Shown: in pieces, positions 1-64,000 of the stretch
Layout of the letters: the number at the start of each line of letters is the position of its first letter
Position numbering within the stretch: the first letter of the stretch is position 1
Source of the DNA: Auanema rhodensis
Taxonomy: Eukaryota; Animalia; Nematoda
Direction: 5' to 3'
Length of the DNA: 64,000 nt
Assembly (NCBI GenBank): GCA_964057225.1
Contig: OZ059900.1
Span: 14,384,001 to 14,448,000 of the forward strand
Program-made: the position numbers and the translations under genes
The notes under the pieces: generated by a model
Told to the model about the DNA's origin: nothing
Database searches by the model: none
Seen by the model: the letters and a program-made list of their open reading frames with translations, nothing else

Positions 1-286
1 CTAAGATATCTTGATTTATGGCCTACTTTACTCAAAGAGCTAATTGAAGTTTGGTGTTAAAATGAACAATTGATTAAAGCTGACGTTCCGTTTTTTTTCA
101 TCGTAATTGAGATAGAACATTTAAATTAAATAGAAATGTTTAAAAATTTAGAAAAAAACACAAGCTCAAATCACTTTTGAAAAAACAGAAAGTTTAAAAC
201 AACCTTTTTTCTAAAAATTATCGTTTTTATCCGACTTTTCGAAGAAAACAAAAATAGCATAACATTCAATAACGATGAATCAGAAC

Positions 287-291
287 AAAAA
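287..291 (-). terminator. Pol III terminator (T5) 4 nt after the tRNA 3' end, present in most units
   Basis: Minus strand reads ...GGGGAG AATG TTTTT GTTCTG. Confidence 0.85.
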
Positions 292-295
292 CATT

Positions 296-367
296 CTCCC
301 CGGCCGGGAATTGAACCCGGGTCTCGCATGTGACAGACGCGGATACTCACCACTATACTACCGAGGA
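296..367 (-). tRNA. tRNA-Asp(GTC), representative of about 100 copies in the window
   Basis: Minus strand reads TCCTCGGTAGTATAGTGGTGAGTATCCGCGTCTGTCACATGCGAGACCCGGGTTCAATTCCCGGCCGGGGAG. Acceptor stem TCCTCGG/CCGGGGA, anticodon arm CGCGT-CT GTC AC-ATGCG, T arm CCGGG-TTCAATT-CCCGG, no encoded CCA. Matches the nematode tRNA-Asp as I recall it. Confidence 0.98.
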
Positions 368-3300
368 TTGAGTTTGCACTTAGAAACTTTCATTAAGAGT
401 GTGAGTTTGAATTATAGTAGAAAAATGAAACACTGTCTCTAACATATCTTGATTTATGGCCTACTTTACTCAAAGAGCTAATTGAAGTTTGGTGTTAAAA
501 TGAACAATTGATTAAAGCTGACGTTCCGTTTTTTTTCATCGTAATTGAGATAGAACATTTAAATTAAATAGAAATGTTTGAAAATTTAGAAAAAAACACA
601 AGCTCAAATCACTTTTGAAAAAACAGAAAGTTTAAAACAACCTTTTTTCTAATAATTATCGTTTTTATCCGACTTTTTGAAGAAAACAAAAATAGCATAA
701 CATTCAATAACGATGAATCAGAACAAACACATTCTCCCCGGCCGGGAATTGAACCCGGGTCTCGCATGTGACAGACGCGGATACTCACCACTATACTACC
801 GAGGATTGAGTTTGCACTTAGAAACTTTCATTAAGAGTGTGAGTTTGAATTATAGTAGAAAAATGAAACACTGTCTCTAACATATCTTGATTTATGGCCT
901 ACTTTACTCAAAGAGCTAATTGAAGTTTGGTGTTAAAATGAACAATTGATTAAAGCTGACGTTCCGTTTTTTTTCATCGTAATTGAGATAGAACATTTAA
1001 ATTAAATAGAAATGTTTGAAAATTTAGAAAAAAACACAAGCTCAAATCACTTTTGAAAAAACAGAAAGTTTAAAACAACCTTTTTTCTAATAATTATCGT
1101 TTTTATCCGACTTTTTGAAGAAAACAAAAATAGCATAACATTCAATAACGATGAATCAGAACAAACACATTCTCCCCGGCCGGGAATTGAACCCGGGTCT
1201 CGCATGTGACAGACGCGGATACTCACCACTATACTACCGAGGATTGAGTTTGCACTTAGAAACTTTCATTAAGAGTGTGAGTTTGAATTATAGTAGAAAA
1301 ATGAAACACTGTCTCTAACATATCTTGATTTATGGCCTACTTTACTCAAAGAGCTAATTGAAGTTTGGTGTTAAAATGAACAATTGATTAAAGCTGACGT
1401 TCCGTTTTTTTTCATCGTAATTGAGATAGAACATTTAAATTAAATAGAAATGTTTGAAAATTTAGAAAAAAACACAAGCTCAAATCACTTTTGAAAAAAC
1501 AGAAAGTTTAAAACAACCTTTTTTCTAATAATTATCGTTTTTATCCGACTTTTTGAAGAAAACAAAAATAGCATAACATTCAATAACGATCAATCAGAAC
1601 AAAAACATTCTCCCCGGCCGGGAATTGAACCCGGGTCTCGCATGTGACAGACGCGGATACTCACCACTATACTACCGAGGATTGAGTTTGCACTTAGAAA
1701 CTTTCATTAAGAGTGTGAGTTTGAATTATAGTAGAAAAATGAAACACTGTCTCTAACATATCTTGATTTATGGCCTATTTTACTCAAAGAGCTAATTGAA
1801 GTTTGGTGTTAAAATGAACAATTGATTAAAGCTGACGTTCCGTTTTTTTTCATCGTAATTGAGATAGAACATTTAAATTAAATGGAAATGTTTAACAATT
1901 TAGAAAAAAACACAAGCTCAAATCATTTTTGAAAAAACAGAAAGTTTAAAACAACCTTTTTTCTAATAATTATCTTTTTTATCCGACTTTTGGAAAGAAA
2001 CAAAAATAGCATAACATTCAATAACGATGAATCAGAACAAAAACATTCTCCCCGGCCGCGAATTGAACCCGGGTCTCGCATGTGACAGTCGCGGATACTC
2101 ACGACTATACTACCGAGGATTGAATTTGCACTTAGAAACTTTCATTAAGAGTGTGAGTTTGAATTAAAGTAGAAAAATGAGACACTGTCTCTAACATATC
2201 TTGATTTATGGCCTACTTTACTCAAAGAGCTAATTGAAGTTTGGTCTTAAAATGAACAATTGATTAAAGCTGACGTTTCAATTTTTTTCATCGTAATTGA
2301 GATAGAACATTTAAATTAAATGGAAATGTTTAACAATTTAGAAAAAAAACACAAGCTCAAATCATTTTTGAAAAAACAGAAAGTTTAAAACAACCTTTTT
2401 TCTAATAATTATCTTTTTTATCCGACTTTTGGAAAGAAACAAAAATAGCATAACATTCAATAACGATGAATCAGAACAAAAACATTCTCCCCGGCCGGGA
2501 ATTGAACCCGGGTCTCGCATGTGACAGACGCGGATACTCACCACTATACTACCGAGGATTGAATTTGCACTTAGAAACTTTCATTGAGAGTGTGAGTTTG
2601 AATTAAAGTAGAAAAATGAAACACTGTCTCTAAGATATCTTGATTTATGGCCTACTTTACTCAAAGAGCTAATTGAAGTTTGGTGTTAGAATGAACAATT
2701 GATTAAAGCTGACGTTTCAATTTTTTTCATCGTAATTGAGATAGAACATTTAAATTAAATGGAAATGTTTAACAATTTAGAAAAAAAACACAAGCTCAAA
2801 TCATTTTTGAAAAAACAGAAAGTTTAAAACAACCTTTTTTCTAATAATTATCTTTTTTATCCGACTTTTGGAAAGAAACAAAAATAGCATAACATTCAAT
2901 AACGATGAATCAGAACAAAAACATTCTCCCCGGCCGGGAATTGAACCCGGGTCTCGCATGTGACAGACGCGGATACTCACCACTATACTACCGAGGATTA
3001 AGTTTGCACTTAGAAACTTTCATTAAGAGTGTGAGTTTGAATTATAGTAGAAAAATGAAACACTGTCTCTAAGATATCTTGATTTATGGCCTACTTTACT
3101 CAAAGAGCTAATTGAAGTTTGGTGTTAAAATGAACAATTGATTAAAGCTGACGTTCCGTTTTTTTTCATCGTAATTGAGATAGAACATTTAAATTAAATA
3201 GAAATGTTTGAAAATTTAGAAAAAAACACAAGCTCAAATCACTTTTGAAAAAACAGAAAGTTTAAAACAACCTTTTTTCTAATAATTATCGTTTTTATCC

Positions 3301-6300
3301 GACTTTTTGAAGAAAACAAAAATAGCATAACATTCAATAACGATCAATCAGAACAAAAACATTCTCCCCGGCCGGGAATTGAACCCGGGTCTCGCATGTG
3401 ACAGACGCGGATACTCACCACTATACTACCGAGGATTGAGTTTGCACTTAGAAACTTTCATTAAGAGTGTGAGTTTGAATTATAGTAGAAAAATGAAACA
3501 CTGTCTCTAACATATCTTGATTTATGGCCTATTTTACTCAAAGAGCTAATTGAAGTTTGGTGTTAAAATGAACAATTGATTAAAGCTGACGTTCCGTTTT
3601 TTTTCATCGTAATTGAGATAGAACATTTAAATTAAATGGAAATGTTTAACAATTTAGAAAAAAACACAAGCTCAAATCATTTTTGAAAAAACAGAAAGTT
3701 TAAAACAACCTTTTTTCTAATAATTATCTTTTTTATCCGACTTTTGGAAAGAAACAAAAATAGCATAACATTCAATAACGATGAATCAGAACAAAAACAT
3801 TCTCCCCGGCCGCGAATTGAACCCGGGTCTCGCATGTGACAGTCGCGGATACTCACGACTATACTACCGAGGATTGAATTTGCACTTAGAAACTTTCATT
3901 AAGAGTGTGAGTTTGAATTAAAGTAGAAAAATGAGACACTGTCTCTAACATATCTTGATTTATGGCCTACTTTACTCAAAGAGCTAATTGAAGTTTGGTC
4001 TTAAAATGAACAATTGATTAAAGCTGACGTTTCAATTTTTTTCATCGTAATTGAGATAGAACATTTAAATTAAATGGAAATGTTTAACAATTTAGAAAAA
4101 AAACACAAGCTCAAATCATTTTTGAAAAAACAGAAAGTTTAAAACAACCTTTTTTCTAATAATTATCTTTTTTATCCGACTTTTGGAAAGAAACAAAAAT
4201 AGCATAACATTCAATAACGATGAATCAGAACAAAAACATTCTCCCCGGCCGGGAATTGAACCCGGGTCTCGCATGTGACAGACGCGGATACTCACCACTA
4301 TACTACCGAGGATTGAATTTGCACTTAGAAACTTTCATTGAGAGTGTGAGTTTGAATTAAAGTAGAAAAATGAAACACTGTCTCTAAGATATCTTGATTT
4401 ATGGCCTACTTTACTCAAAGAGCTAATTGAAGTTTGGTGTTAGAATGAACAATTGATTAAAGCTGACGTTTCAATTTTTTTCATCGTAATTGAGATAGAA
4501 CATTTAAATTAAATGGAAATGTTTAACAATTTAGAAAAAAAACACAAGCTCAAATCATTTTTGAAAAAACAGAAAGTTTAAAACAACCTTTTTTCTAATA
4601 ATTATCTTTTTTATCCGACTTTTGGAAAGAAACAAAAATAGCATAACATTCAATAACGATGAATCAGAACAAAAACATTCTCCCCGGCCGGGAATTGAAC
4701 CCGGGTCTCGCATGTGACAGACGCGGATACTCACCACTATACTACCGAGGATTAAGTTTGCACTTAGAAACTTTCATTAAGAGTGTGAGTTTGAATTATA
4801 GTAGAAAAATGAAACACTGTCTCTAAGATATCTTGATTTATGGCCTACTTTACTCAAAGAGCTAATTGAAGTTTGGTGTTAAAATGAACAATTGATTAAA
4901 GCTGACGTTCCGTTTTTTTTCATCGTAATTGAGATAGAACATTTAAATTAAATAGAAATGTTTGAAAATTTAGAAAAAAACACAAGCTCAAATCACTTTT
5001 GAAAAAACAGAAAGTTTAAAACAACCTTTTTTCTAATAATTATCGTTTTTATCCGACTTTTTGAAGAAAACAAAAATAGCATAACATTCAATAACGATGA
5101 ATCAGAACAAACACATTCTCCCCGGCCGGGAATTGAACCCGGGTCTCGCATGTGACAGACGCGGATACTCACCACTATACTACCGAGGATTGAGTTTGCA
5201 CTTAGAAACTTTCATTAAGAGTGTGAGTTTGAATTATAGTAGAAAAATGAAACACTGTCTCTAACATATCTTGATTTATGGCCTACTTTACTCAAAGAGC
5301 TAATTGAAGTTTGGTGTTAAAATGAACAATTGATTAAAGCTGACGTTCCGTTTTTTTTCATCGTAATTGAGATAGAACATTTAAATTAAATAGAAATGTT
5401 TGAAAATTTAGAAAAAAACACAAGCTCAAATCACTTTTGAAAAAACAGAAAGTTTAAAACAACCTTTTTTCTAATAATTATCGTTTTTATCCGACTTTTT
5501 GAAGAAAACAAAAATAGCATAACATTCAATAACGATCAATCAGAACAAAAACATTCTCCCCGGCCGGGAATTGAACCCGGGTCTCGCATGTGACAGACGC
5601 GGATACTCACCACTATACTACCGAGGATTGAGTTTGCACTTAGAAACTTTCATTAAGAGTGTGAGTTTGAATTATAGTAGAAAAATGAAACACTGTCTCT
5701 AACATATCTTGATTTATGGCCTATTTTACTCAAAGAGCTAATTGAAGTTTGGTGTTAAAATGAACAATTGATTAAAGCTGACGTTCCGTTTTTTTTCATC
5801 GTAATTGAGATAGAACATTTAAATTAAATGGAAATGTTTAACAATTTAGAAAAAAAACACAAGCTCAAATCATTTTTGAAAAAACAGAAAGTTTAAAACA
5901 ACCTTTTTTCTAATAATTATCTTTTTTATCCGACTTTTGGAAAGAAACAAAAATAGCATAACATTCAATAACGATGAATCAGAACAAAAACATTCTCCCC
6001 GGCCGCGAATTGAACCCGGGTCTCGCATGTGACAGTCGCGGATACTCACGACTATACTACCGAGGATTGAATTTGCACTTAGAAACTTTCATTAAGAGTG
6101 TGAGTTTGAATTAAAGTAGAAAAATGAGACACTGTCTCTAACATATCTTGATTTATGGCCTACTTTACTCAAAGAGCTAATTGAAGTTTGGTCTTAAAAT
6201 GAACAATTGATTAAAGCTGACGTTTCAATTTTTTTCATCGTAATTGAGATAGAACATTTAAATTAAATGGAAATGTTTAACAATTTAGAAAAAAAACACA

Positions 6301-9300
6301 AGCTCAAATCATTTTTGAAAAAACAGAAAGTTTAAAACAACCTTTTTTCTAATAATTATCTTTTTTATCCGACTTTTGGAAAGAAACAAAAATAGCATAA
6401 CATTCAATAACGATGAATCAGAACAAAAACATTCTCCCCGGCCGGGAATTGAACCCGGGTCTCGCATGTGACAGACGCGGATACTCACCACTATACTACC
6501 GAGGATTGAATTTGCACTTAGAAACTTTCATTGAGAGTGTGAGTTTGAATTAAAGTAGAAAAATGAAACACTGTCTCTAAGATATCTTGATTTATGGCCT
6601 ACTTTACTCAAAGAGCTAATTGAAGTTTGGTGTTAGAATGAACAATTGATTAAAGCTGACGTTTCAATTTTTTTCATCGTAATTGAGATAGAACATTTAA
6701 ATTAAATGGAAATGTTTAACAATTTAGAAAAAAAACACAAGCTCAAATCATTTTTGAAAAAACAGAAAGTTTAAAACAACCTTTTTTCTAATAATTATCT
6801 TTTTTATCCGACTTTTGGAAAGAAACAAAAATAGCATAACATTCAATAACGATGAATCAGAACAAAAACATTCTCCCCGGCCGGGAATTGAACCCGGGTC
6901 TCGCATGTGACAGACGCGGATACTCACCACTATACTACCGAGGATTAAGTTTGCACTTAGAAACTTTCATTAAGAGTGTGAGTTTGAATTATAGTAGAAA
7001 AATGAAACACTGTCTCTAAGATATCTTGATTTATGGCCTACTTTACTCAAAGAGCTAATTGAAGTTTGGTGTTAAAATGAACAATTGATTAAAGCTGACG
7101 TTCCGTTTTTTTTCATCGTAATTGAGATAGAACATTTAAATTAAATAGAAATGTTTAAAAATTTAGAAAAAAACACAAGCTCAAATCACTTTTGAAAAAA
7201 CAGAAAGTTTAAAACAACCTTTTTTCTAAAAATTATCGTTTTTATCCGACTTTTCGAAGAAAACAAAAATAGCATAACATTCAATAACGATGAATCAGAA
7301 CAAAAACATTCTCCCCGGCCGGGAATTGAACCCGGGTCTCGCATGTGACAGACGCGGATACTCACCACTATACTACCGAGGATTGAGTTTGCACTTAGAA
7401 ACTTTCATTAAGAGTGTGAGTTTGAATTATAGTAGAAAAATGAAACACTGTCTCTAACATATCTTGATTTATGGCCTACTTTACTCAAAGAGCTAATTGA
7501 AGTTTGGTGTTAAAATGAACAATTGATTAAAGCTGACGTTCCGTTTTTTTTCATCGTAATTGAGATAGAACATTTAAATTAAATAGAAATGTTTGAAAAT
7601 TTAGAAAAAAACACAAGCTCAAATCACTTTTGAAAAAACAGAAAGTTTAAAACAACCTTTTTTCTAATAATTATCGTTTTTATCCGACTTTTTGAAGAAA
7701 ACAAAAATAGCATAACATTCAATAACGATGAATCAGAACAAACACATTCTCCCCGGCCGGGAATTGAACCCGGGTCTCGCATGTGACAGACGCGGATACT
7801 CACCACTATACTACCGAGGATTGAGTTTGCACTTAGAAACTTTCATTAAGAGTGTGAGTTTGAATTATAGTAGAAAAATGAAACACTGTCTCTAACATAT
7901 CTTGATTTATGGCCTACTTTACTCAAAGAGCTAATTGAAGTTTGGTGTTAAAATGAACAATTGATTAAAGCTGACGTTCCGTTTTTTTTCATCGTAATTG
8001 AGATAGAACATTTAAATTAAATAGAAATGTTTGAAAATTTAGAAAAAAACACAAGCTCAAATCACTTTTGAAAAAACAGAAAGTTTAAAACAACCTTTTT
8101 TCTAATAATTATCGTTTTTATCCGACTTTTTGAAGAAAACAAAAATAGCATAACATTCAATAACGATGAATCAGAACAAACACATTCTCCCCGGCCGGGA
8201 ATTGAACCCGGGTCTCGCATGTGACAGACGCGGATACTCACCACTATACTACCGAGGATTGAGTTTGCACTTAGAAACTTTCATTAAGAGTGTGAGTTTG
8301 AATTATAGTAGAAAAATGAAACACTGTCTCTAACATATCTTGATTTATGGCCTACTTTACTCAAAGAGCTAATTGAAGTTTGGTGTTAAAATGAACAATT
8401 GATTAAAGCTGACGTTCCGTTTTTTTTCATCGTAATTGAGATAGAACATTTAAATTAAATAGAAATGTTTGAAAATTTAGAAAAAAACACAAGCTCAAAT
8501 CACTTTTGAAAAAACAGAAAGTTTAAAACAACCTTTTTTCTAATAATTATCGTTTTTATCCGACTTTTTGAAGAAAACAAAAATAGCATAACATTCAATA
8601 ACGATGAATCAGAACAAACACATTCTCCCCGGCCGGGAATTGAACCCGGGTCTCGCATGTGACAGACGCGGATACTCACCACTATACTACCGAGGATTGA
8701 GTTTGCACTTAGAAACTTTCATTAAGAGTGTGAGTTTGAATTATAGTAGAAAAATGAAACACTGTCTCTAACATATCTTGATTTATGGCCTACTTTACTC
8801 AAAGAGCTAATTGAAGTTTGGTGTTAAAATGAACAATTGATTAACGCTGACGTTTCAATTTTTTTCATCGTAGTTGAGATAGAACATTTAAATTAAATGG
8901 AAATGTTTAACAATTTAGAAAAAAAACACAAGCTCAAATCACTTTTGAAAAAGCAGAAAGTTTAAAATAACCTTTTTTCTAATAATTATCTTTTTAATTC
9001 GACTTTTGGAAGAAAACAAAAATAGCATAACATTCAATAACGATGAATCAGAACAAAAACATTCTCCCCGGCCGGGAATTGAACCCGGGTCTCGCATGTG
9101 ACAGACGCGGATACTCACCACTATACTACCGAGGATTGAATTTGCACTTAGAAACTTTCATTAAGAGTGTGAGTTTGAAATATAGTAGAAAAATGAAACA
9201 CTGTCTCTAACATATCTTGATTTATGGCCTACTTTACTCAAAGAGCTAATTGAAGTTTGGTGTTAAAATGAACAATTGATTAAAGCTGACGTTCCGTTTT

Positions 9301-12300
9301 TTTTCATCGTAATTGAGATAGAACATTTAAATTAAATAGAAATGTTTGAAAATTTAGAAAAAAACACAAGCTCAAATCACTTTTGAAAAAACAGAAAGTT
9401 TAAAACAACCTTTTTTCTAATAATTATCGTTTTTATCCGACTTTTTGAAGAAAACAAAAATAGCATAACATTCAATAACGATGAATCAGAACAAAAACAT
9501 TCTCCCCGGCCGGGAATTGAACCCGGGTCTCGCATGTGACAGACGCGGATACTCACCACTATACTACCGAGGATTGAATTTGCACTTAGAAACTTTCATT
9601 GAGAGTGTGAGTTTGAATTAAAGTAGAAAAATGAAACACTGTCTCTAAGATATCTTGATTTATGGCCTACTTTACTCAAAGAGCTAATTGATGTTTGGTG
9701 TTAGAATGAACAATTGATTAACGCTGACGTTTCAATTTTTTTCATCGTAGTTGAGATAGAACATTTAAATTAAATGGAAATGTTTAACAATTTAGAAAAA
9801 AAACACAAGCTCAAATCACTTTTGAAAAAGCAGAAAGTTTAAAATAACCTTTTTTCTAATAATTATCTTTTTAATTCGACTTTTGGAAGAAAACAAAAAT
9901 AGCATAACATTCAATAACGATGAATCAGAACAAAAACATTCTCCCCGGCCGGGAATTGAACCCGGGTCTCGCATGTGACAGACGCGGATACTCACCACTA
10001 TACTACCGAGGATTGAATTTGCACTTAGAAACTTTCATTAAGAGTGTGAGTTTGAAATATAGTAGAAAAATGAAACACTGTCTCTAACATATATTGATTT
10101 ATGGCCTACTTTACTCAAAGAGCTAATTGAAGTTTGGTGTTAAAATGAACAATTGATTAACGCTGACGTTCCGTTTTTTTTCATTGTAATTGAGATAGAA
10201 TACTTAAATTAAATGGAAATGTTTAACAATTTAGAAAAAAAACACAAGCTCAAATCACTTTTGAAAAAACAGAAAGTTTAAAATAACCTTTTTTCTAATA
10301 ATTATCTTTTTAATTCGACTTTTGGAAGAAAACAAAAATAGCATAACATTCAATAACGATGAATCAGAACAAAAACATTCTCCCCGGCCGGGAATTGAAC
10401 CCGGGTCTCGCATGTGACAGACGCGGATACTCACCACTATACTACCGAGGATTGAATTTGCACTTAGAAACTTTCATTAAGAGTGTGAGTTTGAAATATA
10501 GTAGAAAAATGAAACACTGTCTCTAACATATCTTGATTTATGGCCTACTTTACTCAAAGAGCTAATTGAAGTTTGGTGTTAAAATGAACAATTGATTAAA
10601 GCTGACGTTCCGTTTTTTTTCATCGTAATTGAGATAGAACATTTAAATTAAATAGAAATGTTTGAAAATTTAGAAAAAAACACAAGCTCAAATCACTTTT
10701 GAAAAAACAGAAAGTTTAAAACAACCTTTTTTCTAATAATTATCGTTTTTATCCGACTTTTTGAAGAAAACAAAAATAGCATAACATTCAATAACGATGA
10801 ATCAGAACAAAAACATTCTCCCCGGCCGGGAATTGAACCCGGGTCTCGCATGTGACAGACGCGGATACTCACCACTATACTACCGAGGATTGAATTTGCA
10901 CTTAGAAACTTTCATTGAGAGTGTGAGTTTGAATTAAAGTAGAAAAATGAAACACTGTCTCTAAGATATCTTGATTTATGGCCTACTTTACTCAAAGAGC
11001 TAATTGAAGTTTGGTGTTAGAATGAACAATTGATTAACGCTGACGTTTCAATTTTTTTCATCGTAGTTGAGATAGAACATTTAAATTAAATGGAAATGTT
11101 TAACAATTTAGAAAAAAAACACAAGCTCAAATCACTTTTGAAAAAGCAGAAAGTTTAAAATAACCTTTTTTCTAATAATTATCTTTTTAATTCGACTTTT
11201 GGAAGAAAACAAAAATAGCATAACATTCAATAACGATGAATCAGAACAAAAACATTCTCCCCGGCCGGGAATTGAACCCGGGTCTCGCATGTGACAGACG
11301 CGGATACTCACCACTATACTACCGAGGATTGAATTTGCACTTAGAAACTTTCATTAAGAGTGTGAGTTTGAAATATAGTAGAAAAATGAAACACTGTCTC
11401 TAACATATATTGATTTATGGCCTACTTTACTCAAAGAGCTAATTGAAGTTTGGTGTTCAAATGAACAATTGATTAACGCTGACGTTCCGTTTTTTTTCAT
11501 TGTAATTGAGATAGAATACTTAAATTAAATGGAAATGTTTAACAATTTAGAAAAAAAACACAAGCTCAAATCACTTTTGAAAAAACAGAAAGTTTAAAAT
11601 AACCTTTTTTCTAATAATTATCTTTTTAATTCGACTTTTGGAAGAAAACAAAAATAGCATAACATTCAATAACGATGAATCAGAACAAAAACATTCTCCC
11701 CGGCCGGGAATTGAACCCGGGTCTCGCATGTGACAGACGCGGATACTCACCACTATACTACCGAGGATTGAGTTTGCACTTAGAAACTTTCATTAAGAGT
11801 GTGAGTTTGAATTATAGTAGAAAAATGAAACACTGTCTCTAACATATCTTGATTTATGGCCTACTTTACTCAAAGAGCTAATTGAAGTTTGGTGTTAAAA
11901 TGAACAATTGATTAAAGCTGACGTTCCGTTTTTTTTCATCGTAATTGAGATAGAACATTTAAATTAAATAGAAATGTTTGAAAATTTAGAAAAAAACACA
12001 AGCTCAAATCACTTTTGAAAAAACAGAAAGTTTAAAACAACCTTTTTTCTAATAATTATCGTTTTTATCCGACTTTTTGAAGAAAACAAAAATAGCATAA
12101 CATTCAATAACGATGAATCAGAACAAAAACATTCTCCCCGGCCGGGAATTGAACCCGGGTCTCGCATGTGACAGACGCGGATACTCACCACTATACTACC
12201 GAGGATTGAGTTTGCACTTAGAAACTTTCATTAAGAGTGTGAGTTTGAATTATAGTAGAAAAATGAAACACTGTCTCTAACATATCTTGATTTATGGCCT

Positions 12301-15300
12301 ACTTTACTCAAAGAGCTAATTGAAGTTTGGTGTTAAAATGAACAATTGATTAAAGCTGACGTTCCGTTTTTTTTCATCGTAATTGAGATAGAACATTTAA
12401 ATTAAATAGAAATGTTTGAAAATTTAGAAAAAAACACAAGCTCAAATCACTTTTGAAAAAACAGAAAGTTTAAAACAACCTTTTTTCTAATAATTATCGT
12501 TTTTATCCGACTTTTTGAAGAAAACAAAAATAGCATAACATTCAATAACGATGAATCAGAACAAAAACATTCTCCCCGGCCGGGAATTGAACCCGGGTCT
12601 CGCATGTGACAGACGCGGATACTCACCACTATACTACTGAGGATTGAATTTGCACTTAGAAACTTTCATTGAGAGTGTGAGTTTGAATTAAAGTAGAAAA
12701 ATGAAACACTGTCTCTAAGATATCTTGATTTATGGCCTACTTTACTCAAAGAGCTAATTGAAGTTTGGTGTTAGAATGAACAATTGATTAACGCTGACGT
12801 TTCAATTTTTTTCATCGTAGTTGAGATAGAACATTTAAATTAAATGGAAATGTTTAACAATTTAGAAAAAAAACACAAGCTCAAATCACTTTTGAAAAAG
12901 CAGAAAGTTTAAAATAACCTTTTTTCTAATAATTATCTTTTTAATTCGACTTTTGGAAGAAAACAAAAATAGCATAACATTCAATAACGATGAATCAGAA
13001 CAAAAACATTCTCCCCGGCCGGGAATTGAACCCGGGTCTCGCATGTGACAGACGCGGATACTCACCACTATACTACCGAGGATTGAATTTGCACTTAGAA
13101 ACTTTCATTAAGAGTGTGAGTTTGAAATATAGTAGAAAAATGAAACACTGTCTCTAACATATATTGATTTATGGCCTACTTTACTCAAAGAGCTAATTGA
13201 AGTTTGGTGTTAAAATGAACAATTGATTAACGCTGACGTTCCGTTTTTTTTCATTGTAATTGAGATAGAATACTTAAATTAAATGGAAATGTTTAACAAT
13301 TTAGAAAAAAAACACAAGCTCAAATCACTTTTGAAAAAACAGAAAGTTTAAAATAACCTTTTTTCTAATAATTATCTTTTTAATTCGACTTTTGGAAGAA
13401 AACAAAAATAGCATAACATTCAATAACGATGAATCAGAACAAAAACATTCTCCCCGGCCGGGAATTGAACCCGGCTCTCGCATGTGACAGACGCGGATAC
13501 TCACCACTATACTACCGAGGATTGAGTTTGCACTTAGAAACTTTCATTAAGAGTGTGAGTTTGAATTATAGTAGAAAAATGAAACACTGTCTCTAACATA
13601 TCTTGATTTATGGCCTATTTTACTCAAAGAGCTAATTGAAGTTTGGTGTTAAAATGAACAACTGATTAACGCTGACGTTCCGTTTTTTTTCATTGTAATT
13701 GAGATAGAATACTTAAATTAAATGGAAATGTTTAACAATTTAGAAAAAAAAAAACAAGCTCAAATCACTTTTGAAAAAACAGAAAGTTTAAAATAACCTT
13801 TTTTCTAATAATTATCTTTTTAATTCGACTTTTGGAAGAAAACAAAAATAGCATAACATTCAATAACGATGAATCAGAACAAAAACATTCTCCCCGGCCG
13901 GGAATTGAACCCGGGTCTCGCATGTGACAGACGCGGATACTCACCACTATACTACCGAGGATTGAGTTTGCACTTAGAAACTTTCATTAAGAGTGTGAGT
14001 TTGAATTATAGTAGAAAAATGAAACACTGTCTCTAACATATCTTGATTTATGGCCTACTTTACTCAAAGAGCTAATTGAAGTTTGGTGTTAAAATGAACA
14101 ATTGATTAAAGCTGACGTTCCGTTTTTTTTCATCGTAATTGAGATAGAACATTTAAATTAAATAGAAATGTTTGAAAATTTAGAAAAAAACACAAGCTCA
14201 AATCACTTTTGAAAAAACAGAAAGTTTAAAACAACCTTTTTTCTAATAATTATCGTTTTTATCCGACTTTTTGAAGAAAACAAAAATAGCATAACATTCA
14301 ATAACGATGAATCAGAACAAAAACATTCTCCCCGGCCGGGAATTGAACCCGGGTCTCGCATGTGACAGACGCGGATACTCACCACTATACTACCGAGGAT
14401 TGAGTTTGCACTTAGAAACTTTCATTAAGAGTGTGAGTTTGAATTATAGTAGAAAAATGAAACACTGTCTCTAACATATCTTGATTTATGGCCTACTTTA
14501 CTCAAAGAGCTAATTGAAGTTTGGTGTTAAAATGAACAATTGATTAAAGCTGACGTTCCGTTTTTTTTCATCGTAATTGAGATAGAACATTTAAATTAAA
14601 TAGAAATGTTTGAAAATTTAGAAAAAAACACAAGCTCAAATCACTTTTGAAAAAACAGAAAGTTTAAAACAACCTTTTTTCTAATAATTATCGTTTTTAT
14701 CCAACTTTTTGAAGAAAACAAAAATAGCATAACATTCAATAACGATGAATCAGAACAAAAACATTCTCCCCGGCCGGGAATTGAACCCGGGTCTCGCATG
14801 TGACAGACGCGGATACTCACCACTATACTACCGAGGATTGAATTTGCACTTAGAAACTTTCATTGAGAGTGTGAGTTTGAATTAAAGTAGAAAAATGAAA
14901 CACTGTCTCTAAGATATCTTGATTTATGGCCTACTTTACTCAAAGAGCTAATTGAAGTTTGGTGTTAGAATGAACAATTGATTAACGCTGACGTTTCAAT
15001 TTTTTTCATCGTAGTTGAGATAGAACATTCAAATTAAATGGAAATGTTTAACAATTTAGAAAAAAAACACAAGCTCAAATCACTTTTGAAAAAGCAGAAA
15101 GTTTAAAATAACCTTTTTTCTAATAATTATCTTTTTAATTCGACTTTTGGAAGAAAACAAAAATAGCATAACATTCAATAACGATGAATCAGAACAAAAA
15201 CATTCTCCCCGGCCGGGAATTGAACCCGGGTCTCGCATGTGACAGACGCGGATACTCACCACTATACTACCGAGGATTGAATTTGCACTTAGAAACTTTC

Positions 15301-18300
15301 ATTAAGAGTGTGAGTTTGAAATATAGTAGAAAAATGAAACACTGTCTCTAACATATATTGATTTATGGCCTACTTTACTCAAAGAGCTAATTGAAGTTTG
15401 GTGTTAAAATGAACAATTGATTAACGCTGACGTTCCGTTTTTTTTCATTGTAATTGAGATAGAATACTTAAATTAAATGGAAATGTTTAACAATTTAGAA
15501 AAAAAACACAAGCTCAAATCACTTTTGAAAAAACAGAAAGTTTAAAATAACCTTTTTTCTAATAATTATCTTTTTAATTCGACTTTTGGAAGAAAACAAA
15601 AATAGCATAACATTCAATAACGATGAATCAGAACAAAAACATTCTCCCCGGCCGGGAATTGAACCCGGCTCTCGCATGTGACAGACGCGGATACTCACCA
15701 CTATACTACCGAGGATTGAGTTTGCACTTAGAAACTTTCATTAAGAGTGTGAGTTTGAATTATAGTAGAAAAATGAAACACTGTCTCTAACATATCTTGA
15801 TTTATGGCCTATTTTACTCAAAGAGCTAATTGAAGTTTGGTGTTAAAATGAACAACTGATTAAAGCTGACGTTCCGTTTTTTTTCATCGTAATTGAGATA
15901 GAACATTTAAATTAAATAGAAATGTTTGAAAATTTAGAAAAAAACACAAGCTCAAATCACTTTTGAAAAAACAGAAAGTTTAAAACAACCTTTTTTCTAA
16001 TAATTATCGTTTTTATCCGACTTTTTGAAGAAAACAAAAATAGCATAACATTCAATAACGATGAATCAGAACAAAAACATTCTCCCCGGCCGGGAATTGA
16101 ACCCGGGTCTCGCATGTGACAGACGCGGATACTCACTACTATACTACCGAGGATTGAGTTTGCACTTAGAAACTTTCATTAAGAGTGTGAGTTTGAATTA
16201 TAGTAGAAAAATGAAACACTGTCTCTAACATATCTTGATTTATGGCCTATTTTACTCAAAGAGCTAATTGAAGTTTGGTGTTAAAATGAACAATTGATTA
16301 AAGCTGACGTTCCGTTTTTTTTCATCGTAATTGAGATAGAACATTTAAATTAAATAGAAATGTTTAAAAATTTAGAAAAAAACACAAGCTCAAATCACTT
16401 TTGAAAAAACAGAAAGTTTAAAACAACCTTTTTTCTAATAATTATCGTTTTTATCCGACTTTTTGAAGAAAACAAAAATAGCATAACATTCAATAACGAT
16501 GAATCAGAACAAAAACATTCTCCCCGGCCGGGAATTGAACCCGGGTCTCGCATGTGACAGACGCGGATACTCACCACTATACTACCGAGGATTGAATTTG
16601 CACTTAGAAACTTTCATTGAGAGTGTGAGTTTGAATTAAAGTAGAAAAATGAAACACTGTCTCTAAGATATCTTGATTTATGGCCTACTTTACTCAAAGA
16701 GCTAATTGAAGTTTGGTGTTAGAATGAACAATTGATTAACGCTGACGTTTCAATTTTTTTCATCGTAGTTGAGATAGAACATTTAAATTAAATGGAAATG
16801 TTTAACAATTTAGAAAAAAAACACAAGCTCAAATCACTTTTGAAAAAGCAGAAAGTTTAAAATAACCTTTTTTCTAATAATTATCTTTTTAATTCGACTT
16901 TTGGAAGAAAACAAAAATAGCATAACATTCAATAACGATGAATCAGAACAAAAACATTCTCCCCGGCCGGGAATTGAACCCGGGTCTCGCATGTGACAGA
17001 CGCGGATACTCACCACTATACTACCGAGGATTGAATTTGCACTTAGAAACTTTCATTAAGAGTGTGAGTTTGAAATATAGTAGAAAAATGAAACACTGTC
17101 TCTAACATATATTGATTTATGGCCTACTTTACTCAAAGAGCTAATTGAAGTTTGGTGTTAAAATGAACAATTGATTAACGCTGACGTTCCGTTTTTTTTC
17201 ATTGTAATTGAGATAGAATACTTAAATTAAATGGAAATGTTTAACAATTTAGAAAAAAAACACAAGCTCAAATCACTTTTGAAAAAACAGAAAGTTTAAA
17301 ATAACCTTTTTTCTAATAATTATCTTTTTAATTCGACTTTTGGAAGAAAACAAAAATAGCATAACATTCAATAACGATGAATCAGAACAAAAACATTCTC
17401 CCCGGCCGGGAATTGAACCCGGCTCTCGCATGTGACAGACGCGGATACTCACCACTATACTACCGAGGATTGAGTTTGCACTTAGAAACTTTCATTAAGA
17501 GTGTGAGTTTGAATTATAGTAGAAAAATGAAACACTGTCTCTAACATATCTTGATTTATGGCCTATTTTACTCAAAGAGCTAATTGAAGTTTGGTGTTAA
17601 AATGAACAACTGATTAAAGCTGACGTTCCGTTTTTTTTCATCGTAATTGAGATAGAACATTTAAATTAAATAGAAATGTTTGAAAATTTAGAAAAAAACA
17701 CAAGCTCAAATCACTTTTGAAAAAACAGAAAGTTTAAAACAACCTTTTTTCTAATAATTATCGTTTTTATCCGACTTTTTGAAGAAAACAAAAATAGCAT
17801 AACATTCAATAACGATGAATCAGAACAAAAACATTCTCCCCGGCCGGGAATTGAACCCGGGTCTCGCATGTGACAGACGCGGATACTCACCACTATACTA
17901 CCGAGGATTGAGTTTGCACTTAGAAACTTTCATTAAGAGTGTGAGTTTGAATTATAGTAGAAAAATGAAACACTGTCTCTAACATATCTTGATTTATGGC
18001 CTATTTTACTCAAAGAGCTAATTGAAGTTTGGTGTTAAAATGAACAATTGATTAAAGCTGACGTTCCGTTTTTTTTCATCGTAATTGAGATAGAACATTT
18101 AAATTAAATAGAAATGTTTAAAAATTTAGAAAAAAACACAAGCTCAAATCACTTTTGAAAAAACAGAAAGTTTAAAACAACCTTTTTTCTAATAATTATC
18201 GTTTTTATCCGACTTTTTGAAGAAAACAAAAATAGCATAACATTCAATAACGATGAATCAGAACAGAAACATTCTCCCCGGCCGGGAATTGAACCCGGGT

Positions 18301-21300
18301 CTCGCATGTGACAGACGCGGATACTCACCACTATACTACCGAGGATTGAATTTGCAATTAGAAACTTTCATTAAGAGTGTGAGTTTGAATTATAGTAGAA
18401 AAATAAAACACTGTCTCTAAGATATCTTGATTTATGGCCTACTTTACTCAAAGAGCTAATTGAAGTTTGGTGTTAGAATGAACAATTGATTAACGCTGAC
18501 GTTCTATTTTTTTGCATCGTTATTGGGATAGAATACTTAAATTAAATGGAAATGTTTAACAATTTAGAAAAAAAACACAAGCTCAAATCACTTTTGAAAT
18601 AACAGAAAGTTTAAAATAACCTTTTTTCTAATAATTATCTTTTTAATTCGACTTTTGGAAAAAAACAGAAATAGCATAACATTCAATAACGATGAATCAG
18701 AACAGAAACATTCTCCCCGGCCGGGAATTGAACCCGGGTCTCGCATGTGACAGACGCGGATACTCACCACTATACTACCGAGGATTGAATTTGCAATTAG
18801 AAACTTTCATTAAGAGTGTGAGTTTGAATTATAGTAGAAAAATAAAACACTGTCTCTAAGATATCTTGATTTATGGCCTACTTTACTCAAAGAGCTAATT
18901 GAAGTTTGGTGTTAGAATGAACAATTGATTAACGCTGACGTTCCATTTTTTTTCATCGTTATTGAGATAGAATACTTAAATTAAATGGAAATGTTCAACA
19001 ATTTAGAAAAAAAAACACAAGCTCAAATCACTTTTGAAAAAACAGAAAGTTTAAAACAACCTTTTTTCTAATAATTATCGTTTTTATCCGACTTTTTGAA
19101 GAAAACAAAAATAGCATAACATTCAATAACGATGAATCAGAACAAAAACATTCTCCCCGGCCGGGAATTGAACCCGGGTCTCGCATGTGACAGACGCGGA
19201 TACTCACCACTATACTACCGAGGATTGAGTTTGCACTTAGAAACTTTCATTAAGAGTGTGAGTTTGAATTATAGTAGAAAAATGAAACACTGTCTCTAAC
19301 ATATCTTGATTTATGGCCTACTTTACTCAAAGAGCTAATTGAAGTTTGGTGTTAGAATGAACAATTGATTAACGCTGACGTTCCATTTTTTTTCATCGTT
19401 ATTGAGATAGAATAGTTAAATTAAATGGAAATGTTTAACAATTTAGAAAAAAAACACAAGCTCAAATCACTTTTGAAAAAACAGAAAGTTTAAAATAACC
19501 TTTTTTCTAATAATTATCTTTTTAATTCGACTTTTGGAAGAAAACAAAAATAGCATAACATTCAATAACGATGAATCAGAACAGAAACATTCTCCCCGGC
19601 CGGGAATTGAACCCGGGTCTCGCATGTGACAGACGCGGATACTCACCACTATACTACCGAGGATTGAATTTGCAATTAGAAACTTTCACTAAGAGTGTGA
19701 GTTTGAATTATAGTAGAAAAATGAAACACTGTCTCTAAGATATCTTGATTTATGGCCTACTTTACTCAAAGAGCTAATTGAAGTTTGGTGTTAGACTGAA
19801 CAATTGATTAACGCTGACGTTCCATTTTTTTGCATCGTTATTGGGATAGAATACTTAAATTAAATGGAAATGTTTAACAATTTAGAAAAAAAACACAAGC
19901 TCAAATCACTTTTGAAATAACAGAAAGTTTAAAATAACCTTTTTTCTAATAATTATCTTTTTAATTCGACTTTTGGAAGAAAACAAAAATAGCATAACAT
20001 TCAATAACGATGAATCAGAACAGAAACATTCTCCCCGGCCGGGAATTGAACCCGGGTCTCGCATGTGACAGACGCGGATACTCACCACTATACTACCGAG
20101 GATTGAATTTGCAATTAGAAACTTTCATTAAGAGTGTGAGTTTGAATTATAGTAGAAAAATAAAACACTGTCTCTAAGATATCTTGATTTATGGCCTACT
20201 TTACTCAAAGAGCTAATTGAAGTTTGGTGTTAGAATGAACAATTGATTAACGCTGACGTTCCATTTTTTTGCATCGTTATTGGGATAGAATACTTAAATT
20301 AAATGGAAATGTTTAACAATTTAGAAAAAAAACACAAGCTCAAATCACTTTTGAAAAAACAGAAAGTTTAAAACAACCTTTTTTCTAATAATTATCGTTT
20401 TTATCCGACTTTTTGAAGAAAACAAAAATAGCATAACATTCAATAACGATGAATCAGAACAAAAACATTCTCCCCGGCCGGGAATTGAACCCGGGTCTCG
20501 CATGTGACAGACGCGGATACTCACCACTATACTACCGAGGATTGAATTTGCACTTAGAAACTTTCATTGAGAGTGTGAGTTTGAATTAAAGTAGAAAAAT
20601 GAAACACTGTCTCTAAGATATCTTGATTTATGGCCTACTTTACTCAAAGAGCTAATTGAAGTTTGGTGTTAGAATGAACAATTGATTAACGCTGACGTTT
20701 CATTTTTTTTCATCGTTATTGAGATAGAATACTTAAATTAAATGGAAATGTTTAACAATTTAGAAAAAAAACACAAGCTCAAATCACTTTTGAAAAAACA
20801 GAAAGTTTAAAATAACCTTTTTTCTAATAATTATCTTTTTAATTCGACTTTTGGAAGAAAACAAAAATAGCATAACATTCAATAACGATGAATCAGAACA
20901 GAAACATTCTCCCCGGCCGGGAATTTTTCTACTTTAATTCAAACTCACACTCTTAATGAAAGTTTTTAAGTGCAAATTCAATCCTCGGTAGTATAGTCGT
21001 GAGTATCCGCGTCTGTCACATGCGAGACCCGGGTTCAATTCCCGGCCGGGGAGAATGTTTTTGTTCTGATTCATCGTTATTGAATGTTATGCTATTTTTG
21101 TTTTTTTCCAAAAGCCGGATAAAAAAGATAATTATGAGAAAAAAGGTTGTTTTAAACTTTCTGTTTTTTCAAAAGTGATTTGAGCTTGTGTTTTTTTTCT
21201 AAATTGTTAAACATTTCCATTTTATTTAAATGTTCTATCTCAATTACGATGAAAAAAATTGAAACGTCAGCGTTAATCAATTGTTCATTCTAACACCAAA

Positions 21301-21420
21301 CTTCAATTAGCTCTTTGAGTAAAATAGGCCATAAATCAAGATATCTTAGAGACAGTGTTTCATTTTTCTACTTTAATTCAAACTCACACTCTCAATGAAA
21401 GTTTCTAAGTGCAAATTCAA

Positions 21421-21492
21421 TCCTCGGTAGTATAGTGGTGAGTATCCGCGTCTGTCACATGCGAGACCCGGGTTCAATTCCCGGCCGGGGAG
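21421..21492 (+). tRNA. tRNA-Asp(GTC), representative of six plus-strand copies in the inverted block
   Basis: The same 72-nt sequence reads directly on the + strand, followed by aatgtttttg. Confidence 0.97.
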
Positions 21493-22995
21493 AATGTTTT
21501 TGTTCTGATTCATCGTTATTGAATCTTATGATATTTTTGTTTCTTTCCAAAAGTCGGATAAAAAAGATAATTATTAGAAAAAAGGTTGTTTTAAACTTTC
21601 TGTTTTTTCAAAAGTGATTTGAGCTTGTGTTTTTTTTCTAAATTGTTAAACATTTCCATTTAATTTAAATGTTCTATCTCAATTACGATGAAAAAAATTG
21701 AAACGTCAGCGTTAATCAATTGTTCATTGTAACACCAAACTTCAATTAGCTCTTTGAGTAAAGTAGGCCATAAATCAAGATATGTTAGAGACAGTGTTTC
21801 ATTTTTCTACTTTAATTCAAACTCACACTCTTAATGAAAGTTTTTAAGTGCAAATTCAATCCTCGGTAGTATAGTCGTGAGTATCCGCGTCTGTCACATG
21901 CGAGACCCGGGTTCAATTCCCGGCCGGGGAGAATGTTTTTGTTCTGATTCATCGTTATTGAATGTTATGCTATTTTTGTTTTTTTCCAAAAGTCGGATAA
22001 AAAAGATAATTATGAGAAAAAAGGTTGTTTTAAACTTTCTGTTTTTTCAAAAGTGATTTGAGCTTGTGTTTTTTTTCTAAATTGTTAAACATTTCCATTT
22101 AATTTAAATGTTCTATCTCAATTACGATGAAAAAAATTGAAACGTCAGCGTTAATCAATTGTTCATTCTAACACCAAACTTCAATTAGCTCTTTGAGTAA
22201 AATAGGCCATAAATCAAGATATCTTAGAGACAGTGTTTCATTTTTCTACTTTAATTCAAACTCACACTCTCAATGAAAGTTTCTAAGTGCAAATTCAATC
22301 CTCGGTAGTATAGTGGTGAGTATCCGCGTCTGTCACATGCGAGACCCGGGTTCAATTCCCGGCCGGGGAGAATGTTTTTGTTCTGATTCATCGTTATTGA
22401 ATCTTATGATATTTTTGTTTCTTTCCAAAAGTCGGATAAAAAAGATAATTATTAGAAAAAAGGTTGTTTTAAACTTTCTGTTTTTTCAAAAGTGATTTGA
22501 GCTTGTGTTTTTTTTCTAAATTGTTAAACATTTCCATTTAATTTAAATGTTCTATCTCAATTACGATGAAAAAAATTGAAACGTCAGCGTTAATCAATTG
22601 TTCATTGTAACACCAAACTTCAATTAGCTCTTTGAGTAAAGTAGGCCATAAATCAAGATATGTTAGAGACAGTGTTTCATTTTTCTACTTTAATTCAAAC
22701 TCACACTCTTAATGAAAGTTTTTAAGTGCAAATTCAATCCTCGGTAGTATAGTCGTGAGTATCCGCGTCTGTCACATGCGAGACCCGGGTTCAATTCCCG
22801 GCCGGGGAGAATGTTTTTGTTCTGATTCATCGTTATTGAATGTTATGCTATTTTTGTTTTTTTCCAAAAGTCGGATAAAAAAGATAATTATGAGAAAAAA
22901 GGTTGTTTTAAACTTTCTGTTTTTTCAAAAGTGATTTGAGCTTGTGTTTTTTTCCTAAATTGTTAAACATTTCCATTTAATTTAAATGTTCTATC

Positions 22996-24057
22996 TCAAT
23001 TACGATGAAAAAAATTGAAATTTCGTTTTCTAGTGTCCATTAAACTGAATTCATAAATTCGTGAAGAGAGATGTTGATAAATGTCATCCATTGATTGATC
23101 TAGAGGATCTGGTTGACGATATAGTTCACTCATTATATAATGAGGAAATTTTTCAGCGCAAATAGTAAAGAAAAATGCAGGACAAATATGACTTCCAGCG
23201 GCTGTAATTTGACGATCATAGCTTTGGATCAAATCAAATAATTGCTTACAGCTTTTTGCATCAGAAGCAGGAGATAAATTTTTCATTTTCCTCAATAATT
23301 GAAGTTTATCTGTAGCATATCTCATATATGCATCTTCAAGTGCTTTTCTCAGTAAGAGATAGTTGTTTTCATTAGGTTCAATACCCCTTATAACGACCAA
23401 AGCTTTATCGGATAAGCCTTCGAGTAAAATGTTCACTTTATCAAGTATGGAATATTGTGAATTTTGATGTATCATGTTATTAAATCTTGACCAATACAGT
23501 TTGAAATTTTCGGGTGTACCATCGAAAGTCGGTATTTGTGTTACCGGACGTTGAATGTGATTGCTTGTTTGTAACAATTGTAATAAATTTGAATAAATTT
23601 GTGTTGTTTCGGAACCAGTGCTTTCGATTACTTTTTCTTTCTTTTTCTCGGGAAGTAGTGATTCCACGAATGCAATTGCTGTTTTAATATGACTGATACG
23701 GTCAAGGAGTAATAATCTTTGTTCGTCAGCTATATTGTAAGCTTGACGATTGTTTGGATTTTCTTCAAGTTCTTCGTATAATGCTTTCATTTCGTTTCGA
23801 AGTTCCTTATCAGAATCTTTGAAAACGGTTTGGTATTTTTCTATGTTTCTGTTCACTGTGTCGAGAGCAGTAGAGAGCTCGTTCAATACCAATTCATGAT
23901 TGCGTAAAGTTGATTGCAGTAAAATAATTCTATCGTATGTTATTTCTGAATCAGATACCCCGGCGGGTTCGTTGTCGAGAAGATTTGCGTAACGTTTGAG
24001 CAAAACGGATAAGAAGTCGTATGAACGACGAATGTCGCCAACAAATGAGGAGGCCAT
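22996..24057 (-). pseudogene. gag: Truncated BEL gag (first ~346 aa) running into array DNA
   Basis: Identical to the N-terminus of ORF 30538-33651 up to MDTRKRN, followed by 7 array-derived codons. Confidence 0.92.
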
Positions 24058-24412
24058 TTCTAACGCTGTGTGAGGCGTAATAGGTAAGCTTCTATAGCTG
24101 ATAATGATGAATAAAATTCAGAAAATGAGAGAGAACAAGAAATGAAAGTTGTACAAAGTACAACAAATGAGTATGAGATATACGACTTGTCGTATCTTGG
24201 AGCGTTATTATGCTCCGAAATTATATCGATTACTGCAGGCAAATTCACGCCTGAGCTGATGGACTTAAGAGTCGCCACCAAATTAAATGATAAAGTACCT
24301 GTTGAAGCAGTGACCTGAGTCGTGATGGTCGATGCACCAATGTCGCTTAGGCGAAGGTATTCGGTTGTCGGTTTTCCGAAAAAATAATGAAAAATAATCG
24401 CTAACCGCGACA
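23019..24412 (-). mobile_element. Truncated inverted duplicate of the 5' end of the BEL/Pao insertion (short LTR, PBS, gag N-terminus)
   Basis: Reverse complement of 30183-31576. The flank 24413-24969 matches 30182-29626, including diagnostic unit variants, so this is a copy of the same insertion and not a new one. Confidence 0.95.
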
Positions 24413-24969
24413 TTTCATTTTTCTACTATATTTCAAACTCACACTCTTAATGAAAGTTTCTAAGTGCAAATTCAATCCTCGGTAGTATAGTCGTGAGTAT
24501 CCGCGTCTGTCACATGCGAGACCCGGGTTCAATTCCCGGCCGGGGAGAATGTTTTTGTTCTGATTCATCGTTATTGAATGTTATGCTATTTTTGTTTTTT
24601 TCCAAAAGTCGGATAAAAAAGATAATTATTAGAAAAAAGGTTGTTTTAAACTTTCTGTTTTTTCAAAAGTGATTTGAGCTTGTGTTTTTTTTCTAAATTG
24701 TTAAACATTTCCATTTAATTTAAATGTTCTATCTCAATTACGATGAAAAAAAACGGAACGTCAGCGTTAATCAATTGTTCATTTTAACACCAAACTTCAA
24801 TTAGCTCTTTGAGTAAAGTAGGCCATAAATCAATATATGTTAGAGTCAGTGTTTCATTTTTCTACTATATTTCAAACTCACACTCTTAATGAAAGTTTCT
24901 AAGTGCAAATTCAATCCTCGGTAGTATAGTGGTGAGTATCCGCGTCTGTCACATGCGAGACCCGGGTTC

Positions 24970-27900
24970 GAACAATTGATTAACGCTGACGTTCCATTTT
25001 TTTGCATCGTTATTGAGATAGAACATTTAAATTAAATAGAAATGTTTAAAAATTTAGAAAAAAACACAAGCTCAAATCACTTTTGAAAAAACAGAAAGTT
25101 TAAAACAACCTTTTTTCTAATAATTATCTTTTTTATCCGACTTTTGGAAAGAAACAAAAATAGCATAACATTCAATAACGATGAATCAGAACAAAAACAT
25201 TCTCCCCGGCCGGAAATTGAACCCGGGTCTCGCATGTGACAGACGCGGATACTCACCACTATACTACCGAGGATTGAATTTGCACTTAGAAACTTTCATT
25301 GAGAGTGTGAGTTTGAATTAAAGTAGAAAAATGAAACACTGTCTCTAAGATATCTTGATTTATGGCCTATTTTACTCAAAGAGCTAATTGAAGTTTGGTG
25401 TTAGAATGAACAATTGATTAACGCTGACGTTTCAATTTTTTTCATCGTAATTGAGATAGAACATTTAAATTAAATGGAAATGTTTAACAATTTAGGAAAA
25501 AAACACAAGCTCAAATCACTTTTGAAAAAACAGAAAGTTTAAAACAACCTTTTTTCTCATAATTATCTTTTTTATCCGACTTTTGGAAAAAAACAAAAAT
25601 AGCATAACATTCAATAACGATGAATCAGAACAAAAACATTCTCCCCGGCCGGGAATTGAACCCGGGTCTCGCATGTGACAGACGCGGATACTCACGACTA
25701 TACTACCGAGGATTGAATTTGCACTTAAAAACTTTCATTAAGAGTGTGAGTTTGAATTAAAGTAGAAAAATGAAACACTGTCTCTAACATATCTTGATTT
25801 ATGGCCTACTTTACTCAAAGAGCTAATTGAAGTTTGGTGTTACAATGAACAATTGATTAACGCTGACGTTTCAATTTTTTTCATCGTAATTGAGATAGAA
25901 CATTTAAATTAAATGGAAATGTTTAACAATTTAGAAAAAAAACACAAGCTCAAATCACTTTTGAAAAAACAGAAAGTTTAAAACAACCTTTTTTCTAATA
26001 ATTATCTTTTTTATCCGACTTTTGGAAAGAAACAAAAATATCATAAGTTTCAATAACGATGAATCAGAACAAAAACATTCTCCCCGGCCGGGAATTGAAC
26101 CCGGGTCTCGCATGTGACAGACGCGGATACTCACCACTATACTACCGAGGATTGAATTTGCACTTAGAAACTTTCATTGAGAGTGTGAGTTTGAATTAAA
26201 GTAGAAAAATGAAACACTGTCTCTAAGATATCTTGATTTATGGCCTATTTTACTCAAAGAGCTAATTGAAGTTTGGTGTTAGAATGAACAATTGATTAAC
26301 GCTGACGTTTCAATTTTTTTCATCGTAATTGAGATAGAACATTTAAATTAAATGGAAATGTTTAACAATTTAGAAAAAAAACACAAGCTCAAATCACTTT
26401 TGAAAAAACAGAAAGTTTAAAACAACCTTTTTTCTCATAATTATCTTTTTTATCCGACTTTTGGAAAAAAACAAAAATAGCATAACATTCAATAACGATG
26501 AATCAGAACAAAAACATTCTCCCCGGCCGGGAATTGAACCCGGGTCTCGCATGTGACAGACGCGGATACTCACGACTATACTACCGAGGATTGAATTTGC
26601 ACTTAAAAACTTTCCCCGGGTCTCGCATGTGACAGACGCGGATACTCACCACTATACTACCGAGGATTGAATTTGCACTTAGAAACTTTCATTGAGAGTG
26701 TGAGTTTGAATTAAAGTAGAAAAATGAAACACTGTCTCTAAGATATCTTGATTTATGGCCTATTTTACTCAAAGAGCTAATTGAAGTTTGGTGTTAGAAT
26801 GAACAATTGATTAACGCTGACGTTTCAATTTTTTTCATCGTAATTGAGATAGAACATTTAAATTAAATGGAAATGTTTAACAATTTAGAAAAAAAACACA
26901 AGCTCAAATCACTTTTGAAAAAACAGAAAGTTTAAAACAACCTTTTTTCTAATAATTATCTTTTTTCAAAAACATTCTCCCCGGCCGGGAATTGAACCCG
27001 GGTCTCGCATGTGACAGACGCGGATACTCACCACTATACTACCGAGGATTGAATTTGCACTTAGAAACTTTCATTAAGAGTGTGAGTTTGAATTATAGTA
27101 GAAAAATGAAACACTGTCTCTAACATATCTTGATTTATGGCCTACTTTACTCAAAGAGCTGATTGAAGTTTGGTGTTAAAATGAACAATTGATTAAAGCT
27201 GACGTTCCGTTTTTTTTCATCGTAATTGAGATAGAACATTTAAATTAAATAGAAATGTTTAAAAATTTAGAAAAAAACACAAGCTCAAATCACTTTTGAA
27301 AAAACAGAAAGTTTAAAACAACCTTTTTTCTAATAATTATCTTTTTTATCCGACTTTTGGAAAGAAACAAAAATAGCATAACATTCAATAACGATGAATC
27401 AGAACAAAAACATTCTCCCCGGCCGGAAATTGAACCCGGGTCTCGCATGTGACAGACGCGGATACTCACCACTATACTACCGAGGATTGAATTTGCACTT
27501 AGAAACTTTCATTGAGAGTGTGAGTTTGAATTAAAGTAGAAAAATGAAACACTGTCTCTAAGATATCTTGATTTATGGCCTATTTTACTCAAAGAGCTAA
27601 TTGAAGTTTGGTGTTAGAATGAACAATTGATTAACGCTGACGTTTCAATTTTTTTCATCGTAATTGAGATAGAACATTTAAATTAAATGGAAATGTTTAA
27701 CAATTTAGGAAAAAAACACAAGCTCAAATCACTTTTGAAAAAACAGAAAGTTTAAAACAACCTTTTTTCTCATAATTATCTTTTTTATCCGACTTTTGGA
27801 AAAAAACAAAAATAGCATAACATTCAATAACGATGAATCAGAACAAAAACATTCTCCCCGGCCGGGAATTGAACCCGGGTCTCGCATGTGACAGACGCGG

Positions 27901-30182
27901 ATACTCACGACTATACTACCGAGGATTGAATTTGCACTTAAAAACTTTCATTAAGAGTGTGAGTTTGAATTAAAGTAGAAAAATGAAACACTGTCTCTAA
28001 CATATCTTGATTTATGGCCTACTTTACTCAAAGAGCTAATTGAAGTTTGGTGTTACAATGAACAATTGATTAACGCTGACGTTTCAATTTTTTTCATCGT
28101 AATTGAGATAGAACATTTAAATTAAATGGAAATGTTTAACAATTTAGAAAAAAAACACAAGCTCAAATCACTTTTGAAAAAACAGAAAGTTTAAAACAAC
28201 CTTTTTTCTAATAATTATCTTTTTTATCCGACTTTTGGAAAGAAACAAAAATATCATAAGATTCAATAACGATGAATCAGAACAAAAACATTCTCCCCGG
28301 CCGGGAATTGAACCCGGGTCTCGCATGTGACAGACGCGGATACTCACCACTATACTACCGAGGATTGAATTTGCACTTAGAAACTTTCATTGAGAGTGTG
28401 AGTTTGAATTAAAGTAGAAAAATGAAACACTGTCTCTAAGATATCTTGATTTATGGCCTATTTTACTCAAAGAGCTAATTGAAGTTTGGTGTTAGAATGA
28501 GCAATTGATTAACGCTGACGTTTCAATTTTTTTCATCGTAATTGAGATAGAACATTTAAATTAAATGGAAATGTTTAACAATTTAGAAAAAAAACACAAG
28601 CTCAAATCACTTTTGAAAAAACAGAAAGTTTAAAACAACCTTTTTTCTCATAATTATCTTTTTTATCCGACTTTTGGAAAAAAACAAAAATAGCATAACA
28701 TTCAATAACGATGAATCAGAACAAAAACATTCTCCCCGGCCGGGAATTGAACCCGGGTCTCGCATGTGACAGACGCGGATACTCACGACTATACTACCGA
28801 GGATTGAATTTGCACTTAAAAACTTTCATTAAGAATGTGAGTTTGAATTAAAGTAGAAAAATGAAACACTGTCTCTAACATATCTTGATTTATGGCCTAC
28901 TTTACTCAAAGAGCTAATTGAAGTTTGGTGTTAGAATGAACAATTGATTAACGCTGACGTTTCAATTTTTTTCATCGTAGTTGAGATAGAACATTTAAAT
29001 TAAATGGAAATGTTTAACAATTTAGAAAAAAACACAAGCTCAAATCACTTTTGAAAAAGCAGAAAGTTTAAAATAACCTTTTTTCTAATAATTATCTTTT
29101 TAATTCGACTTTTGGAAGAAAACAAAAATAGCATAACATTCAATAACGATGAATCAGAACAAAAACATTCTCCCCGGCCGGGAATTGAACCCGGGTCTCG
29201 CATGTGACAGACGCGGATACTCACCACTATACTACCGAGGATTGAATTTGCACTTAGAAACTTTCATTAAGAGTGTGAGTTTGAATTAAAGTAGAAAAAT
29301 GAAACACTGTCTCTAACATATCTTGATTCATGGCCTACTTTACTCAAAGAGCTAATTGAAGTTTGGTGTTAAAATGAACAATTGATTAACGCTGACGTTC
29401 CGTTTTTTTTCATCGTAATTGATATAGAACATTTAAATTAAATGGAAATGTTTAACAATTTAGAAAAAAAACACAAGCTCAAATCACTTTTGAAAAAACA
29501 GAAAGTTTAAAACAACCTTTTTTCTAATAATTATCTTTTTTATCCGACTTTTGGAAAAAAACAAAAATAGCATAACATTCAATAACGATGAATCAGAACA
29601 AAAACATTCTCCCCGGCCGGGAATTGAACCCGGGTCTCGCATGTGACAGACGCGGATACTCACCACTATACTACCGAGGATTGAATTTGCACTTAGAAAC
29701 TTTCATTAAGAGTGTGAGTTTGAAATATAGTAGAAAAATGAAACACTGACTCTAACATATATTGATTTATGGCCTACTTTACTCAAAGAGCTAATTGAAG
29801 TTTGGTGTTAAAATGAACAATTGATTAACGCTGACGTTCCGTTTTTTTTCATCGTAATTGAGATAGAACATTTAAATTAAATGGAAATGTTTAACAATTT
29901 AGAAAAAAAACACAAGCTCAAATCACTTTTGAAAAAAAAGAAAGTTTAAAACAACCTTTTTTCTAATAATTATCTTTTTTATCCGACTTTTGGAAAAAAA
30001 CAAAAATAGCATAACATTCAATAACGATGAATCAGAACAAAAACATTCTCCCCGGCCGGGAATTGAACCCGGGTCTCGCATGTGACAGACGCGGATACTC
30101 ACGACTATACTACCGAGGATTGAATTTGCACTTAGAAACTTTCATTAAGAGTGTGAGTTTGAAATATAGTAGAAAAATGAAA
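24970..30182 (-). repeat. Tandem tRNA-Asp array, segment 2 (about 12 full tRNA copies, one partial copy, two internal deletion junctions)
   Basis: The unit resumes in the original orientation, with junctions at 26614/26615 and 26966/26967. Confidence 0.95.
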
Positions 30183-30254
30183 TGTCGCGGTTAGCGATTA
30201 TTTTTCATTATTTTTTCGGAAAACCGACAACCGAATACCTTCGCCTAAGCGACA
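30183..30254 (+). repeat. 5' LTR, only 72 bp
   Basis: Starts TGTCGC, ends GCGACA, is followed by the PBS, and aligns to the two ends of the 305-bp 3' LTR. Confidence 0.9.
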
Positions 30255-30255
30255 T

Positions 30256-30268
30256 TGGTGCATCGACC
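30256..30268 (+). promoter_or_regulatory. Primer binding site, tRNA-Gly(GCC)
   Basis: TGGTGCATCGACC lies 1 nt after the LTR and is complementary to ...GGUCGAUGCACCA, the 3' end of nematode tRNA-Gly(GCC) as recalled. Confidence 0.88.
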
Positions 30269-30537
30269 ATCACGACTCAGGTCACTGCTTCAACAGGTAC
30301 TTTATCATTTAATTTGGTGGCGACTCTTAAGTCCATCAGCTCAGGCGTGAATTTGCCTGCAGTAATCGATATAATTTCGGAGCATAATAACGCTCCAAGA
30401 TACGACAAGTCGTATATCTCATACTCATTTGTTGTACTTTGTACAACTTTCATTTCTTGTTCTCTCTCATTTTCTGAATTTTATTCATCATTATCAGCTA
30501 TAGAAGCTTACCTATTACGCCTCACACAGCGTTAGAA

Positions 30538-33500
30538 ATGGCCTCCTCATTTGTTGGCGACATTCGTCGTTCATACGACTTCTTATCCGTTTTGCTCAAA
30601 CGTTACGCAAATCTTCTCGACAACGAACCCGCCGGGGTATCTGATTCAGAAATAACATACGATAGAATTATTTTACTGCAATCAACTTTACGCAATCATG
30701 AATTGGTATTGAACGAGCTCTCTACTGCTCTCGACACAGTGAACAGAAACATAGAAAAATACCAAACCGTTTTCAAAGATTCTGATAAGGAACTTCGAAA
30801 CGAAATGAAAGCATTATACGAAGAACTTGAAGAAAATCCAAACAATCGTCAAGCTTACAATATAGCTGACGAACAAAGATTATTACTCCTTGACCGTATC
30901 AGTCATATTAAAACAGCAATTGCATTCGTGGAATCACTACTTCCCGAGAAAAAGAAAGAAAAAGTAATCGAAAGCACTGGTTCCGAAACAACACAAATTT
31001 ATTCAAATTTATTACAATTGTTACAAACAAGCAATCACATTCAACGTCCGGTAACACAAATACCGACTTTCGATGGTACACCCGAAAATTTCAAACTGTA
31101 TTGGTCAAGATTTAATAACATGATACATCAAAATTCACAATATTCCATACTTGATAAAGTGAACATTTTACTCGAAGGCTTATCCGATAAAGCTTTGGTC
31201 GTTATAAGGGGTATTGAACCTAATGAAAACAACTATCTCTTACTGAGAAAAGCACTTGAAGATGCATATATGAGATATGCTACAGATAAACTTCAATTAT
31301 TGAGGAAAATGAAAAATTTATCTCCTGCTTCTGATGCAAAAAGCTGTAAGCAATTATTTGATTTGATCCAAAGCTATGATCGTCAAATTACAGCCGCTGG
31401 AAGTCATATTTGTCCTGCATTTTTCTTTACTATTTGCGCTGAAAAATTTCCTCATTATATAATGAGTGAACTATATCGTCAACCAGATCCTCTAGATCAA
31501 TCAATGGATGACATTTATCAACATCTCTCTTCACGAATTTATGAATTCAGTTTAATGGACACTAGAAAACGAAATTCAGAACATGACTCACATAATTCAC
31601 CAAATCGTGGAAAACATGTTGATAAAACTTTCGACAAATCCACTAAAAAGATTTGGACTTGTGTTTTTTGTGGTAAAGAAGGACATCCATCTTATTATTG
31701 CCGTACTTATGACACACCACAGAAAAAACGTGAAATCTTAAAGAACAAAGAAGTATGCTGGCTTTGTTTCTCTACTTCACATCGCAGTCGTGATTGTTCT
31801 CGACCGAAATGCCCGAAATGCAAAAATGAGCACAACAGTTGCTTATGTCTAAATTTAGATCGTGAAACAAAGAGTCCTGTAAAACCTATATCGTCCACAA
31901 GCATGATTATAACAGAAAGTGCAGGACAACAAACTCCAGACCTTACAGTCTCACAAAATAAAAATGACATCATTTCTACACCAACTGTATCACAAACAGT
32001 ACCTACAGTACAACCAGCATTTTTCAATCATCTACCAGTAACATTAATAGTTACTGAACCTAAGAATACACAATTACAATTGCTCACACATACCGAGGAT
32101 ACCCATGATATCGAGATGAGTCAAATTGTATTGAAAACAGCTATGACACATATATTCAGTTACACACAAAATAAATATATCACAGTAAAGGTAGTGATTG
32201 ACAGTGGCTCTATGCGGTCTTTCATACGTAGTGATATAGCTAAGGATCTTCAATTGCCTATTAACAAAGTTCAACATCGCACATTCTTTGGAATAGGTGG
32301 CCTCAGCGAAACACATGAATGTAAAGAAGTGAAAACTATTTTTTATACTTCTAATGGCAGTATCATCATAACCAACATGCTTACGAAACCATTCATAGCT
32401 ACATCATTAAGAGCTCCACTTTTAGACAATAATGATCGTTCATTCATTAAAAGAAACAATATAACTTTAGCTAATCCAATGATTGATGGTCAGGCATTTG
32501 AACCAGATATTCTAATTGGATTAGATCGCTATAAGTTATTCGTTCATATGAATTCTGAACTTGAGTTACCCTCTACATTAAGAATGCAGAATACCAGTTT
32601 CGGTTATACCTTGTATGGGGAAATACCATATCAAAATCATTCTGTTACGTTAATAACAATTAATGATAAACCATTACAACATAATGATATGCTTCGATAC
32701 ATATTTGAAATTGATAGCTTAGGAATTAATACTTCTGAAGCTGGAATTGACACAACTATTGATTATTACGAAGATTATTCAAAACAGTTGACACTAACCA
32801 ATCATCGTATTGAAGCTCCTTTACCTTTGAAATCAAATTATCATCAATTACCAGATAATAAAGGTTTAGCCTTTTATCGATTTTTGGCATTGTTCAAAAC
32901 TTTACAAGCAAATCCTTCGAAATTGGAAATGTACAGGAAAATTATTGATGATTATATCGATAACGGTATCATTGAAGAAGTTCCTTTTGAAACTTCCAAC
33001 AATAATCATAATTCTGATATTATATGTCATTATATTCCACATCATGGGGTATGGAATACAAACAAGCCGAATAAACCTTTACGAGTTGTTTTCGATGCTT
33101 CAGCTAAAACTAAGGGTAAATTATCCCTTAACGACATACTATATACTGGAAAAAGTTTTGTGAACAATATTTTCAACATTCTCATTGCTTCAAGAATAAA
33201 ACCAATCATTATTACTTGTGATATTCAATCAGCCTTTTTACAAGTAGGCTTACAGAAGCAACATCGGGATCTTTGCCGTTTCTTTTGGGTAAAGGATCCT
33301 CAAGGAAGTTGTAACTCAAGTTATACTAAAGTTTTTCGATTCAAACGCATACCATTTGGATTGACTGCCTCACCTAGCATTCTAAACATGAGTGTAAATT
33401 GGTATTTATGCTCTTTGAATACTGACTTATCAGATGAAATATTAAATATATTATATGTAGATAATATTCTATTATTTGCTGATAGTATAGATGAAGCTCA

Positions 33501-33651
33501 ACAGAAATGTTCACTTACACAACAATTATTTCAAAATATTTCGATGCATGTTTGTGAATTCGCATCCAATAAGTCAGAAGCTCTTCAGCACCTTCATAAA
33601 GATGATATTCTCTCTGATTGTCCACTAAAAAATTCTTGGAGTACCTTATAA
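30538..33651 (+). CDS. gag-pol: BEL/Pao polyprotein part 1: Gag, three zinc knuckles, aspartic protease, reverse transcriptase
   Basis: IPTFDG..F..YW..F (DUF1759-type Gag); CVFCGKEGHPSYYC, CWLCFSTSHRSRDC and CPKCKNEHNSCLC; protease IDSGS; RT motifs RVVFDAS, DIQSAFLQV, PFGLTASP and YVDN. The frame is broken by an extra A at 33627-33632. Confidence 0.96.
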   Translation: MASSFVGDIRRSYDFLSVLLKRYANLLDNEPAGVSDSEITYDRIILLQSTLRNHELVLNELSTALDTVNRNIEKYQTVFKDSDKELRNEMKALYEELEENPNNRQAYNIADEQRLLLLDRISHIKTAIAFVESLLPEKKKEKVIESTGSETTQIYSNLLQLLQTSNHIQRPVTQIPTFDGTPENFKLYWSRFNNMIHQNSQYSILDKVNILLEGLSDKALVVIRGIEPNENNYLLLRKALEDAYMRYATDKLQLLRKMKNLSPASDAKSCKQLFDLIQSYDRQITAAGSHICPAFFFTICAEKFPHYIMSELYRQPDPLDQSMDDIYQHLSSRIYEFSLMDTRKRNSEHDSHNSPNRGKHVDKTFDKSTKKIWTCVFCGKEGHPSYYCRTYDTPQKKREILKNKEVCWLCFSTSHRSRDCSRPKCPKCKNEHNSCLCLNLDRETKSPVKPISSTSMIITESAGQQTPDLTVSQNKNDIISTPTVSQTVPTVQPAFFNHLPVTLIVTEPKNTQLQLLTHTEDTHDIEMSQIVLKTAMTHIFSYTQNKYITVKVVIDSGSMRSFIRSDIAKDLQLPINKVQHRTFFGIGGLSETHECKEVKTIFYTSNGSIIITNMLTKPFIATSLRAPLLDNNDRSFIKRNNITLANPMIDGQAFEPDILIGLDRYKLFVHMNSELELPSTLRMQNTSFGYTLYGEIPYQNHSVTLITINDKPLQHNDMLRYIFEIDSLGINTSEAGIDTTIDYYEDYSKQLTLTNHRIEAPLPLKSNYHQLPDNKGLAFYRFLALFKTLQANPSKLEMYRKIIDDYIDNGIIEEVPFETSNNNHNSDIICHYIPHHGVWNTNKPNKPLRVVFDASAKTKGKLSLNDILYTGKSFVNNIFNILIASRIKPIIITCDIQSAFLQVGLQKQHRDLCRFFWVKDPQGSCNSSYTKVFRFKRIPFGLTASPSILNMSVNWYLCSLNTDLSDEILNILYVDNILLFADSIDEAQQKCSLTQQLFQNISMHVCEFASNKSEALQHLHKDDILSDCPLKNSWSTL

Positions 33652-36600
33652 TGCTCTAAGTGATTCCCTTTCAATTCGATTCAATATACTGGAACTCTCA
33701 ACAGTAACCAAACGAAACGCATTACAACAATTACATTCAGTTTATGATCCTTTGGGTATAACAAATCCATTAATTTTACCCTTGAAGGTTATTCTTAGAG
33801 ATATTTTTGCACTTAAAACAGAATGGGATGATACTATACCTTCTGAATTATCAGCCTCTTGGACATCAATAATTAACGAAATTAATTATGCTAAGGTTAC
33901 TGTACCTCGTGTACTATCACCATCTATTGAAGAAGGTACATTATGGATCTTTGCTGACGCTAGTTCAACAGCGTTAGCTGTGTGTGCTTACATACAGACA
34001 AACAACAAAATGAGTTCTATTCTAGCAGGTGAAAGCCGCTTATCTCCTAAAACACCAATTACAATTCCACGTATGGAACTCTTAGCTATTCGATTAGCTA
34101 TGAGACTTTCTCACACAATATTAATGGAATTACCATGTAAAAAACTAAATATTGTAAGTGATAGCAGCATTGCGTTATCATGGATTTTAACAAATAAGCA
34201 ATTACCTGACTTCATAGCAAAACAAGTTCAAAATGTACAACATATGACCCGTGTATTAGAAGAACATTCGATTAATGTTCAATTTTACCATGTTACTACG
34301 GATTATAATCCGGCTGACATTGGTTCACGAGGAGCCAATAAATATCAACTTCAGGAGTCTATGTGGCTTCTTGGACCACAGTGGATTCTTAACAGAACCG
34401 TTCAAGCTTTAACACCATATGGTTCCTTGCAAGTGATGCATGTTTCACCTGTATCATTACTTATAGCTCAAGCTATATCTGTACCCTTGGAACATAACCT
34501 AGCTTATCATAACGGTCATTTTGCAACTTTACGTTTGTTAGCCCGTTTGGCTAAAATTATAAAAATTTGGCATTTAAAAACATTTAAAAATCAAAATGGA
34601 CATAAATTACGAAATATTTCACAAATATCAACATCATATCCCGTTTTAACAACTGATTTGAAGATACTACGTACTATTTTAATTCGACAAGCTCAAGATC
34701 ATCTCATTATTGATGATTTACGACGACAATATCCTGGTTATCATTTCTATCTTGATGATAACGAGATAATTCGAGTAAGAAGCCGATTACAAAATTCTTT
34801 ACTATCCTATGATACAAAAAACCCAATTTATCTTCCTCGCAACTCATTATTCACTCAACACATAATTATGGACGCTCATCGCGCATCTTTTCATCAAGGA
34901 AAAGAATTTTTGATCACACATCTTCGTCAAACTTATTTTATTGCTCGCGCTGCAGCAATTATAAAACAAACTTTGAAGAAATGTCATTTATGCAATAAAT
35001 ATCAATCTTTACCATATGGCACTCCTGATATGCCTTCATTGCCTAAAGATAGAGTGATATTAACTAAACCATTTCTTAACACTGGGTGCGACTTATTTGG
35101 ACCTATTATGCTTAAAAGTGGACATAAGGTCTATGTTTGTCTTTTTACTTGCTTAACCATACGTGCCATTCATCTTGAAATGGTCTATGATCAAACAGCG
35201 ACTTCATTTATGAACGCTTTCACTCGTTTCATAGCCCGACGAGGTTTACCAACCACAATGCGAAGTGATTGTGGGGGTAATTTTATTCTCGGAGCTCAAT
35301 TAATTGAGACAATACAAAAATCAGCTGAATTTAATTTCACCCCAGCTGATATTGTAGTCCATCTAGCCAAAAATAACATAAATTGGCTCTTTAACACACC
35401 TAAGTCTCCATGGAAAGGAGGTTCTTGGGAAAGAATGGTGGGAATTACTAAAAATGCAATGAAAAAGGCAATACAAAGAAATAAATTAACATTTGATGAA
35501 TTATTAACTTTAATTGTCAAAATTGAAGCAGTCATTAACACAAGGCCTTTAACACATCCAGATCCAAATAATATAAATCACGTACCTATTCGTCCTGTCG
35601 ATTTCATTTCGCCTGGTCTTGTTCTTTCCCTACCGGATGATTGTGGTTTTCGAGTTTATAATAATTCCATTGATATTCCTGTAATACAAAACGTTGAACA
35701 AGCATTAGAAACTTTACAACTTACTTCTGATGCAGCTACGATGTTTTGGGATAAATTTCAAACAGAATATTTGATATATATTCGTGATATATACAAACAT
35801 TCCCGAAAACAACCTTCAGCAAATGCCAATAAACCTAATATTGGTGAAATTGTAGTTATACATAACGATAACTTACCTCGTGGTCAATGGAAACTTGGTC
35901 GAATCACAGAACTTATAAGTAGTTCTGATGGATTCATTCGTACAGCTAAAGTTCTCACTCCAGCTGGGAACATCATATCACGTTCCTTAAATCATCTATA
36001 TCCACTTGAATTACGAAGTGTTTTACCTGATATGACATCAATTCCTCGATCTACTCCTTCCGAAGACACTTCATTGTCTTTGAAGGTAGGATCTGCTTCG
36101 GATATGATGAACCTTGATGCTCAACCAATACAGGAATATATTATAAGATCAAACTCACCTGTACCTTCAATCCATGAAACGAACAATGTGGTTACATGTC
36201 CTGAACCAATAGATATTAATAATCCTCAAAAAATTTACATACCTACGTCCAAAATTTCTTCGATACATAATCCGATCCTTGAGGAAGAAGCTGAATTACA
36301 ATTATGGGGTCCAGGTCATACGCCTGACGATAATCGTAAAAAATTACAAAAGAAAAACACAAGTAAAGCAAAACAAACCATAATTTTGCCTACCATTGAC
36401 CAAAACGACGTAAAACCATCTACTGAAACAAACGAAAAACGTGTTCGCACCTTACCTTTACGGGATCACATCACATACGCTTCGCGAAAGAATTTCAAAT
36501 CAGCAATGACGTCTGCAATTTTAATTTTTACAATAATATCGATATTTTTACCCGTAGCATCTGCAAATTCTGTAGTATGTGATGAGGCAAAGTTTTTATC

Positions 36601-38452
36601 CATACATTTGCTTGGAAACCCACATTGTGCTCCTCATCTTGCCATGTGGTCATTGTTCTTACCACTTTGTTGTTTATTTGGCATCCTTTGTTGTTGTATA
36701 CGCATAGGATTCCATCAATATCGATATAATTCCTGGTCTAATACTATTCGTTACATATCTTCTTTTTTCACACTTAGACCTCATACTCCGGAACAGAATG
36801 ATATTGAATTAGGAGTTATTGAACCTCCTCCAACTTCATCTGAGAATATTCCACATATAGAACCTAAATTATATCCTCCATTTTGGAAAAGAGGTTCTCG
36901 ATTATCAATTATCAGTATACTAACGATATTTCTGATTAATAATGCTACTGCTTGTACCGATCATCACGTTATTCATTCGGTTTCTACACATTGTCTGAAT
37001 CGTACTCAATGTTATCACCAATATAGTGATCAAATAGTTTTTTCTCCTGGAGTTAAAGATTTATGCCTGGATATAAAATTTAAAAATCATTCTATTGGTT
37101 ATATTCAAATTCGAAAATTATATACAAGTTATGAATGTAAGAAAACCACAAAATTTTTTACAAAGGCTACTTTGCCTAAACTAACTGTTGATTTTCGATG
37201 TGCTCATATGGGATCTTGTGATCAAACTTGTGAAACTATGAATCATCGCTCTCGTATTTCTGAATTCGAACCATATAATTATCCAACACAATCCAAATGT
37301 GTCCGGTCTTTAGCACATATATGGCGTTGTTTGACATTTTGGGAAAACCCTTGTCTTTTCTACAAATTAGAACATGTACCTACTTCGGACGACATATTTG
37401 AAGTATTTAAATGTGAAGATTGGACAACATCTTCAACTTTTGAAATTACAACACATATTGTTAAAGATAAAAATATTTATAATATCACAATTCCACCATA
37501 TTTGAAGATGAATTACTCTTTTTTCAATATGACGATCAATACACAAGACAAACCTCCTACTCCACTTCATAATTATTATTTTGTTGCTTCAAACAATCAA
37601 ATCTTTGCTGTTGAACCACATTTTCCATTTATGGTACAATGTATTTCGAAGGCAGACACTTCCGACAATTTTTCAAGATGTACAACGGTTATCGATTGTA
37701 CTTGTAACAAAATCAATAATGATGTTGCTGGCTGTATATGTCCACAACATAATTTCACACATTTTTCTCATATTTTACCTCCGTATATGGCAAATACGGA
37801 AACAATCTATAAACCCGATACATCCTTAACTTTTCGAACTCAGTCTGATGAAACTACAGTTTCAATTGATTCTGAACTTTTATATGACAGTAATACATTT
37901 TCCTATGATATACCTTGTCGTCCCTTATTGATCAGTCTCTCCGGATGTTATTCCTGTGGGCAGGGTGCATCTGCATTGTTTTCTTGTATGTCATCTAAAG
38001 AAACATGGATACCGATCGAGTGTTCAAAAGATGTATTCATGATTAAATGTTCACCCTTCAATGAAATTACAAATATCAATATTAAAAGAGATAATTCAAT
38101 CATAAATGAAGTTTGTCATACTAAATGTAATCATGAAAAAATTGATATAATTGTAACGGGACAATTATATTTTAATTCATCTACTAATGAACCAAATGAA
38201 ATTCATTCAAATCAGAATTCAGTTATAATACCTGACATAATTCCTTTTTTGAAACTTTTTAAAGAACACTGGATGATGTTTTCAATCTGCGTTGTTTTTC
38301 TGATCATCATATGTTTTTTGGGATACCTAGGTTGTACTCCAGCCATTTATTTTTTCTTGATCACAGCTTTCCGTACTATTAAAATCATAATAGATACAAC
38401 AACCAAGTTTTTCTATATTCTTAGAAATCTTTGTTTTGATAGAAGATTTTAA
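33630..38452 (+). CDS. pol-env: BEL/Pao polyprotein part 2: RT C-terminus, RNase H, integrase, envelope. Continues part 1 across a +1 frameshift (the ORF track starts it at 33752).
   Basis: The frame opens with KILGVPYN...TKR...YDPLG. RNase H: FADAS, RMEL, SDS, NPADIGSRG. Integrase: HHCC, GCDLFGP, RSDCG, WERMV, plus a DUF5641-type PRGQWKLGRI. The C-terminus is a Cys-rich glycoprotein with a TM segment. Confidence 0.95.
36953..38452 (+). other. env: Phlebovirus Gc/G2-like class II fusion glycoprotein domain (about 499 aa)
   Basis: Follows the signal-like LSIISILTIFLINNATA. Contains RCAHMGSC, PCLFY, EVFKCEDW and LSGCYSCGQGA, many N-x-S/T sequons, and a C-terminal TM. Nematode BEL elements are known to carry this family. 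Confidence 0.88.
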
Positions 38453-38560
38453 CATTGAACTAATTCCGTACTATCCTTAAAAATCTTACTATATAAGCAT
38501 CATGGGTCATTATGCGACGGACAACGTCGCAAAAGGCCAATGGCTTAGCTGCGGCGGCAC

Positions 38561-38865
38561 TGTCGCGTCGCGGTTAGCGATTATTTTTTATTCTTTTTTC
38601 TATGTTTTGTTCCATTTCAGTTTTGTTTTTATCGTTTTCCTTTACTTTGTCTATTTCAGATTGTACTTTTCGGCCCGCCTTCCCATATCTTCATCTTTGG
38701 GATCGGAAAATACGATATACCTCAACTTACTTCAACGGAGTATAGACGATCTATATTTTGTTGATATTGTTAACTTTCTCTTTAATAAAGCATTCTACCA
38801 CTGACTATCTGTTCTATTAATTCTCAGCGGAATACCGACAACCGAATACCTTCGCCTAAGCGACA
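38561..38865 (+). repeat. 3' LTR, 305 bp
   Basis: TGTCGC...GCGACA, AATAAA at 38784-38789, followed by the TSD. A near-identical LTR is at 63031-63337. Confidence 0.93.
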
Positions 38866-41800
38866 TGAAACACTGTCTCTAACATATCTTGATTCATGGC
38901 CTACTTTACTCAAAGAGCTAATTGAAGTTTGGTGTTAAAATGAACAATTGATTAACGCTGACGTTCCGTTTTTTTTCATCGTAATTGAGATAGAACATTT
39001 AAATTAAATAGAAATGTTTAAAAATTTAGAAAAAAAACACAAGCTCAAATCACTTTTGAAAAAACAGAAAGTTTAAAACAACCTTTTTTCTCATAATTAT
39101 CTTTTTTATCCGACTTTTGGAAAAAAACAAAAATAGCATAACATTCAATAACGATGAATCAGAACAAAAACATTCTCCCCGGCCGGGAATTGAACCCGGG
39201 TCTCGCATGTGACAGACGCGGATACTCACCACTATACTACCGAGGATTGAATTTGCACTTAGAAACTTTCATTAAGAGTGTGAGTTTGAATTATAGTAGA
39301 AAAATGAAACACTGTCTCTAACATATCTTGATTCATGGCCTACTTTACTCAAAGAGCTAATTGAAGTTTGGTGTTAGAATGAACAATTGATTAACGCTGA
39401 CGTTTCAATTTTTTTCATCGTAATTGAGATAGAACATTTAAATTAAATGGAAATGTTTAACAATTTAGAAAAAAAACACAAGCACAAATCACTTTTGAAA
39501 AAACAGAAAGTTTAAAACAACCTTTTTTCTAATAATTATCTTTTTTATCCGACTTTTGGAAAAAAACAAAAATAGCATAACATTCAATAACGATGAATCA
39601 GAACAAAAACATTCTCCCCGGCCGGGAATTGAACCCGGGTCTCGCATGTGACAGACGCGGATACTCACCACTATACTACCGAGGATTGAATTTGCACTTA
39701 GAAACTTTCATTAAGAGTGTGAGTTTGAAATATAGTAGAAAAATGAAACACTGACTCTAACATATATTGATTTATGGCCTACTTTACTCAAAGAGCTAAT
39801 TGAAGTTTGGTGTTAAAATGAACAATTGATTAAAGCTGACGTTCCGTTTTTTTCCATCGTAATTGAGATAGAACATTTAAATTAAATAGAAATGTTTAAA
39901 AATTTAGAAAAAAACACAAGCTCAAATCACTTTTGAAAAAACAGAAAGTTTAAAACAACCTTTTTTCTAATAATTATCGTTTTTATCCGACTTTTTGAAG
40001 AAAACAAAAATAGCATAACATTCAATAACGATGAATCAGAACAAAAACATTCTCCCCGGCCGGAAATTGAACCCGGGTCTCGCTTGTGACAGACGCGGAT
40101 ACTCACCACTATACTACCGAGGATTGAATTTGCACTTAGAAACTTTCATTAAGAGTGTGAGTTTGAATTAAAGTAGAAAAATGAAACACTGTCTCTAACA
40201 TATCTTGATTTATGGCCTACTTTACTCAAAGAGCTAATTGAAGTTTGGTGTTACAATGAACAATTGATTAACGCTGACGTTCCATTTTTTTTCATCGTAA
40301 TTGAGATAGAATACTTAAATTGAATGGTAATGTTTAAAAATTTAGAAAATATCACAAGCTCAAATCACTTTTGAAAAAACAGAAAGTTTAAAATAACCTT
40401 TTTTCTAATAATTATCTTTTTAATTCGACTTTTGGAAGAAAACAAAAATAGCATAACATTCAATAACGATGAATCAGAACAAAAACATTCTCTCCGGCCG
40501 GGAATTGAACCCGGGTCTCGCATGTGACAGACGCGGATACTCACCACTATACTACCGAGGATTGAATTTGCACTTAGAAACTTTCATTGAGAGTGTGAGT
40601 TTGAATTAAAGTAGAAAAATGAAACACTGTCTCTAAGATATCTTGATTTATGGCCTACTTTACTCGAAGAGCTAATTGAAGTTTGGTGTTAGAATGAACA
40701 AATGATTAACGCTGACGTTCCGTTTTTTTTCATCGTAATTGAGATAGAACATTTAAATTAAATGGAAATGTTTAACAATTTAGAAAAAAAACACAAGCTC
40801 AAATCACTTTTGAAAAAACAGAAAGTTTAAAACAACCTTTTTTCTAATAATTATCTTTTTTATCCGACTTTTGGAAAAAAACAAAAATAGCATAACATTC
40901 AATAACGATGAATCAGAACAAAAACATTCTCCCCGGCCGGGAATTGAACCCGGGTCTCGCATGTGACAGACGCGGATACTCACCACTATACTACCGAGGA
41001 TTGAATTTGCACTTAGAAACTTTCATTAAGAGTGTGAGTTTGAAATATAGTAGAAAAATGAAACACTGTCTCTAACATATATTGATTTATGGCCTACTTT
41101 ACTCAAAGAGCTAATTGAAGTTTGGTGTTAAAATGAACAATTGATTAACGCTGACGTTCCGTTTTTTTTCATCGTAATTGAGATAGAACATTTAAATTAA
41201 ATAGAAATGTTTAAAAATTTAGAAAAAAAACACAAGCTCAAATCACTTTTGAAAAAACAGAAAGTTTAAAACAACCTTTTTTCTCATAATTATCTTTTTT
41301 ATCCGACTTTTGGAAAAAAACAAAAATAGCATAACATTCAATAACGATGAATCAGAACAAAAACATTCTCCCCGGCCGGGAATTGAACCCGGGTCTCGCA
41401 TGTGACAGACGCGGATACTCACCACTATACTACCGAGGATTGAATTTGCACTTAGAAACTTTCATTAAGAGTGTGAGTTTGAATTAAAGTAGAAAAATGA
41501 AACACTGTCTCTAAGATATCTTGATTTATGGCCTACTTTACTCAAAGAGCTAATTGAAGTTTGGTGTTAGAATGAACAAATGATTAACGCTGACGTTCCG
41601 TTTTTTTTCATCGTAATTGAGATAGAACATTTAAATTAAATGGAAATGTTTAACAATTTAGAAAAAAAACACAAGCTCAAATCACTTTTGAAAAAACAGA
41701 AAGTTTAAAACAACCTTTTTTCTCATAATTATCTTTTTTATCCGACTTTTGGAAAAAAACAAAAATAGCATAACATTCAATAACGATGAATCAGAACAAA

Positions 41801-44800
41801 AACATTCTCCCCGGCCGGGAATTGAACCCGGGTCTCGCATGTGACAGACGCGGATACTCACCACTATACTACCGAGGATTGAATTTGCACTTAGAAACTT
41901 TCATTAAGAGTGTGAGTTTGAATTAAAGTAGAAAAATGAAACACTGTCTCTAAGATATCTTGATTTATGGCCTACTTTACTCAAAGAGCTAATTGAAGTT
42001 TGGTGTTAGAATGAACAAATGATTAACGCTGACGTTCCGTTTTTTTTCATCGTAATTGAGATAGAACATTTAAATTAAATGGAAATGTTTAACAATTTAG
42101 AAAAAAAACACAAGCTCAAATCACTTTTGAAAAAACAGAAAGTTTAAAACAACCTTTTTTCTAATAATTATCTTTTTTATCCGACTTTTGGAAAAAAACA
42201 AAAATAGCATAACATTCAATAACGATGAATCAGAACAAAAACATTCTCCCCGGCCGGGAATTGAACCCGGGTCTCGCATGTGACAGACGCGGATACTCAC
42301 CACTATACTACCGAGGATTGAATTTGCACTTAGAAACTTTCATTAAGAGTGTGAGTTTGAAATATAGTAGAAAAATGAAACACTGTCTCTAAGATATCTT
42401 GATTTATGGCCTACTTTACTCAAAGAGCTAATTGAAGTTTGGTGTTAAAATGAACAATTGATTAACGCTGACGTTCCGTTTTTTTTCATCGTAATTGAGA
42501 TAGAACATTTAAATTAAATGGAAATGTTTAACAATTTAGAAAAAAAACACAAGCTCAAATCACTTTTGAAAAAACAGAAAGTTTAAAACAACCTTTTTTC
42601 TCATAATTATCTTTTTTATCCGACTTTTGGAAAAAAACAAAAATAGCATAACATTCAATAACGATGAATCAGAACAAAAACATTCTCCCCGGCCGGGAAT
42701 TGAACCCGGGTCTCGCATGTGACAGACGCGGATACTCACCACTATACTACCGAGGATTGAATTTGCACTTAGAAACTTTCATTAAGAGTGTGAGTTTGAA
42801 ATATAGTAGAAAAATGAAACACTGTCTCTAACATATATTGATTTATGGCCTACTTTACTCAAAGAGCTAATTGAAGTTTGGTGTTAAAATGAACAATTGA
42901 TTAACGCTGACGTTCCGTTTTTTTTCATCGTAATTGAGATAGAACATTTAAATTAAATAGAAATGTTTAAAAATTTAGAAAAAAAACACAAGCTCAAATC
43001 ACTTTTGAAAAAACAGAAAGTTTAAAACAACCTTTTTTCTCATAATTATCTTTTTTATCCGACTTTTGGAAAAAAACAAAAATAGCATAACATTCAATAA
43101 CGATGAATCAGAACAAAAACATTCTCCCCGGCCGGGAATTGAACCCGGGTCTCGCATGTGACAGACGCGGATACTCACCACTATACTACCGAGGATTGAA
43201 TTTGCACTTAGAAACTTTCATTAAGAGTGTGAGTTTGAATTAAAGTAGAAAAATGAAACACTGTCTCTAAGATATCTTGATTTATGGCCTACTTTACTCA
43301 AAGAGCTAATTGAAGTTTGGTGTTAGAATGAACAAATGATTAACGCTGACGTTCCGTTTTTTTTCATCGTAATTGAGATAGAACATTTAAATTAAATGGA
43401 AATGTTTAACAATTTAGAAAAAAAACACAAGCTCAAATCACTTTGGAAAAAACAGAAAGTTTAAAACAACCTTTTTTCTCATAATTATCTTTTTTATCCG
43501 ACTTTTGGAAAAAAACAAAAATAGCATAACATTCAATAACGATGAATCAGAACAAAAACATTCTCCCCGGCCGGGAATTGAACCCGGGTCTCGCATGTGA
43601 CAGACGCGGATACTCACCACTATACTACCGAGGATTGAATTTGCACTTAGAAACTTTCATTAAGAGTGTGAGTTTGAATTAAAGTAGAAAAATGAAACAC
43701 TGTCTCTAAGATATCTTGATTTATGGCCTACTTTACTCAAAGAGCTAATTGAAGTTTGGTGTTAGAATGAACAAATGATTAACGCTGACGTTCCGTTTTT
43801 TTTCATCGTAATTGAGATAGAACATTTAAATTAAATGGAAATGTTTAACAATTTAGAAAAAATACACAAGCTCAAATCACTTTTGAAAAAACAGAAAGTT
43901 TAAAACAACCTTTTTTCTAATAATTATCTTTTTTATCCGACTTTTGGAAAAAAACAAAAATAGCATAACATTCAATAACGATGAATCAGAACAAAAACAT
44001 TCTCCCCGGCCGGGAATTGAACCCGGGTCTCGCATGTGACAGACGCGGATACTCACCACTATACTACCGAGGATTGAATTTGCACTTAGAAACTTTCATT
44101 AAGAGTGTGAGTTTGAAATATAGTAGAAAAATGAAACACTGTCTCTAAGATATCTTGATTTATGGCCTACTTTACTCAAAGAGCTAATTGAAGTTTGGTG
44201 TTAAAATGAACAATTGATTAACGTTGACGTTCCGTTTTTTTTCATCGTAATTGAGATAGAACATTTAAATTAAATGGAAATGTTTAACAATTTAGAAAAA
44301 AAACACAAGCTCAAATCACTTTTGAAAAAACAGAAAGTTTAAAACAACCTTTTTTTTAATAATTATCTTTTTTATCCGACTTTTGGAAAAAAACAAAAAT
44401 AGCATAACATTCAATAACGATGAATCAGAACAAAAACATTCTCCCCGGCCGGGAATTGAACCCGGGTCTCGCATGTGACAGACGCGGATACTCACCACTA
44501 TACTACCGAGGATTGAATTTGCACTTAGAAACTTTCATTAAGAGTGTGAGTTTGAAATATAGTAGAAAAATGAAACACTGTCTCTAACATATATTGATTT
44601 ATGGCCTACTTTACTCAAAGAGCTAATTGAAGTTTGGTGTTAGAATGAACAAATGATTAACGCTGACGTTCCGTTTTTTTTCATCGTAATTGAGATAGAA
44701 CATTTAAATTAAATGGAAATGTTTAACAATTTAGAAAAAAAACACAAGCTCAAATCACTTTTGAAAAAACAGAAAGTTTAAAACAACCTTTTTTCTCATA

Positions 44801-47800
44801 ATTATCTTTTTTATCCGACTTTTGGAAAAAAACAAAAATAGCATAACATTCAATAACGATGAATCAGAACAAAAACATTCTCCCCGGCCGGGAATTGAAC
44901 CCGGGTCTCGCACGTGACAGACGCGGATACTCACCACTATACTACCGAGGATTGAATTTGCACTTAGAAACTTTCATTAAGAGTGTGAGTTTGAATTATA
45001 GTAGAAAAATGAAACACTGTCTCTAACATATCTTGATTCATGGCCTACTTTACTCAAAGAGCTAATTGAAGTTTGGTGTTAGAATGAACAATTGATTAAC
45101 GCTGACGTTTCAAATTTTTTCATCGTAATTGAGCTAGAACATTTGAATTAAATGGAAATGTTTAACAATTTAGAAAAAAAACACAAGCTCAAATCACTTT
45201 TGAAAAAACAGAAAGTTTAAAACAACCTTTTTTCTAATAATTATCTTTTTTATCCGACTTTTGGAAAAAAACAAAAATAGCATAACATTCAATAACGATG
45301 AATCAGAACAAAAACATTCTCCCCGGCCGGGAATTGAACCCGGGTCTCGCATGTGACAGACGCGGATACTCACCACTATACTACCGAGGATTGAATTTGC
45401 ACTTAGAAACTTTCATTAAGAGTGTGAGTTTGAAATATAGTAGAAAAATGAAACACTGTCTCTAACATATATTGATTTATGGCCTACTTTACTCAAAGAG
45501 CTAATTGAAGTTTGGTGTTAAAATGAACAATTGATTAACGCTGACGTTCCGTTTTTTTTCATCGTAATTGAGATAGAACATTTAAATTAAATAGAAATGT
45601 TTAAAAATTTAGAAAAAAAACACAAGCTCAAATCACTTTTGAAAAAACAGAAAGTTTAAAACAACCTTTTTTCTCATAATTATCTTTTTTATCCGACTTT
45701 TGAAAAAAAACAAAATTAGCATAACATTCAATAACGATGAATCAGAACAAAAACATTCTCCCCGGCCGGGAATTGAACCCGGGTCTCGCATGTGACAGAC
45801 GCGGATACTCACCACTATACTACCGAGGATTGAATTTGCACTTAGAAACTTTCATTAAGAGTGTGAGTTTGAATTATAGTAGAAAAATGAAACACTGTCT
45901 CTAACATATCTTGATTCATGGCCTACTTTACTCAAAGAACTAATTGAAGTTTGGTGTTAAAATGAACAATTGATTAACGCTGACGTTCCGTTTTTTTTCA
46001 TCGTAATTGAGATAGAACATTTAAATTAAATAGAAATGTTTAAAAATTTAGAAAAAAAACACAAGCTCAAATCACTTTTGAAAAAACAGAAAGTTTAAAA
46101 CAACCTTTTTTCTCATAATTATCTTTTTTATCCGACTTTTGGAAAAAAACAAAAATAGCATAACACTCAATAACGATGAATCAGAACAAAAACATTCTCC
46201 CCGGCCGGGAATTGAACCCGGGTCTCGCATGTGACAGACGCGGATACTCACCACTATACTACCGAGGATTGAATTTGCACTTAGAAACTTTCATTAAGAG
46301 TGTGAGTTTGAATTATAGTAGAAAAATGAAACACTGTCTCTAACATATCTTGATTCATGGCCTACTTTACTCAAAGAGCTAATTGAAGTTTGGTGTTAAA
46401 ATGAACAATTGATTAACGCTGACGTTCCGTTTTTTTTCATCGTAATTGAGATAGAACATTTCAATTAAATGGAAATGTTTAACAATTTAGAAAAAAAACA
46501 CAAGCTCAAATCACTTTTGAGAAAACAGAAAGTTTAAAACAACCTTTTTTTTAATAATTATCTTTTTTATCCGACTTTTGGAAAAAAACAAAAATAGCAT
46601 AACATTCAATAACGATGAATCAGAACAAAAACATTCTCCCCGGCCGGGAATTGAACCCGGGTCTCGCATGTGACAGACGCGGATACTCACCACTATACTA
46701 CCGAGGATTGAATTTGCACTTAGAAACTTTCATTAAGAGTGTGAGTTTGAATTATAGTAGAAAAATGAAACACTGTCTCTAACATATCTTGATTCATGGC
46801 CTACTTTATTCAAAGAGCTAATTGAAGTTTGGTGTTAGAATGAACAATTGATTAACGCTGACGTTTCAATTTTTTTCATCGTAATTGAGATAGAACATTT
46901 AAATTAAATGGAAATGTTTAACAATTTAGAAAAAAAACACAAGCTCAAATCACTTTTGAAAAAACAGAAAGTTTAAAACAACCTTTTTTCTAATAATTAT
47001 CTTTTTTATCCGACTTTTGGAAAAAAACAAAAATAGCATAACATTCAATAACGATGAATCAGAACAAAAACATTCTCCCCGGCCGGGAATTGAACCCGGG
47101 TCTCGCATGTGACAGACGCGGATACTCACCACTATACTACCGAGGATTGAATTTGCACTTAGAAACTTTCATTAAGAGTGTGAGTTTGAATTATAGTAGA
47201 AAAATGAAACACTGTCTCTAACATATCTTGATTCATGGCCTACTTTATTCAAAGAGCTAATTGAAGTTTGGTGTTAGAATGAACAATTGATTAACGCTGA
47301 CGTTTCAATTTTTTTCATCGTAATTGAGATAGAACATTTAAATTAAATGGAAATGTTTAACAATTTAGAAAAAAAACACAAGCTCAAATCACTTTTGAAA
47401 AAACAGAAAGTTTAAAACAACCTTTTTTCTAATAATTATCTTTTTTATCCGACTTTTGGAAAAAAACAAAAATAGCATAACATTCAATAACGATGAATCA
47501 GAACAAAAACATTCTCCCCGGCCGGGAATTGAACCCGGGTCTCGCATGTGACAGACGCGGATACTTACCACTATACTACCGAGGATTGAATTTGCACTTA
47601 GAAACTTTCATTAAGAGTGTGAGTTTGGAATATAGTAGAAAAATGAAACACTGACTCTAACATATATTGATTTATGGCCTACTTTACTCAAAGAGCTAAT
47701 TGAAGTTTGGTGTTAAAATGAACAATTGATTAAAGCTGACGTTCCGTTTTTTTTCATCGTAATTGAGATAGAACATTTAAATTTAATAGAAATGTTTAAA

Positions 47801-50800
47801 AATTTAGAAAAAAAACACAAGCTCAAATCACTTTTGAAAAAACAGAAAGTTTAAAACAACCTTTTTTCTCATAATTATCTTTTTTATCCGACTTTTGGAA
47901 AAAAACAAAAATAGCATAACATTCAATAACGATGAATCAGAACAAAAACATTCTCCCCGGCCTGGAATTGAACCCGGGTCTCGCATGTGACAGACGCGGA
48001 TACTCACCACTATACTACCGAGGATTGAATTTGCACTTAGAAACTTTCATTAAGAGTGTGAGTTTGAATTATAGTAGAAAAATGAAACACTGTCTCTAAC
48101 ATATCTTGATTCATGGCCTACTTTACTCAAAGAGCTAATTGAAGTTTGGTGTTAAAATGAACAATTGATTAACGCTGACGTTCCGTTTTTTTTCATCGTA
48201 ATTGAGATAGAACATTTCAATTAAATGGAAATGTTTAACAATTTAGAAAAAAAACACAAGCTCAAATCACTTTTGAGAAAACAGAAAGTTTAAAACAACC
48301 TTTTTTTTAATAATTATCTTTTTTATCCGACTTTTGGAAAAAAACAAAAATAGCATAACATTCAATAACGATGAATCAGAACAAAAACATTCTCCCCGGC
48401 CGGGAATTGAACCCGGGTCTCGCATGTGACAGACGCGGATACTCACCACTATACTACCGAGGATTGAATTTGCACTTAGAAACTTTCATTAAGAGTGTGA
48501 GTTTGAATTATAGTAGAAAAATGAAACACTGTCTCTAACATATCTTGATTCATGGCCTACTTTATTCAAAGAGCTAATTGAAGTTTGGTGTTAGAATGAA
48601 CAATTGATTAACGCTGACGTTTCAATTTTTTTCATCGTAATTGAGATAGAACATTTAAATTAAATGGAAATGTTTAACAATTTAGAAAAAAAACACAAGC
48701 TCAAATCACTTTTGAAAAAACAGAAAGTTTAAAACAACCTTTTTTCTAATAATTATCTTTTTTATCCGACTTTTGGAAAAAAACAAAAATAGCATAACAT
48801 TCAATAACGATGAATCAGAACAAAAACATTCTCCCCGGCCGGGAATTGAACCCGGGTCTCGCATGTGACAGACGCGGATACTCACCACTATACTACCGAG
48901 GATTGAATTTGCACTTAGAAACTTTCATTAAGAGTGTGAGTTTGAATTATAGTAGAAAAATGAAACACTGTCTCTAACATATCTTGATTCATGGCCTACT
49001 TTATTCAAAGAGCTAATTGAAGTTTGGTGTTAGAATGAACAATTGATTAACGCTGACGTTTCAATTTTTTTCATCGTAATTGAGATAGAACATTTAAATT
49101 AAATGGAAATGTTTAACAATTTAGAAAAAAAACACAAGCTCAAATCACTTTTGAAAAAACAGAAAGTTTAAAACAACCTTTTTTCTAATAATTATCTTTT
49201 TTATCCGACTTTTGGAAAAAAACAAAAATAGCATAACATTCAATAACGATGAATCAGAACAAAAACATTCTCCCCGGCCGGGAATTGAACCCGGGTCTCG
49301 CATGTGACAGACGCGGATACTTACCACTATACTACCGAGGATTGAATTTGCACTTAGAAACTTTCATTAAGAGTGTGAGTTTGGAATATAGTAGAAAAAT
49401 GAAACACTGACTCTAACATATATTGATTTATGGCCTACTTTACTCAAAGAGCTAATTGAAGTTTGGTGTTAAAATGAACAATTGATTAAAGCTGACGTTC
49501 CGTTTTTTTTCATCGTAATTGAGATAGAACATTTAAATTTAATAGAAATGTTTAAAAATTTAGAAAAAAAACACAAGCTCAAATCACTTTTGAAAAAACA
49601 GAAAGTTTAAAACAACCTTTTTTCTCATAATTATCTTTTTTATCCGACTTTTGGAAAAAAACAAAAATAGCATAACATTCAATAACGATGAATCAGAACA
49701 AAAACATTCTCCCCGGCCTGGAATTGAACCCGGGTCTCGCATGTGACAGACGCGGATACTCACCACTATACTACCGAGGATTGAATTTGCACTTAGAAAC
49801 TTTCATTAAGAGTGTGAGTTTGAATTATAGTAGAAAAATGAAACACTGTCTCTAACATATCTTGATTCATGGCCTACTTTACTCAAAGAGCTAATTGAAG
49901 TTTGGTGTTAAAATGAACAATTGATTAACGCTGACGTTCTGTTTTTTTTCATCGTAATTGAGATAGAACATTTAAATAAAATGGAAATGTTTAACAATTT
50001 AGAAAAAAAACACAAGCTCAAATCACTTTTGAAAAAACAGAAAGTTTAAAACAACCTTTTTTTTAATAATTATCTTTTTTATCCGACTTTTGGAAAAAAA
50101 CAAAAATAGCATAACATTCAATAACGATGAATCAGAACAAAAACATTCTCCCCGGCCGGGAATTGAACCCGGGTCTCGCATGTGACAGACGCGGATACTC
50201 ACCACTATACTACCGAGGATTGAATTTGCACTTAGAAACTTTCATTAAGAGTGTGAGTTTGAATTATAGTAGAAAAATGAAACACTGTCTCTAACATATC
50301 TTGATTCATGGCCTACTTTACTCAAAGAGCTAATTGAAGTTTGGTGTTAAAATGAACAATTGATTAACGCTGACGTTCCGTTTTTTTTCATCGTAATTGA
50401 GATAGAACATTTCAATTAAATGGAAATGTTTAACAATTTAGAAAAAAAACACAAGCTCAAATCACTTTTGAGAAAACAGAAAGTTTAAAACAACCTTTTT
50501 TTTAATAATTATCTTTTTTATCCGACTTTTGGAAAAAAACAAAAATAGCATAACATTCAATAACGATGAATCAGAACAAAAACATTCTCCCCGGCCGGGA
50601 ATTGAACCCGGGTCTCGCATGTGACAGACGCGGATACTCACCACTATACTACCGAGGATTGAATTTGCACTTAGAAACTTTCATTAAGAGTGTGAGTTTG
50701 AATTATAGTAGAAAAATGAAACACTGTCTCTAACATATCTTGATTCATGGCCTACTTTATTCAAAGAGCTAATTGAAGTTTGGTGTTAGAATGAACAATT

Positions 50801-53800
50801 GATTAACGCTGACGTTTCAATTTTTTTCATCGTAATTGAGATAGAACATTTAAATTAAATGGAAATGTTTAACAATTTAGAAAAAAAACACAAGCTCAAA
50901 TCACTTTTGAAAAAACAGAAAGTTTAAAACAACCTTTTTTCTAATAATTATCTTTTTTATCCGACTTTTGGAAAAAAACAAAAATAGCATAACATTCAAT
51001 AACGATGAATCAGAACAAAAACATTCTCCCCGGCCGGGAATTGAACCCGGGTCTCGCATGTGACAGACGCGGATACTCACCACTATACTACCGAGGATTG
51101 AATTTGCACTTAGAAACTTTCATTAAGAGTGTGAGTTTGAATTATAGTAGAAAAATGAAACACTGTCTCTAACATATCTTGATTCATGGCCTACTTTATT
51201 CAAAGAGCTAATTGAAGTTTGGTGTTAGAATGAACAATTGATTAACGCTGACGTTTCAATTTTTTTCATCGTAATTGAGATAGAACATTTAAATTAAATG
51301 GAAATGTTTAACAATTTAGAAAAAAAACACAAGCTCAAATCACTTTTGAAAAAACAGAAAGTTTAAAACAACCTTTTTTCTAATAATTATCTTTTTTATC
51401 CGACTTTTGGAAAAAAACAAAAATAGCATAACATTCAATAACGATGAATCAGAACAAAAACATTCTCCCCGGCCGGGAATTGAACCCGGGTCTCGCATGT
51501 GACAGACGCGGATACTTACCACTATACTACCGAGGATTGAATTTGCACTTAGAAACTTTCATTAAGAGTGTGAGTTTGGAATATAGTAGAAAAATGAAAC
51601 ACTGACTCTAACATATATTGATTTATGGCCTACTTTACTCAAAGAGCTAATTGAAGTTTGGTGTTAAAATGAACAATTGATTAAAGCTGACGTTCCGTTT
51701 TTTTTCATCGTAATTGAGATAGAACATTTAAATTTAATAGAAATGTTTAAAAATTTAGAAAAAAAACACAAGCTCAAATCACTTTTGAAAAAACAGAAAG
51801 TTTAAAACAACCTTTTTTCTCATAATTATCTTTTTTATCCGACTTTTGGAAAAAAACAAAAATAGCATAACATTCAATAACGATGAATCAGAACAAAAAC
51901 ATTCTCCCCGGCCTGGAATTGAACCCGGGTCTCGCATGTGACAGACGCGGATACTCACCACTATACTACCGAGGATTGAATTTGCACTTAGAAACTTTCA
52001 TTAAGAGTGTGAGTTTGAATTATAGTAGAAAAATGAAACACTGTCTCTAACATATCTTGATTCATGGCCTACTTTACTCAAAGAGCTAATTGAAGTTTGG
52101 TGTTAAAATGAACAATTGATTAACGCTGACGTTCTGTTTTTTTTCATCGTAATTGAGATAGAACATTTAAATAAAATGGAAATGTTTAACAATTTAGAAA
52201 AAAAACACAAGCTCAAATCACTTTTGAAAAAACAGAAAGTTTAAAACAACCTTTTTTTTAATAATTATCTTTTTTATCCGACTTTTGGAAAAAAACAAAA
52301 ATAGCATAACATTCAATAACGATGAATCAGAACAAAAACATTCTCCCCGGCCGGGAATTGAACCCGGGTCTCGCATGTGACAGACGCGGATACTCACCAC
52401 TATACTACCGAGGATTGAATTTGCACTTAGAAACTTTCATTAAGAGTGTGAGTTTGAATTATAGTAGAAAAATGAAACACTGTCTCTAACATATCTTGAT
52501 TCATGGCCTACTTTACTCAAAGAGCTAATTGAAGTTTGGTGTTAGAATGAACAATTGATTAACGCTGACGTTCCGTTTTTTTTCATCGTAATTGAGATAG
52601 AACATTTCAATTAAATGGAAATGTTTAACAATTTAGAAAAAAAACACAAGCTCAAATCACTTTTGAGAAAACAGAAAGTTTAAAACAACCTTTTTTTTAA
52701 TAATTATCTTTTTTATCCGACTTTTGGAAAAAAACAAAAATAGCATAACATTCAATAACGATGAATCAGAACAAAAACATTCTCCCCGGCCGGGAATTGA
52801 ACCCGGGTCTCGCATGTGACAGACGCGGATACTCACCACTATACTACCGAGGATTGAATTTGCACTTAGAAACTTTCATTAAGAGTGTGAGTTTGAATTA
52901 TAGTAGAAAAATGAAACACTGTCTCTAACATATCTTGATTCATGGCCTACTTTATTCAAAGAGCTAATTGAAGTTTGGTGTTAGAATGAACAATTGATTA
53001 ACGCTGACGTTTCAATTTTTTTCATCGTAATTGAGATAGAACATTTAAATTAAATGGAAATGTTTAACAATTTAGAAAAAAAACACAAGCTCAAATCACT
53101 TTTGAAAAAACAGAAAGTTTAAAACAACCTTTTTTCTAATAATTATCTTTTTTATCCGACTTTTGGAAAAAAACAAAAATAGCATAACATTCAATAACGA
53201 TGAATCAGAACAAAAACATTCTCCCCGGCCGGGAATTGAACCCGGGTCTCGCATGTGACAGACGCGGATACTTACCACTATACTACCGAGGATTGAATTT
53301 GCACTTAGAAACTTTCATTAAGAGTGTGAGTTTGGAATATAGTAGAAAAATGAAACACTGACTCTAACATATATTGATTTATGGCCTACTTTACTCAAAG
53401 AGCTAATTGAAGTTTGGTGTTAAAATGAACAATTGATTAAAGCTGACGTTCCGTTTTTTTTCATCGTAATTGAGATAGAACATTTAAATTTAATAGAAAT
53501 GTTTAAAAATTTAGAAAAAAAACACAAGCTCAAATCACTTTTGAAAAAACAGAAAGTTTAAAACAACCTTTTTTCTCATAATTATCTTTTTTATCCGACT
53601 TTTGGAAAAAAACAAAAATAGCATAACATTCAATAACGATGAATCAGAACAAAAACATTCTCCCCGGCCTGGAATTGAACCCGGGTCTCGCATGTGACAG
53701 ACGCGGATACTCACCACTATACTACCGAGGATTGAATTTGCACTTAGAAACTTTCATTAAGAGTGTGAGTTTGAATTATAGTAGAAAAATGAAACACTGT

Positions 53801-54556
53801 CTCTAACATATCTTGATTCATGGCCTACTTTACTCAAAGAGCTAATTGAAGTTTGGTGTTAAAATGAACAATTGATTAACGCTGACGTTCTGTTTTTTTT
53901 CATCGTAATTGAGATAGAACATTTAAATAAAATGGAAATGTTTAACAATTTAGAAAAAAAACACAAGCTCAAATCACTTTTGAAAAAACAGAAAGTTTAA
54001 AACAACCTTTTTTTTAATAATTATCTTTTTTATCCGACTTTTGGAAAAAAACAAAAATAGCATAACATTCAATAACGATGAATCAGAACAAAAACATTCT
54101 CCCCGGCCGGGAATTGAACCCGGGTCTCGCATGTGACAGACGCGGATACTCACCACTATACTACCGAGGATTGAATTTGCACTTAGAAACTTTCATTAAG
54201 AGTGTGAGTTTGAATTATAGTAGAAAAATGAAACACTGTCTCTAACATATCTTGATTCATGGCCTACTTTACTCAAAGAGCTAATTGAAGTTTGGTGTTA
54301 GAATGAACAATTGATTAACGCTGACGTTTCAATTTTTTTCATCGTAATTGAGATAGAACATTTAAATTAAATGGAAATGTTTAACAATTTAGAAAAAAAA
54401 CACAAGCTCAAATCACTTTTGAAAAAACAGAAAGTTTAAAACAACCTTTTTTCTAATAATTATCTTTTTTATCCGACTTTTGGAAAAAAACAAAAATAGC
54501 ATAACATTCAATAACGATGAATCAGAACAAAAACATTCTCCCCGGGCGGGAATTGA
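38866..54556 (-). repeat. Tandem tRNA-Asp array, segment 3 (439 bp unit, about 35 full tRNA copies)
   Basis: Regular 438-439 bp period from 39050 to 53974. The segment ends inside a tRNA T-arm. Confidence 0.98.
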
Positions 54557-55318
54557 TCAGCCAGGCCTTAAGGATACTAATGGCGACGCGCGCCACCACT
54601 CCGGACCAGAAAAGAAAGAAAATGATGATAGCAGGCCAGGCGACGGAACTGCTGACAGACGTCAGCCTGTTCCACATATGGACGGTCGCCGACCGGCAAC
54701 CCGCGACCGACTTCCAGCTGGGACAAATCGAGGAGGAAGAAGGATAACAGCTGCACGAGGTGAATTCATAGTTTTTCTTTTCTTCTCTTTTCTTTTCTTT
54801 TCTTTTTCTTTTTATATTGTTTTCATTTTTTTTAATATTATTCCTATTACACTATTATTCCTATTCTAGTATTCTAATTCTAATTCATTTATATATATAT
54901 TTTTTTCTCTTTTGTTTCTTTTCCTTAAAAGGTCTAATTTCTTATAGCTGAGGTCAGCTACTTTTTCAATATAAGGCATGTTCCATACGTGTCTTATAAA
55001 GAAGGCGGTTGACAACGTCAACCGACTTTTGGTTAATAGAATTCAATAAGAAACTAGACCTGAACTACTTTTTGTATAAATTCAATTATATTTGTAATTA
55101 ATATTTTGCTATATAAACCCCTGAGAAAGCAACTAGGTTGGCTTTTCTCATAACATGTAGTTTCATTTATTTGATTATTGTATTTTGCTTTTATAGTTGT
55201 ATTTCCATATTCTGAATAAACTTCTTTTTCTCTACTCTCTGTTACTTTTACAATGGCATTCACACTATTAAAGTCCATATGGTTACCTAGCCGGAACCCT
55301 AGGAACCAATATGGAACG
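54557..55318 (+). promoter_or_regulatory. Putative LTR region (left boundary undefined)
   Basis: TATATAAA at 55110-55117, AATAAA at 55215-55220 and the PBS at 55319 follow U3-R-U5 order. There is no second copy to confirm this and no CA terminus. Confidence 0.55.
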
Positions 55319-55339
55319 TGGAGGTTCCACCGAGATTCG
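55319..55339 (+). promoter_or_regulatory. Primer binding site, tRNA-Gln
   Basis: TGGAGGTTCCACCGAGAT(TCG) is complementary to ...AUCUCGGUGGAACCUCCA, the 3' 18 nt of animal tRNA-Gln including CCA. Confidence 0.9.
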
Positions 55340-56449
55340 TCTATAAGAGACGAATCTCTATGGACCATTGCCGCTACTTTTCTCACCTTTAAATTACTTT
55401 CTCTTTCTTTGAAATCCTTTTTACTCTAAAAATTTATCTTGATTTCATATCCAAAAATTCTAATTAAATTTTATATTTCAAACTTTCAAGTCAATTTTGT
55501 ATCTAAAACAAAAACTCCAATTTAATCTAGTAATTCGAATTTATCTCTAAATATCATTCTTCTAACATCATTTCTGATATATCTATTGGAAAAAAAAATG
55601 TCTTATACATATTATCTATTACAATCTATATTCCTACTTTGTTCCTCTACTTTCCTGTATGTTTAAAGCATATAATGCATGAAAACTCTTTTTGGAACAA
55701 GCATATCAAAATATTTAACCACGAATAATATTAAAAACTATCAATTCATGAAATATCTTAAAGACATTTATTCATATTGCAACACTTACCCATAAGTCAT
55801 CTTGAAAACATCTTATCACAAGCTAAATTTTGAAAATATCTATTCATAAATCATTCTGAAAACATTGATTCATAAACAAAACCACTATTCTTGATATCTA
55901 ACGCATTTTTATGAGAAAGCCCCGTGAGAAACAATACCAGACATTCTCGGGACATCGCGCGGAGGCGTACACTTTTTGATATAAGACGCGCAATCATTTG
56001 AAATTAACCCTTTTTGGTCCCGTATGTGAATTAAAGAATATTTTGAAGTTGAGTGGTCCCACCTAGCAAGACCCAGGGGAACAGAAGTAACGTTAAAAGG
56101 GAACGTCTTTTGGGGGTTTGCTTAGGTAAGAGAAGTCTGGAAAAGTGAGTATGAGAAGCCTGTGTACCTGATCTTGTCCATGACTGAAAAGGAGCAATAC
56201 ACAGACCACTGTCTCATATCTCATGCCTCTTCGAGAGATAAGAACTTGGTCCTTTGCTAAAGGTCACACGTAGTTGCGGACTCGTGTATGAACCTGACCA
56301 GGCTATTCTCCGACTAGAGACCCGCTGCAGGCTGGCCCCCTGACAGGAACAGGAGTCGCGCATACCAACCCCATATTGTCTCTTACGTTTTGTATAATAT
56401 AAGCTCAGTCTTCGTTGGTTAATAATTTCCTTCCAGGAAACCAACAAAG

Positions 56450-59400
56450 ATGGCTGACGCAGCGAATCAAAACCCTCCGCCGGGAAATATTGCCCAAAAT
56501 GCTACGAATAGCGCAGAGAAAACTCAGACAGTGGAAGCAGCACTGCATAGAAACCAAAGAAAAAGAGGACCACCGGATGCATTCCGACCAGATGCGAAAT
56601 ATCCGAAAACGAACGCGAAATCAAAGAAATTACCCCCTATTCCGGGTACACCGCTAACTGCTAAGCAACTTTATACTACTGCTATTAAAACTACTAGGCA
56701 TGCAATTAGCTTGAATAAGAATAAAACATCATCCAGTAAATCTACGCCCAAACGCTCTTCTCACTCTCCAAAAACAGTTGTTAATACCGGCACTAACACT
56801 TGTCCTCCAAATCACACTTCTCCTCAACGCCTTGTTCAAACCGCAAATGCGGAAATCCTCACCTCTCCTATTCCTAGAAACTCTCCCTTTTCCACTGATC
56901 AATCTTTGCACGGGCACTCTCTGTCTCCTGTCTCTTCTTCGTCAGACAATAACGTAAATTTGACTTCGAATGTTACAGAGCAGAGAAGTCGCCCTCAAAT
57001 GGCAGAGCAGATGGAGCAAGACAACTCTCCTATTGCAAGAGCCCACAACGTTTCTATTCGCCATCACAAACCTACGCTTTATGATGGATCGGTTCCATTC
57101 AACCTCTACATGCAAAGACTAGAAGGATATTTCGATGCCCTTCAAGTCCCTATTGCCGAGAGACTTTCCCATCTCTATCTACTTCTCGGAACGGATAGAG
57201 CCGCTGAAGCTCTTCGAACTATACCAGCAGAAGACTTACGCCAGGGATGGAACCACGTCAAACGCATACTATCGGAGAAATTACAACCTCCAGAAAAGAG
57301 AGATGCAGCATTCACAAAACTCACTCATTTGAAACAAGGAGAGCACGAAACGGTACAAAATTTCGCTCAACGCTGCAGAAACCTTGCCTATGAATCATGC
57401 AACATGGACTCCACAGCCGATGAAAGAATACTACGAGTTTCATTCTTAGGAGGACTACGAAAGACTTTAAGAACACATGTCAATAACCGCAGCCCTATCA
57501 CCTTTGATGCAGCCGTGACTATTGCCGAAACTGTGGAAGCTGACGAGGATCCTTCGCTCTTGGTCAACAACTTGATTAAAGACGTGGAACAACTAGAGAT
57601 TACTAACGGTCTCATAAACCACATGAGAGCATCACAACAGGAGAAAATCTATGACGGATCACAAACACACCAATCAAGAACATTCTATGGAAATCAATCA
57701 AGACCACAACACCCACAAGAGCAATGGAATCAAAGAAGAGGAGGATACCGCTCACCAAGATACCAAGAGGATCGACAAAATAACCGTCACAACTTCAGAC
57801 AGGATAACAGAAACAATGGATATCAACGAGGATACAACAATTATCGTAGCCCCCAACGGTACGATAGATACAATGATCGATACAACAGCAGAGGAAACGA
57901 TCGATATGATAGCAGAAGGAACGATCGACAGGAGCACAGAGGAAACGACCGATACAACCGCGGAAACTGTCCTGATCGCGGATTTCAACAACGAAATCGC
58001 AGCACTTCATATGGACCACATAACAGGCACAGAGATCGCACAAGAAGCCCCAGCGTCCGTTTTCACGTTAACAAAGTAGAAAAGGAAACAGTCAAAACAA
58101 AGAAGACACTTCCGTTCATACCGCTATTCTTATCCGTCATTGCCCTATCTATGATACCTTGCCAGGCAGACAACACCTATCAACTCTGCATTGGCAAACG
58201 AGGAGGTATTTTCCTCGAACCACCTCGCCCAACCACCTGCTCAGACTATGCACACAAGGACGGAGTCGAGATAAAAACAGTGGAACTATTCGCAGAAAAT
58301 ATGAATTACAAGGAATGGGAAGCATGGAAATGCGCCAAGGAAATCTATAAAACGTGCGCCCACGACTTATTCTTCATCAGGGAAAATAACGTTACATTAC
58401 TCCGAATAGAACCAGCCACTCCACAAGAATGCCAAACAGCCATTCAAGAAAGACGACACATGGATAACGACCTCAATCGCGAAGCACCAGGACTATTCAA
58501 AGCCCCTATGCCATCTAATACACAATCAAAATCGTTTTGGGCATCCTCTTGCACAACCAAGTCAAGATTCACCTTAGAAAGAGGAATGATGACTAGCCTA
58601 CACGATGACACTATAATCTCCGACTTATTCATCAACACTGAAGGATGCACTAAGCAACAAGGAGTATGCAACACCACCAACGCAGTTATCACATGGATCC
58701 CACCCAATGATCATCGAAATTGCGACTACACGACATTAGGGAAATTCGAAGCACTAATCAACAATGATACTGTATTAATCTCGGAAATACAAGGGGCATT
58801 CATTCTCAAAAACAACACGCCAGACCCTACAGCTACAAGATGTATGAATACAAGCATCTACTCAACTGATAGTGGTACGTACATTTCCATCAAGGACTTA
58901 AAAACACACCGACGTCAAAAGAGGATGGCACCCCAAGAATACCCTACGAGATTCTTCAATATCACTATCTACAAATCACTTCGCCTCACAGACAGTTCTA
59001 CAGGTATACTACCTATGTACCAGACATATCGAAATAGGAAAAGACTGGACAACGCTTATAACCTTATGGAATATCTCAAGACATCTAGCGTACACATAGG
59101 TTTCATCAAATTCCTACAACTAGATTCATCAAAACTGAAGAACCGACTCTTATGGCACAACTACACTGACATCAACATGGTTATCCTGCACACACTTGCA
59201 GAAGCTGAGATTCGACTTTCTACGAAAATTGCCATCGAACACCTACTGCCATCAGAGATCACGGCAAAACTCAGCAAGCAAATCACTATCAGCGACTTTG
59301 CCACACGTCTACTCAACTACGAAGGCGATTATCTCGACCGAGCAAGACAAATAGCAATTGAAATAGCTCACACACCTACCACTCTGGCAACAGGAGAGAC

Positions 59401-60010
59401 TATTCCATCAATGGAGGACTATCTGTACCAACTGTACCCACCCAGGATGACAAAACTGCCTAGATCACGCACTGACACACAGTTCTACACCCAGATGGAT
59501 CAAATACAGGAGTTTCTTAATTATCTAGAGCAAAACAATCGTCTAACTCGGATATCAAAAGAACAAAGAGAGACAGAAAATAAGAAATGGGCAGATCTCA
59601 CAAAACAGGCAAATTCGTCAGCAATCGTCTTTCCCAACTATACCCTCATCTTCAACGGACACGCACAAAATTATGGGTTGCCCAAAAATCAACCTACAAT
59701 CAGACCTATCACGGATGAAGACAGCAAATTATTTCAACAAGCATATCTTCAGCTCATTGAGTCACCTGGTGCTAGCCCCACAACCACCACTACTACAACC
59801 ACCACAACCACTACATCGACTACCACAACAACTGCCCCGACAACTACTACTCATCGGACGTCTCCACCTCAACCTACAACTACACCAAGGAGATATTACT
59901 ATTACCAGAGTACAACAACTCCAGTAACTCCACCACCACGTCCTCTCACCACCACATCCCGCAGGGAATCTACTAGGACACTTCCAACAACTCGGACTAC
60001 TACAAAGTGA
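56450..60010 (+). CDS. gag-env: Polyprotein part 1: Gag capsid, Arg/Gly/Asn/Tyr-rich region, internal signal peptide, N-terminal glycoprotein half, mucin-like tract
   Basis: KPTLYDGSVPF...LKQGEHETVQNFAQR (retrotransposon capsid); hydrophobic LPFIPLFLSVIALSMIPCQA at 58109-58168; Cys-rich ectodomain; furin-like RRQKR. It ends at an in-frame TGA, and the frame stays open afterwards. Confidence 0.88.
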   Translation: MADAANQNPPPGNIAQNATNSAEKTQTVEAALHRNQRKRGPPDAFRPDAKYPKTNAKSKKLPPIPGTPLTAKQLYTTAIKTTRHAISLNKNKTSSSKSTPKRSSHSPKTVVNTGTNTCPPNHTSPQRLVQTANAEILTSPIPRNSPFSTDQSLHGHSLSPVSSSSDNNVNLTSNVTEQRSRPQMAEQMEQDNSPIARAHNVSIRHHKPTLYDGSVPFNLYMQRLEGYFDALQVPIAERLSHLYLLLGTDRAAEALRTIPAEDLRQGWNHVKRILSEKLQPPEKRDAAFTKLTHLKQGEHETVQNFAQRCRNLAYESCNMDSTADERILRVSFLGGLRKTLRTHVNNRSPITFDAAVTIAETVEADEDPSLLVNNLIKDVEQLEITNGLINHMRASQQEKIYDGSQTHQSRTFYGNQSRPQHPQEQWNQRRGGYRSPRYQEDRQNNRHNFRQDNRNNGYQRGYNNYRSPQRYDRYNDRYNSRGNDRYDSRRNDRQEHRGNDRYNRGNCPDRGFQQRNRSTSYGPHNRHRDRTRSPSVRFHVNKVEKETVKTKKTLPFIPLFLSVIALSMIPCQADNTYQLCIGKRGGIFLEPPRPTTCSDYAHKDGVEIKTVELFAENMNYKEWEAWKCAKEIYKTCAHDLFFIRENNVTLLRIEPATPQECQTAIQERRHMDNDLNREAPGLFKAPMPSNTQSKSFWASSCTTKSRFTLERGMMTSLHDDTIISDLFINTEGCTKQQGVCNTTNAVITWIPPNDHRNCDYTTLGKFEALINNDTVLISEIQGAFILKNNTPDPTATRCMNTSIYSTDSGTYISIKDLKTHRRQKRMAPQEYPTRFFNITIYKSLRLTDSSTGILPMYQTYRNRKRLDNAYNLMEYLKTSSVHIGFIKFLQLDSSKLKNRLLWHNYTDINMVILHTLAEAEIRLSTKIAIEHLLPSEITAKLSKQITISDFATRLLNYEGDYLDRARQIAIEIAHTPTTLATGETIPSMEDYLYQLYPPRMTKLPRSRTDTQFYTQMDQIQEFLNYLEQNNRLTRISKEQRETENKKWADLTKQANSSAIVFPNYTLIFNGHAQNYGLPKNQPTIRPITDEDSKLFQQAYLQLIESPGASPTTTTTTTTTTTTSTTTTTAPTTTTHRTSPPQPTTTPRRYYYYQSTTTPVTPPPRPLTTTSRRESTRTLPTTRTTTK

Positions 60011-62089
60011 GCAACAACGACCCAACCGATTGAGGAAATCAAATCTCACACTGGATCACAAGCACACCTCAATTTCCTACGAACACGAGCAGATATCATT
60101 CAAAAATACGACGATCAACTACGCCAACAAGATACAAGGTCCCACCTCCAATACTCTACGTCAAAACTAGAGGAGGAAATCTTACAATCTTTCCAAATAA
60201 CAAAGAAAAACGTATGCAGAATGCAAAATAAGCAGCTACTTACCTGGTGGGCAATCCTGCAGATTAATCCGACTATAGGAATTCGCACTATGCTTCGTCG
60301 ACAGGATATTTCAGCAAAGTTTGTTGGAGAACATCTTATTTACGTCATGCCATGCACCCCTGTACAAGTAACACGTGTATACTCGGATCACAAACGAGAC
60401 GATAAATGTTACCTGGAGACACCGGTAGACACGGAACATCACGGAAAACTCTTCATCACACCAGGATCAAGAGATTTAACACCATATGCCCACATCATAG
60501 CATGCGATATGGCTACATCAGATCCCTACAGAGAAAACAATCAATGGATGAAAGATAATTCAACATTGAATGTGACTAACTTCTCATTTTCGGATGAACT
60601 CACATCTGTAAAAATTGATCACATTAAGTTTAACAATTCCAACATATTTTCAAACCTCACGGAGTCAACATTTCCAATGGCACTGGCTATTTCCTACGGC
60701 TCTAGCCTAGCATCTTTACAAGCAACTATGCCAGGAAAATTGAAACCAGTCTTCAAACATTCTGGACTATCCAATCTGAATCCAATAGGAATTATAGGAG
60801 GAACAGTTGGAACGACATCAATGATAGCAGATAACATATCAAACAACGCGGAGAAACAAATCACAAATTTCTTTGGATACATAGGAGAATCAATTACAAC
60901 ATGGATACTAAGGACACTAGCTATTATTGGAGCAATCATCGTCACAATAGGACTCATAACTGTTACCATTTGGGCATTAAAAATATATGCATGTACCACA
61001 AGGATACCAATCAATCAAATTACATTCAACGAACAAGACGAAGAACCAAGAGGAGAGGACAAACAATTCGAATTAAAACCATTAGTCACTTCTCAGCAAG
61101 AGAAATTATATACAAGAACCTCTCGATATGATCCTGACGCCCCACTATCAGATAATGACTTTTTCGCCTATCTACCACGGTACGCTATGAAAGAATCAAG
61201 GATTAACTACATCGGAGGATCACGACTACCTTTCGTACCTCTCTCCATTCACAATCAGATCATTACTGCTTTATGGGACACAGGAGCTTCTATATCATAC
61301 ATGAAGGAAAGTACATTTCAACAACTACCGGCAGCAACAATGGTTATGGAAAAGACAACAGCCATTGTAGCAAACAAATCACGATTTTCTTTCCTGGGCT
61401 ACACAAGAATCCCAATTATTATCGGGAAGACAGAAATCGAGCACAAAGTACTGATTTCTGCCAACAACCACTGCCCAGCACCAATATTATTAGGAATAGA
61501 CTTCATAGAAGCTCTCAACAAAATAGGAATAAATACTTCCTTACGACCACTACAAAATTCACTACTAATTGGAGACACAATAGTACCTTTAGCACAAGAC
61601 TACGCGCCATGGACTGAAAACCACACGATAGCACACGTCGTAAGCCTGGAAACTAAACAGTTCTACCCAGGAGAAACCAGATCGCTTACATTGGAAGTAG
61701 ACGATCCCGCCTCTTACGAACAAGCTTTCATTAGAAGCTCACAGCGGACAGGAAAAATGAGTTTCGCCCCTACTACTTTCACCCCAACGGGATATGGAGT
61801 TCAGATATTTGCTACAAATATCTCTCCAGACACAATTGTAGTACAGACAAATCAAGGCATTGGAACAGCTTACGCTATCCCGAAAAACACGGAGGAGCAA
61901 AAAGGACAATATGTGCCACCAGAAGCAAGATGGGAAGATCAACTACCATACTTCCCAGAGGACTTTATAAAAGACCTCGATGTAACAAACACCATCTTTA
62001 CTCAGCTAGAGAGACAACAGTTAAAGAAAATAGTGCTCAGAAACAAGGAAGCTTTCTTAAAACGAGGATCGCAATATTGGACTTTTTAA
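60011..62089 (+). CDS. env-pro: Polyprotein part 2, same frame: C-terminal half of a gB/chuvirus-like glycoprotein, TM, aspartic protease, linker
   Basis: 60011-60220 is open and in frame with both annotated ORFs. LQY...VCRMQN...W....QINP...DISAKFVG...V.PC resembles the class III fusogen core helix. TM at about 60902-60994; ALWDTGASISY with DTG at 61277-61285; ILLGIDF. Confidence 0.85.
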   Translation, partial: ATTTQPIEEIKSHTGSQAHLNFLRTRADIIQKYDDQLRQQDTRSHLQYSTSKLEEEILQSFQITKKNVCRMQNKQLLTWWAILQINPTIGIRTMLRRQDISAKFVGEHLIYVMPCTPVQVTRVYSDHKRDDKCYLETPVDTEHHGKLFITPGSRDLTPYAHIIACDMATSDPYRENNQWMKDNSTLNVTNFSFSDELTSVKIDHIKFNNSNIFSNLTESTFPMALAISYGSSLASLQATMPGKLKPVFKHSGLSNLNPIGIIGGTVGTTSMIADNISNNAEKQITNFFGYIGESITTWILRTLAIIGAIIVTIGLITVTIWALKIYACTTRIPINQITFNEQDEEPRGEDKQFELKPLVTSQQEKLYTRTSRYDPDAPLSDNDFFAYLPRYAMKESRINYIGGSRLPFVPLSIHNQIITALWDTGASISYMKESTFQQLPAATMVMEKTTAIVANKSRFSFLGYTRIPIIIGKTEIEHKVLISANNHCPAPILLGIDFIEALNKIGINTSLRPLQNSLLIGDTIVPLAQDYAPWTENHTIAHVVSLETKQFYPGETRSLTLEVDDPASYEQAFIRSSQRTGKMSFAPTTFTPTGYGVQIFATNISPDTIVVQTNQGIGTAYAIPKNTEEQKGQYVPPEARWEDQLPYFPEDFIKDLDVTNTIFTQLERQQLKKIVLRNKEAFLKRGSQYWTF

Positions 62090-62255
62090 AGGACCAGTGG
62101 AACATAGCATCCCGATCATCGAAGGAAAAGTTCCATCTTTCAAAATCACGTATAGGATACCATTAGCGCAACAAGAAGAAGTGGAAAAGCAAGTGGAAGA
62201 AATGCTAGAGCAAGGAATAATCGAGCCATCTTTTTCTATGACTACCAGTCCAGCC
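62061..62255 (+). pseudogene. pol: N-terminal fragment of a gypsy-type reverse transcriptase (frameshifted, truncated)
   Basis: The +1 frame reads NEDRNIGLFKGPVEHSIPIIEGKVPSFKITYRIPLAQQEEVEKQVEEMLEQGIIEPSFSMTTSPA, then array DNA begins. Confidence 0.88.
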
Positions 62256-63030
62256 AATTGAGATAGAATATTAAAATTAAATAGAAATGTTTAAAAATTT
62301 AGAAAAAAAACACAAGCTCAAATCACTTTTGAAAAAACAGAAAGTTTAAAACAACCTTTTTTCTAAAAATTATCTTTTTTATCCGACTTTTTGAAAAAAA
62401 CAAAAATAGCATAACATTCAATAACGATGAATCAGAACAAAAACATTCTCCCCGGCCGGGAATTGAACCCGGGTCTCGCATGTGACAGACGCGGATACTC
62501 ACCACTATACTACCGAGGATTGAATTTGCACTTAGAAACTTTCATTAAGAGTGTGAGTTTGAATTATAGTAGAAGAATGAAACACTGTCTCTAACATATC
62601 TTGATTCATGGCCTACTTTACTCAAAGAGCTAATTGAAGTTTGGTGTTAAAATGAACAATTGATTAAAGCTGACGTTCCGTTTTTTTTCATCGTAATTGA
62701 GATAGAATATTTAAATTAAATAGAAATGTTTAAAAATTTAGAAAAAAAACACAAGCTCAAATCACTTTTGAAAAAACAGAAAGTTTAAAACAACCTTTTT
62801 TCTAAAAATTATCTTTTTTATCCGACTTTTTGAAAAAAACAAAAATAGCATAACATTCAATAACGATGAATCAGAACAAAAACATTCTCCCCGGCCGGGA
62901 ATTGAACCCGGGTCTCGCATGTGACAGACGCGGATACTCACCACTATACTACCGAGGATTGAATTTGCACTTAGAAACTTTCATTAAGAGTGTGAGTTTG
63001 AATTATAGTAGAAGAATGAAACACTGTCTC
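62256..63030 (-). repeat. Tandem tRNA-Asp array, segment 4 (tRNAs at 62448-62519 and 62887-62958)
   Basis: About 1.8 units with private variants (agaagaatga, gaatatt). Confidence 0.95.
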
Positions 63031-63337
63031 TGTCGCTTCGGCGAAGGTATTCGGTTGTCGGTATTCCGCTGAGAATTAATAGAACGGATAGTCAGTGGTA
63101 GAATGCTTTATTAAAGAGAAAGTTAACAATATCAACAAAATATAGATCGTCTATACTCCGTTGAAGTAAGTTGAGGTATGTCTTGTATTTTCCGATCCCA
63201 AAGATGAAGATATGGGAAGGCGGGCCGAAAAGTACAATCTGAAATAGACAAAGTAAAGGAAAACGATAAAAACAAAACTGAAATGGAACAAAACATAGAA
63301 AAAAGAATAAAAAATAATCGCTAACCGCGACGCGACA
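63031..63337 (-). repeat. 3' LTR, 307 bp
   Basis: Matches 38561-38865 apart from a few substitutions and a 2-nt length difference near 63180. Confidence 0.93.
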
Positions 63338-63445
63338 GTGCCGCCGCAGCTAAGCCATTGGCCTTTTGCGACGTTGTCCGTCGCATAATGACCCATGATG
63401 CTTATATAGTAAGATTTTTAAGGATAGTACGGAATTAGTTCAATG

Positions 63446-64000
63446 TTAAAATCTTCTATCAAAACAAAGATTTCTAAGAATATAGAAAAACTTGGTTGTT
63501 GTATCTATTATGATTTTAATAGTACGGAAAGCTGTGATCAAGAAAAAATAAATGGCTGGAGTACAACCTAGGTATCCCAAAAAACATATGATGATCAGAA
63601 AAACAACGCAGATTGAAAACATCATCCAGTGTTCTTTAAAAAGTTTCAAAAAAGGAATTATGTCAGGTATTATAACTGAATTCTGATTTGAATGAATTTC
63701 ATTTGGTTCATTAGTAGATGAATTAAAATATAATTGTCCCGTTACAATTATATCAATTTTTTCATGATTACATTTAGTATGACAAACTTCATTTATAATT
63801 GAATTATCTCTTTTAATATTGATATTTGTAATTTCATTGAAGGGTGAACATTTAATCATGAATACATCTTTTGAACACTCGATCGGTATCCATGTTTCTT
63901 TAGATGACATACAAGAAAACAATGCAGATGCACCCTGCCCACAGGAATAACATCCGGAGAGACTGATCAATAAGGGACGACAAGGTATATCATAGGAAAA
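63446..64000 (-). CDS. env: C-terminal part of the Gc-like envelope (partial, open at the window edge)
   Basis: The translation is identical to the C-terminus of ORF 33752-38452. Confidence 0.93.
   Translation of the reverse strand, partial: FSYDIPCRPLLISLSGCYSCGQGASALFSCMSSKETWIPIECSKDVFMIKCSPFNEITNINIKRDNSIINEVCHTKCNHEKIDIIVTGQLYFNSSTNEPNEIHSNQNSVIIPDIIPFLKLFKEHWMMFSICVVFLIIICFLGYLGCTPAIYFFLITAFRTIKIIIDTTTKFFYILRNLCFDRRF

What the first reader, a model, noticed from the sequence alone, without database searches (positions are those of the whole stretch)
30120..30182. Two independent BEL insertions land 63 and 72 bp upstream of a tRNA gene: possible Pol III-guided targeting
Seen: insertion 1 begins 63 bp beyond the tRNA 5' end (30119 to 30183). 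Insertion 2 begins 72 bp beyond it (62958 to 63031) in the opposite orientation. They are 9 bp apart in a 439-bp unit (aaatgaaa|cactgtctc|), and both leave the tRNA intact. Established: yeast Ty1 and Ty3 and Dictyostelium elements target tRNA-upstream windows through Pol III factors. Inference: the sites lie just outside the expected TFIIIB footprint, about one helical turn apart, suggesting a tRNA-targeting enveloped BEL element. With n=2, chance proximity is about 4%, so this is suggestive only.
Basis: partly seen in the sequence, partly recalled or inferred. Interest (0 to 1): 0.75.

Follow-up and report, generated by a model that had tools for sequence, protein, structure and literature searches.

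The report
Retrotransposon twice inside a tRNA array
Two sister copies of an envelope-bearing retrotransposon, likely from a nematode, sit 63 and 72 bases upstream of tRNA genes in a tandem tRNA array; this likely reflects a loose preference for open DNA there, while true tRNA-guided aiming, which we did not find reported for an animal LTR element, remains possible but unproven.

Summary
The coordinates are right. A BEL/Pao (belpaovirus) element with a phlebovirus-like envelope lies at 30183-38865 with a 5-bp TGAAA duplication 59-63 bp upstream of a tRNA-Asp gene. A sister copy's exact LTR end lies 72 bp upstream of another, in opposite orientation and a different unit haplotype. A third piece (23019-24412) only duplicates insertion 1.

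The window is 71% tRNA array, so nearness to a tRNA is automatic; the 9-bp spacing alone has P=4.3%. A stronger hint is that a low-copy family (roughly 3-5 copies, from contig depth) has two copies in one array, and one other run joins the element to the array.

Against strict targeting: the only outside flank visible (2 of 4 runs) is 1.5 kb of non-array DNA; the integrase tail is unconserved; the array also collects a gypsy fragment and clustered rearrangement breaks; insertion 2's duplication lies outside the window. No genome was held, so the genome-wide test was not run, and contigs hide most junctions.

Verdict: real insertions and a likely soft array or chromatin preference (0.5). Pol III-tethered targeting is about 0.3.

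The parts
30048..30119 (-). tRNA-Asp(GTC) gene next to insertion 1 (one of 102 in a 439-bp tandem array)
30120..30182 (.). 63 bp of tRNA-upstream spacer; left target-site duplication TGAAA at 30178-30182
30183..30254 (+). 5' LTR of copy 1, only 72 bp (keeps both TG...CA ends, lacks the middle)
30256..30268 (+). primer-binding site, complementary to the 3' end of tRNA-Gly(GCC) (one mismatch to the Drosophila gene printed in PMC6587125)
30478..33651 (+). gag (DUF1759, three CCHC knuckles), protease region and reverse transcriptase with YVDN; the frame is broken near 33629-33651
33629..38452 (+). Peptidase_A17 (Pao) domain, integrase (H2C2, DUF5641), unconserved linker 36014-36506, phlebovirus G2-like envelope
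38561..38865 (+). 3' LTR of copy 1 (305 bp); AATAAA at 38784, then a 15-nt complement of tRNA-Gly nt 12-26 at 38790-38804
38866..38870 (.). right target-site duplication TGAAA; the array resumes here
62887..62958 (-). tRNA-Asp(GTC) gene next to insertion 2
62959..63030 (.). 72 bp of tRNA-upstream spacer; predicted duplication GTCTC at 63026-63030 (other copy outside the window)
63031..64000 (-). copy 2: 3' LTR (63031-63337, 307 bp) and 3' end of env, running off the window
23019..24412 (-). copy 3: inverted duplicate of copy 1's first 1394 bp with the same flank; a rearrangement product, not an insertion

Best explanation
Two sister copies of a BEL/Pao element with a phlebovirus-like envelope sit 9 bp apart in unit coordinates within a tRNA-Asp array, likely as separate integrase-made insertions drawn there by a soft preference for accessible DNA rather than by a dedicated tether to Pol III machinery. 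Shown: exact TG...CA ends, a 5-bp duplication for copy 1, different unit haplotypes and opposite orientations. Inferred: every unit has the same sequence and probably the same chromatin layout, so any mild integrase bias (for example DNA at the edge of the Pol III-occupied zone) recurs at the same unit position. Also inferred: a 100-fold redundant array tolerates insertions, so they persist. The family also sits outside the array, so the preference would not be strict.
For: Precise ends and duplication; distinct flank haplotypes. Runs X1 and X6 each hold a contig with the LTR start beside non-array DNA (1507 nt in X1, about 620 nt in X6) at about a third to a fifth of the element's depth. The same flank letters appear in both runs and do not occur in the window. 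The array also holds a gypsy-like fragment with non-LTR ends and 10 independent non-integrase breakpoints; three of them fall within 4 bp (P=0.034), and 5 pairs among all 12 events, the BEL pair included, lie within 9 bp against 2.9 expected. The integrase tail is unconserved against 8 close relatives and has no BLASTP hit below E=0.64 among 120 homologues. The review's table of tRNA-adjacent retrotransposons lists only copia, gypsy and L1 elements of yeasts and dictyostelids.
Against: Uniform genome-wide chance is poor: a further copy in the array and within 9 bp has P of about 5e-5 to 5e-4 on rough copy-number and array-size figures, before allowing for the selection of this window. X10 has a 436-nt contig joining BEL position 33745 to array unit position 356 and no contig over the site-1 junction, which could be a further array insertion. 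The non-array flank shows one side only, so a tRNA could lie on the other side, and that copy may be older. No chromatin data were available, so the accessibility step is inference.
Confidence: 0.5

Rival explanations
1. Pol III-guided (Ty1-like) targeting: the integrase binds Pol III or TFIIIB/TFIIIC and integrates in either orientation just upstream of the transcription complex, about 60-70 bp before the mature tRNA, with some off-target insertions.
For: Two of few copies in one array, 9 bp apart and in opposite orientations. The X10 element-array join comes from a separate sample. The tRNA part of the unit is the most conserved (0.5% against 1.5-3% divergence), so the genes are probably in use. 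The assembly of run X1 is about 76 million letters, a compact genome of the kind in which such targeting evolves (abstract start of PMC6101501). Ty1 uses a window of about 1 kb and also inserts elsewhere.
Against: The one visible outside flank is a long unbroken non-array contig. No joint from an LTR end to the spacer (unit positions 1-367) was listed in 4 of 4 runs, although contigs overlapping by only 30 nt seem not to be laid, so this test is weak. No conserved integrase tail and no GP[FY] or Ty1-like motif (patterns recalled). No precedent for BEL/Pao in the searches made or the review table. The two copies are sisters in one strain, not separate lineages.
Confidence: 0.3
2. Pure coincidence: random insertions that were kept because the array is a neutral sink, with the 9-bp spacing picked out after the fact from a scan of very many windows.
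For: 4.3% for the spacing and 70% for sparing the tRNA. Unrelated foreign DNA (gypsy fragment) is also in the array.
Against: Low apparent copy number makes two array copies unlikely under a uniform model. The X10 join.
Confidence: 0.12
3. Insertion 2 is not a new integration but a template-switch or recombination junction that happens to end at the LTR terminus, like the other rearrangements in this unstable array.
For: Copy 3 shows that insertion 1 has already been copied by rearrangement. Only 1.8 units lie between the gypsy fragment and copy 2. The target reads TGTCTC beside the LTR's TGTCGC, a near repeat. Both copies share letters at 38415, 38560 and the LTR start that the main contigs of the four runs do not show.
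Against: The junction is exactly at the CA terminus with only 1 nt of overlap. Copy 2's LTR differs from copy 1's at 5 positions and its env end at 1, whereas the true duplicate (copy 3) is identical.
Confidence: 0.08

Closest known systems
Nematode belpaoviruses (BEL/Pao, Belpaoviridae, Semotivirus) with phlebovirus-like Env: Atlas virus of Ancylostoma ceylanicum, Cer13 of C. elegans
   Same: gag-PR-RT-RH-IN-env order, YVDN in reverse transcriptase, three CCHC knuckles, Phlebovirus_G2 envelope with best PDB hit 7a4a (Atlas GC, E=5e-19), LTR of about 300 bp; best integrase homologues (43-47%) come from Ancylostoma, Oesophagostomum, Haemonchus and Teladorsagia.
   Different: This copy has a frame break in reverse transcriptase and a 72-bp 5' LTR. 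The two Atlas papers have no occurrence of 'tRNA' in their main text, and PMC9094657 none of 'target site'.
Ty1 of Saccharomyces cerevisiae (copia; integrase binds Pol III subunits Rpc40/Rpc53/34/31)
   Same: Insertions upstream of tRNA genes, outside the TFIIIB zone; off-target sites exist.
   Different: Different superfamily; no Ty1-like motif found in the integrase tail (pattern recalled); only two sites known here; no binding evidence.
Ty3, Tj1, DGLT-A (gypsy; TFIIIB-directed for Ty3) and TRE5 / NLTR-B (L1) of dictyostelids
   Same: Position upstream of tRNA genes; DGLT-A also inserts in either orientation.
   Different: Their windows are 1-33 bp (LTR elements) or 39-64 bp (L1). The sites here, at 59-72 bp, lie outside the Ty3-type windows, and the element is not gypsy or L1.

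Membership tests
Belpaoviridae (BEL/Pao), nematode env-bearing type | gag-PR-RT-RH-IN(-env) order with Pao peptidase A17, DUF1759, DUF5641 | tested here: met
Belpaoviridae (BEL/Pao), nematode env-bearing type | YVDN in reverse transcriptase; three CCHC zinc knuckles in Gag | tested here: met
   features as stated in passages of PMC9094657 and 10.64898/2026.03.22.711591
Belpaoviridae (BEL/Pao), nematode env-bearing type | phlebovirus GN/GC-like envelope | tested here: met
   PF07245 E=5e-43; PDB 7a4a E=5e-19
Belpaoviridae (BEL/Pao), nematode env-bearing type | TG...CA LTRs, tRNA primer site, short target-site duplication | tested here: met
   (copy 1; the 5' LTR is shortened)
Atlas clade | >50% identity over >70% of the Atlas capsid core | not tested
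   No Atlas capsid sequence was fetched; the gag-RT frame found no capsid match in the PDB copy at E<=0.1
Pol III-gene-targeting retrotransposons (Ty1/Ty3/DGLT-A type) | most genomic copies lie in a defined window upstream of Pol III genes | tested here: inconclusive
   2 of 2 independent window insertions fit; the 1 visible outside flank (X1, X6) is non-array on the side seen; most flanks were invisible; no genome
Pol III-gene-targeting retrotransposons (Ty1/Ty3/DGLT-A type) | targets several tRNA types or 5S, not one repeat | not testable with these tools
   only tRNA-Asp genes in the window
Pol III-gene-targeting retrotransposons (Ty1/Ty3/DGLT-A type) | integrase C-terminal module that binds Pol III, TFIIIB or TFIIIC | tested here: inconclusive
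   tail unconserved, no recalled motif matched; binding itself could not be tested, as no host Pol III sequences were available
Ty3-type precise targeting | insertion within about 1-33 bp of the tRNA start | tested here: not met
   sites at 59-63 and 68-72 bp against Table 1 of PMC5911963

The most novel reading that the evidence does not exclude
This is a Pol III-guided belpaovirus: an enveloped BEL/Pao element of a compact-genome nematode whose integrase docks on the tRNA transcription machinery and inserts about 60-70 bp upstream in either orientation. It would be a first for the BEL/Pao superfamily and, as far as the searches made show, for animal LTR elements, and an independent origin of the Ty1-like safe-harbour strategy.
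Probability: 0.3. Interest if true: 0.8.

Novelty: new member of a known kind. Interest (0 to 1): 0.42.

Why it matters
In the review table read, tRNA-upstream targeting is listed only for yeast and social-amoeba elements of the copia, gypsy and L1 groups. A BEL/Pao case in an animal would extend this convergent safe-harbour strategy to a fourth superfamily and to an envelope-bearing element. The array, with over 100 near-identical targets, makes the idea easy to test by junction mapping. If there is no tether, the locus is an ordinary example of mobile DNA collecting in a redundant, unstable tRNA array.

Tried and rejected
No whole genome is held, so the genome-wide map could not be made. The LTR-end pattern found 0 matches in metagenome contigs. 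Integrase relatives: 80 loci kept of 158 confirmed in metagenomes (27-39% identity; mostly element interiors, several ending inside their LTRs); ARAGORN found one doubtful intron-split call in 80 loci, which says nothing for lack of flanks. None were confirmed in viral contigs. Contigs of 4 of 11 runs were laid twice. No contig covered the site-1 junction or spanned the middle of the short 5' LTR (depth 0 over 30165-30180 in 4 of 4). Rfam found no tRNA-like fold in the LTR (3 chance hits, E 2.7-6.9). The two target sites share no obvious motif (9/25 and 6/25 identical). Copy 3 was rejected as a third insertion. The gypsy fragment was rejected as an integration, since its ends are not LTR termini. 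A collapsed-assembly artefact is unlikely, because units form ordered haplotype blocks. A recalled BEL element said to target 5S genes was not borne out: the 'Beon' named in PMC10946416 is a plant chromovirus in 18S rDNA. No complex prediction was sent, since no host Pol III or TFIIIB sequences were available. Earlier scan findings gave nothing for this genome or sequence; one search listed fungal or unplaced cases only. Paper searches; none listed a tRNA-targeting BEL/Pao or animal LTR element (judged from titles and abstract starts; most subscription papers, including the original Cer element papers, are not in the library). No supplementary files were read.

Full report
Setting. The window is mostly a tandem array of a 439-bp unit, each with one tRNA-Asp(GTC) gene: 102 genes, period 438-439, 45.3 kb or 71% of the window. 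Units fall into ordered haplotype blocks, and the tRNA part is the least variable (0.5% against 1.5-3.2%), so the array looks real and probably in use. No genome is held. The best integrase homologues are from strongylid nematodes at 43-47% identity, so the host is likely a clade V nematode (inference).

The element. 30183-38865 (+) is a BEL/Pao retrotransposon: DUF1759 gag with three CCHC knuckles, reverse transcriptase with YVDN, Peptidase_A17, integrase and a Phlebovirus_G2 envelope. The best PDB hit is 7a4a, Atlas virus GC (identified from passages of PMC9094657). These are the hallmarks given for nematode belpaoviruses in passages of PMC9094657 and bioRxiv 10.64898/2026.03.22.711591. The copy is broken: the frame shifts within reverse transcriptase near 33629-33651, and the 5' LTR is 72 bp against 305 bp for the 3' LTR.

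Observation check. Copy 1 has TG...CA ends and a TGAAA duplication at unit positions 59-63 upstream of the tRNA. Copy 2 (63031-64000, minus strand) ends exactly in CA after unit position 72; its predicted duplication GTCTC cannot be confirmed inside the window. The copies differ at 6 positions in 970 bp, 5 of them in the LTR. They share letters at 38415, 38560 and the LTR start that the main contigs of four other runs do not show, so they are sisters from one recent lineage. Their flanking units are different haplotypes. The piece at 23019-24412 is an identical inverted duplicate of copy 1's 5' end with its flank, followed by units matching those left of copy 1: a template-switch product (mechanism inferred). 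So there are two events, not three.

Chance. Inside the array nearness to a tRNA is automatic (at most 183 bp). P(two sites within 9 bp) is 4.3%; P(both spare the tRNA) is 70%. The stronger argument is at genome level. Element depth is about 350 in X1 and 1550 in X6, while the unique-flank contigs have depth 104 and 291, suggesting about 3-5 copies; the tool warns that contig depth is no copy number, so this is rough. With the array at 0.06-0.3% of a genome of about 77 Mb (assumed from run size), a further copy in the array within 9 bp has uniform-model P of 5e-5 to 5e-4. That argues against pure uniform chance but does not separate tethering from a soft preference, and the window was picked from a very large scan.

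Other isolates. Eleven runs from three studies hold the element; four were laid, all as contigs. (a) X1 has a 1540-nt contig whose last 33 nt are the LTR start, preceded by 1507 nt that do not match the array spacer. X6 has a 667-nt contig with the same flank: the two runs give an identical merged loose-end consensus, which is the position-wise mix of the element's own pre-LTR letters and X1's flank letters. Those letters are not in the window. A multi-copy tRNA would normally break such a contig (inference), so this side has none within 1.5 kb; the other side was not seen, and the flank could also belong to a related element. (b) No joint from an LTR end to spacer positions 1-367 was listed in 4 of 4 runs, and none covered the site-1 junction. 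But no right-hand flank was laid at all and the shortest laid piece was 33 nt, so 30+30-nt junction contigs are probably invisible; this negative is weak. (c) X10 has a 436-nt contig, depth 7.5, joining element position 33745 to unit position 356 in copy 1's orientation: an array-resident, rearranged copy in another sample, whose insertion site is unknown. This counts for array association.

Controls within the array. A gypsy-like fragment (54557-62257) with non-LTR ends also sits in the array. Ten independent non-integrase breakpoints map to unit positions 24, 59, 135, 157, 176, about 304, about 358, 384, 386 and 388. I dropped 385 as the other side of the break at 384; the break at 59 may be tied to insertion 1. 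The tightest three span 4 bp (P=0.034), and 5 pairs among 12 events, the BEL pair included, lie within 9 bp against 2.9 expected. Tight clusters in unit coordinates therefore arise here without any integrase.

Integrase tail. The 164 residues at 36014-36506 are rich in S, P, I and T, align poorly with the matching linker of 8 close relatives, and give no BLASTP hit below E=0.64 among 120 homologues; recalled GP[FY] and Ty1-like patterns do not match. This neither shows nor excludes a short targeting motif.

Mechanism. Most likely (0.5): two integrase-made insertions during a recent burst, drawn by accessible or suitably bent DNA at a fixed place in every unit and tolerated because the array is redundant; the family also inserts elsewhere. 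Rival (0.3): Ty1-like tethering to the Pol III apparatus. Coincidence 0.12; insertion 2 as a rearrangement 0.08. These odds are my judgement, not computed results.

Comparison. Table 1 and passages of PMC5911963 list Ty1/2/4 (about 1 kb window), Ty3-type elements and DGLT-A (1-33 bp) and TRE5/NLTR-B (39-64 bp); the words 'Pao', 'nematode' and 'metazoa' do not occur in its main text. Passages of PMC8869645 cover sequence-specific non-LTR and DNA elements in tRNA genes, a different strategy. Ten searches (titles and abstract starts seen) listed no tRNA-targeting BEL/Pao; the library lacks most subscription papers, and no supplements were read. The element is a new member of the env-bearing nematode belpaoviruses. 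Membership among Pol III-targeting elements is inconclusive, and the Ty3-type window is not met.

Side result. The LTR carries, directly behind AATAAA (38784), an exact 15-nt complement (38790-38804) of tRNA-Gly(GCC) nt 12-26 as printed for Drosophila in passages of PMC9149858 and PMC6587125, and the primer site fits the same tRNA's 3' end. This would give a two-part primer pairing like that described for Ty1 and Ty3 in passages of PMC5371799; the pairing is predicted, and the host's own tRNA-Gly was not seen. It concerns priming, not targeting.

Verdict. The novel reading (first Pol III-guided belpaovirus) has probability about 0.3 and interest 0.8 if true.

Noticed in passing
window 38790-38804 (and 63092-63106; primer site 30256-30268): Exact 15-nt complement of the tRNA-Gly(GCC) D-arm region right behind the LTR's AATAAA, plus a tRNA-Gly-type primer site: likely a two-part primer pairing as in Ty1/Ty3. 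One search listed no BEL/Pao case.
   Followed up: partly
window 20925, 24969, 26615, 54556: Non-integrase breakpoints cluster at unit positions 384-388, tRNA nt 52-56 (GTTCA, B box / T arm): 3 of 10 independent breaks, P about 0.03. This fits tRNA genes acting as fork barriers (passages of PMC5368702).
   Followed up: partly
window 54557-62257: Gypsy-like fragment with the order gag, envelope (Monjiviricetes fusion / herpes gB-like), protease, start of RT; an envelope between gag and protease is unusual. It has a stop near 60010 and non-LTR ends joined to the array.
   Followed up: partly
window 30183-30254: Copy 1's 5' LTR is a 72-bp form that differs from its own 3' LTR at several letters and lacks the poly(A) signal and the tRNA-Gly box; no contig of 4 runs spans its middle, so copy 1 may be a recombinant or a strain-private deletion.
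   Followed up: partly
window 20923-24969 and 26539-27000: Complex inversion and templated duplication inside the array, carrying the 5' end of the element; also a 76-bp tandem duplication and a 57-bp deletion.
   Followed up: yes
window 1-63030: A pure tRNA-Asp(GTC) tandem array of at least 102 genes with higher-order repeats of 2-5 unit haplotypes; run X6 suggests it may be several hundred units (rough).
   Followed up: partly
Unexplained.
   Followed up: no
window 38460-38500 (runs X1, X6, X10): Loose ends between the env stop and the 3' LTR show that other copies carry different or extra sequence in this untranslated region.
   Followed up: no

What the first reader, a model, noticed from the sequence alone, without database searches (positions are those of the whole stretch)
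38784..38804. BEL LTR carries a second 16-nt site complementary to the D-arm of its primer tRNA-Gly (candidate bipartite PBS)
Seen: AGCATTCTACCACTGA (38789-38804) directly follows the AATAAA in the long LTR and is conserved in the second copy (TCAGTGGTAGAATGCT at 63092-63107). Recalled: TCAGTGGTAGAATGCT is nt 12-27 of tRNA-Gly(GCC), the same tRNA whose 3' end matches the 13-nt PBS at 30256. A perfect 16-mer match to the primer tRNA is unlikely by chance. Inference: one tRNA could pair with the PBS at the 5' end and with the last nucleotides before poly(A) at the 3' end. That would bridge the RNA ends and guide first strand transfer, analogous to the bipartite PBS of yeast Ty3. I am not aware of this being described in BEL/Pao elements.
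Basis: partly seen in the sequence, partly recalled or inferred. Interest (0 to 1): 0.82.

Follow-up and report, generated by a model that had tools for sequence, protein, structure and literature searches.

The report
Second primer-tRNA docking box in LTR
A retrovirus-like BEL/Pao element carries, right after its poly(A) signal, 16 bases that pair with the same tRNA-Gly it uses as primer; five related nematode elements have a comparable box at the same spot, so it is probably a real second docking site for the primer, and I found no description of it for this virus family.

Summary
AGCATTCTACCACTGA (38789-38804; reverse complement at 63092-63107) is the exact complement of nt 12-27 of the host tRNA-Gly(GCC). 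The 3' end of that tRNA matches the element's short PBS (10 nt, a mismatch, then 2 nt).

It is not chance and not private to this family. Six of seven tRNA-Gly-primed nematode BEL/Pao families examined carry a box: this one, C. remanei, two in A. ceylanicum, N. americanus and H. contortus. Each box is a 10-16-nt complement of the tRNA's 5' third, 0-16 nt after AATAAA, followed by a T/GT-rich stretch. The tRNA segment differs between families (nt 5-15, 5-16, 6-15, 6-21, 9-22, 12-27), so complementarity is what is kept, not a shared motif.

The seventh family (same genome) instead has a 17-nt complement of the anticodon arm just after its PBS. Families primed by other tRNAs show no tRNA-Gly match.

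Best reading: an auxiliary primer-docking box that complements a short PBS.

First readers of this scan noted the same box on other copies in this genome. Follow-up agents reported comparable boxes in sister families.

The parts
38789..38804 (+). 16-nt box AGCATTCTACCACTGA, complement of tRNA-Gly(GCC) nt 12-27 (D arm), in the 3' LTR of copy A
   Evidence: box:tRNA duplex -27 kcal/mol; mostly unpaired in the fold of the LTR RNA
38784..38789 (+). AATAAA poly(A) signal, overlapping the box by one base
   Evidence: the same AATAAA-then-box order in five other families
38805..38826 (+). T/GT-rich stretch after the box; probable poly(A) downstream element and start of U5 (inferred)
   Evidence: a T/GT-rich stretch follows the box in all six families; general LTR architecture in PMC3601003
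38561..38865 (+). 3' LTR of copy A (305 bp, TGT...ACA, with a 5-bp TCGCG duplication near its start)
30183..30254 (+). 5' LTR of copy A, 72 bp; internal deletion derivative that lacks the box and the AATAAA
   Evidence: full 300-bp 5' LTRs in other copies
30256..30269 (+). PBS TGGTGCATCGACCA: 10 nt, then an A.C mismatch, then 2 nt, complementary to the 3' end of tRNA-Gly(GCC)
30183..38865 (+). BEL/Pao element copy A. It encodes gag (DUF1759), RT, Pao domain, integrase and a Phlebovirus_G2-like env. The reading frame is broken at 33651/33752. TSD is TGAAA.
   Evidence: intact copies have one 2657-aa ORF
63092..63107 (-). Same 16-nt box in the LTR of copy C
63031..63332 (-). 3' LTR of copy C; the element is inverted and runs off the window end
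23019..24412 (-). Copy B: inverted, 100% identical duplicate of the first 1393 bp of copy A, with the short LTR and the PBS (24326-24339) but no box

Best explanation
The 16-mer is a selected second docking box for the primer tRNA-Gly(GCC).

The PBS of these elements is short (10-13 nt). It pairs only with CCA, the discriminator base and the 3' strand of the acceptor stem. That pairing frees the tRNA's 5' strand. The box, placed right after the poly(A) signal at about the R/U5 boundary, pairs with the freed 5' strand and the D arm (nt 5-27; nt 12-27 in this family). The primer is thus held by two duplexes that bracket U5.

Shown here: the complementarity, its specificity for the primer tRNA, its recurrence at the same LTR position in six families with a shifted tRNA register, and its favourable pairing energy.

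Inferred: that it stabilises or activates the initiation complex in the 5' leader. Also inferred: because the same box probably ends R, the tRNA's 5' part can pair with the 3'-terminal copy once reverse transcriptase and RNase H have removed the 5' copy, which would help first-strand transfer.

My odds: functional primer docking 0.8; used in the 5' leader 0.55; used at the RNA 3' end 0.35. The last two are not exclusive.
For: 1. The match to the host tRNA is exact, in antisense orientation, and 0 of 300 shuffles of the LTR reach 16 nt. Non-primer tRNAs (Asp, Arg) and the sense orientation give nothing.

2. Five further tRNA-Gly-primed BEL/Pao families, at 36-61% amino-acid identity and with LTRs too different to align, carry a box 2-16 nt after AATAAA:
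- C. remanei: 14 nt, tRNA nt 9-22.
- N. americanus: 16 nt, nt 6-21.
- H. contortus: 12 nt, nt 5-16.
- A. ceylanicum: 10 nt (nt 6-15) and 11 nt (nt 5-15).
Both LTRs carry the box wherever both were held.

3. The tRNA register shifts between families. F1 and A. ceylanicum share only CTGA, so the common denominator is the tRNA and not an inherited motif.

4. Null control: in 80 chance occurrences of the PBS 14-mer in metagenome contigs, the longest antisense match in the 200 nt upstream reaches 10 nt in 1 of 80 and 11 nt or more in 0 of 80.

5. A short PBS goes with a box:
- F1: 10-nt PBS, 16-nt box.
- F3: 12-nt PBS, 17-nt anticodon-arm box 26 nt after the PBS.
- Family F2 has a full 18-nt PBS to tRNA-Arg(ACG) and no box in its LTR.

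6. Within F1, the box window has diversity 0.022 per column against an LTR mean of 0.0985. It ranks 27th most conserved of 285 windows.

7. Box:tRNA duplexes are -17 to -31 kcal/mol, a net gain even after paying for tRNA unfolding. The box is largely unpaired in the LTR RNA fold.

8. Precedents for auxiliary tRNA contacts exist in Ty1, Ty3, HIV-1 and RSV (PMC5371799).
Against: - There are no RNA data, so the transcript start and the poly(A) site are unmapped. It is unknown whether the box lies in R, in U5, or partly outside the RNA 3' end.
- Box and PBS on the same 5' leader pair with the tRNA in a crossed, pseudoknot-like order.
- The spacer between box and PBS shows no consistent closing stem.
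- The oldest F1 subfamily (84% identity, solo or degenerate LTRs) has 3 mismatches in the box, and two other copies have 1 each. Other LTR blocks are more invariant than the box.
- The four strongylid families share the core CTGAACCACC, so there are only about three independent lineages.
- The tRNA-Gly sequences of the other nematodes were not fetched here. I assumed they equal the host's over nt 5-27.
- F3 does without the box after AATAAA.
Confidence: 0.7

Rival explanations
1. Strict Ty3-like 5'-3' bipartite PBS. The box works mainly as the last nucleotides of the genomic RNA before poly(A). One tRNA bridges the PBS at the 5' end and the box at the 3' end, which circularises the genome and guides minus-strand transfer.
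For: - The box stays within 0-16 nt of AATAAA in all six families, while its distance to the PBS ranges from 42 to 120 nt.
- It is always followed by a T/GT-rich stretch like a poly(A) downstream element, so it plausibly ends R.
- PBS followed by a 3'-end box is the co-linear, unknotted pairing order with the tRNA.
- The 3'-end context with poly(A) still gives a net -12 to -22 kcal/mol.
- Ty3 is a precedent (PMC5371799).
Against: - The box is in both LTRs, so a 5' copy sits close to the PBS and would compete.
- The Ty3 segments are in U3, which is unique to the RNA 3' end. This box is not.
- With the usual nematode spacing (cleavage about 13 nt after the hexamer, from my own knowledge), the boxes of N. 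americanus (+11 to +27) and A. ceylanicum family 2 (+16 to +27) would lie mostly beyond the cleavage site.
- F3 replaced the box by one that exists only in the 5' leader.
- No transcript ends are mapped.
Confidence: 0.3
2. Relic without function. The box is a piece of tRNA-Gly copied into the LTR by aberrant reverse transcription or by recombination with a nearby tRNA gene, and it persists because the family is young.
For: - F1 and F3 insert into tRNA gene arrays, including tRNA-Gly arrays.
- Most F1 copies are 94-100% identical, so conservation inside the family is weak evidence.
- The F3 leader looks like a decayed antisense copy of the whole tRNA.
Against: - The box recurs at the same LTR position, always antisense, in six families of five species.
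- The relatives fetched from other species have no tRNA gene within 4-6 kb.
- The tRNA register differs between families.
- Read-through into the primer would place tRNA sequence after the PBS, not upstream of U5.
- There is no similarity to the tRNA beyond the clean box edges.
Confidence: 0.08
3. Target or sensor of 5' tRNA-Gly fragments (tRNA halves or tRF-5) rather than of the full primer. This would be either host silencing of the element, or tRNA/tRF pairing over the cleavage site that modulates use of the poly(A) site, for example by masking the 5' copy.
For: - The box covers exactly the part of tRNA-Gly(GCC) that 5' fragments contain.
- It sits on or next to the predicted cleavage site in every family.
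- 5' fragments need no unfolding to pair.
Against: - A silencing target should be lost, not kept, in young active families.
- The box occurs only in elements that also use tRNA-Gly as primer. F2, M. hapla, Mytilus and B. xylophilus elements have none.
- No small-RNA data were available.
Confidence: 0.1
4. Antisense Pol III A-box or TFIIIC-related element, linked to the family's integration next to tRNA genes.
For: - On the minus strand the boxes of N. americanus and C. remanei contain most of the tRNA A box.
- F1 and F3 integrate 62-72 bp upstream of tRNA genes.
Against: - No B-box-like motif lies on the antisense strand of any of the six LTRs.
- F1 keeps only 7 of the 11 A-box bases.
- The relatives with the box are not near tRNA genes.
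Confidence: 0.02

Closest known systems
[quoted passage not shown]
   Same: Both have a short PBS at the 5' end plus a distant segment complementary to internal parts of the same primer tRNA, including the D arm. In both, the second segment lies in the 3' LTR region of the RNA, so a tRNA bridge between the genome ends is conceivable (PMC5371799).
   Different: - The Ty3 segments lie in U3, present only at the RNA 3' end, and also pair with the T arm. The primer there is tRNAiMet.
- Here the box lies after the poly(A) signal (end of R or start of U5) and is present in both LTRs.
- It pairs with the acceptor 5' strand and the D arm only.
- Bridging has not been shown.
Ty1 (yeast, Pseudoviridae) extended PBS (10-nt PBS plus boxes 0, 1 and 2.1)
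   Same: A short PBS is compensated by extra boxes complementary to the T and D arms of the primer, all in the 5' region (PMC5371799). Sister family F3, with its 17-nt anticodon-arm box 26 nt after the PBS, has this layout.
   Different: The Ty1 boxes lie just downstream of the PBS, co-linear with the tRNA. The box studied here lies 42-120 nt upstream of the PBS, inside the LTR, next to the poly(A) signal.
HIV-1 primer activation signal (PAS) in U5, and the RSV U5-T-arm contact
   Same: Both are template segments upstream of the PBS, in the region copied into strong-stop DNA, that pair with an internal part of the primer tRNA in a crossed topology. They promote the step from initiation to elongation (own knowledge; summarised in PMC5371799).
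   Different: Those contacts are 7-8 nt and pair with the T arm. Here the box is 10-16 nt, pairs with the acceptor 5' strand and D arm, and sits at the R/U5 boundary.
Belpaoviridae (BEL/Pao) replication as currently described
   Same: tRNA-Gly or tRNA-Arg primers, and a PBS just after the 5' LTR (ICTV profile PMC8742986).
   Different: - The profile describes a single 18-nt PBS and calls replication poorly understood.
- The tRNA-Gly-primed nematode families seen here have 10-13-nt PBSs plus a second box.
- The main BEL/Pao survey (PMC3118150) does not mention the PBS or tRNA at all.

Membership tests
BEL/Pao (Belpaoviridae) LTR retroelement | Pol with RT, the Pao domain (PF05380) and integrase with DUF5641; gag with DUF1759; LTRs with TG..CA ends | tested here: met
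   Pfam hits on both ORFs. The LTR pair and the 5-bp TSD TGAAA are seen. The best protein relatives are nematode BEL/Pao elements.
BEL/Pao (Belpaoviridae) LTR retroelement | PBS complementary to the 3' end of tRNA-Gly or tRNA-Arg | tested here: met
   The PBS matches host tRNA-Gly(GCC), but over only 10 nt plus 2, not 18.
Ty3-type 5'-3' bipartite PBS | Short 5' PBS that pairs only with the acceptor end of the primer | tested here: met
   The PBS is 10-13 nt in all seven tRNA-Gly-primed families.
Ty3-type 5'-3' bipartite PBS | Second complementary segment present only at the 3' end of the genomic RNA (in U3) | tested here: not met
   The box lies downstream of AATAAA and is in both LTRs of intact copies. 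It is therefore in R or U5, not in U3. Its exact placement relative to the transcript ends could not be mapped.
Ty3-type 5'-3' bipartite PBS | Second segment pairs with internal arms (T and D) of the same tRNA | tested here: met
   The D arm and the acceptor 5' strand are covered (nt 5-27). There is no T-arm complement.
Ty3-type 5'-3' bipartite PBS | tRNA-mediated joining of the genome ends, promoted by nucleocapsid | not testable with these tools
   This needs annealing assays or RNA-RNA proximity ligation.
Ty1-type extended PBS | Extra boxes adjacent to and downstream of the PBS, co-linear with the tRNA | tested here: not met
   The F1 leader after the PBS has no match longer than 6 nt, and its box lies upstream, in the LTR. 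Sister family F3 does meet this feature.
HIV-1 PAS-type contact | Template segment upstream of the PBS, within the strong-stop template, complementary to an internal tRNA segment | tested here: met
   The box lies 42-120 nt upstream of the PBS in intact 5' LTRs. It pairs with a different arm and is twice as long.
HIV-1 PAS-type contact | Promotes the step from initiation to elongation of reverse transcription | not testable with these tools
   This needs primer-extension assays.

The most novel reading that the evidence does not exclude
In tRNA-Gly-primed Belpaoviridae, the last nucleotides of R are themselves a complement of the primer tRNA's 5' third. The tRNA first clamps both ends of U5 in the 5' leader. 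When strong-stop synthesis and RNase H remove that copy, the same tRNA segment is passed to the identical box at the extreme 3' end of the genome. This tethers donor and acceptor for minus-strand transfer. It would be a primer-guided strand-transfer device not known in this form from any retroelement. If R is very short, the box would be most of R.
Probability: 0.25. Interest if true: 0.85.

Novelty: new variant of a known kind. Interest (0 to 1): 0.66.

Why it matters
Replication of Belpaoviridae is described as poorly understood and is inferred from other families (PMC8742986). A conserved second primer contact would change that picture in several ways:
- It would explain how these elements prime from PBSs of only 10-13 nt.
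- It would give a sequence signature for annotating primer use and the R/U5 boundary in BEL/Pao LTRs.
- It would add a third lineage beside Ty1 and Ty3 in which a short PBS is backed by internal tRNA contacts, suggesting that this solution arose repeatedly.
- Its fixed place at the poly(A) site makes the old question of how the first strand transfer finds its acceptor directly testable in nematodes with public RNA data.

Tried and rejected
- **RNA evidence.** No listed run was shown to hold the stretch. The three small runs of the same species label gave one 67-nt contig piece far from the LTR. The transcript start and poly(A) site therefore stay unmapped.
- **Chance.** Rejected by shuffles and by the 80 chance metagenome loci.
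- **Metagenome scan.** The scan for the PBS 14-mer returned only chance hits. I checked one directly: L149 lies inside a bacterial ORF. The scan was useful only as a null. Two of those contigs were labelled human-gut metagenome; they entered only the automatic count, and I did not inspect, save or search for more of them.
- **Closing stem.** A stem joining box and PBS is not consistent across families.
- **tRNA-Gly variant for the PBS mismatch.** None found.
- **B box on the antisense strand.** None found.
- **B. xylophilus, M. hapla, Mytilus and two metagenomic BEL elements.** They use other primers, so they cannot test the tRNA-Gly box.
- **Earlier scan note s1-401382.** It reports another family of this genome with an 18-nt complement of the tRNA 5' end. 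I could not find it again with four pattern searches, so I leave it untested.
- **Handling of sequences.** Copies were only aligned and compared.

Full report
**Setting**

The window is a tandem array of 102 tRNA-Asp(GTC) genes with a 439-bp period, interrupted by retroelements.

Copy A (30183-38865, + strand) is a BEL/Pao element. It encodes gag DUF1759, RVT_1, the Pao domain, integrase, DUF5641 and a Phlebovirus_G2-like env domain. Its reading frame is broken at 33651/33752. Intact copies elsewhere in the genome have one 2657-aa ORF.

Its 5' LTR is a 72-bp deletion derivative (30183-30254). Its 3' LTR is 305 bp (38561-38865), and the TSD is TGAAA. Copy B (23019-24412, - strand) is an identical inverted duplicate of the first 1393 bp. 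Copy C (63031 to the window end, - strand) is a separate insertion.

**Observation**

The 16-mer AGCATTCTACCACTGA occurs at 38789-38804 and, reverse-complemented, at 63092-63107, and nowhere else in the window even with two mismatches allowed. It overlaps the last A of AATAAA.

The host tRNA-Gly(GCC) genes read GCATCGGTGGTTCAGTGGTAGAATGCTCGCC...CCGGCCGATGCA. The 17-mer used to find them occurs more than 600 times in the genome. The box is therefore the exact complement of nt 12-27.

The PBS at 30256-30269 pairs with the tRNA 3' end over 10 nt, then an A.C mismatch, then 2 nt. No host tRNA-Gly variant removes the mismatch.

**Within the family (F1)**

The genome holds at least 50 LTR copies, many of them full 300-bp 5' LTRs followed by the PBS. 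In intact elements the box is therefore in both LTRs, 62 nt before the PBS.

- The box is perfect in nearly all copies of 87-100% identity.
- It has one change in each of two copies.
- It has three changes in the 84% subfamily, which consists of solo or degenerate LTRs.
- Its diversity is 0.022 per column against 0.0985 for the whole LTR, which ranks it 27th most conserved of 285 windows.
- Another block (38642-38671) is fully invariant, so the box is not the most conserved part of the LTR.

On its own this is only modest evidence of constraint, because the family is young.

**Sister families in the same genome**

These share 45-47% amino-acid identity with F1 over Pol.

- F2 has a full 18-nt PBS to tRNA-Arg(ACG). 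It has no second match in its LTR and only a weak 9-mer far down the leader.
- F3 uses tRNA-Gly(GCC) with a 12-nt PBS. After its AATAAA only TTCTAC remains of the box. However, 26 nt after its PBS lies CCCGCGTGGCAGGTGAG, which complements the anticodon arm (nt 26-42): 13 nt exact, 17 with one G.U pair. It is invariant in five leaders of 90-100% identity.

**Other species**

The closest proteins are nematode BEL/Pao polyproteins, so the host is most likely a nematode.

All five that use tRNA-Gly(GCC), with PBSs of 10-13 nt, have a box just after AATAAA:

| Family | Locus | Box | tRNA nt | Gap after AATAAA | Distance to PBS |
|---|---|---|---|---|---|
| A. ceylanicum 1 | L078 | CTGAACCACC | 6-15 | 3 nt | 120 nt |
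| A. ceylanicum 2 | L086 | CTGAACCACCG | 5-15 | 16 nt | 42 nt |
| H. contortus | L084 | ACTGAACCACCG | 5-16 | 5 nt | 86 nt |
| N. americanus | L083 | CTACCACTGAACCACC | 6-21 | 11 nt | 82 nt |
| C. remanei | L085 | TCTACCACTGAACC | 9-22 | 2 nt | 48 nt |

Both LTRs carry the box wherever both were held. In every case a T/GT-rich stretch follows it. Elements with other primers (B. xylophilus, M. hapla, Mytilus) show no tRNA-Gly match.

**Statistics**

- In dinucleotide shuffles, the longest primer-specific antisense match is exceptional for the F1 LTR (16 nt, p<=0.003), the F3 leader (13 nt, p<=0.003) and the A. ceylanicum LTR (10 nt, p=0.017).
- None of 16 tests with non-primer tRNAs reached p<0.05.
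- As an outside null I used 80 chance occurrences of the PBS 14-mer in metagenome contigs. The longest antisense match in the 200 nt upstream reaches 10 nt once and never 11 nt or more. The six families show 10, 11, 12, 14, 16 and 16 nt.

F1's box and the strongylid boxes share only CTGA, yet all are contiguous complements of one tRNA. What has been kept is pairing with the tRNA, not a motif. The four strongylid families share a core, so I count about three independent lineages.

**How it most likely works**

The PBS covers CCA, the discriminator base and the acceptor 3' strand only. Pairing there frees tRNA nt 1-7. The boxes begin at nt 5/6 (strongylids), 9 or 12 and run into the D arm. The freed strand can therefore nucleate a second duplex that opens the D arm, while the T arm stays folded.

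Duplex energies are -17 to -31 kcal/mol, a net gain after tRNA unfolding. The F1 box is mostly unpaired in the fold of the LTR RNA.

The pattern of a short PBS with a long box, against an 18-nt PBS without one, fits a compensating docking site as in Ty1 and Ty3.

**5' leader or 3' end?**

- The box keeps within 0-16 nt of AATAAA while its distance to the PBS ranges from 42 to 120 nt.
- It is followed by a likely downstream element, so it plausibly ends R.
- PBS followed by a 3'-end box is the co-linear pairing order.

For the 5' leader:
- The box is in both LTRs and close to the PBS.
- F3 replaced it by a box that exists only in the leader.
- In N. americanus and A. ceylanicum family 2 the box starts 11-16 nt after the hexamer. 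It may therefore lie beyond the cleavage site.
- HIV-1 and RSV use contacts upstream of the PBS despite the crossed topology.

The spacer shows no consistent stem that would join box and PBS. With no RNA data I cannot decide. A sequential use, first the 5' copy and then the 3' copy, is possible but purely inferred.

**Rivals**

- A functionless relic is unlikely. The box recurs in species where the elements are not near tRNA genes, and it lies upstream of U5, where read-through into the primer cannot place it.
- A target of 5' tRNA fragments cannot be excluded. It does not explain why only tRNA-Gly-primed elements carry the box.
- An antisense A-box role lacks any B box.

**Literature**

- The ICTV profile describes one 18-nt PBS to tRNA-Arg or tRNA-Gly and calls replication poorly understood.
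- The main BEL/Pao survey never mentions the PBS or tRNA.
- Searches for extended or bipartite PBSs returned only the yeast work.

Within what I could search, the feature is undescribed for this family. It is a new variant of a known kind of primer-template contact.

**Earlier scan notes**

First readers flagged the same box on other copies in this genome. Follow-up agents reported the F3-type leader copy and another family with a U5 complement of the tRNA 5' end. I found the F3 box independently before reading those notes. I could not find the other family again.

**Limits**

- The tRNA-Gly genes of the other nematodes were not fetched. The perfect matches to the host tRNA and to the PBSs make identity over nt 1-27 likely but untested.
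- Only one element per foreign family was seen.

Noticed in passing
window 30120-30182 and 62959-63030; loci L011, L012, L019, L020, L030, L061, L063, L064: F1 and F3 BEL copies sit 62-72 bp upstream of the 5' end of tRNA genes of several kinds (Asp, Ala, Ser, Gly; also inside a His array), in either orientation. This looks like integration targeted to Pol III genes in a BEL/Pao clade. The strongylid and Caenorhabditis relatives I fetched have no tRNA gene within 4-6 kb.
   Followed up: partly
whole window; G000 contigs C3, C4, C6, C7: The genome has very large tandem tRNA arrays. The window alone holds 102 tRNA-Asp genes. Genome-wide there are more than 600 tRNA-Gly(GCC) matches and about 790 tRNA-Arg(ACG) 3'-end matches, a few dozen of the latter being F2 PBSs. 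Arrays of Ala, His and Ser genes also occur.
   Followed up: no
L063:3030-3087 and L061 (sister family F3): The F3 leader has a 12-nt tRNA-Gly PBS, a 26-nt spacer, then a 17-nt complement of the whole anticodon arm (nt 26-42, one G.U pair). Faint similarity to the D-arm complement follows. This is either a Ty1-like extended PBS or a decayed antisense copy of the primer.
   Followed up: partly
window 30183-30254 and 24341-24412: The 72-bp 5' LTR joins roughly the first 34 and the last 38 bases of the 300-bp LTR. The same short LTR, 1393 bp of the element and its flank are repeated 100% identically in inverted orientation. This is a recent inverted duplication or an assembly artefact.
   Followed up: partly
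window 30266 and L085:3799: F1 and the C. remanei element share the same A at PBS position 11 (TGGTGCATCG-A-CC), which gives an A.C mismatch with tRNA-Gly(GCC). No host tRNA-Gly gene variant matches it.
   Followed up: partly
window 54171-62447: Another insertion of about 8.3 kb interrupts the tRNA-Asp array. It is not homologous to the BEL element. An earlier scan note calls it Gypsy-like.
   Followed up: no
L059/L060 and L065/L066 (sister family F2): F2 copies have 330-339-bp LTRs with a clear TATAAAAG box and an 18-nt PBS to tRNA-Arg(ACG). They sit inside other tandem repeats that hold no tRNA gene in the 4-5.5 kb of flank I held on each side.
   Followed up: no
window 38642-38671: This is the only fully invariant block of the F1 LTR across 28 distinct copies. 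It contains TTTCAGATTG, an initiator-like motif, and may mark the transcription start.
   Followed up: no

Follow-up and report, generated by a model that had tools for sequence, protein, structure and literature searches.

Ty3/gypsy elements with a GAG-ENV-POL order and a gB-type envelope occur in Nematoda, Bryozoa and Platyhelminthes, and 36 nematode examples are catalogued (Chary and Hayashi, eLife, PMC13524379). That paper credits nematode endogenous retroviruses with flipped env and pol to Sacco et al. 2022 (J Gen Virol, doi 10.1099/jgv.0.001739), sorts nematode ENV into cysteine-bridge classes C1a/d and C2a/c, and calls the entry mechanism of gB-carrying errantiviruses unknown. Auanema is counted there through ENV-POL hits (supplement 6), yet it stands outside the 36 listed. 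In the planarian gypsy-like giants Burro/GYPSM1, env sits between gag and pol without a change of frame (Arkhipova and Yushenova 2019, PMC6431247). Nematode belpaoviruses with env include Atlas, Cer13 (class II) and Tas (gB-like) (PMC9094657).

The window, the whole 64-kb stretch of DNA analyzed here, very probably contains a defective, 3'-truncated LTR retroelement of the Ty3/gypsy type, likely from a rhabditid nematode, that has the published GAG-ENV-POL order and belongs to a family likely expressed as one polyprotein with two predicted passages through the ER membrane. All features of this element lie on the forward strand. The non-array insert (54557-62255) is a truncated gag-env-pro-(RT) piece inside a 439-bp tRNA-Asp tandem array, and it exceeds the 56450-62255 span of the original prediction, with an LTR and a primer-binding site upstream. 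The putative 340-bp LTR (54979-55318), the sole copy, starts with TGT and has a 9-bp terminal inverted repeat matching at 8 of 9 positions; one contig of sample X6 covers 54965-55318 at a depth above that of the internal region. The second LTR is missing because the 3' truncation removed that end. The primer-binding site (55319-55330) is of the tRNA-Gln type and is identical at 12 of 12 bases to that of two Caenorhabditis GAG-ENV-POL elements, rows Clat_4 and Ctro_1 in supplement 1 of PMC13524379; 8 of the 36 nematode elements listed there share this type.

The segment before the LTR (54557-54978) consists of the end of an ORF near 54747 followed by an AT-rich spacer. It gave no match by tblastn, Pfam or Atlas search, and the 62-aa ORF end itself (about 54559-54747) gave no Pfam hit and an Atlas lead of only 0.76. 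Contig depth resembles that of the internal region, with loose ends before 54554 and 54945. We infer, weakly, that this segment is probably the 3' end of an internal region from the same retroelement family. Elsewhere in the window, a BEL element bears a phlebovirus-type class II env.

Gag, an internal signal-type segment, a gB-like ectodomain, a transmembrane segment and a DTG protease are read in one frame (56450-62086) that contains one stop. The two stop-to-stop ORFs, ORF1 at 56426-60010 (1194 aa) and ORF2 at 60011-62089 (692 aa), share this frame and are separated by a lone TGA at 60008-60010; position 60221, given as the second start in the original prediction, belongs to this frame as well. 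Gag (56450-58099) has a basic N-terminal region, a capsid domain (Pfam Retrotrans_gag in ORF1, 8.9e-6; aa 248-337) and an R/N/D/Y-rich, nucleocapsid-like region that lacks a CCHC knuckle. Hydropathy was scanned in 19-residue windows over 1879 residues with X at the stop, and only two segments exceeded a Kyte-Doolittle value of 1.5. From hydropathy alone, aa 551-574 (58100-58171) are the predicted internal signal peptide, found at the same place in 27/31 gag-env relatives, and aa 1480-1516 (60887-60997) are the predicted transmembrane anchor. Pfam hits in ORF2 are Monjiviricetes_fusion (1.1e-18), Glycoprotein_B (4e-7, under the curated cut-off), gag-asp_proteas (1.3e-6) and RVP (5.5e-5). The retropepsin-type aspartic protease spans 61196-61520 with its DTG at 61277. 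The RT start (62061-62255) lies in another frame and ends at 62255, where the tRNA array restarts; P0001, a relative from Auanema, shows 72% identity to its translation (about 62060-62252) across 64 aa. The single TGA between same-frame ORFs and the order Gag, signal peptide, ectodomain, transmembrane segment, DTG protease and RT start are thus as originally predicted. The copy itself is defective and not intact: it has a stop in the mucin spacer and a frame break near 62060, most of RT is gone, and RNase H, integrase and the second LTR are absent.

The envelope ectodomain is divided by a large insertion. Its N-terminal half (58169-58903) corresponds to the beta-rich domains I/II with 10 cysteines. 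A single furin-type site by sequence motif, RQKR (58913-58924), follows; such sites are missing from several relatives. Next come a predicted all-helical insert of ~210 aa (58988-59617; pLDDT mostly 84-90) and a Thr/Pro-rich, mucin-like spacer predicted to be disordered (59777-60030), which contains the stop. The C-terminal half (60059-60886) holds the long central helix (domain III), domain IV and the membrane-proximal helices, with LQY at 60146 and DISAKFVG at 60305. Six cysteines/tryptophan are nearly invariant across the alignment of relatives. Two anchor cysteines are 498 residues apart here, compared with ~100-130 in BEL-type proteins and up to ~590 in gag-env-pol proteins. Clear relatives of the helical insert were found in Auanema elements only, and it had no match by Pfam, Atlas or word-index search, the last being a weak negative. 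The insert was little probed in the fold searches because it was folded only within the whole ectodomain.

An AlphaFold model of the 914-residue monomer from a 60-row alignment had pLDDT 70.3 and pTM 0.49; the model from the single sequence (pLDDT 32.7) was unusable. Foldseek with the ectodomain model returned herpesvirus gB in all top PDB rows (best E 6.4e-10). Among viral structures the first rank was the glycoprotein of Beihai rhabdo-like virus 3 (Nyamiviridae, E 1.2e-15), and Nyavirus midwayense ranked sixth. VIA aligned the model to prefusion HSV-1 gB with Z 10.7 and rmsd 5.4 over 360 residues, and each of its 10 rows with Z >= 5 was a class III fusogen. A profile search of the PDB reached gB at 2.6e-18. 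Foldseek TM-scores were low (0.15-0.25 by query length) and the rmsd was high, which is what such a long monomer model (914 residues, pTM 0.49) carrying a large insert should give. Together with the Pfam match, these models support the class III (gB-like) fold that had been proposed for the ectodomain.

Domain order was scanned in 28 long relatives picked from 118, many of which are spliced gene models in which stops may be hidden. The glycoprotein precedes the protease or RT in 14/28 and is itself preceded by a Gag domain in 8/28; five of the 28 carry Gag and the glycoprotein on the same chain as RT or RNase H. Four of the 28 are BEL-type with env after integrase. The original prediction had taken env to lie downstream of pol; this premise is incomplete, and gag-env-pol elements are also published. 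In word-index searches the C-terminal env half turned up in a single long relative, and the N-terminal half in none of the proteins > 2077 aa, a weak negative. The C. brenneri protein P0121 has the full order and aligns to the window over Gag-Env (5.6e-34) and Env-protease (7.9e-38). Its 12,007-bp contig agrees in species and size with Cbre_errantivirus_2, as catalogued in supplement 1 of PMC13524379.

The nearest named relatives are from Auanema and Caenorhabditis. ORF2 is sister to Auanema P0001 (100/99), and the two group with proteins of C. japonica and C. remanei (100/99). Matches to the 64-aa RT start were seen in 12/12 gag-env-pol proteins and 0/2 BEL-type proteins, and P0001 has the order PR-RT-RNaseH-integrase with Pao domains absent. 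These two lines of sequence evidence indicate, by proxy, a Ty3/gypsy-type Pol, the tree itself having been built without reference Gypsy RT. Among the runs listed as containing the stretch, the DNA runs come from three studies and none is an RNA run.

Assembly or sequencing errors might instead account for both breaks and for the truncated piece sitting in the tRNA array, in a genome that has only complete copies. Long near-identical tandem arrays assemble poorly, and neither array junction is spanned by any contig among the matches listed. Against this, both insert-array junctions are sharp, and this copy differs from the contigs of other samples at ~0.5% of positions throughout (28/5489 over seven X6 contigs), as in an aged copy. 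The locus is rearranged, with no target-site duplication at the insert and an array phase of 211 on the left and 0 on the right. An artefact is unlikely. The stop and the frame break are both absent from the contigs of 3/3 other runs examined (2 studies), all three of which continue past 62251, and P0001 is unbroken across both positions. The breaks belong to this copy, and the family state is a single uninterrupted frame. Unbroken contigs and single-protein relatives thus support the membrane-spanning polyprotein that was proposed, its membrane segments being predicted by hydropathy.

The frame would matter less if most Env came from a spliced message or from one with an internal start; its in-frame place would then mark the capture site, and the polyprotein topology would not be the working route. 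A single polyprotein yields equal Gag, Env and Pol, which is unusual for retroviruses and favors such a message. Some relatives have Met codons ahead of or inside the signal-type segment, and in the accessible part of PMC13524379 the coding regions are called ORFs and the term polyprotein does not appear. Distant nematode elements nevertheless keep one continuous frame from Gag through Env to Pol, and a protease-type motif just before the signal peptide is kept only in gag-env proteins. The pattern [IV]N-x-[IVL] occurs ahead of the internal signal peptide in 18/31 gag-env, 7/12 unclassified and 1/13 BEL-type proteins against a background of 0.18, counts that come from non-independent relatives and a pattern set after inspecting them, with 13/31 gag-env proteins having no such motif. 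In the window the candidate sites are FHVNKV at 58061, IPINQI at 61004 and SRINYI at 61196; those after the transmembrane segment and ahead of the protease are less regular than the one before the signal peptide. The enrichment in gag-env over BEL-type proteins supports release of Gag by the protease, and the VN/IN motifs noted earlier as flanking the domains are likely protease sites, judging from sequence. A motif at the first position has a use only when Gag and the signal peptide are parts of one chain, which counts against a separate message as the main source of Env and makes that route rather improbable.

Read-through and frameshifting commonly lower Pol in retroelements, and the frame break near 62060 sits just ahead of RT, so the TGA and this break could be read as programmed recoding that sets the Gag:Env:Pol ratio. 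This explanation was rejected as highly improbable because both breaks are absent from the contigs of the 3/3 runs and from P0001, and the stop falls within the ectodomain, upstream of the core helix. A one-off chimera, in which a Gypsy element acquired a glycoprotein gene from a virus or a BEL element at this rearranged locus, draws on the 4/28 BEL-type relatives with a homologous glycoprotein, but this outcome, named beforehand as a refutation, has a negligible chance and was rejected, since the gag-env order recurs in Auanema, several Caenorhabditis, Aphelenchus and Acrobeloides proteins, the stretch is present in DNA runs of three studies, and the BEL element of the window has a class II env instead.

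Intact members of the family may mature as follows. Gag would be a cytosolic product, translocation would begin at the internal signal peptide, and signal peptidase would cut behind it. The glycosylated ectodomain would fold in the lumen, with furin cutting ahead of the helical insert. Transfer would halt at the C-terminal hydrophobic segment, leaving protease, RT, RNase H and integrase back in the cytosol, where the element protease may cut the [IV]N-type sites, taking Gag off the signal-peptide stub and the protease off the envelope tail. Capsids would then bud at membranes with Env trimers and use class III fusion to enter adjacent cells or germ cells. The copy described here is incapable of the cycle because of its stop, its frame break and the loss of most of its RT and of RNase H, integrase and second LTR. 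Literature searches found nothing on the processing of these polyproteins, and descriptions may exist elsewhere.

Herpesvirus gB requires the partners gD/gH/gL. A broader and tentative proposal, which we consider doubtful as a whole, is that nematode gag-env-pol elements are flavivirus-like retroviruses with an ER-threaded polyprotein whose protease frees the capsid at a conserved [IV]N-x-[IVL], and that Auanema-like gB bears a 210-residue helical domain and a mucin stalk at the furin loop as a receptor-binding or shielding module replacing these partners. Maturation and target-cell choice could be approached through two testable features, the conserved motif ahead of the signal peptide and the variable insert at the furin loop.

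Flavivirus polyproteins join a cytosolic capsid to a signal sequence, followed by a lumenal glycoprotein, and a cytosolic protease frees the capsid. The window family would resemble them by analogy only, in the layout of capsid, lumenal glycoprotein and cytosolic protease, and the flavivirus-like processing scheme put forward originally is an inference. There is no homology, the flavivirus having a class II fusogen, a serine protease and an RNA-dependent RNA polymerase. The NERVs of Sacco and colleagues (2022) reportedly have a continuous gag-env-pro-pol ORF, a metavirus-type RT and an env resembling Nyamiviridae glycoproteins. The continuous ORF is the family state here, and the top viral structure match of the window (Nyamiviridae at rank 1, Nyavirus at rank 6) fits the env resemblance they are said to show. 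Belpaoviruses with env are likewise LTR elements of nematodes whose single polyprotein includes a fusogen captured from a virus, but they have a BEL/Pao Pol and env after integrase (PMC9094657), whereas in the element described here env precedes the protease and Pao domains are absent. Burro also encodes one polyprotein, with an env that matches mononegavirus fusion glycoproteins (PMC6431247); its flatworm host, ~4,900-aa polyprotein, many cargo domains and CCHC knuckles have no counterpart in the window. The closest likeness is to the HSV/gB-type 'ancient errantiviruses' of PMC13524379. The window shares with them the order gag, gB-type env and pol, a signal peptide and transmembrane segment that bracket the gB-like ectodomain, an LTR followed by a tRNA primer-binding site (tRNA-Gln in 8/36, as in the window) and homology to C. 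brenneri P0121, which matches a catalogued element. It differs in that the copy is broken and truncated, in the long helical plus mucin insert of its family, and in being closest to Auanema elements, which were left off the list of 36. The novelty of the order, raised as a possibility in the original prediction, is not upheld because nematode GAG-ENV-POL gB-type elements were already published, a refutation that the prediction itself had named in asking whether the order was catalogued, and Burro was described in 2019; the window copy adds one broken member to a published layout.

The element at 54557-62255 (+) carries two stop-to-stop ORFs (56426-60010 and 60011-62089) that share a frame and are divided by one TGA. 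Pfam analysis identified Retrotrans_gag in the first ORF, and Monjiviricetes_fusion (1.1e-18), Glycoprotein_B (4e-7, below the cut-off) and aspartyl protease families in the second. Reading the stop as X gives a translation of 1879 residues. It contains a pair of hydrophobic segments, at aa 551-574 and at aa 1480-1516, a single furin-type site and 25 N-glycosylation sequons, 14 of which fall between the hydrophobic segments together with 14 cysteines. The RT start follows downstream in another frame and ends at 62255. The original description of Gag, a signal-type segment, an ectodomain, a TM and a protease in a shared frame broken by one TGA, with the RT start after a frame slip, is accurate.

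The ectodomain, translated with X at the stop, was used for sequence and fold searches. By itself the sequence had one PDB match, a gB (6.4e-4), and its single-sequence structure model was unusable. The N-terminal 534 residues as query retrieved 117 relatives, and 59 relatives selected for spanning both halves or for moderate length were aligned. The resulting profile reached 2.6e-18 against herpesvirus gB and gave weak matches to rhabdovirus-type glycoproteins. AlphaFold on the aligned ectodomain gave a mean pLDDT of 70.3 and a pTM of 0.49. The PDB matches listed by Foldseek were all gB, and the top viral structure match was the glycoprotein of a nyamivirus, Beihai rhabdo-like virus 3. An independent structural aligner superimposed the model on prefusion HSV-1 gB (Z = 10.7, rmsd 5.4, 360 residues); Chandipura G and Thogoto/Bourbon GP ranked next. 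The insertion of approximately 400 residues keeps the global TM-scores low. The predicted class III, gB-like fold of the ectodomain is well supported by these profile and model comparisons.

In the AlphaFold model, the furin site is followed by an insert, a predicted helical domain of approximately 210 residues and then a Thr/Pro-rich spacer. Among the relatives compared, three Auanema proteins have a clear counterpart of the helical domain (E 4e-41 to 1e-13) and three further proteins have faint traces. A literature search found no published account of the helical insert, which we regard as a lead.

Standard translocon behavior relates hydrophobic segments to membrane topology. On this basis, the two segments in one frame would place Gag in the cytosol, Env in the lumen and Pol in the cytosol. 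A hydrophobic segment lies ahead of mature Env in 27 of 31 relatives with Gag ahead of Env (gag-env) and in 11 of 13 relatives with BEL/Pao Pol and env downstream of integrase (BEL-type). Motifs of the [IV]N type are likely markers of Gypsy protease sites. Among 56 proteins with sufficient upstream sequence, [IV]N-x-[IVL] occurs in the 70-residue stretch ahead of mature Env in 18/31 gag-env (background 0.18), 7/12 unclassified and 1/13 BEL-type proteins, a pattern fixed after inspection and counted over rows that are related to one another. Some relatives, but not others, show comparable motifs downstream of the TM and upstream of the protease. Processing by signal peptidase, furin and the element's own protease, as proposed originally, is plausible and partly supported by these motifs. 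A literature search found no published account of the processing motif, although Sacco et al. 2022 may already cover it; it is likewise a lead.

At least half of the element stretch is present in eleven DNA runs from three studies, and the window differs from seven contigs of one run (X6) at 28 of 5489 letters. Contigs spanning 60008-60010 and the frame break show neither break in three of three runs, within the limit that contigs mask rare variants. The stop and frame break belong to the window copy, where they may be a private mutation or an assembly error. Whichever their origin, an uninterrupted frame is the state of the family: the contigs of all three runs lack both breaks, and the nearest Auanema relative, P0001, is continuous. 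The nematode ERVs of Sacco et al. 2022 reportedly have a continuous gag-env-pro-pol ORF with a Nyamiviridae-like env. Past 62251, contigs of all three runs enter non-array sequence. In the last 170 bases (62087-62251), 14 letters in 340-380 deviate from the three runs' main contigs versus approximately 0.5% elsewhere, which suggests that this end is recombinant or comes from a sister subfamily.

Most of the window, which is AT-rich, consists of a tandemly repeated 439-bp unit, each copy of which holds one tRNA-Asp(GTC) gene (102 genes). The array spans 1-62994 at 97-100% identity, with a short inverted block at ~20982-24547. Four stretches fall outside it: 23015-24412, 30183-38864, 54557-62255 and 63032-64000. 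The left junction of the element lies inside a tRNA gene, and the array restarts on the right at a different phase without duplication; placement by deletion or end-joining rather than by integrase is therefore suggested. A putative 340-bp LTR with LTR-like ends (54979-55318) is directly followed by a PBS whose 12 bases are identical to the tRNA-Gln PBS of C. latens and C. tropicalis elements in the PMC13524379 supplement. Ahead of the LTR, 54557-54978 holds the tail of an ORF and an AT-rich spacer. Contig depth over these 420 bases resembles the internal region and contigs extend beyond their left end, so they probably represent the 3' end of that element family; alternatively, they may hold an accessory ORF. 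The order end-of-element, LTR, gag-env-pro-RT start hints that the piece is what remains of tandem copies or of a one-LTR circle.

The other non-array stretches are BEL-related. An Atlas/Cer13-like BEL/Pao element at 30183-38865 (+) carries a class II env of the phlebovirus-G2 type downstream of integrase. Its two ORFs change frame near 33640, its 5' LTR is short, and a duplication of 5 bp flanks it. Two further pieces of this family lie at 23019-24412 (-) and 63031-64000 (-), 100% and 99.4% identical; the former looks like part of the inverted duplication. Of the two independent insertion points, one lies 64 bp and the other 74 bp upstream of a tRNA-Asp gene. This spacing could point to targeting of tRNA genes, or could simply follow from the short array unit.

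All named relatives among the 20 of 117 looked up are nematode (Auanema, five Caenorhabditis species, Aphelenchus and Acrobeloides). In a domain scan of 28 long relatives, the glycoprotein comes before protease or RT in 14 and Gag comes before the glycoprotein in 8; Gag, glycoprotein and RT or RNase H share one protein in 5, and four are BEL-type with env after integrase. The glycoprotein position seen in the window copy recurs in other elements. In a 16-row tree built from the C-half of env plus the protease, the window groups with P0001 (100/99), and C. japonica and C. remanei proteins are the next neighbors (100/99). The window RT fragment matches 12/12 gag-env-pol and 0/2 BEL-type proteins, and a 12-row RT tree without reference Gypsy splits the two groups at 100/100. 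Among individual relatives, P0021, P0023 and P0108 have two protease-like domains, P0021 an additional integrase-type zinc finger upstream of RT, and P0040 an RRM between Gag and Env.

The domain order, raised originally as possibly novel, is already published. PMC13524379 describes gB-type env in GAG-ENV-POL order in elements of Nematoda, Bryozoa and Platyhelminthes, lists 36 nematode elements including Cbre_errantivirus_2, counts ENV-POL matches in two Auanema assemblies and credits the nematode arrangement to Sacco et al. 2022; BEL-type alternatives appear in PMC9094657. The C. brenneri relative P0121 is homologous to the window over Gag, Env and protease. The window element shares the order of gag, gB-type env and pol with the elements described in PMC13524379, and is a real, not previously listed, but defective copy of this published GAG-ENV-POL type.
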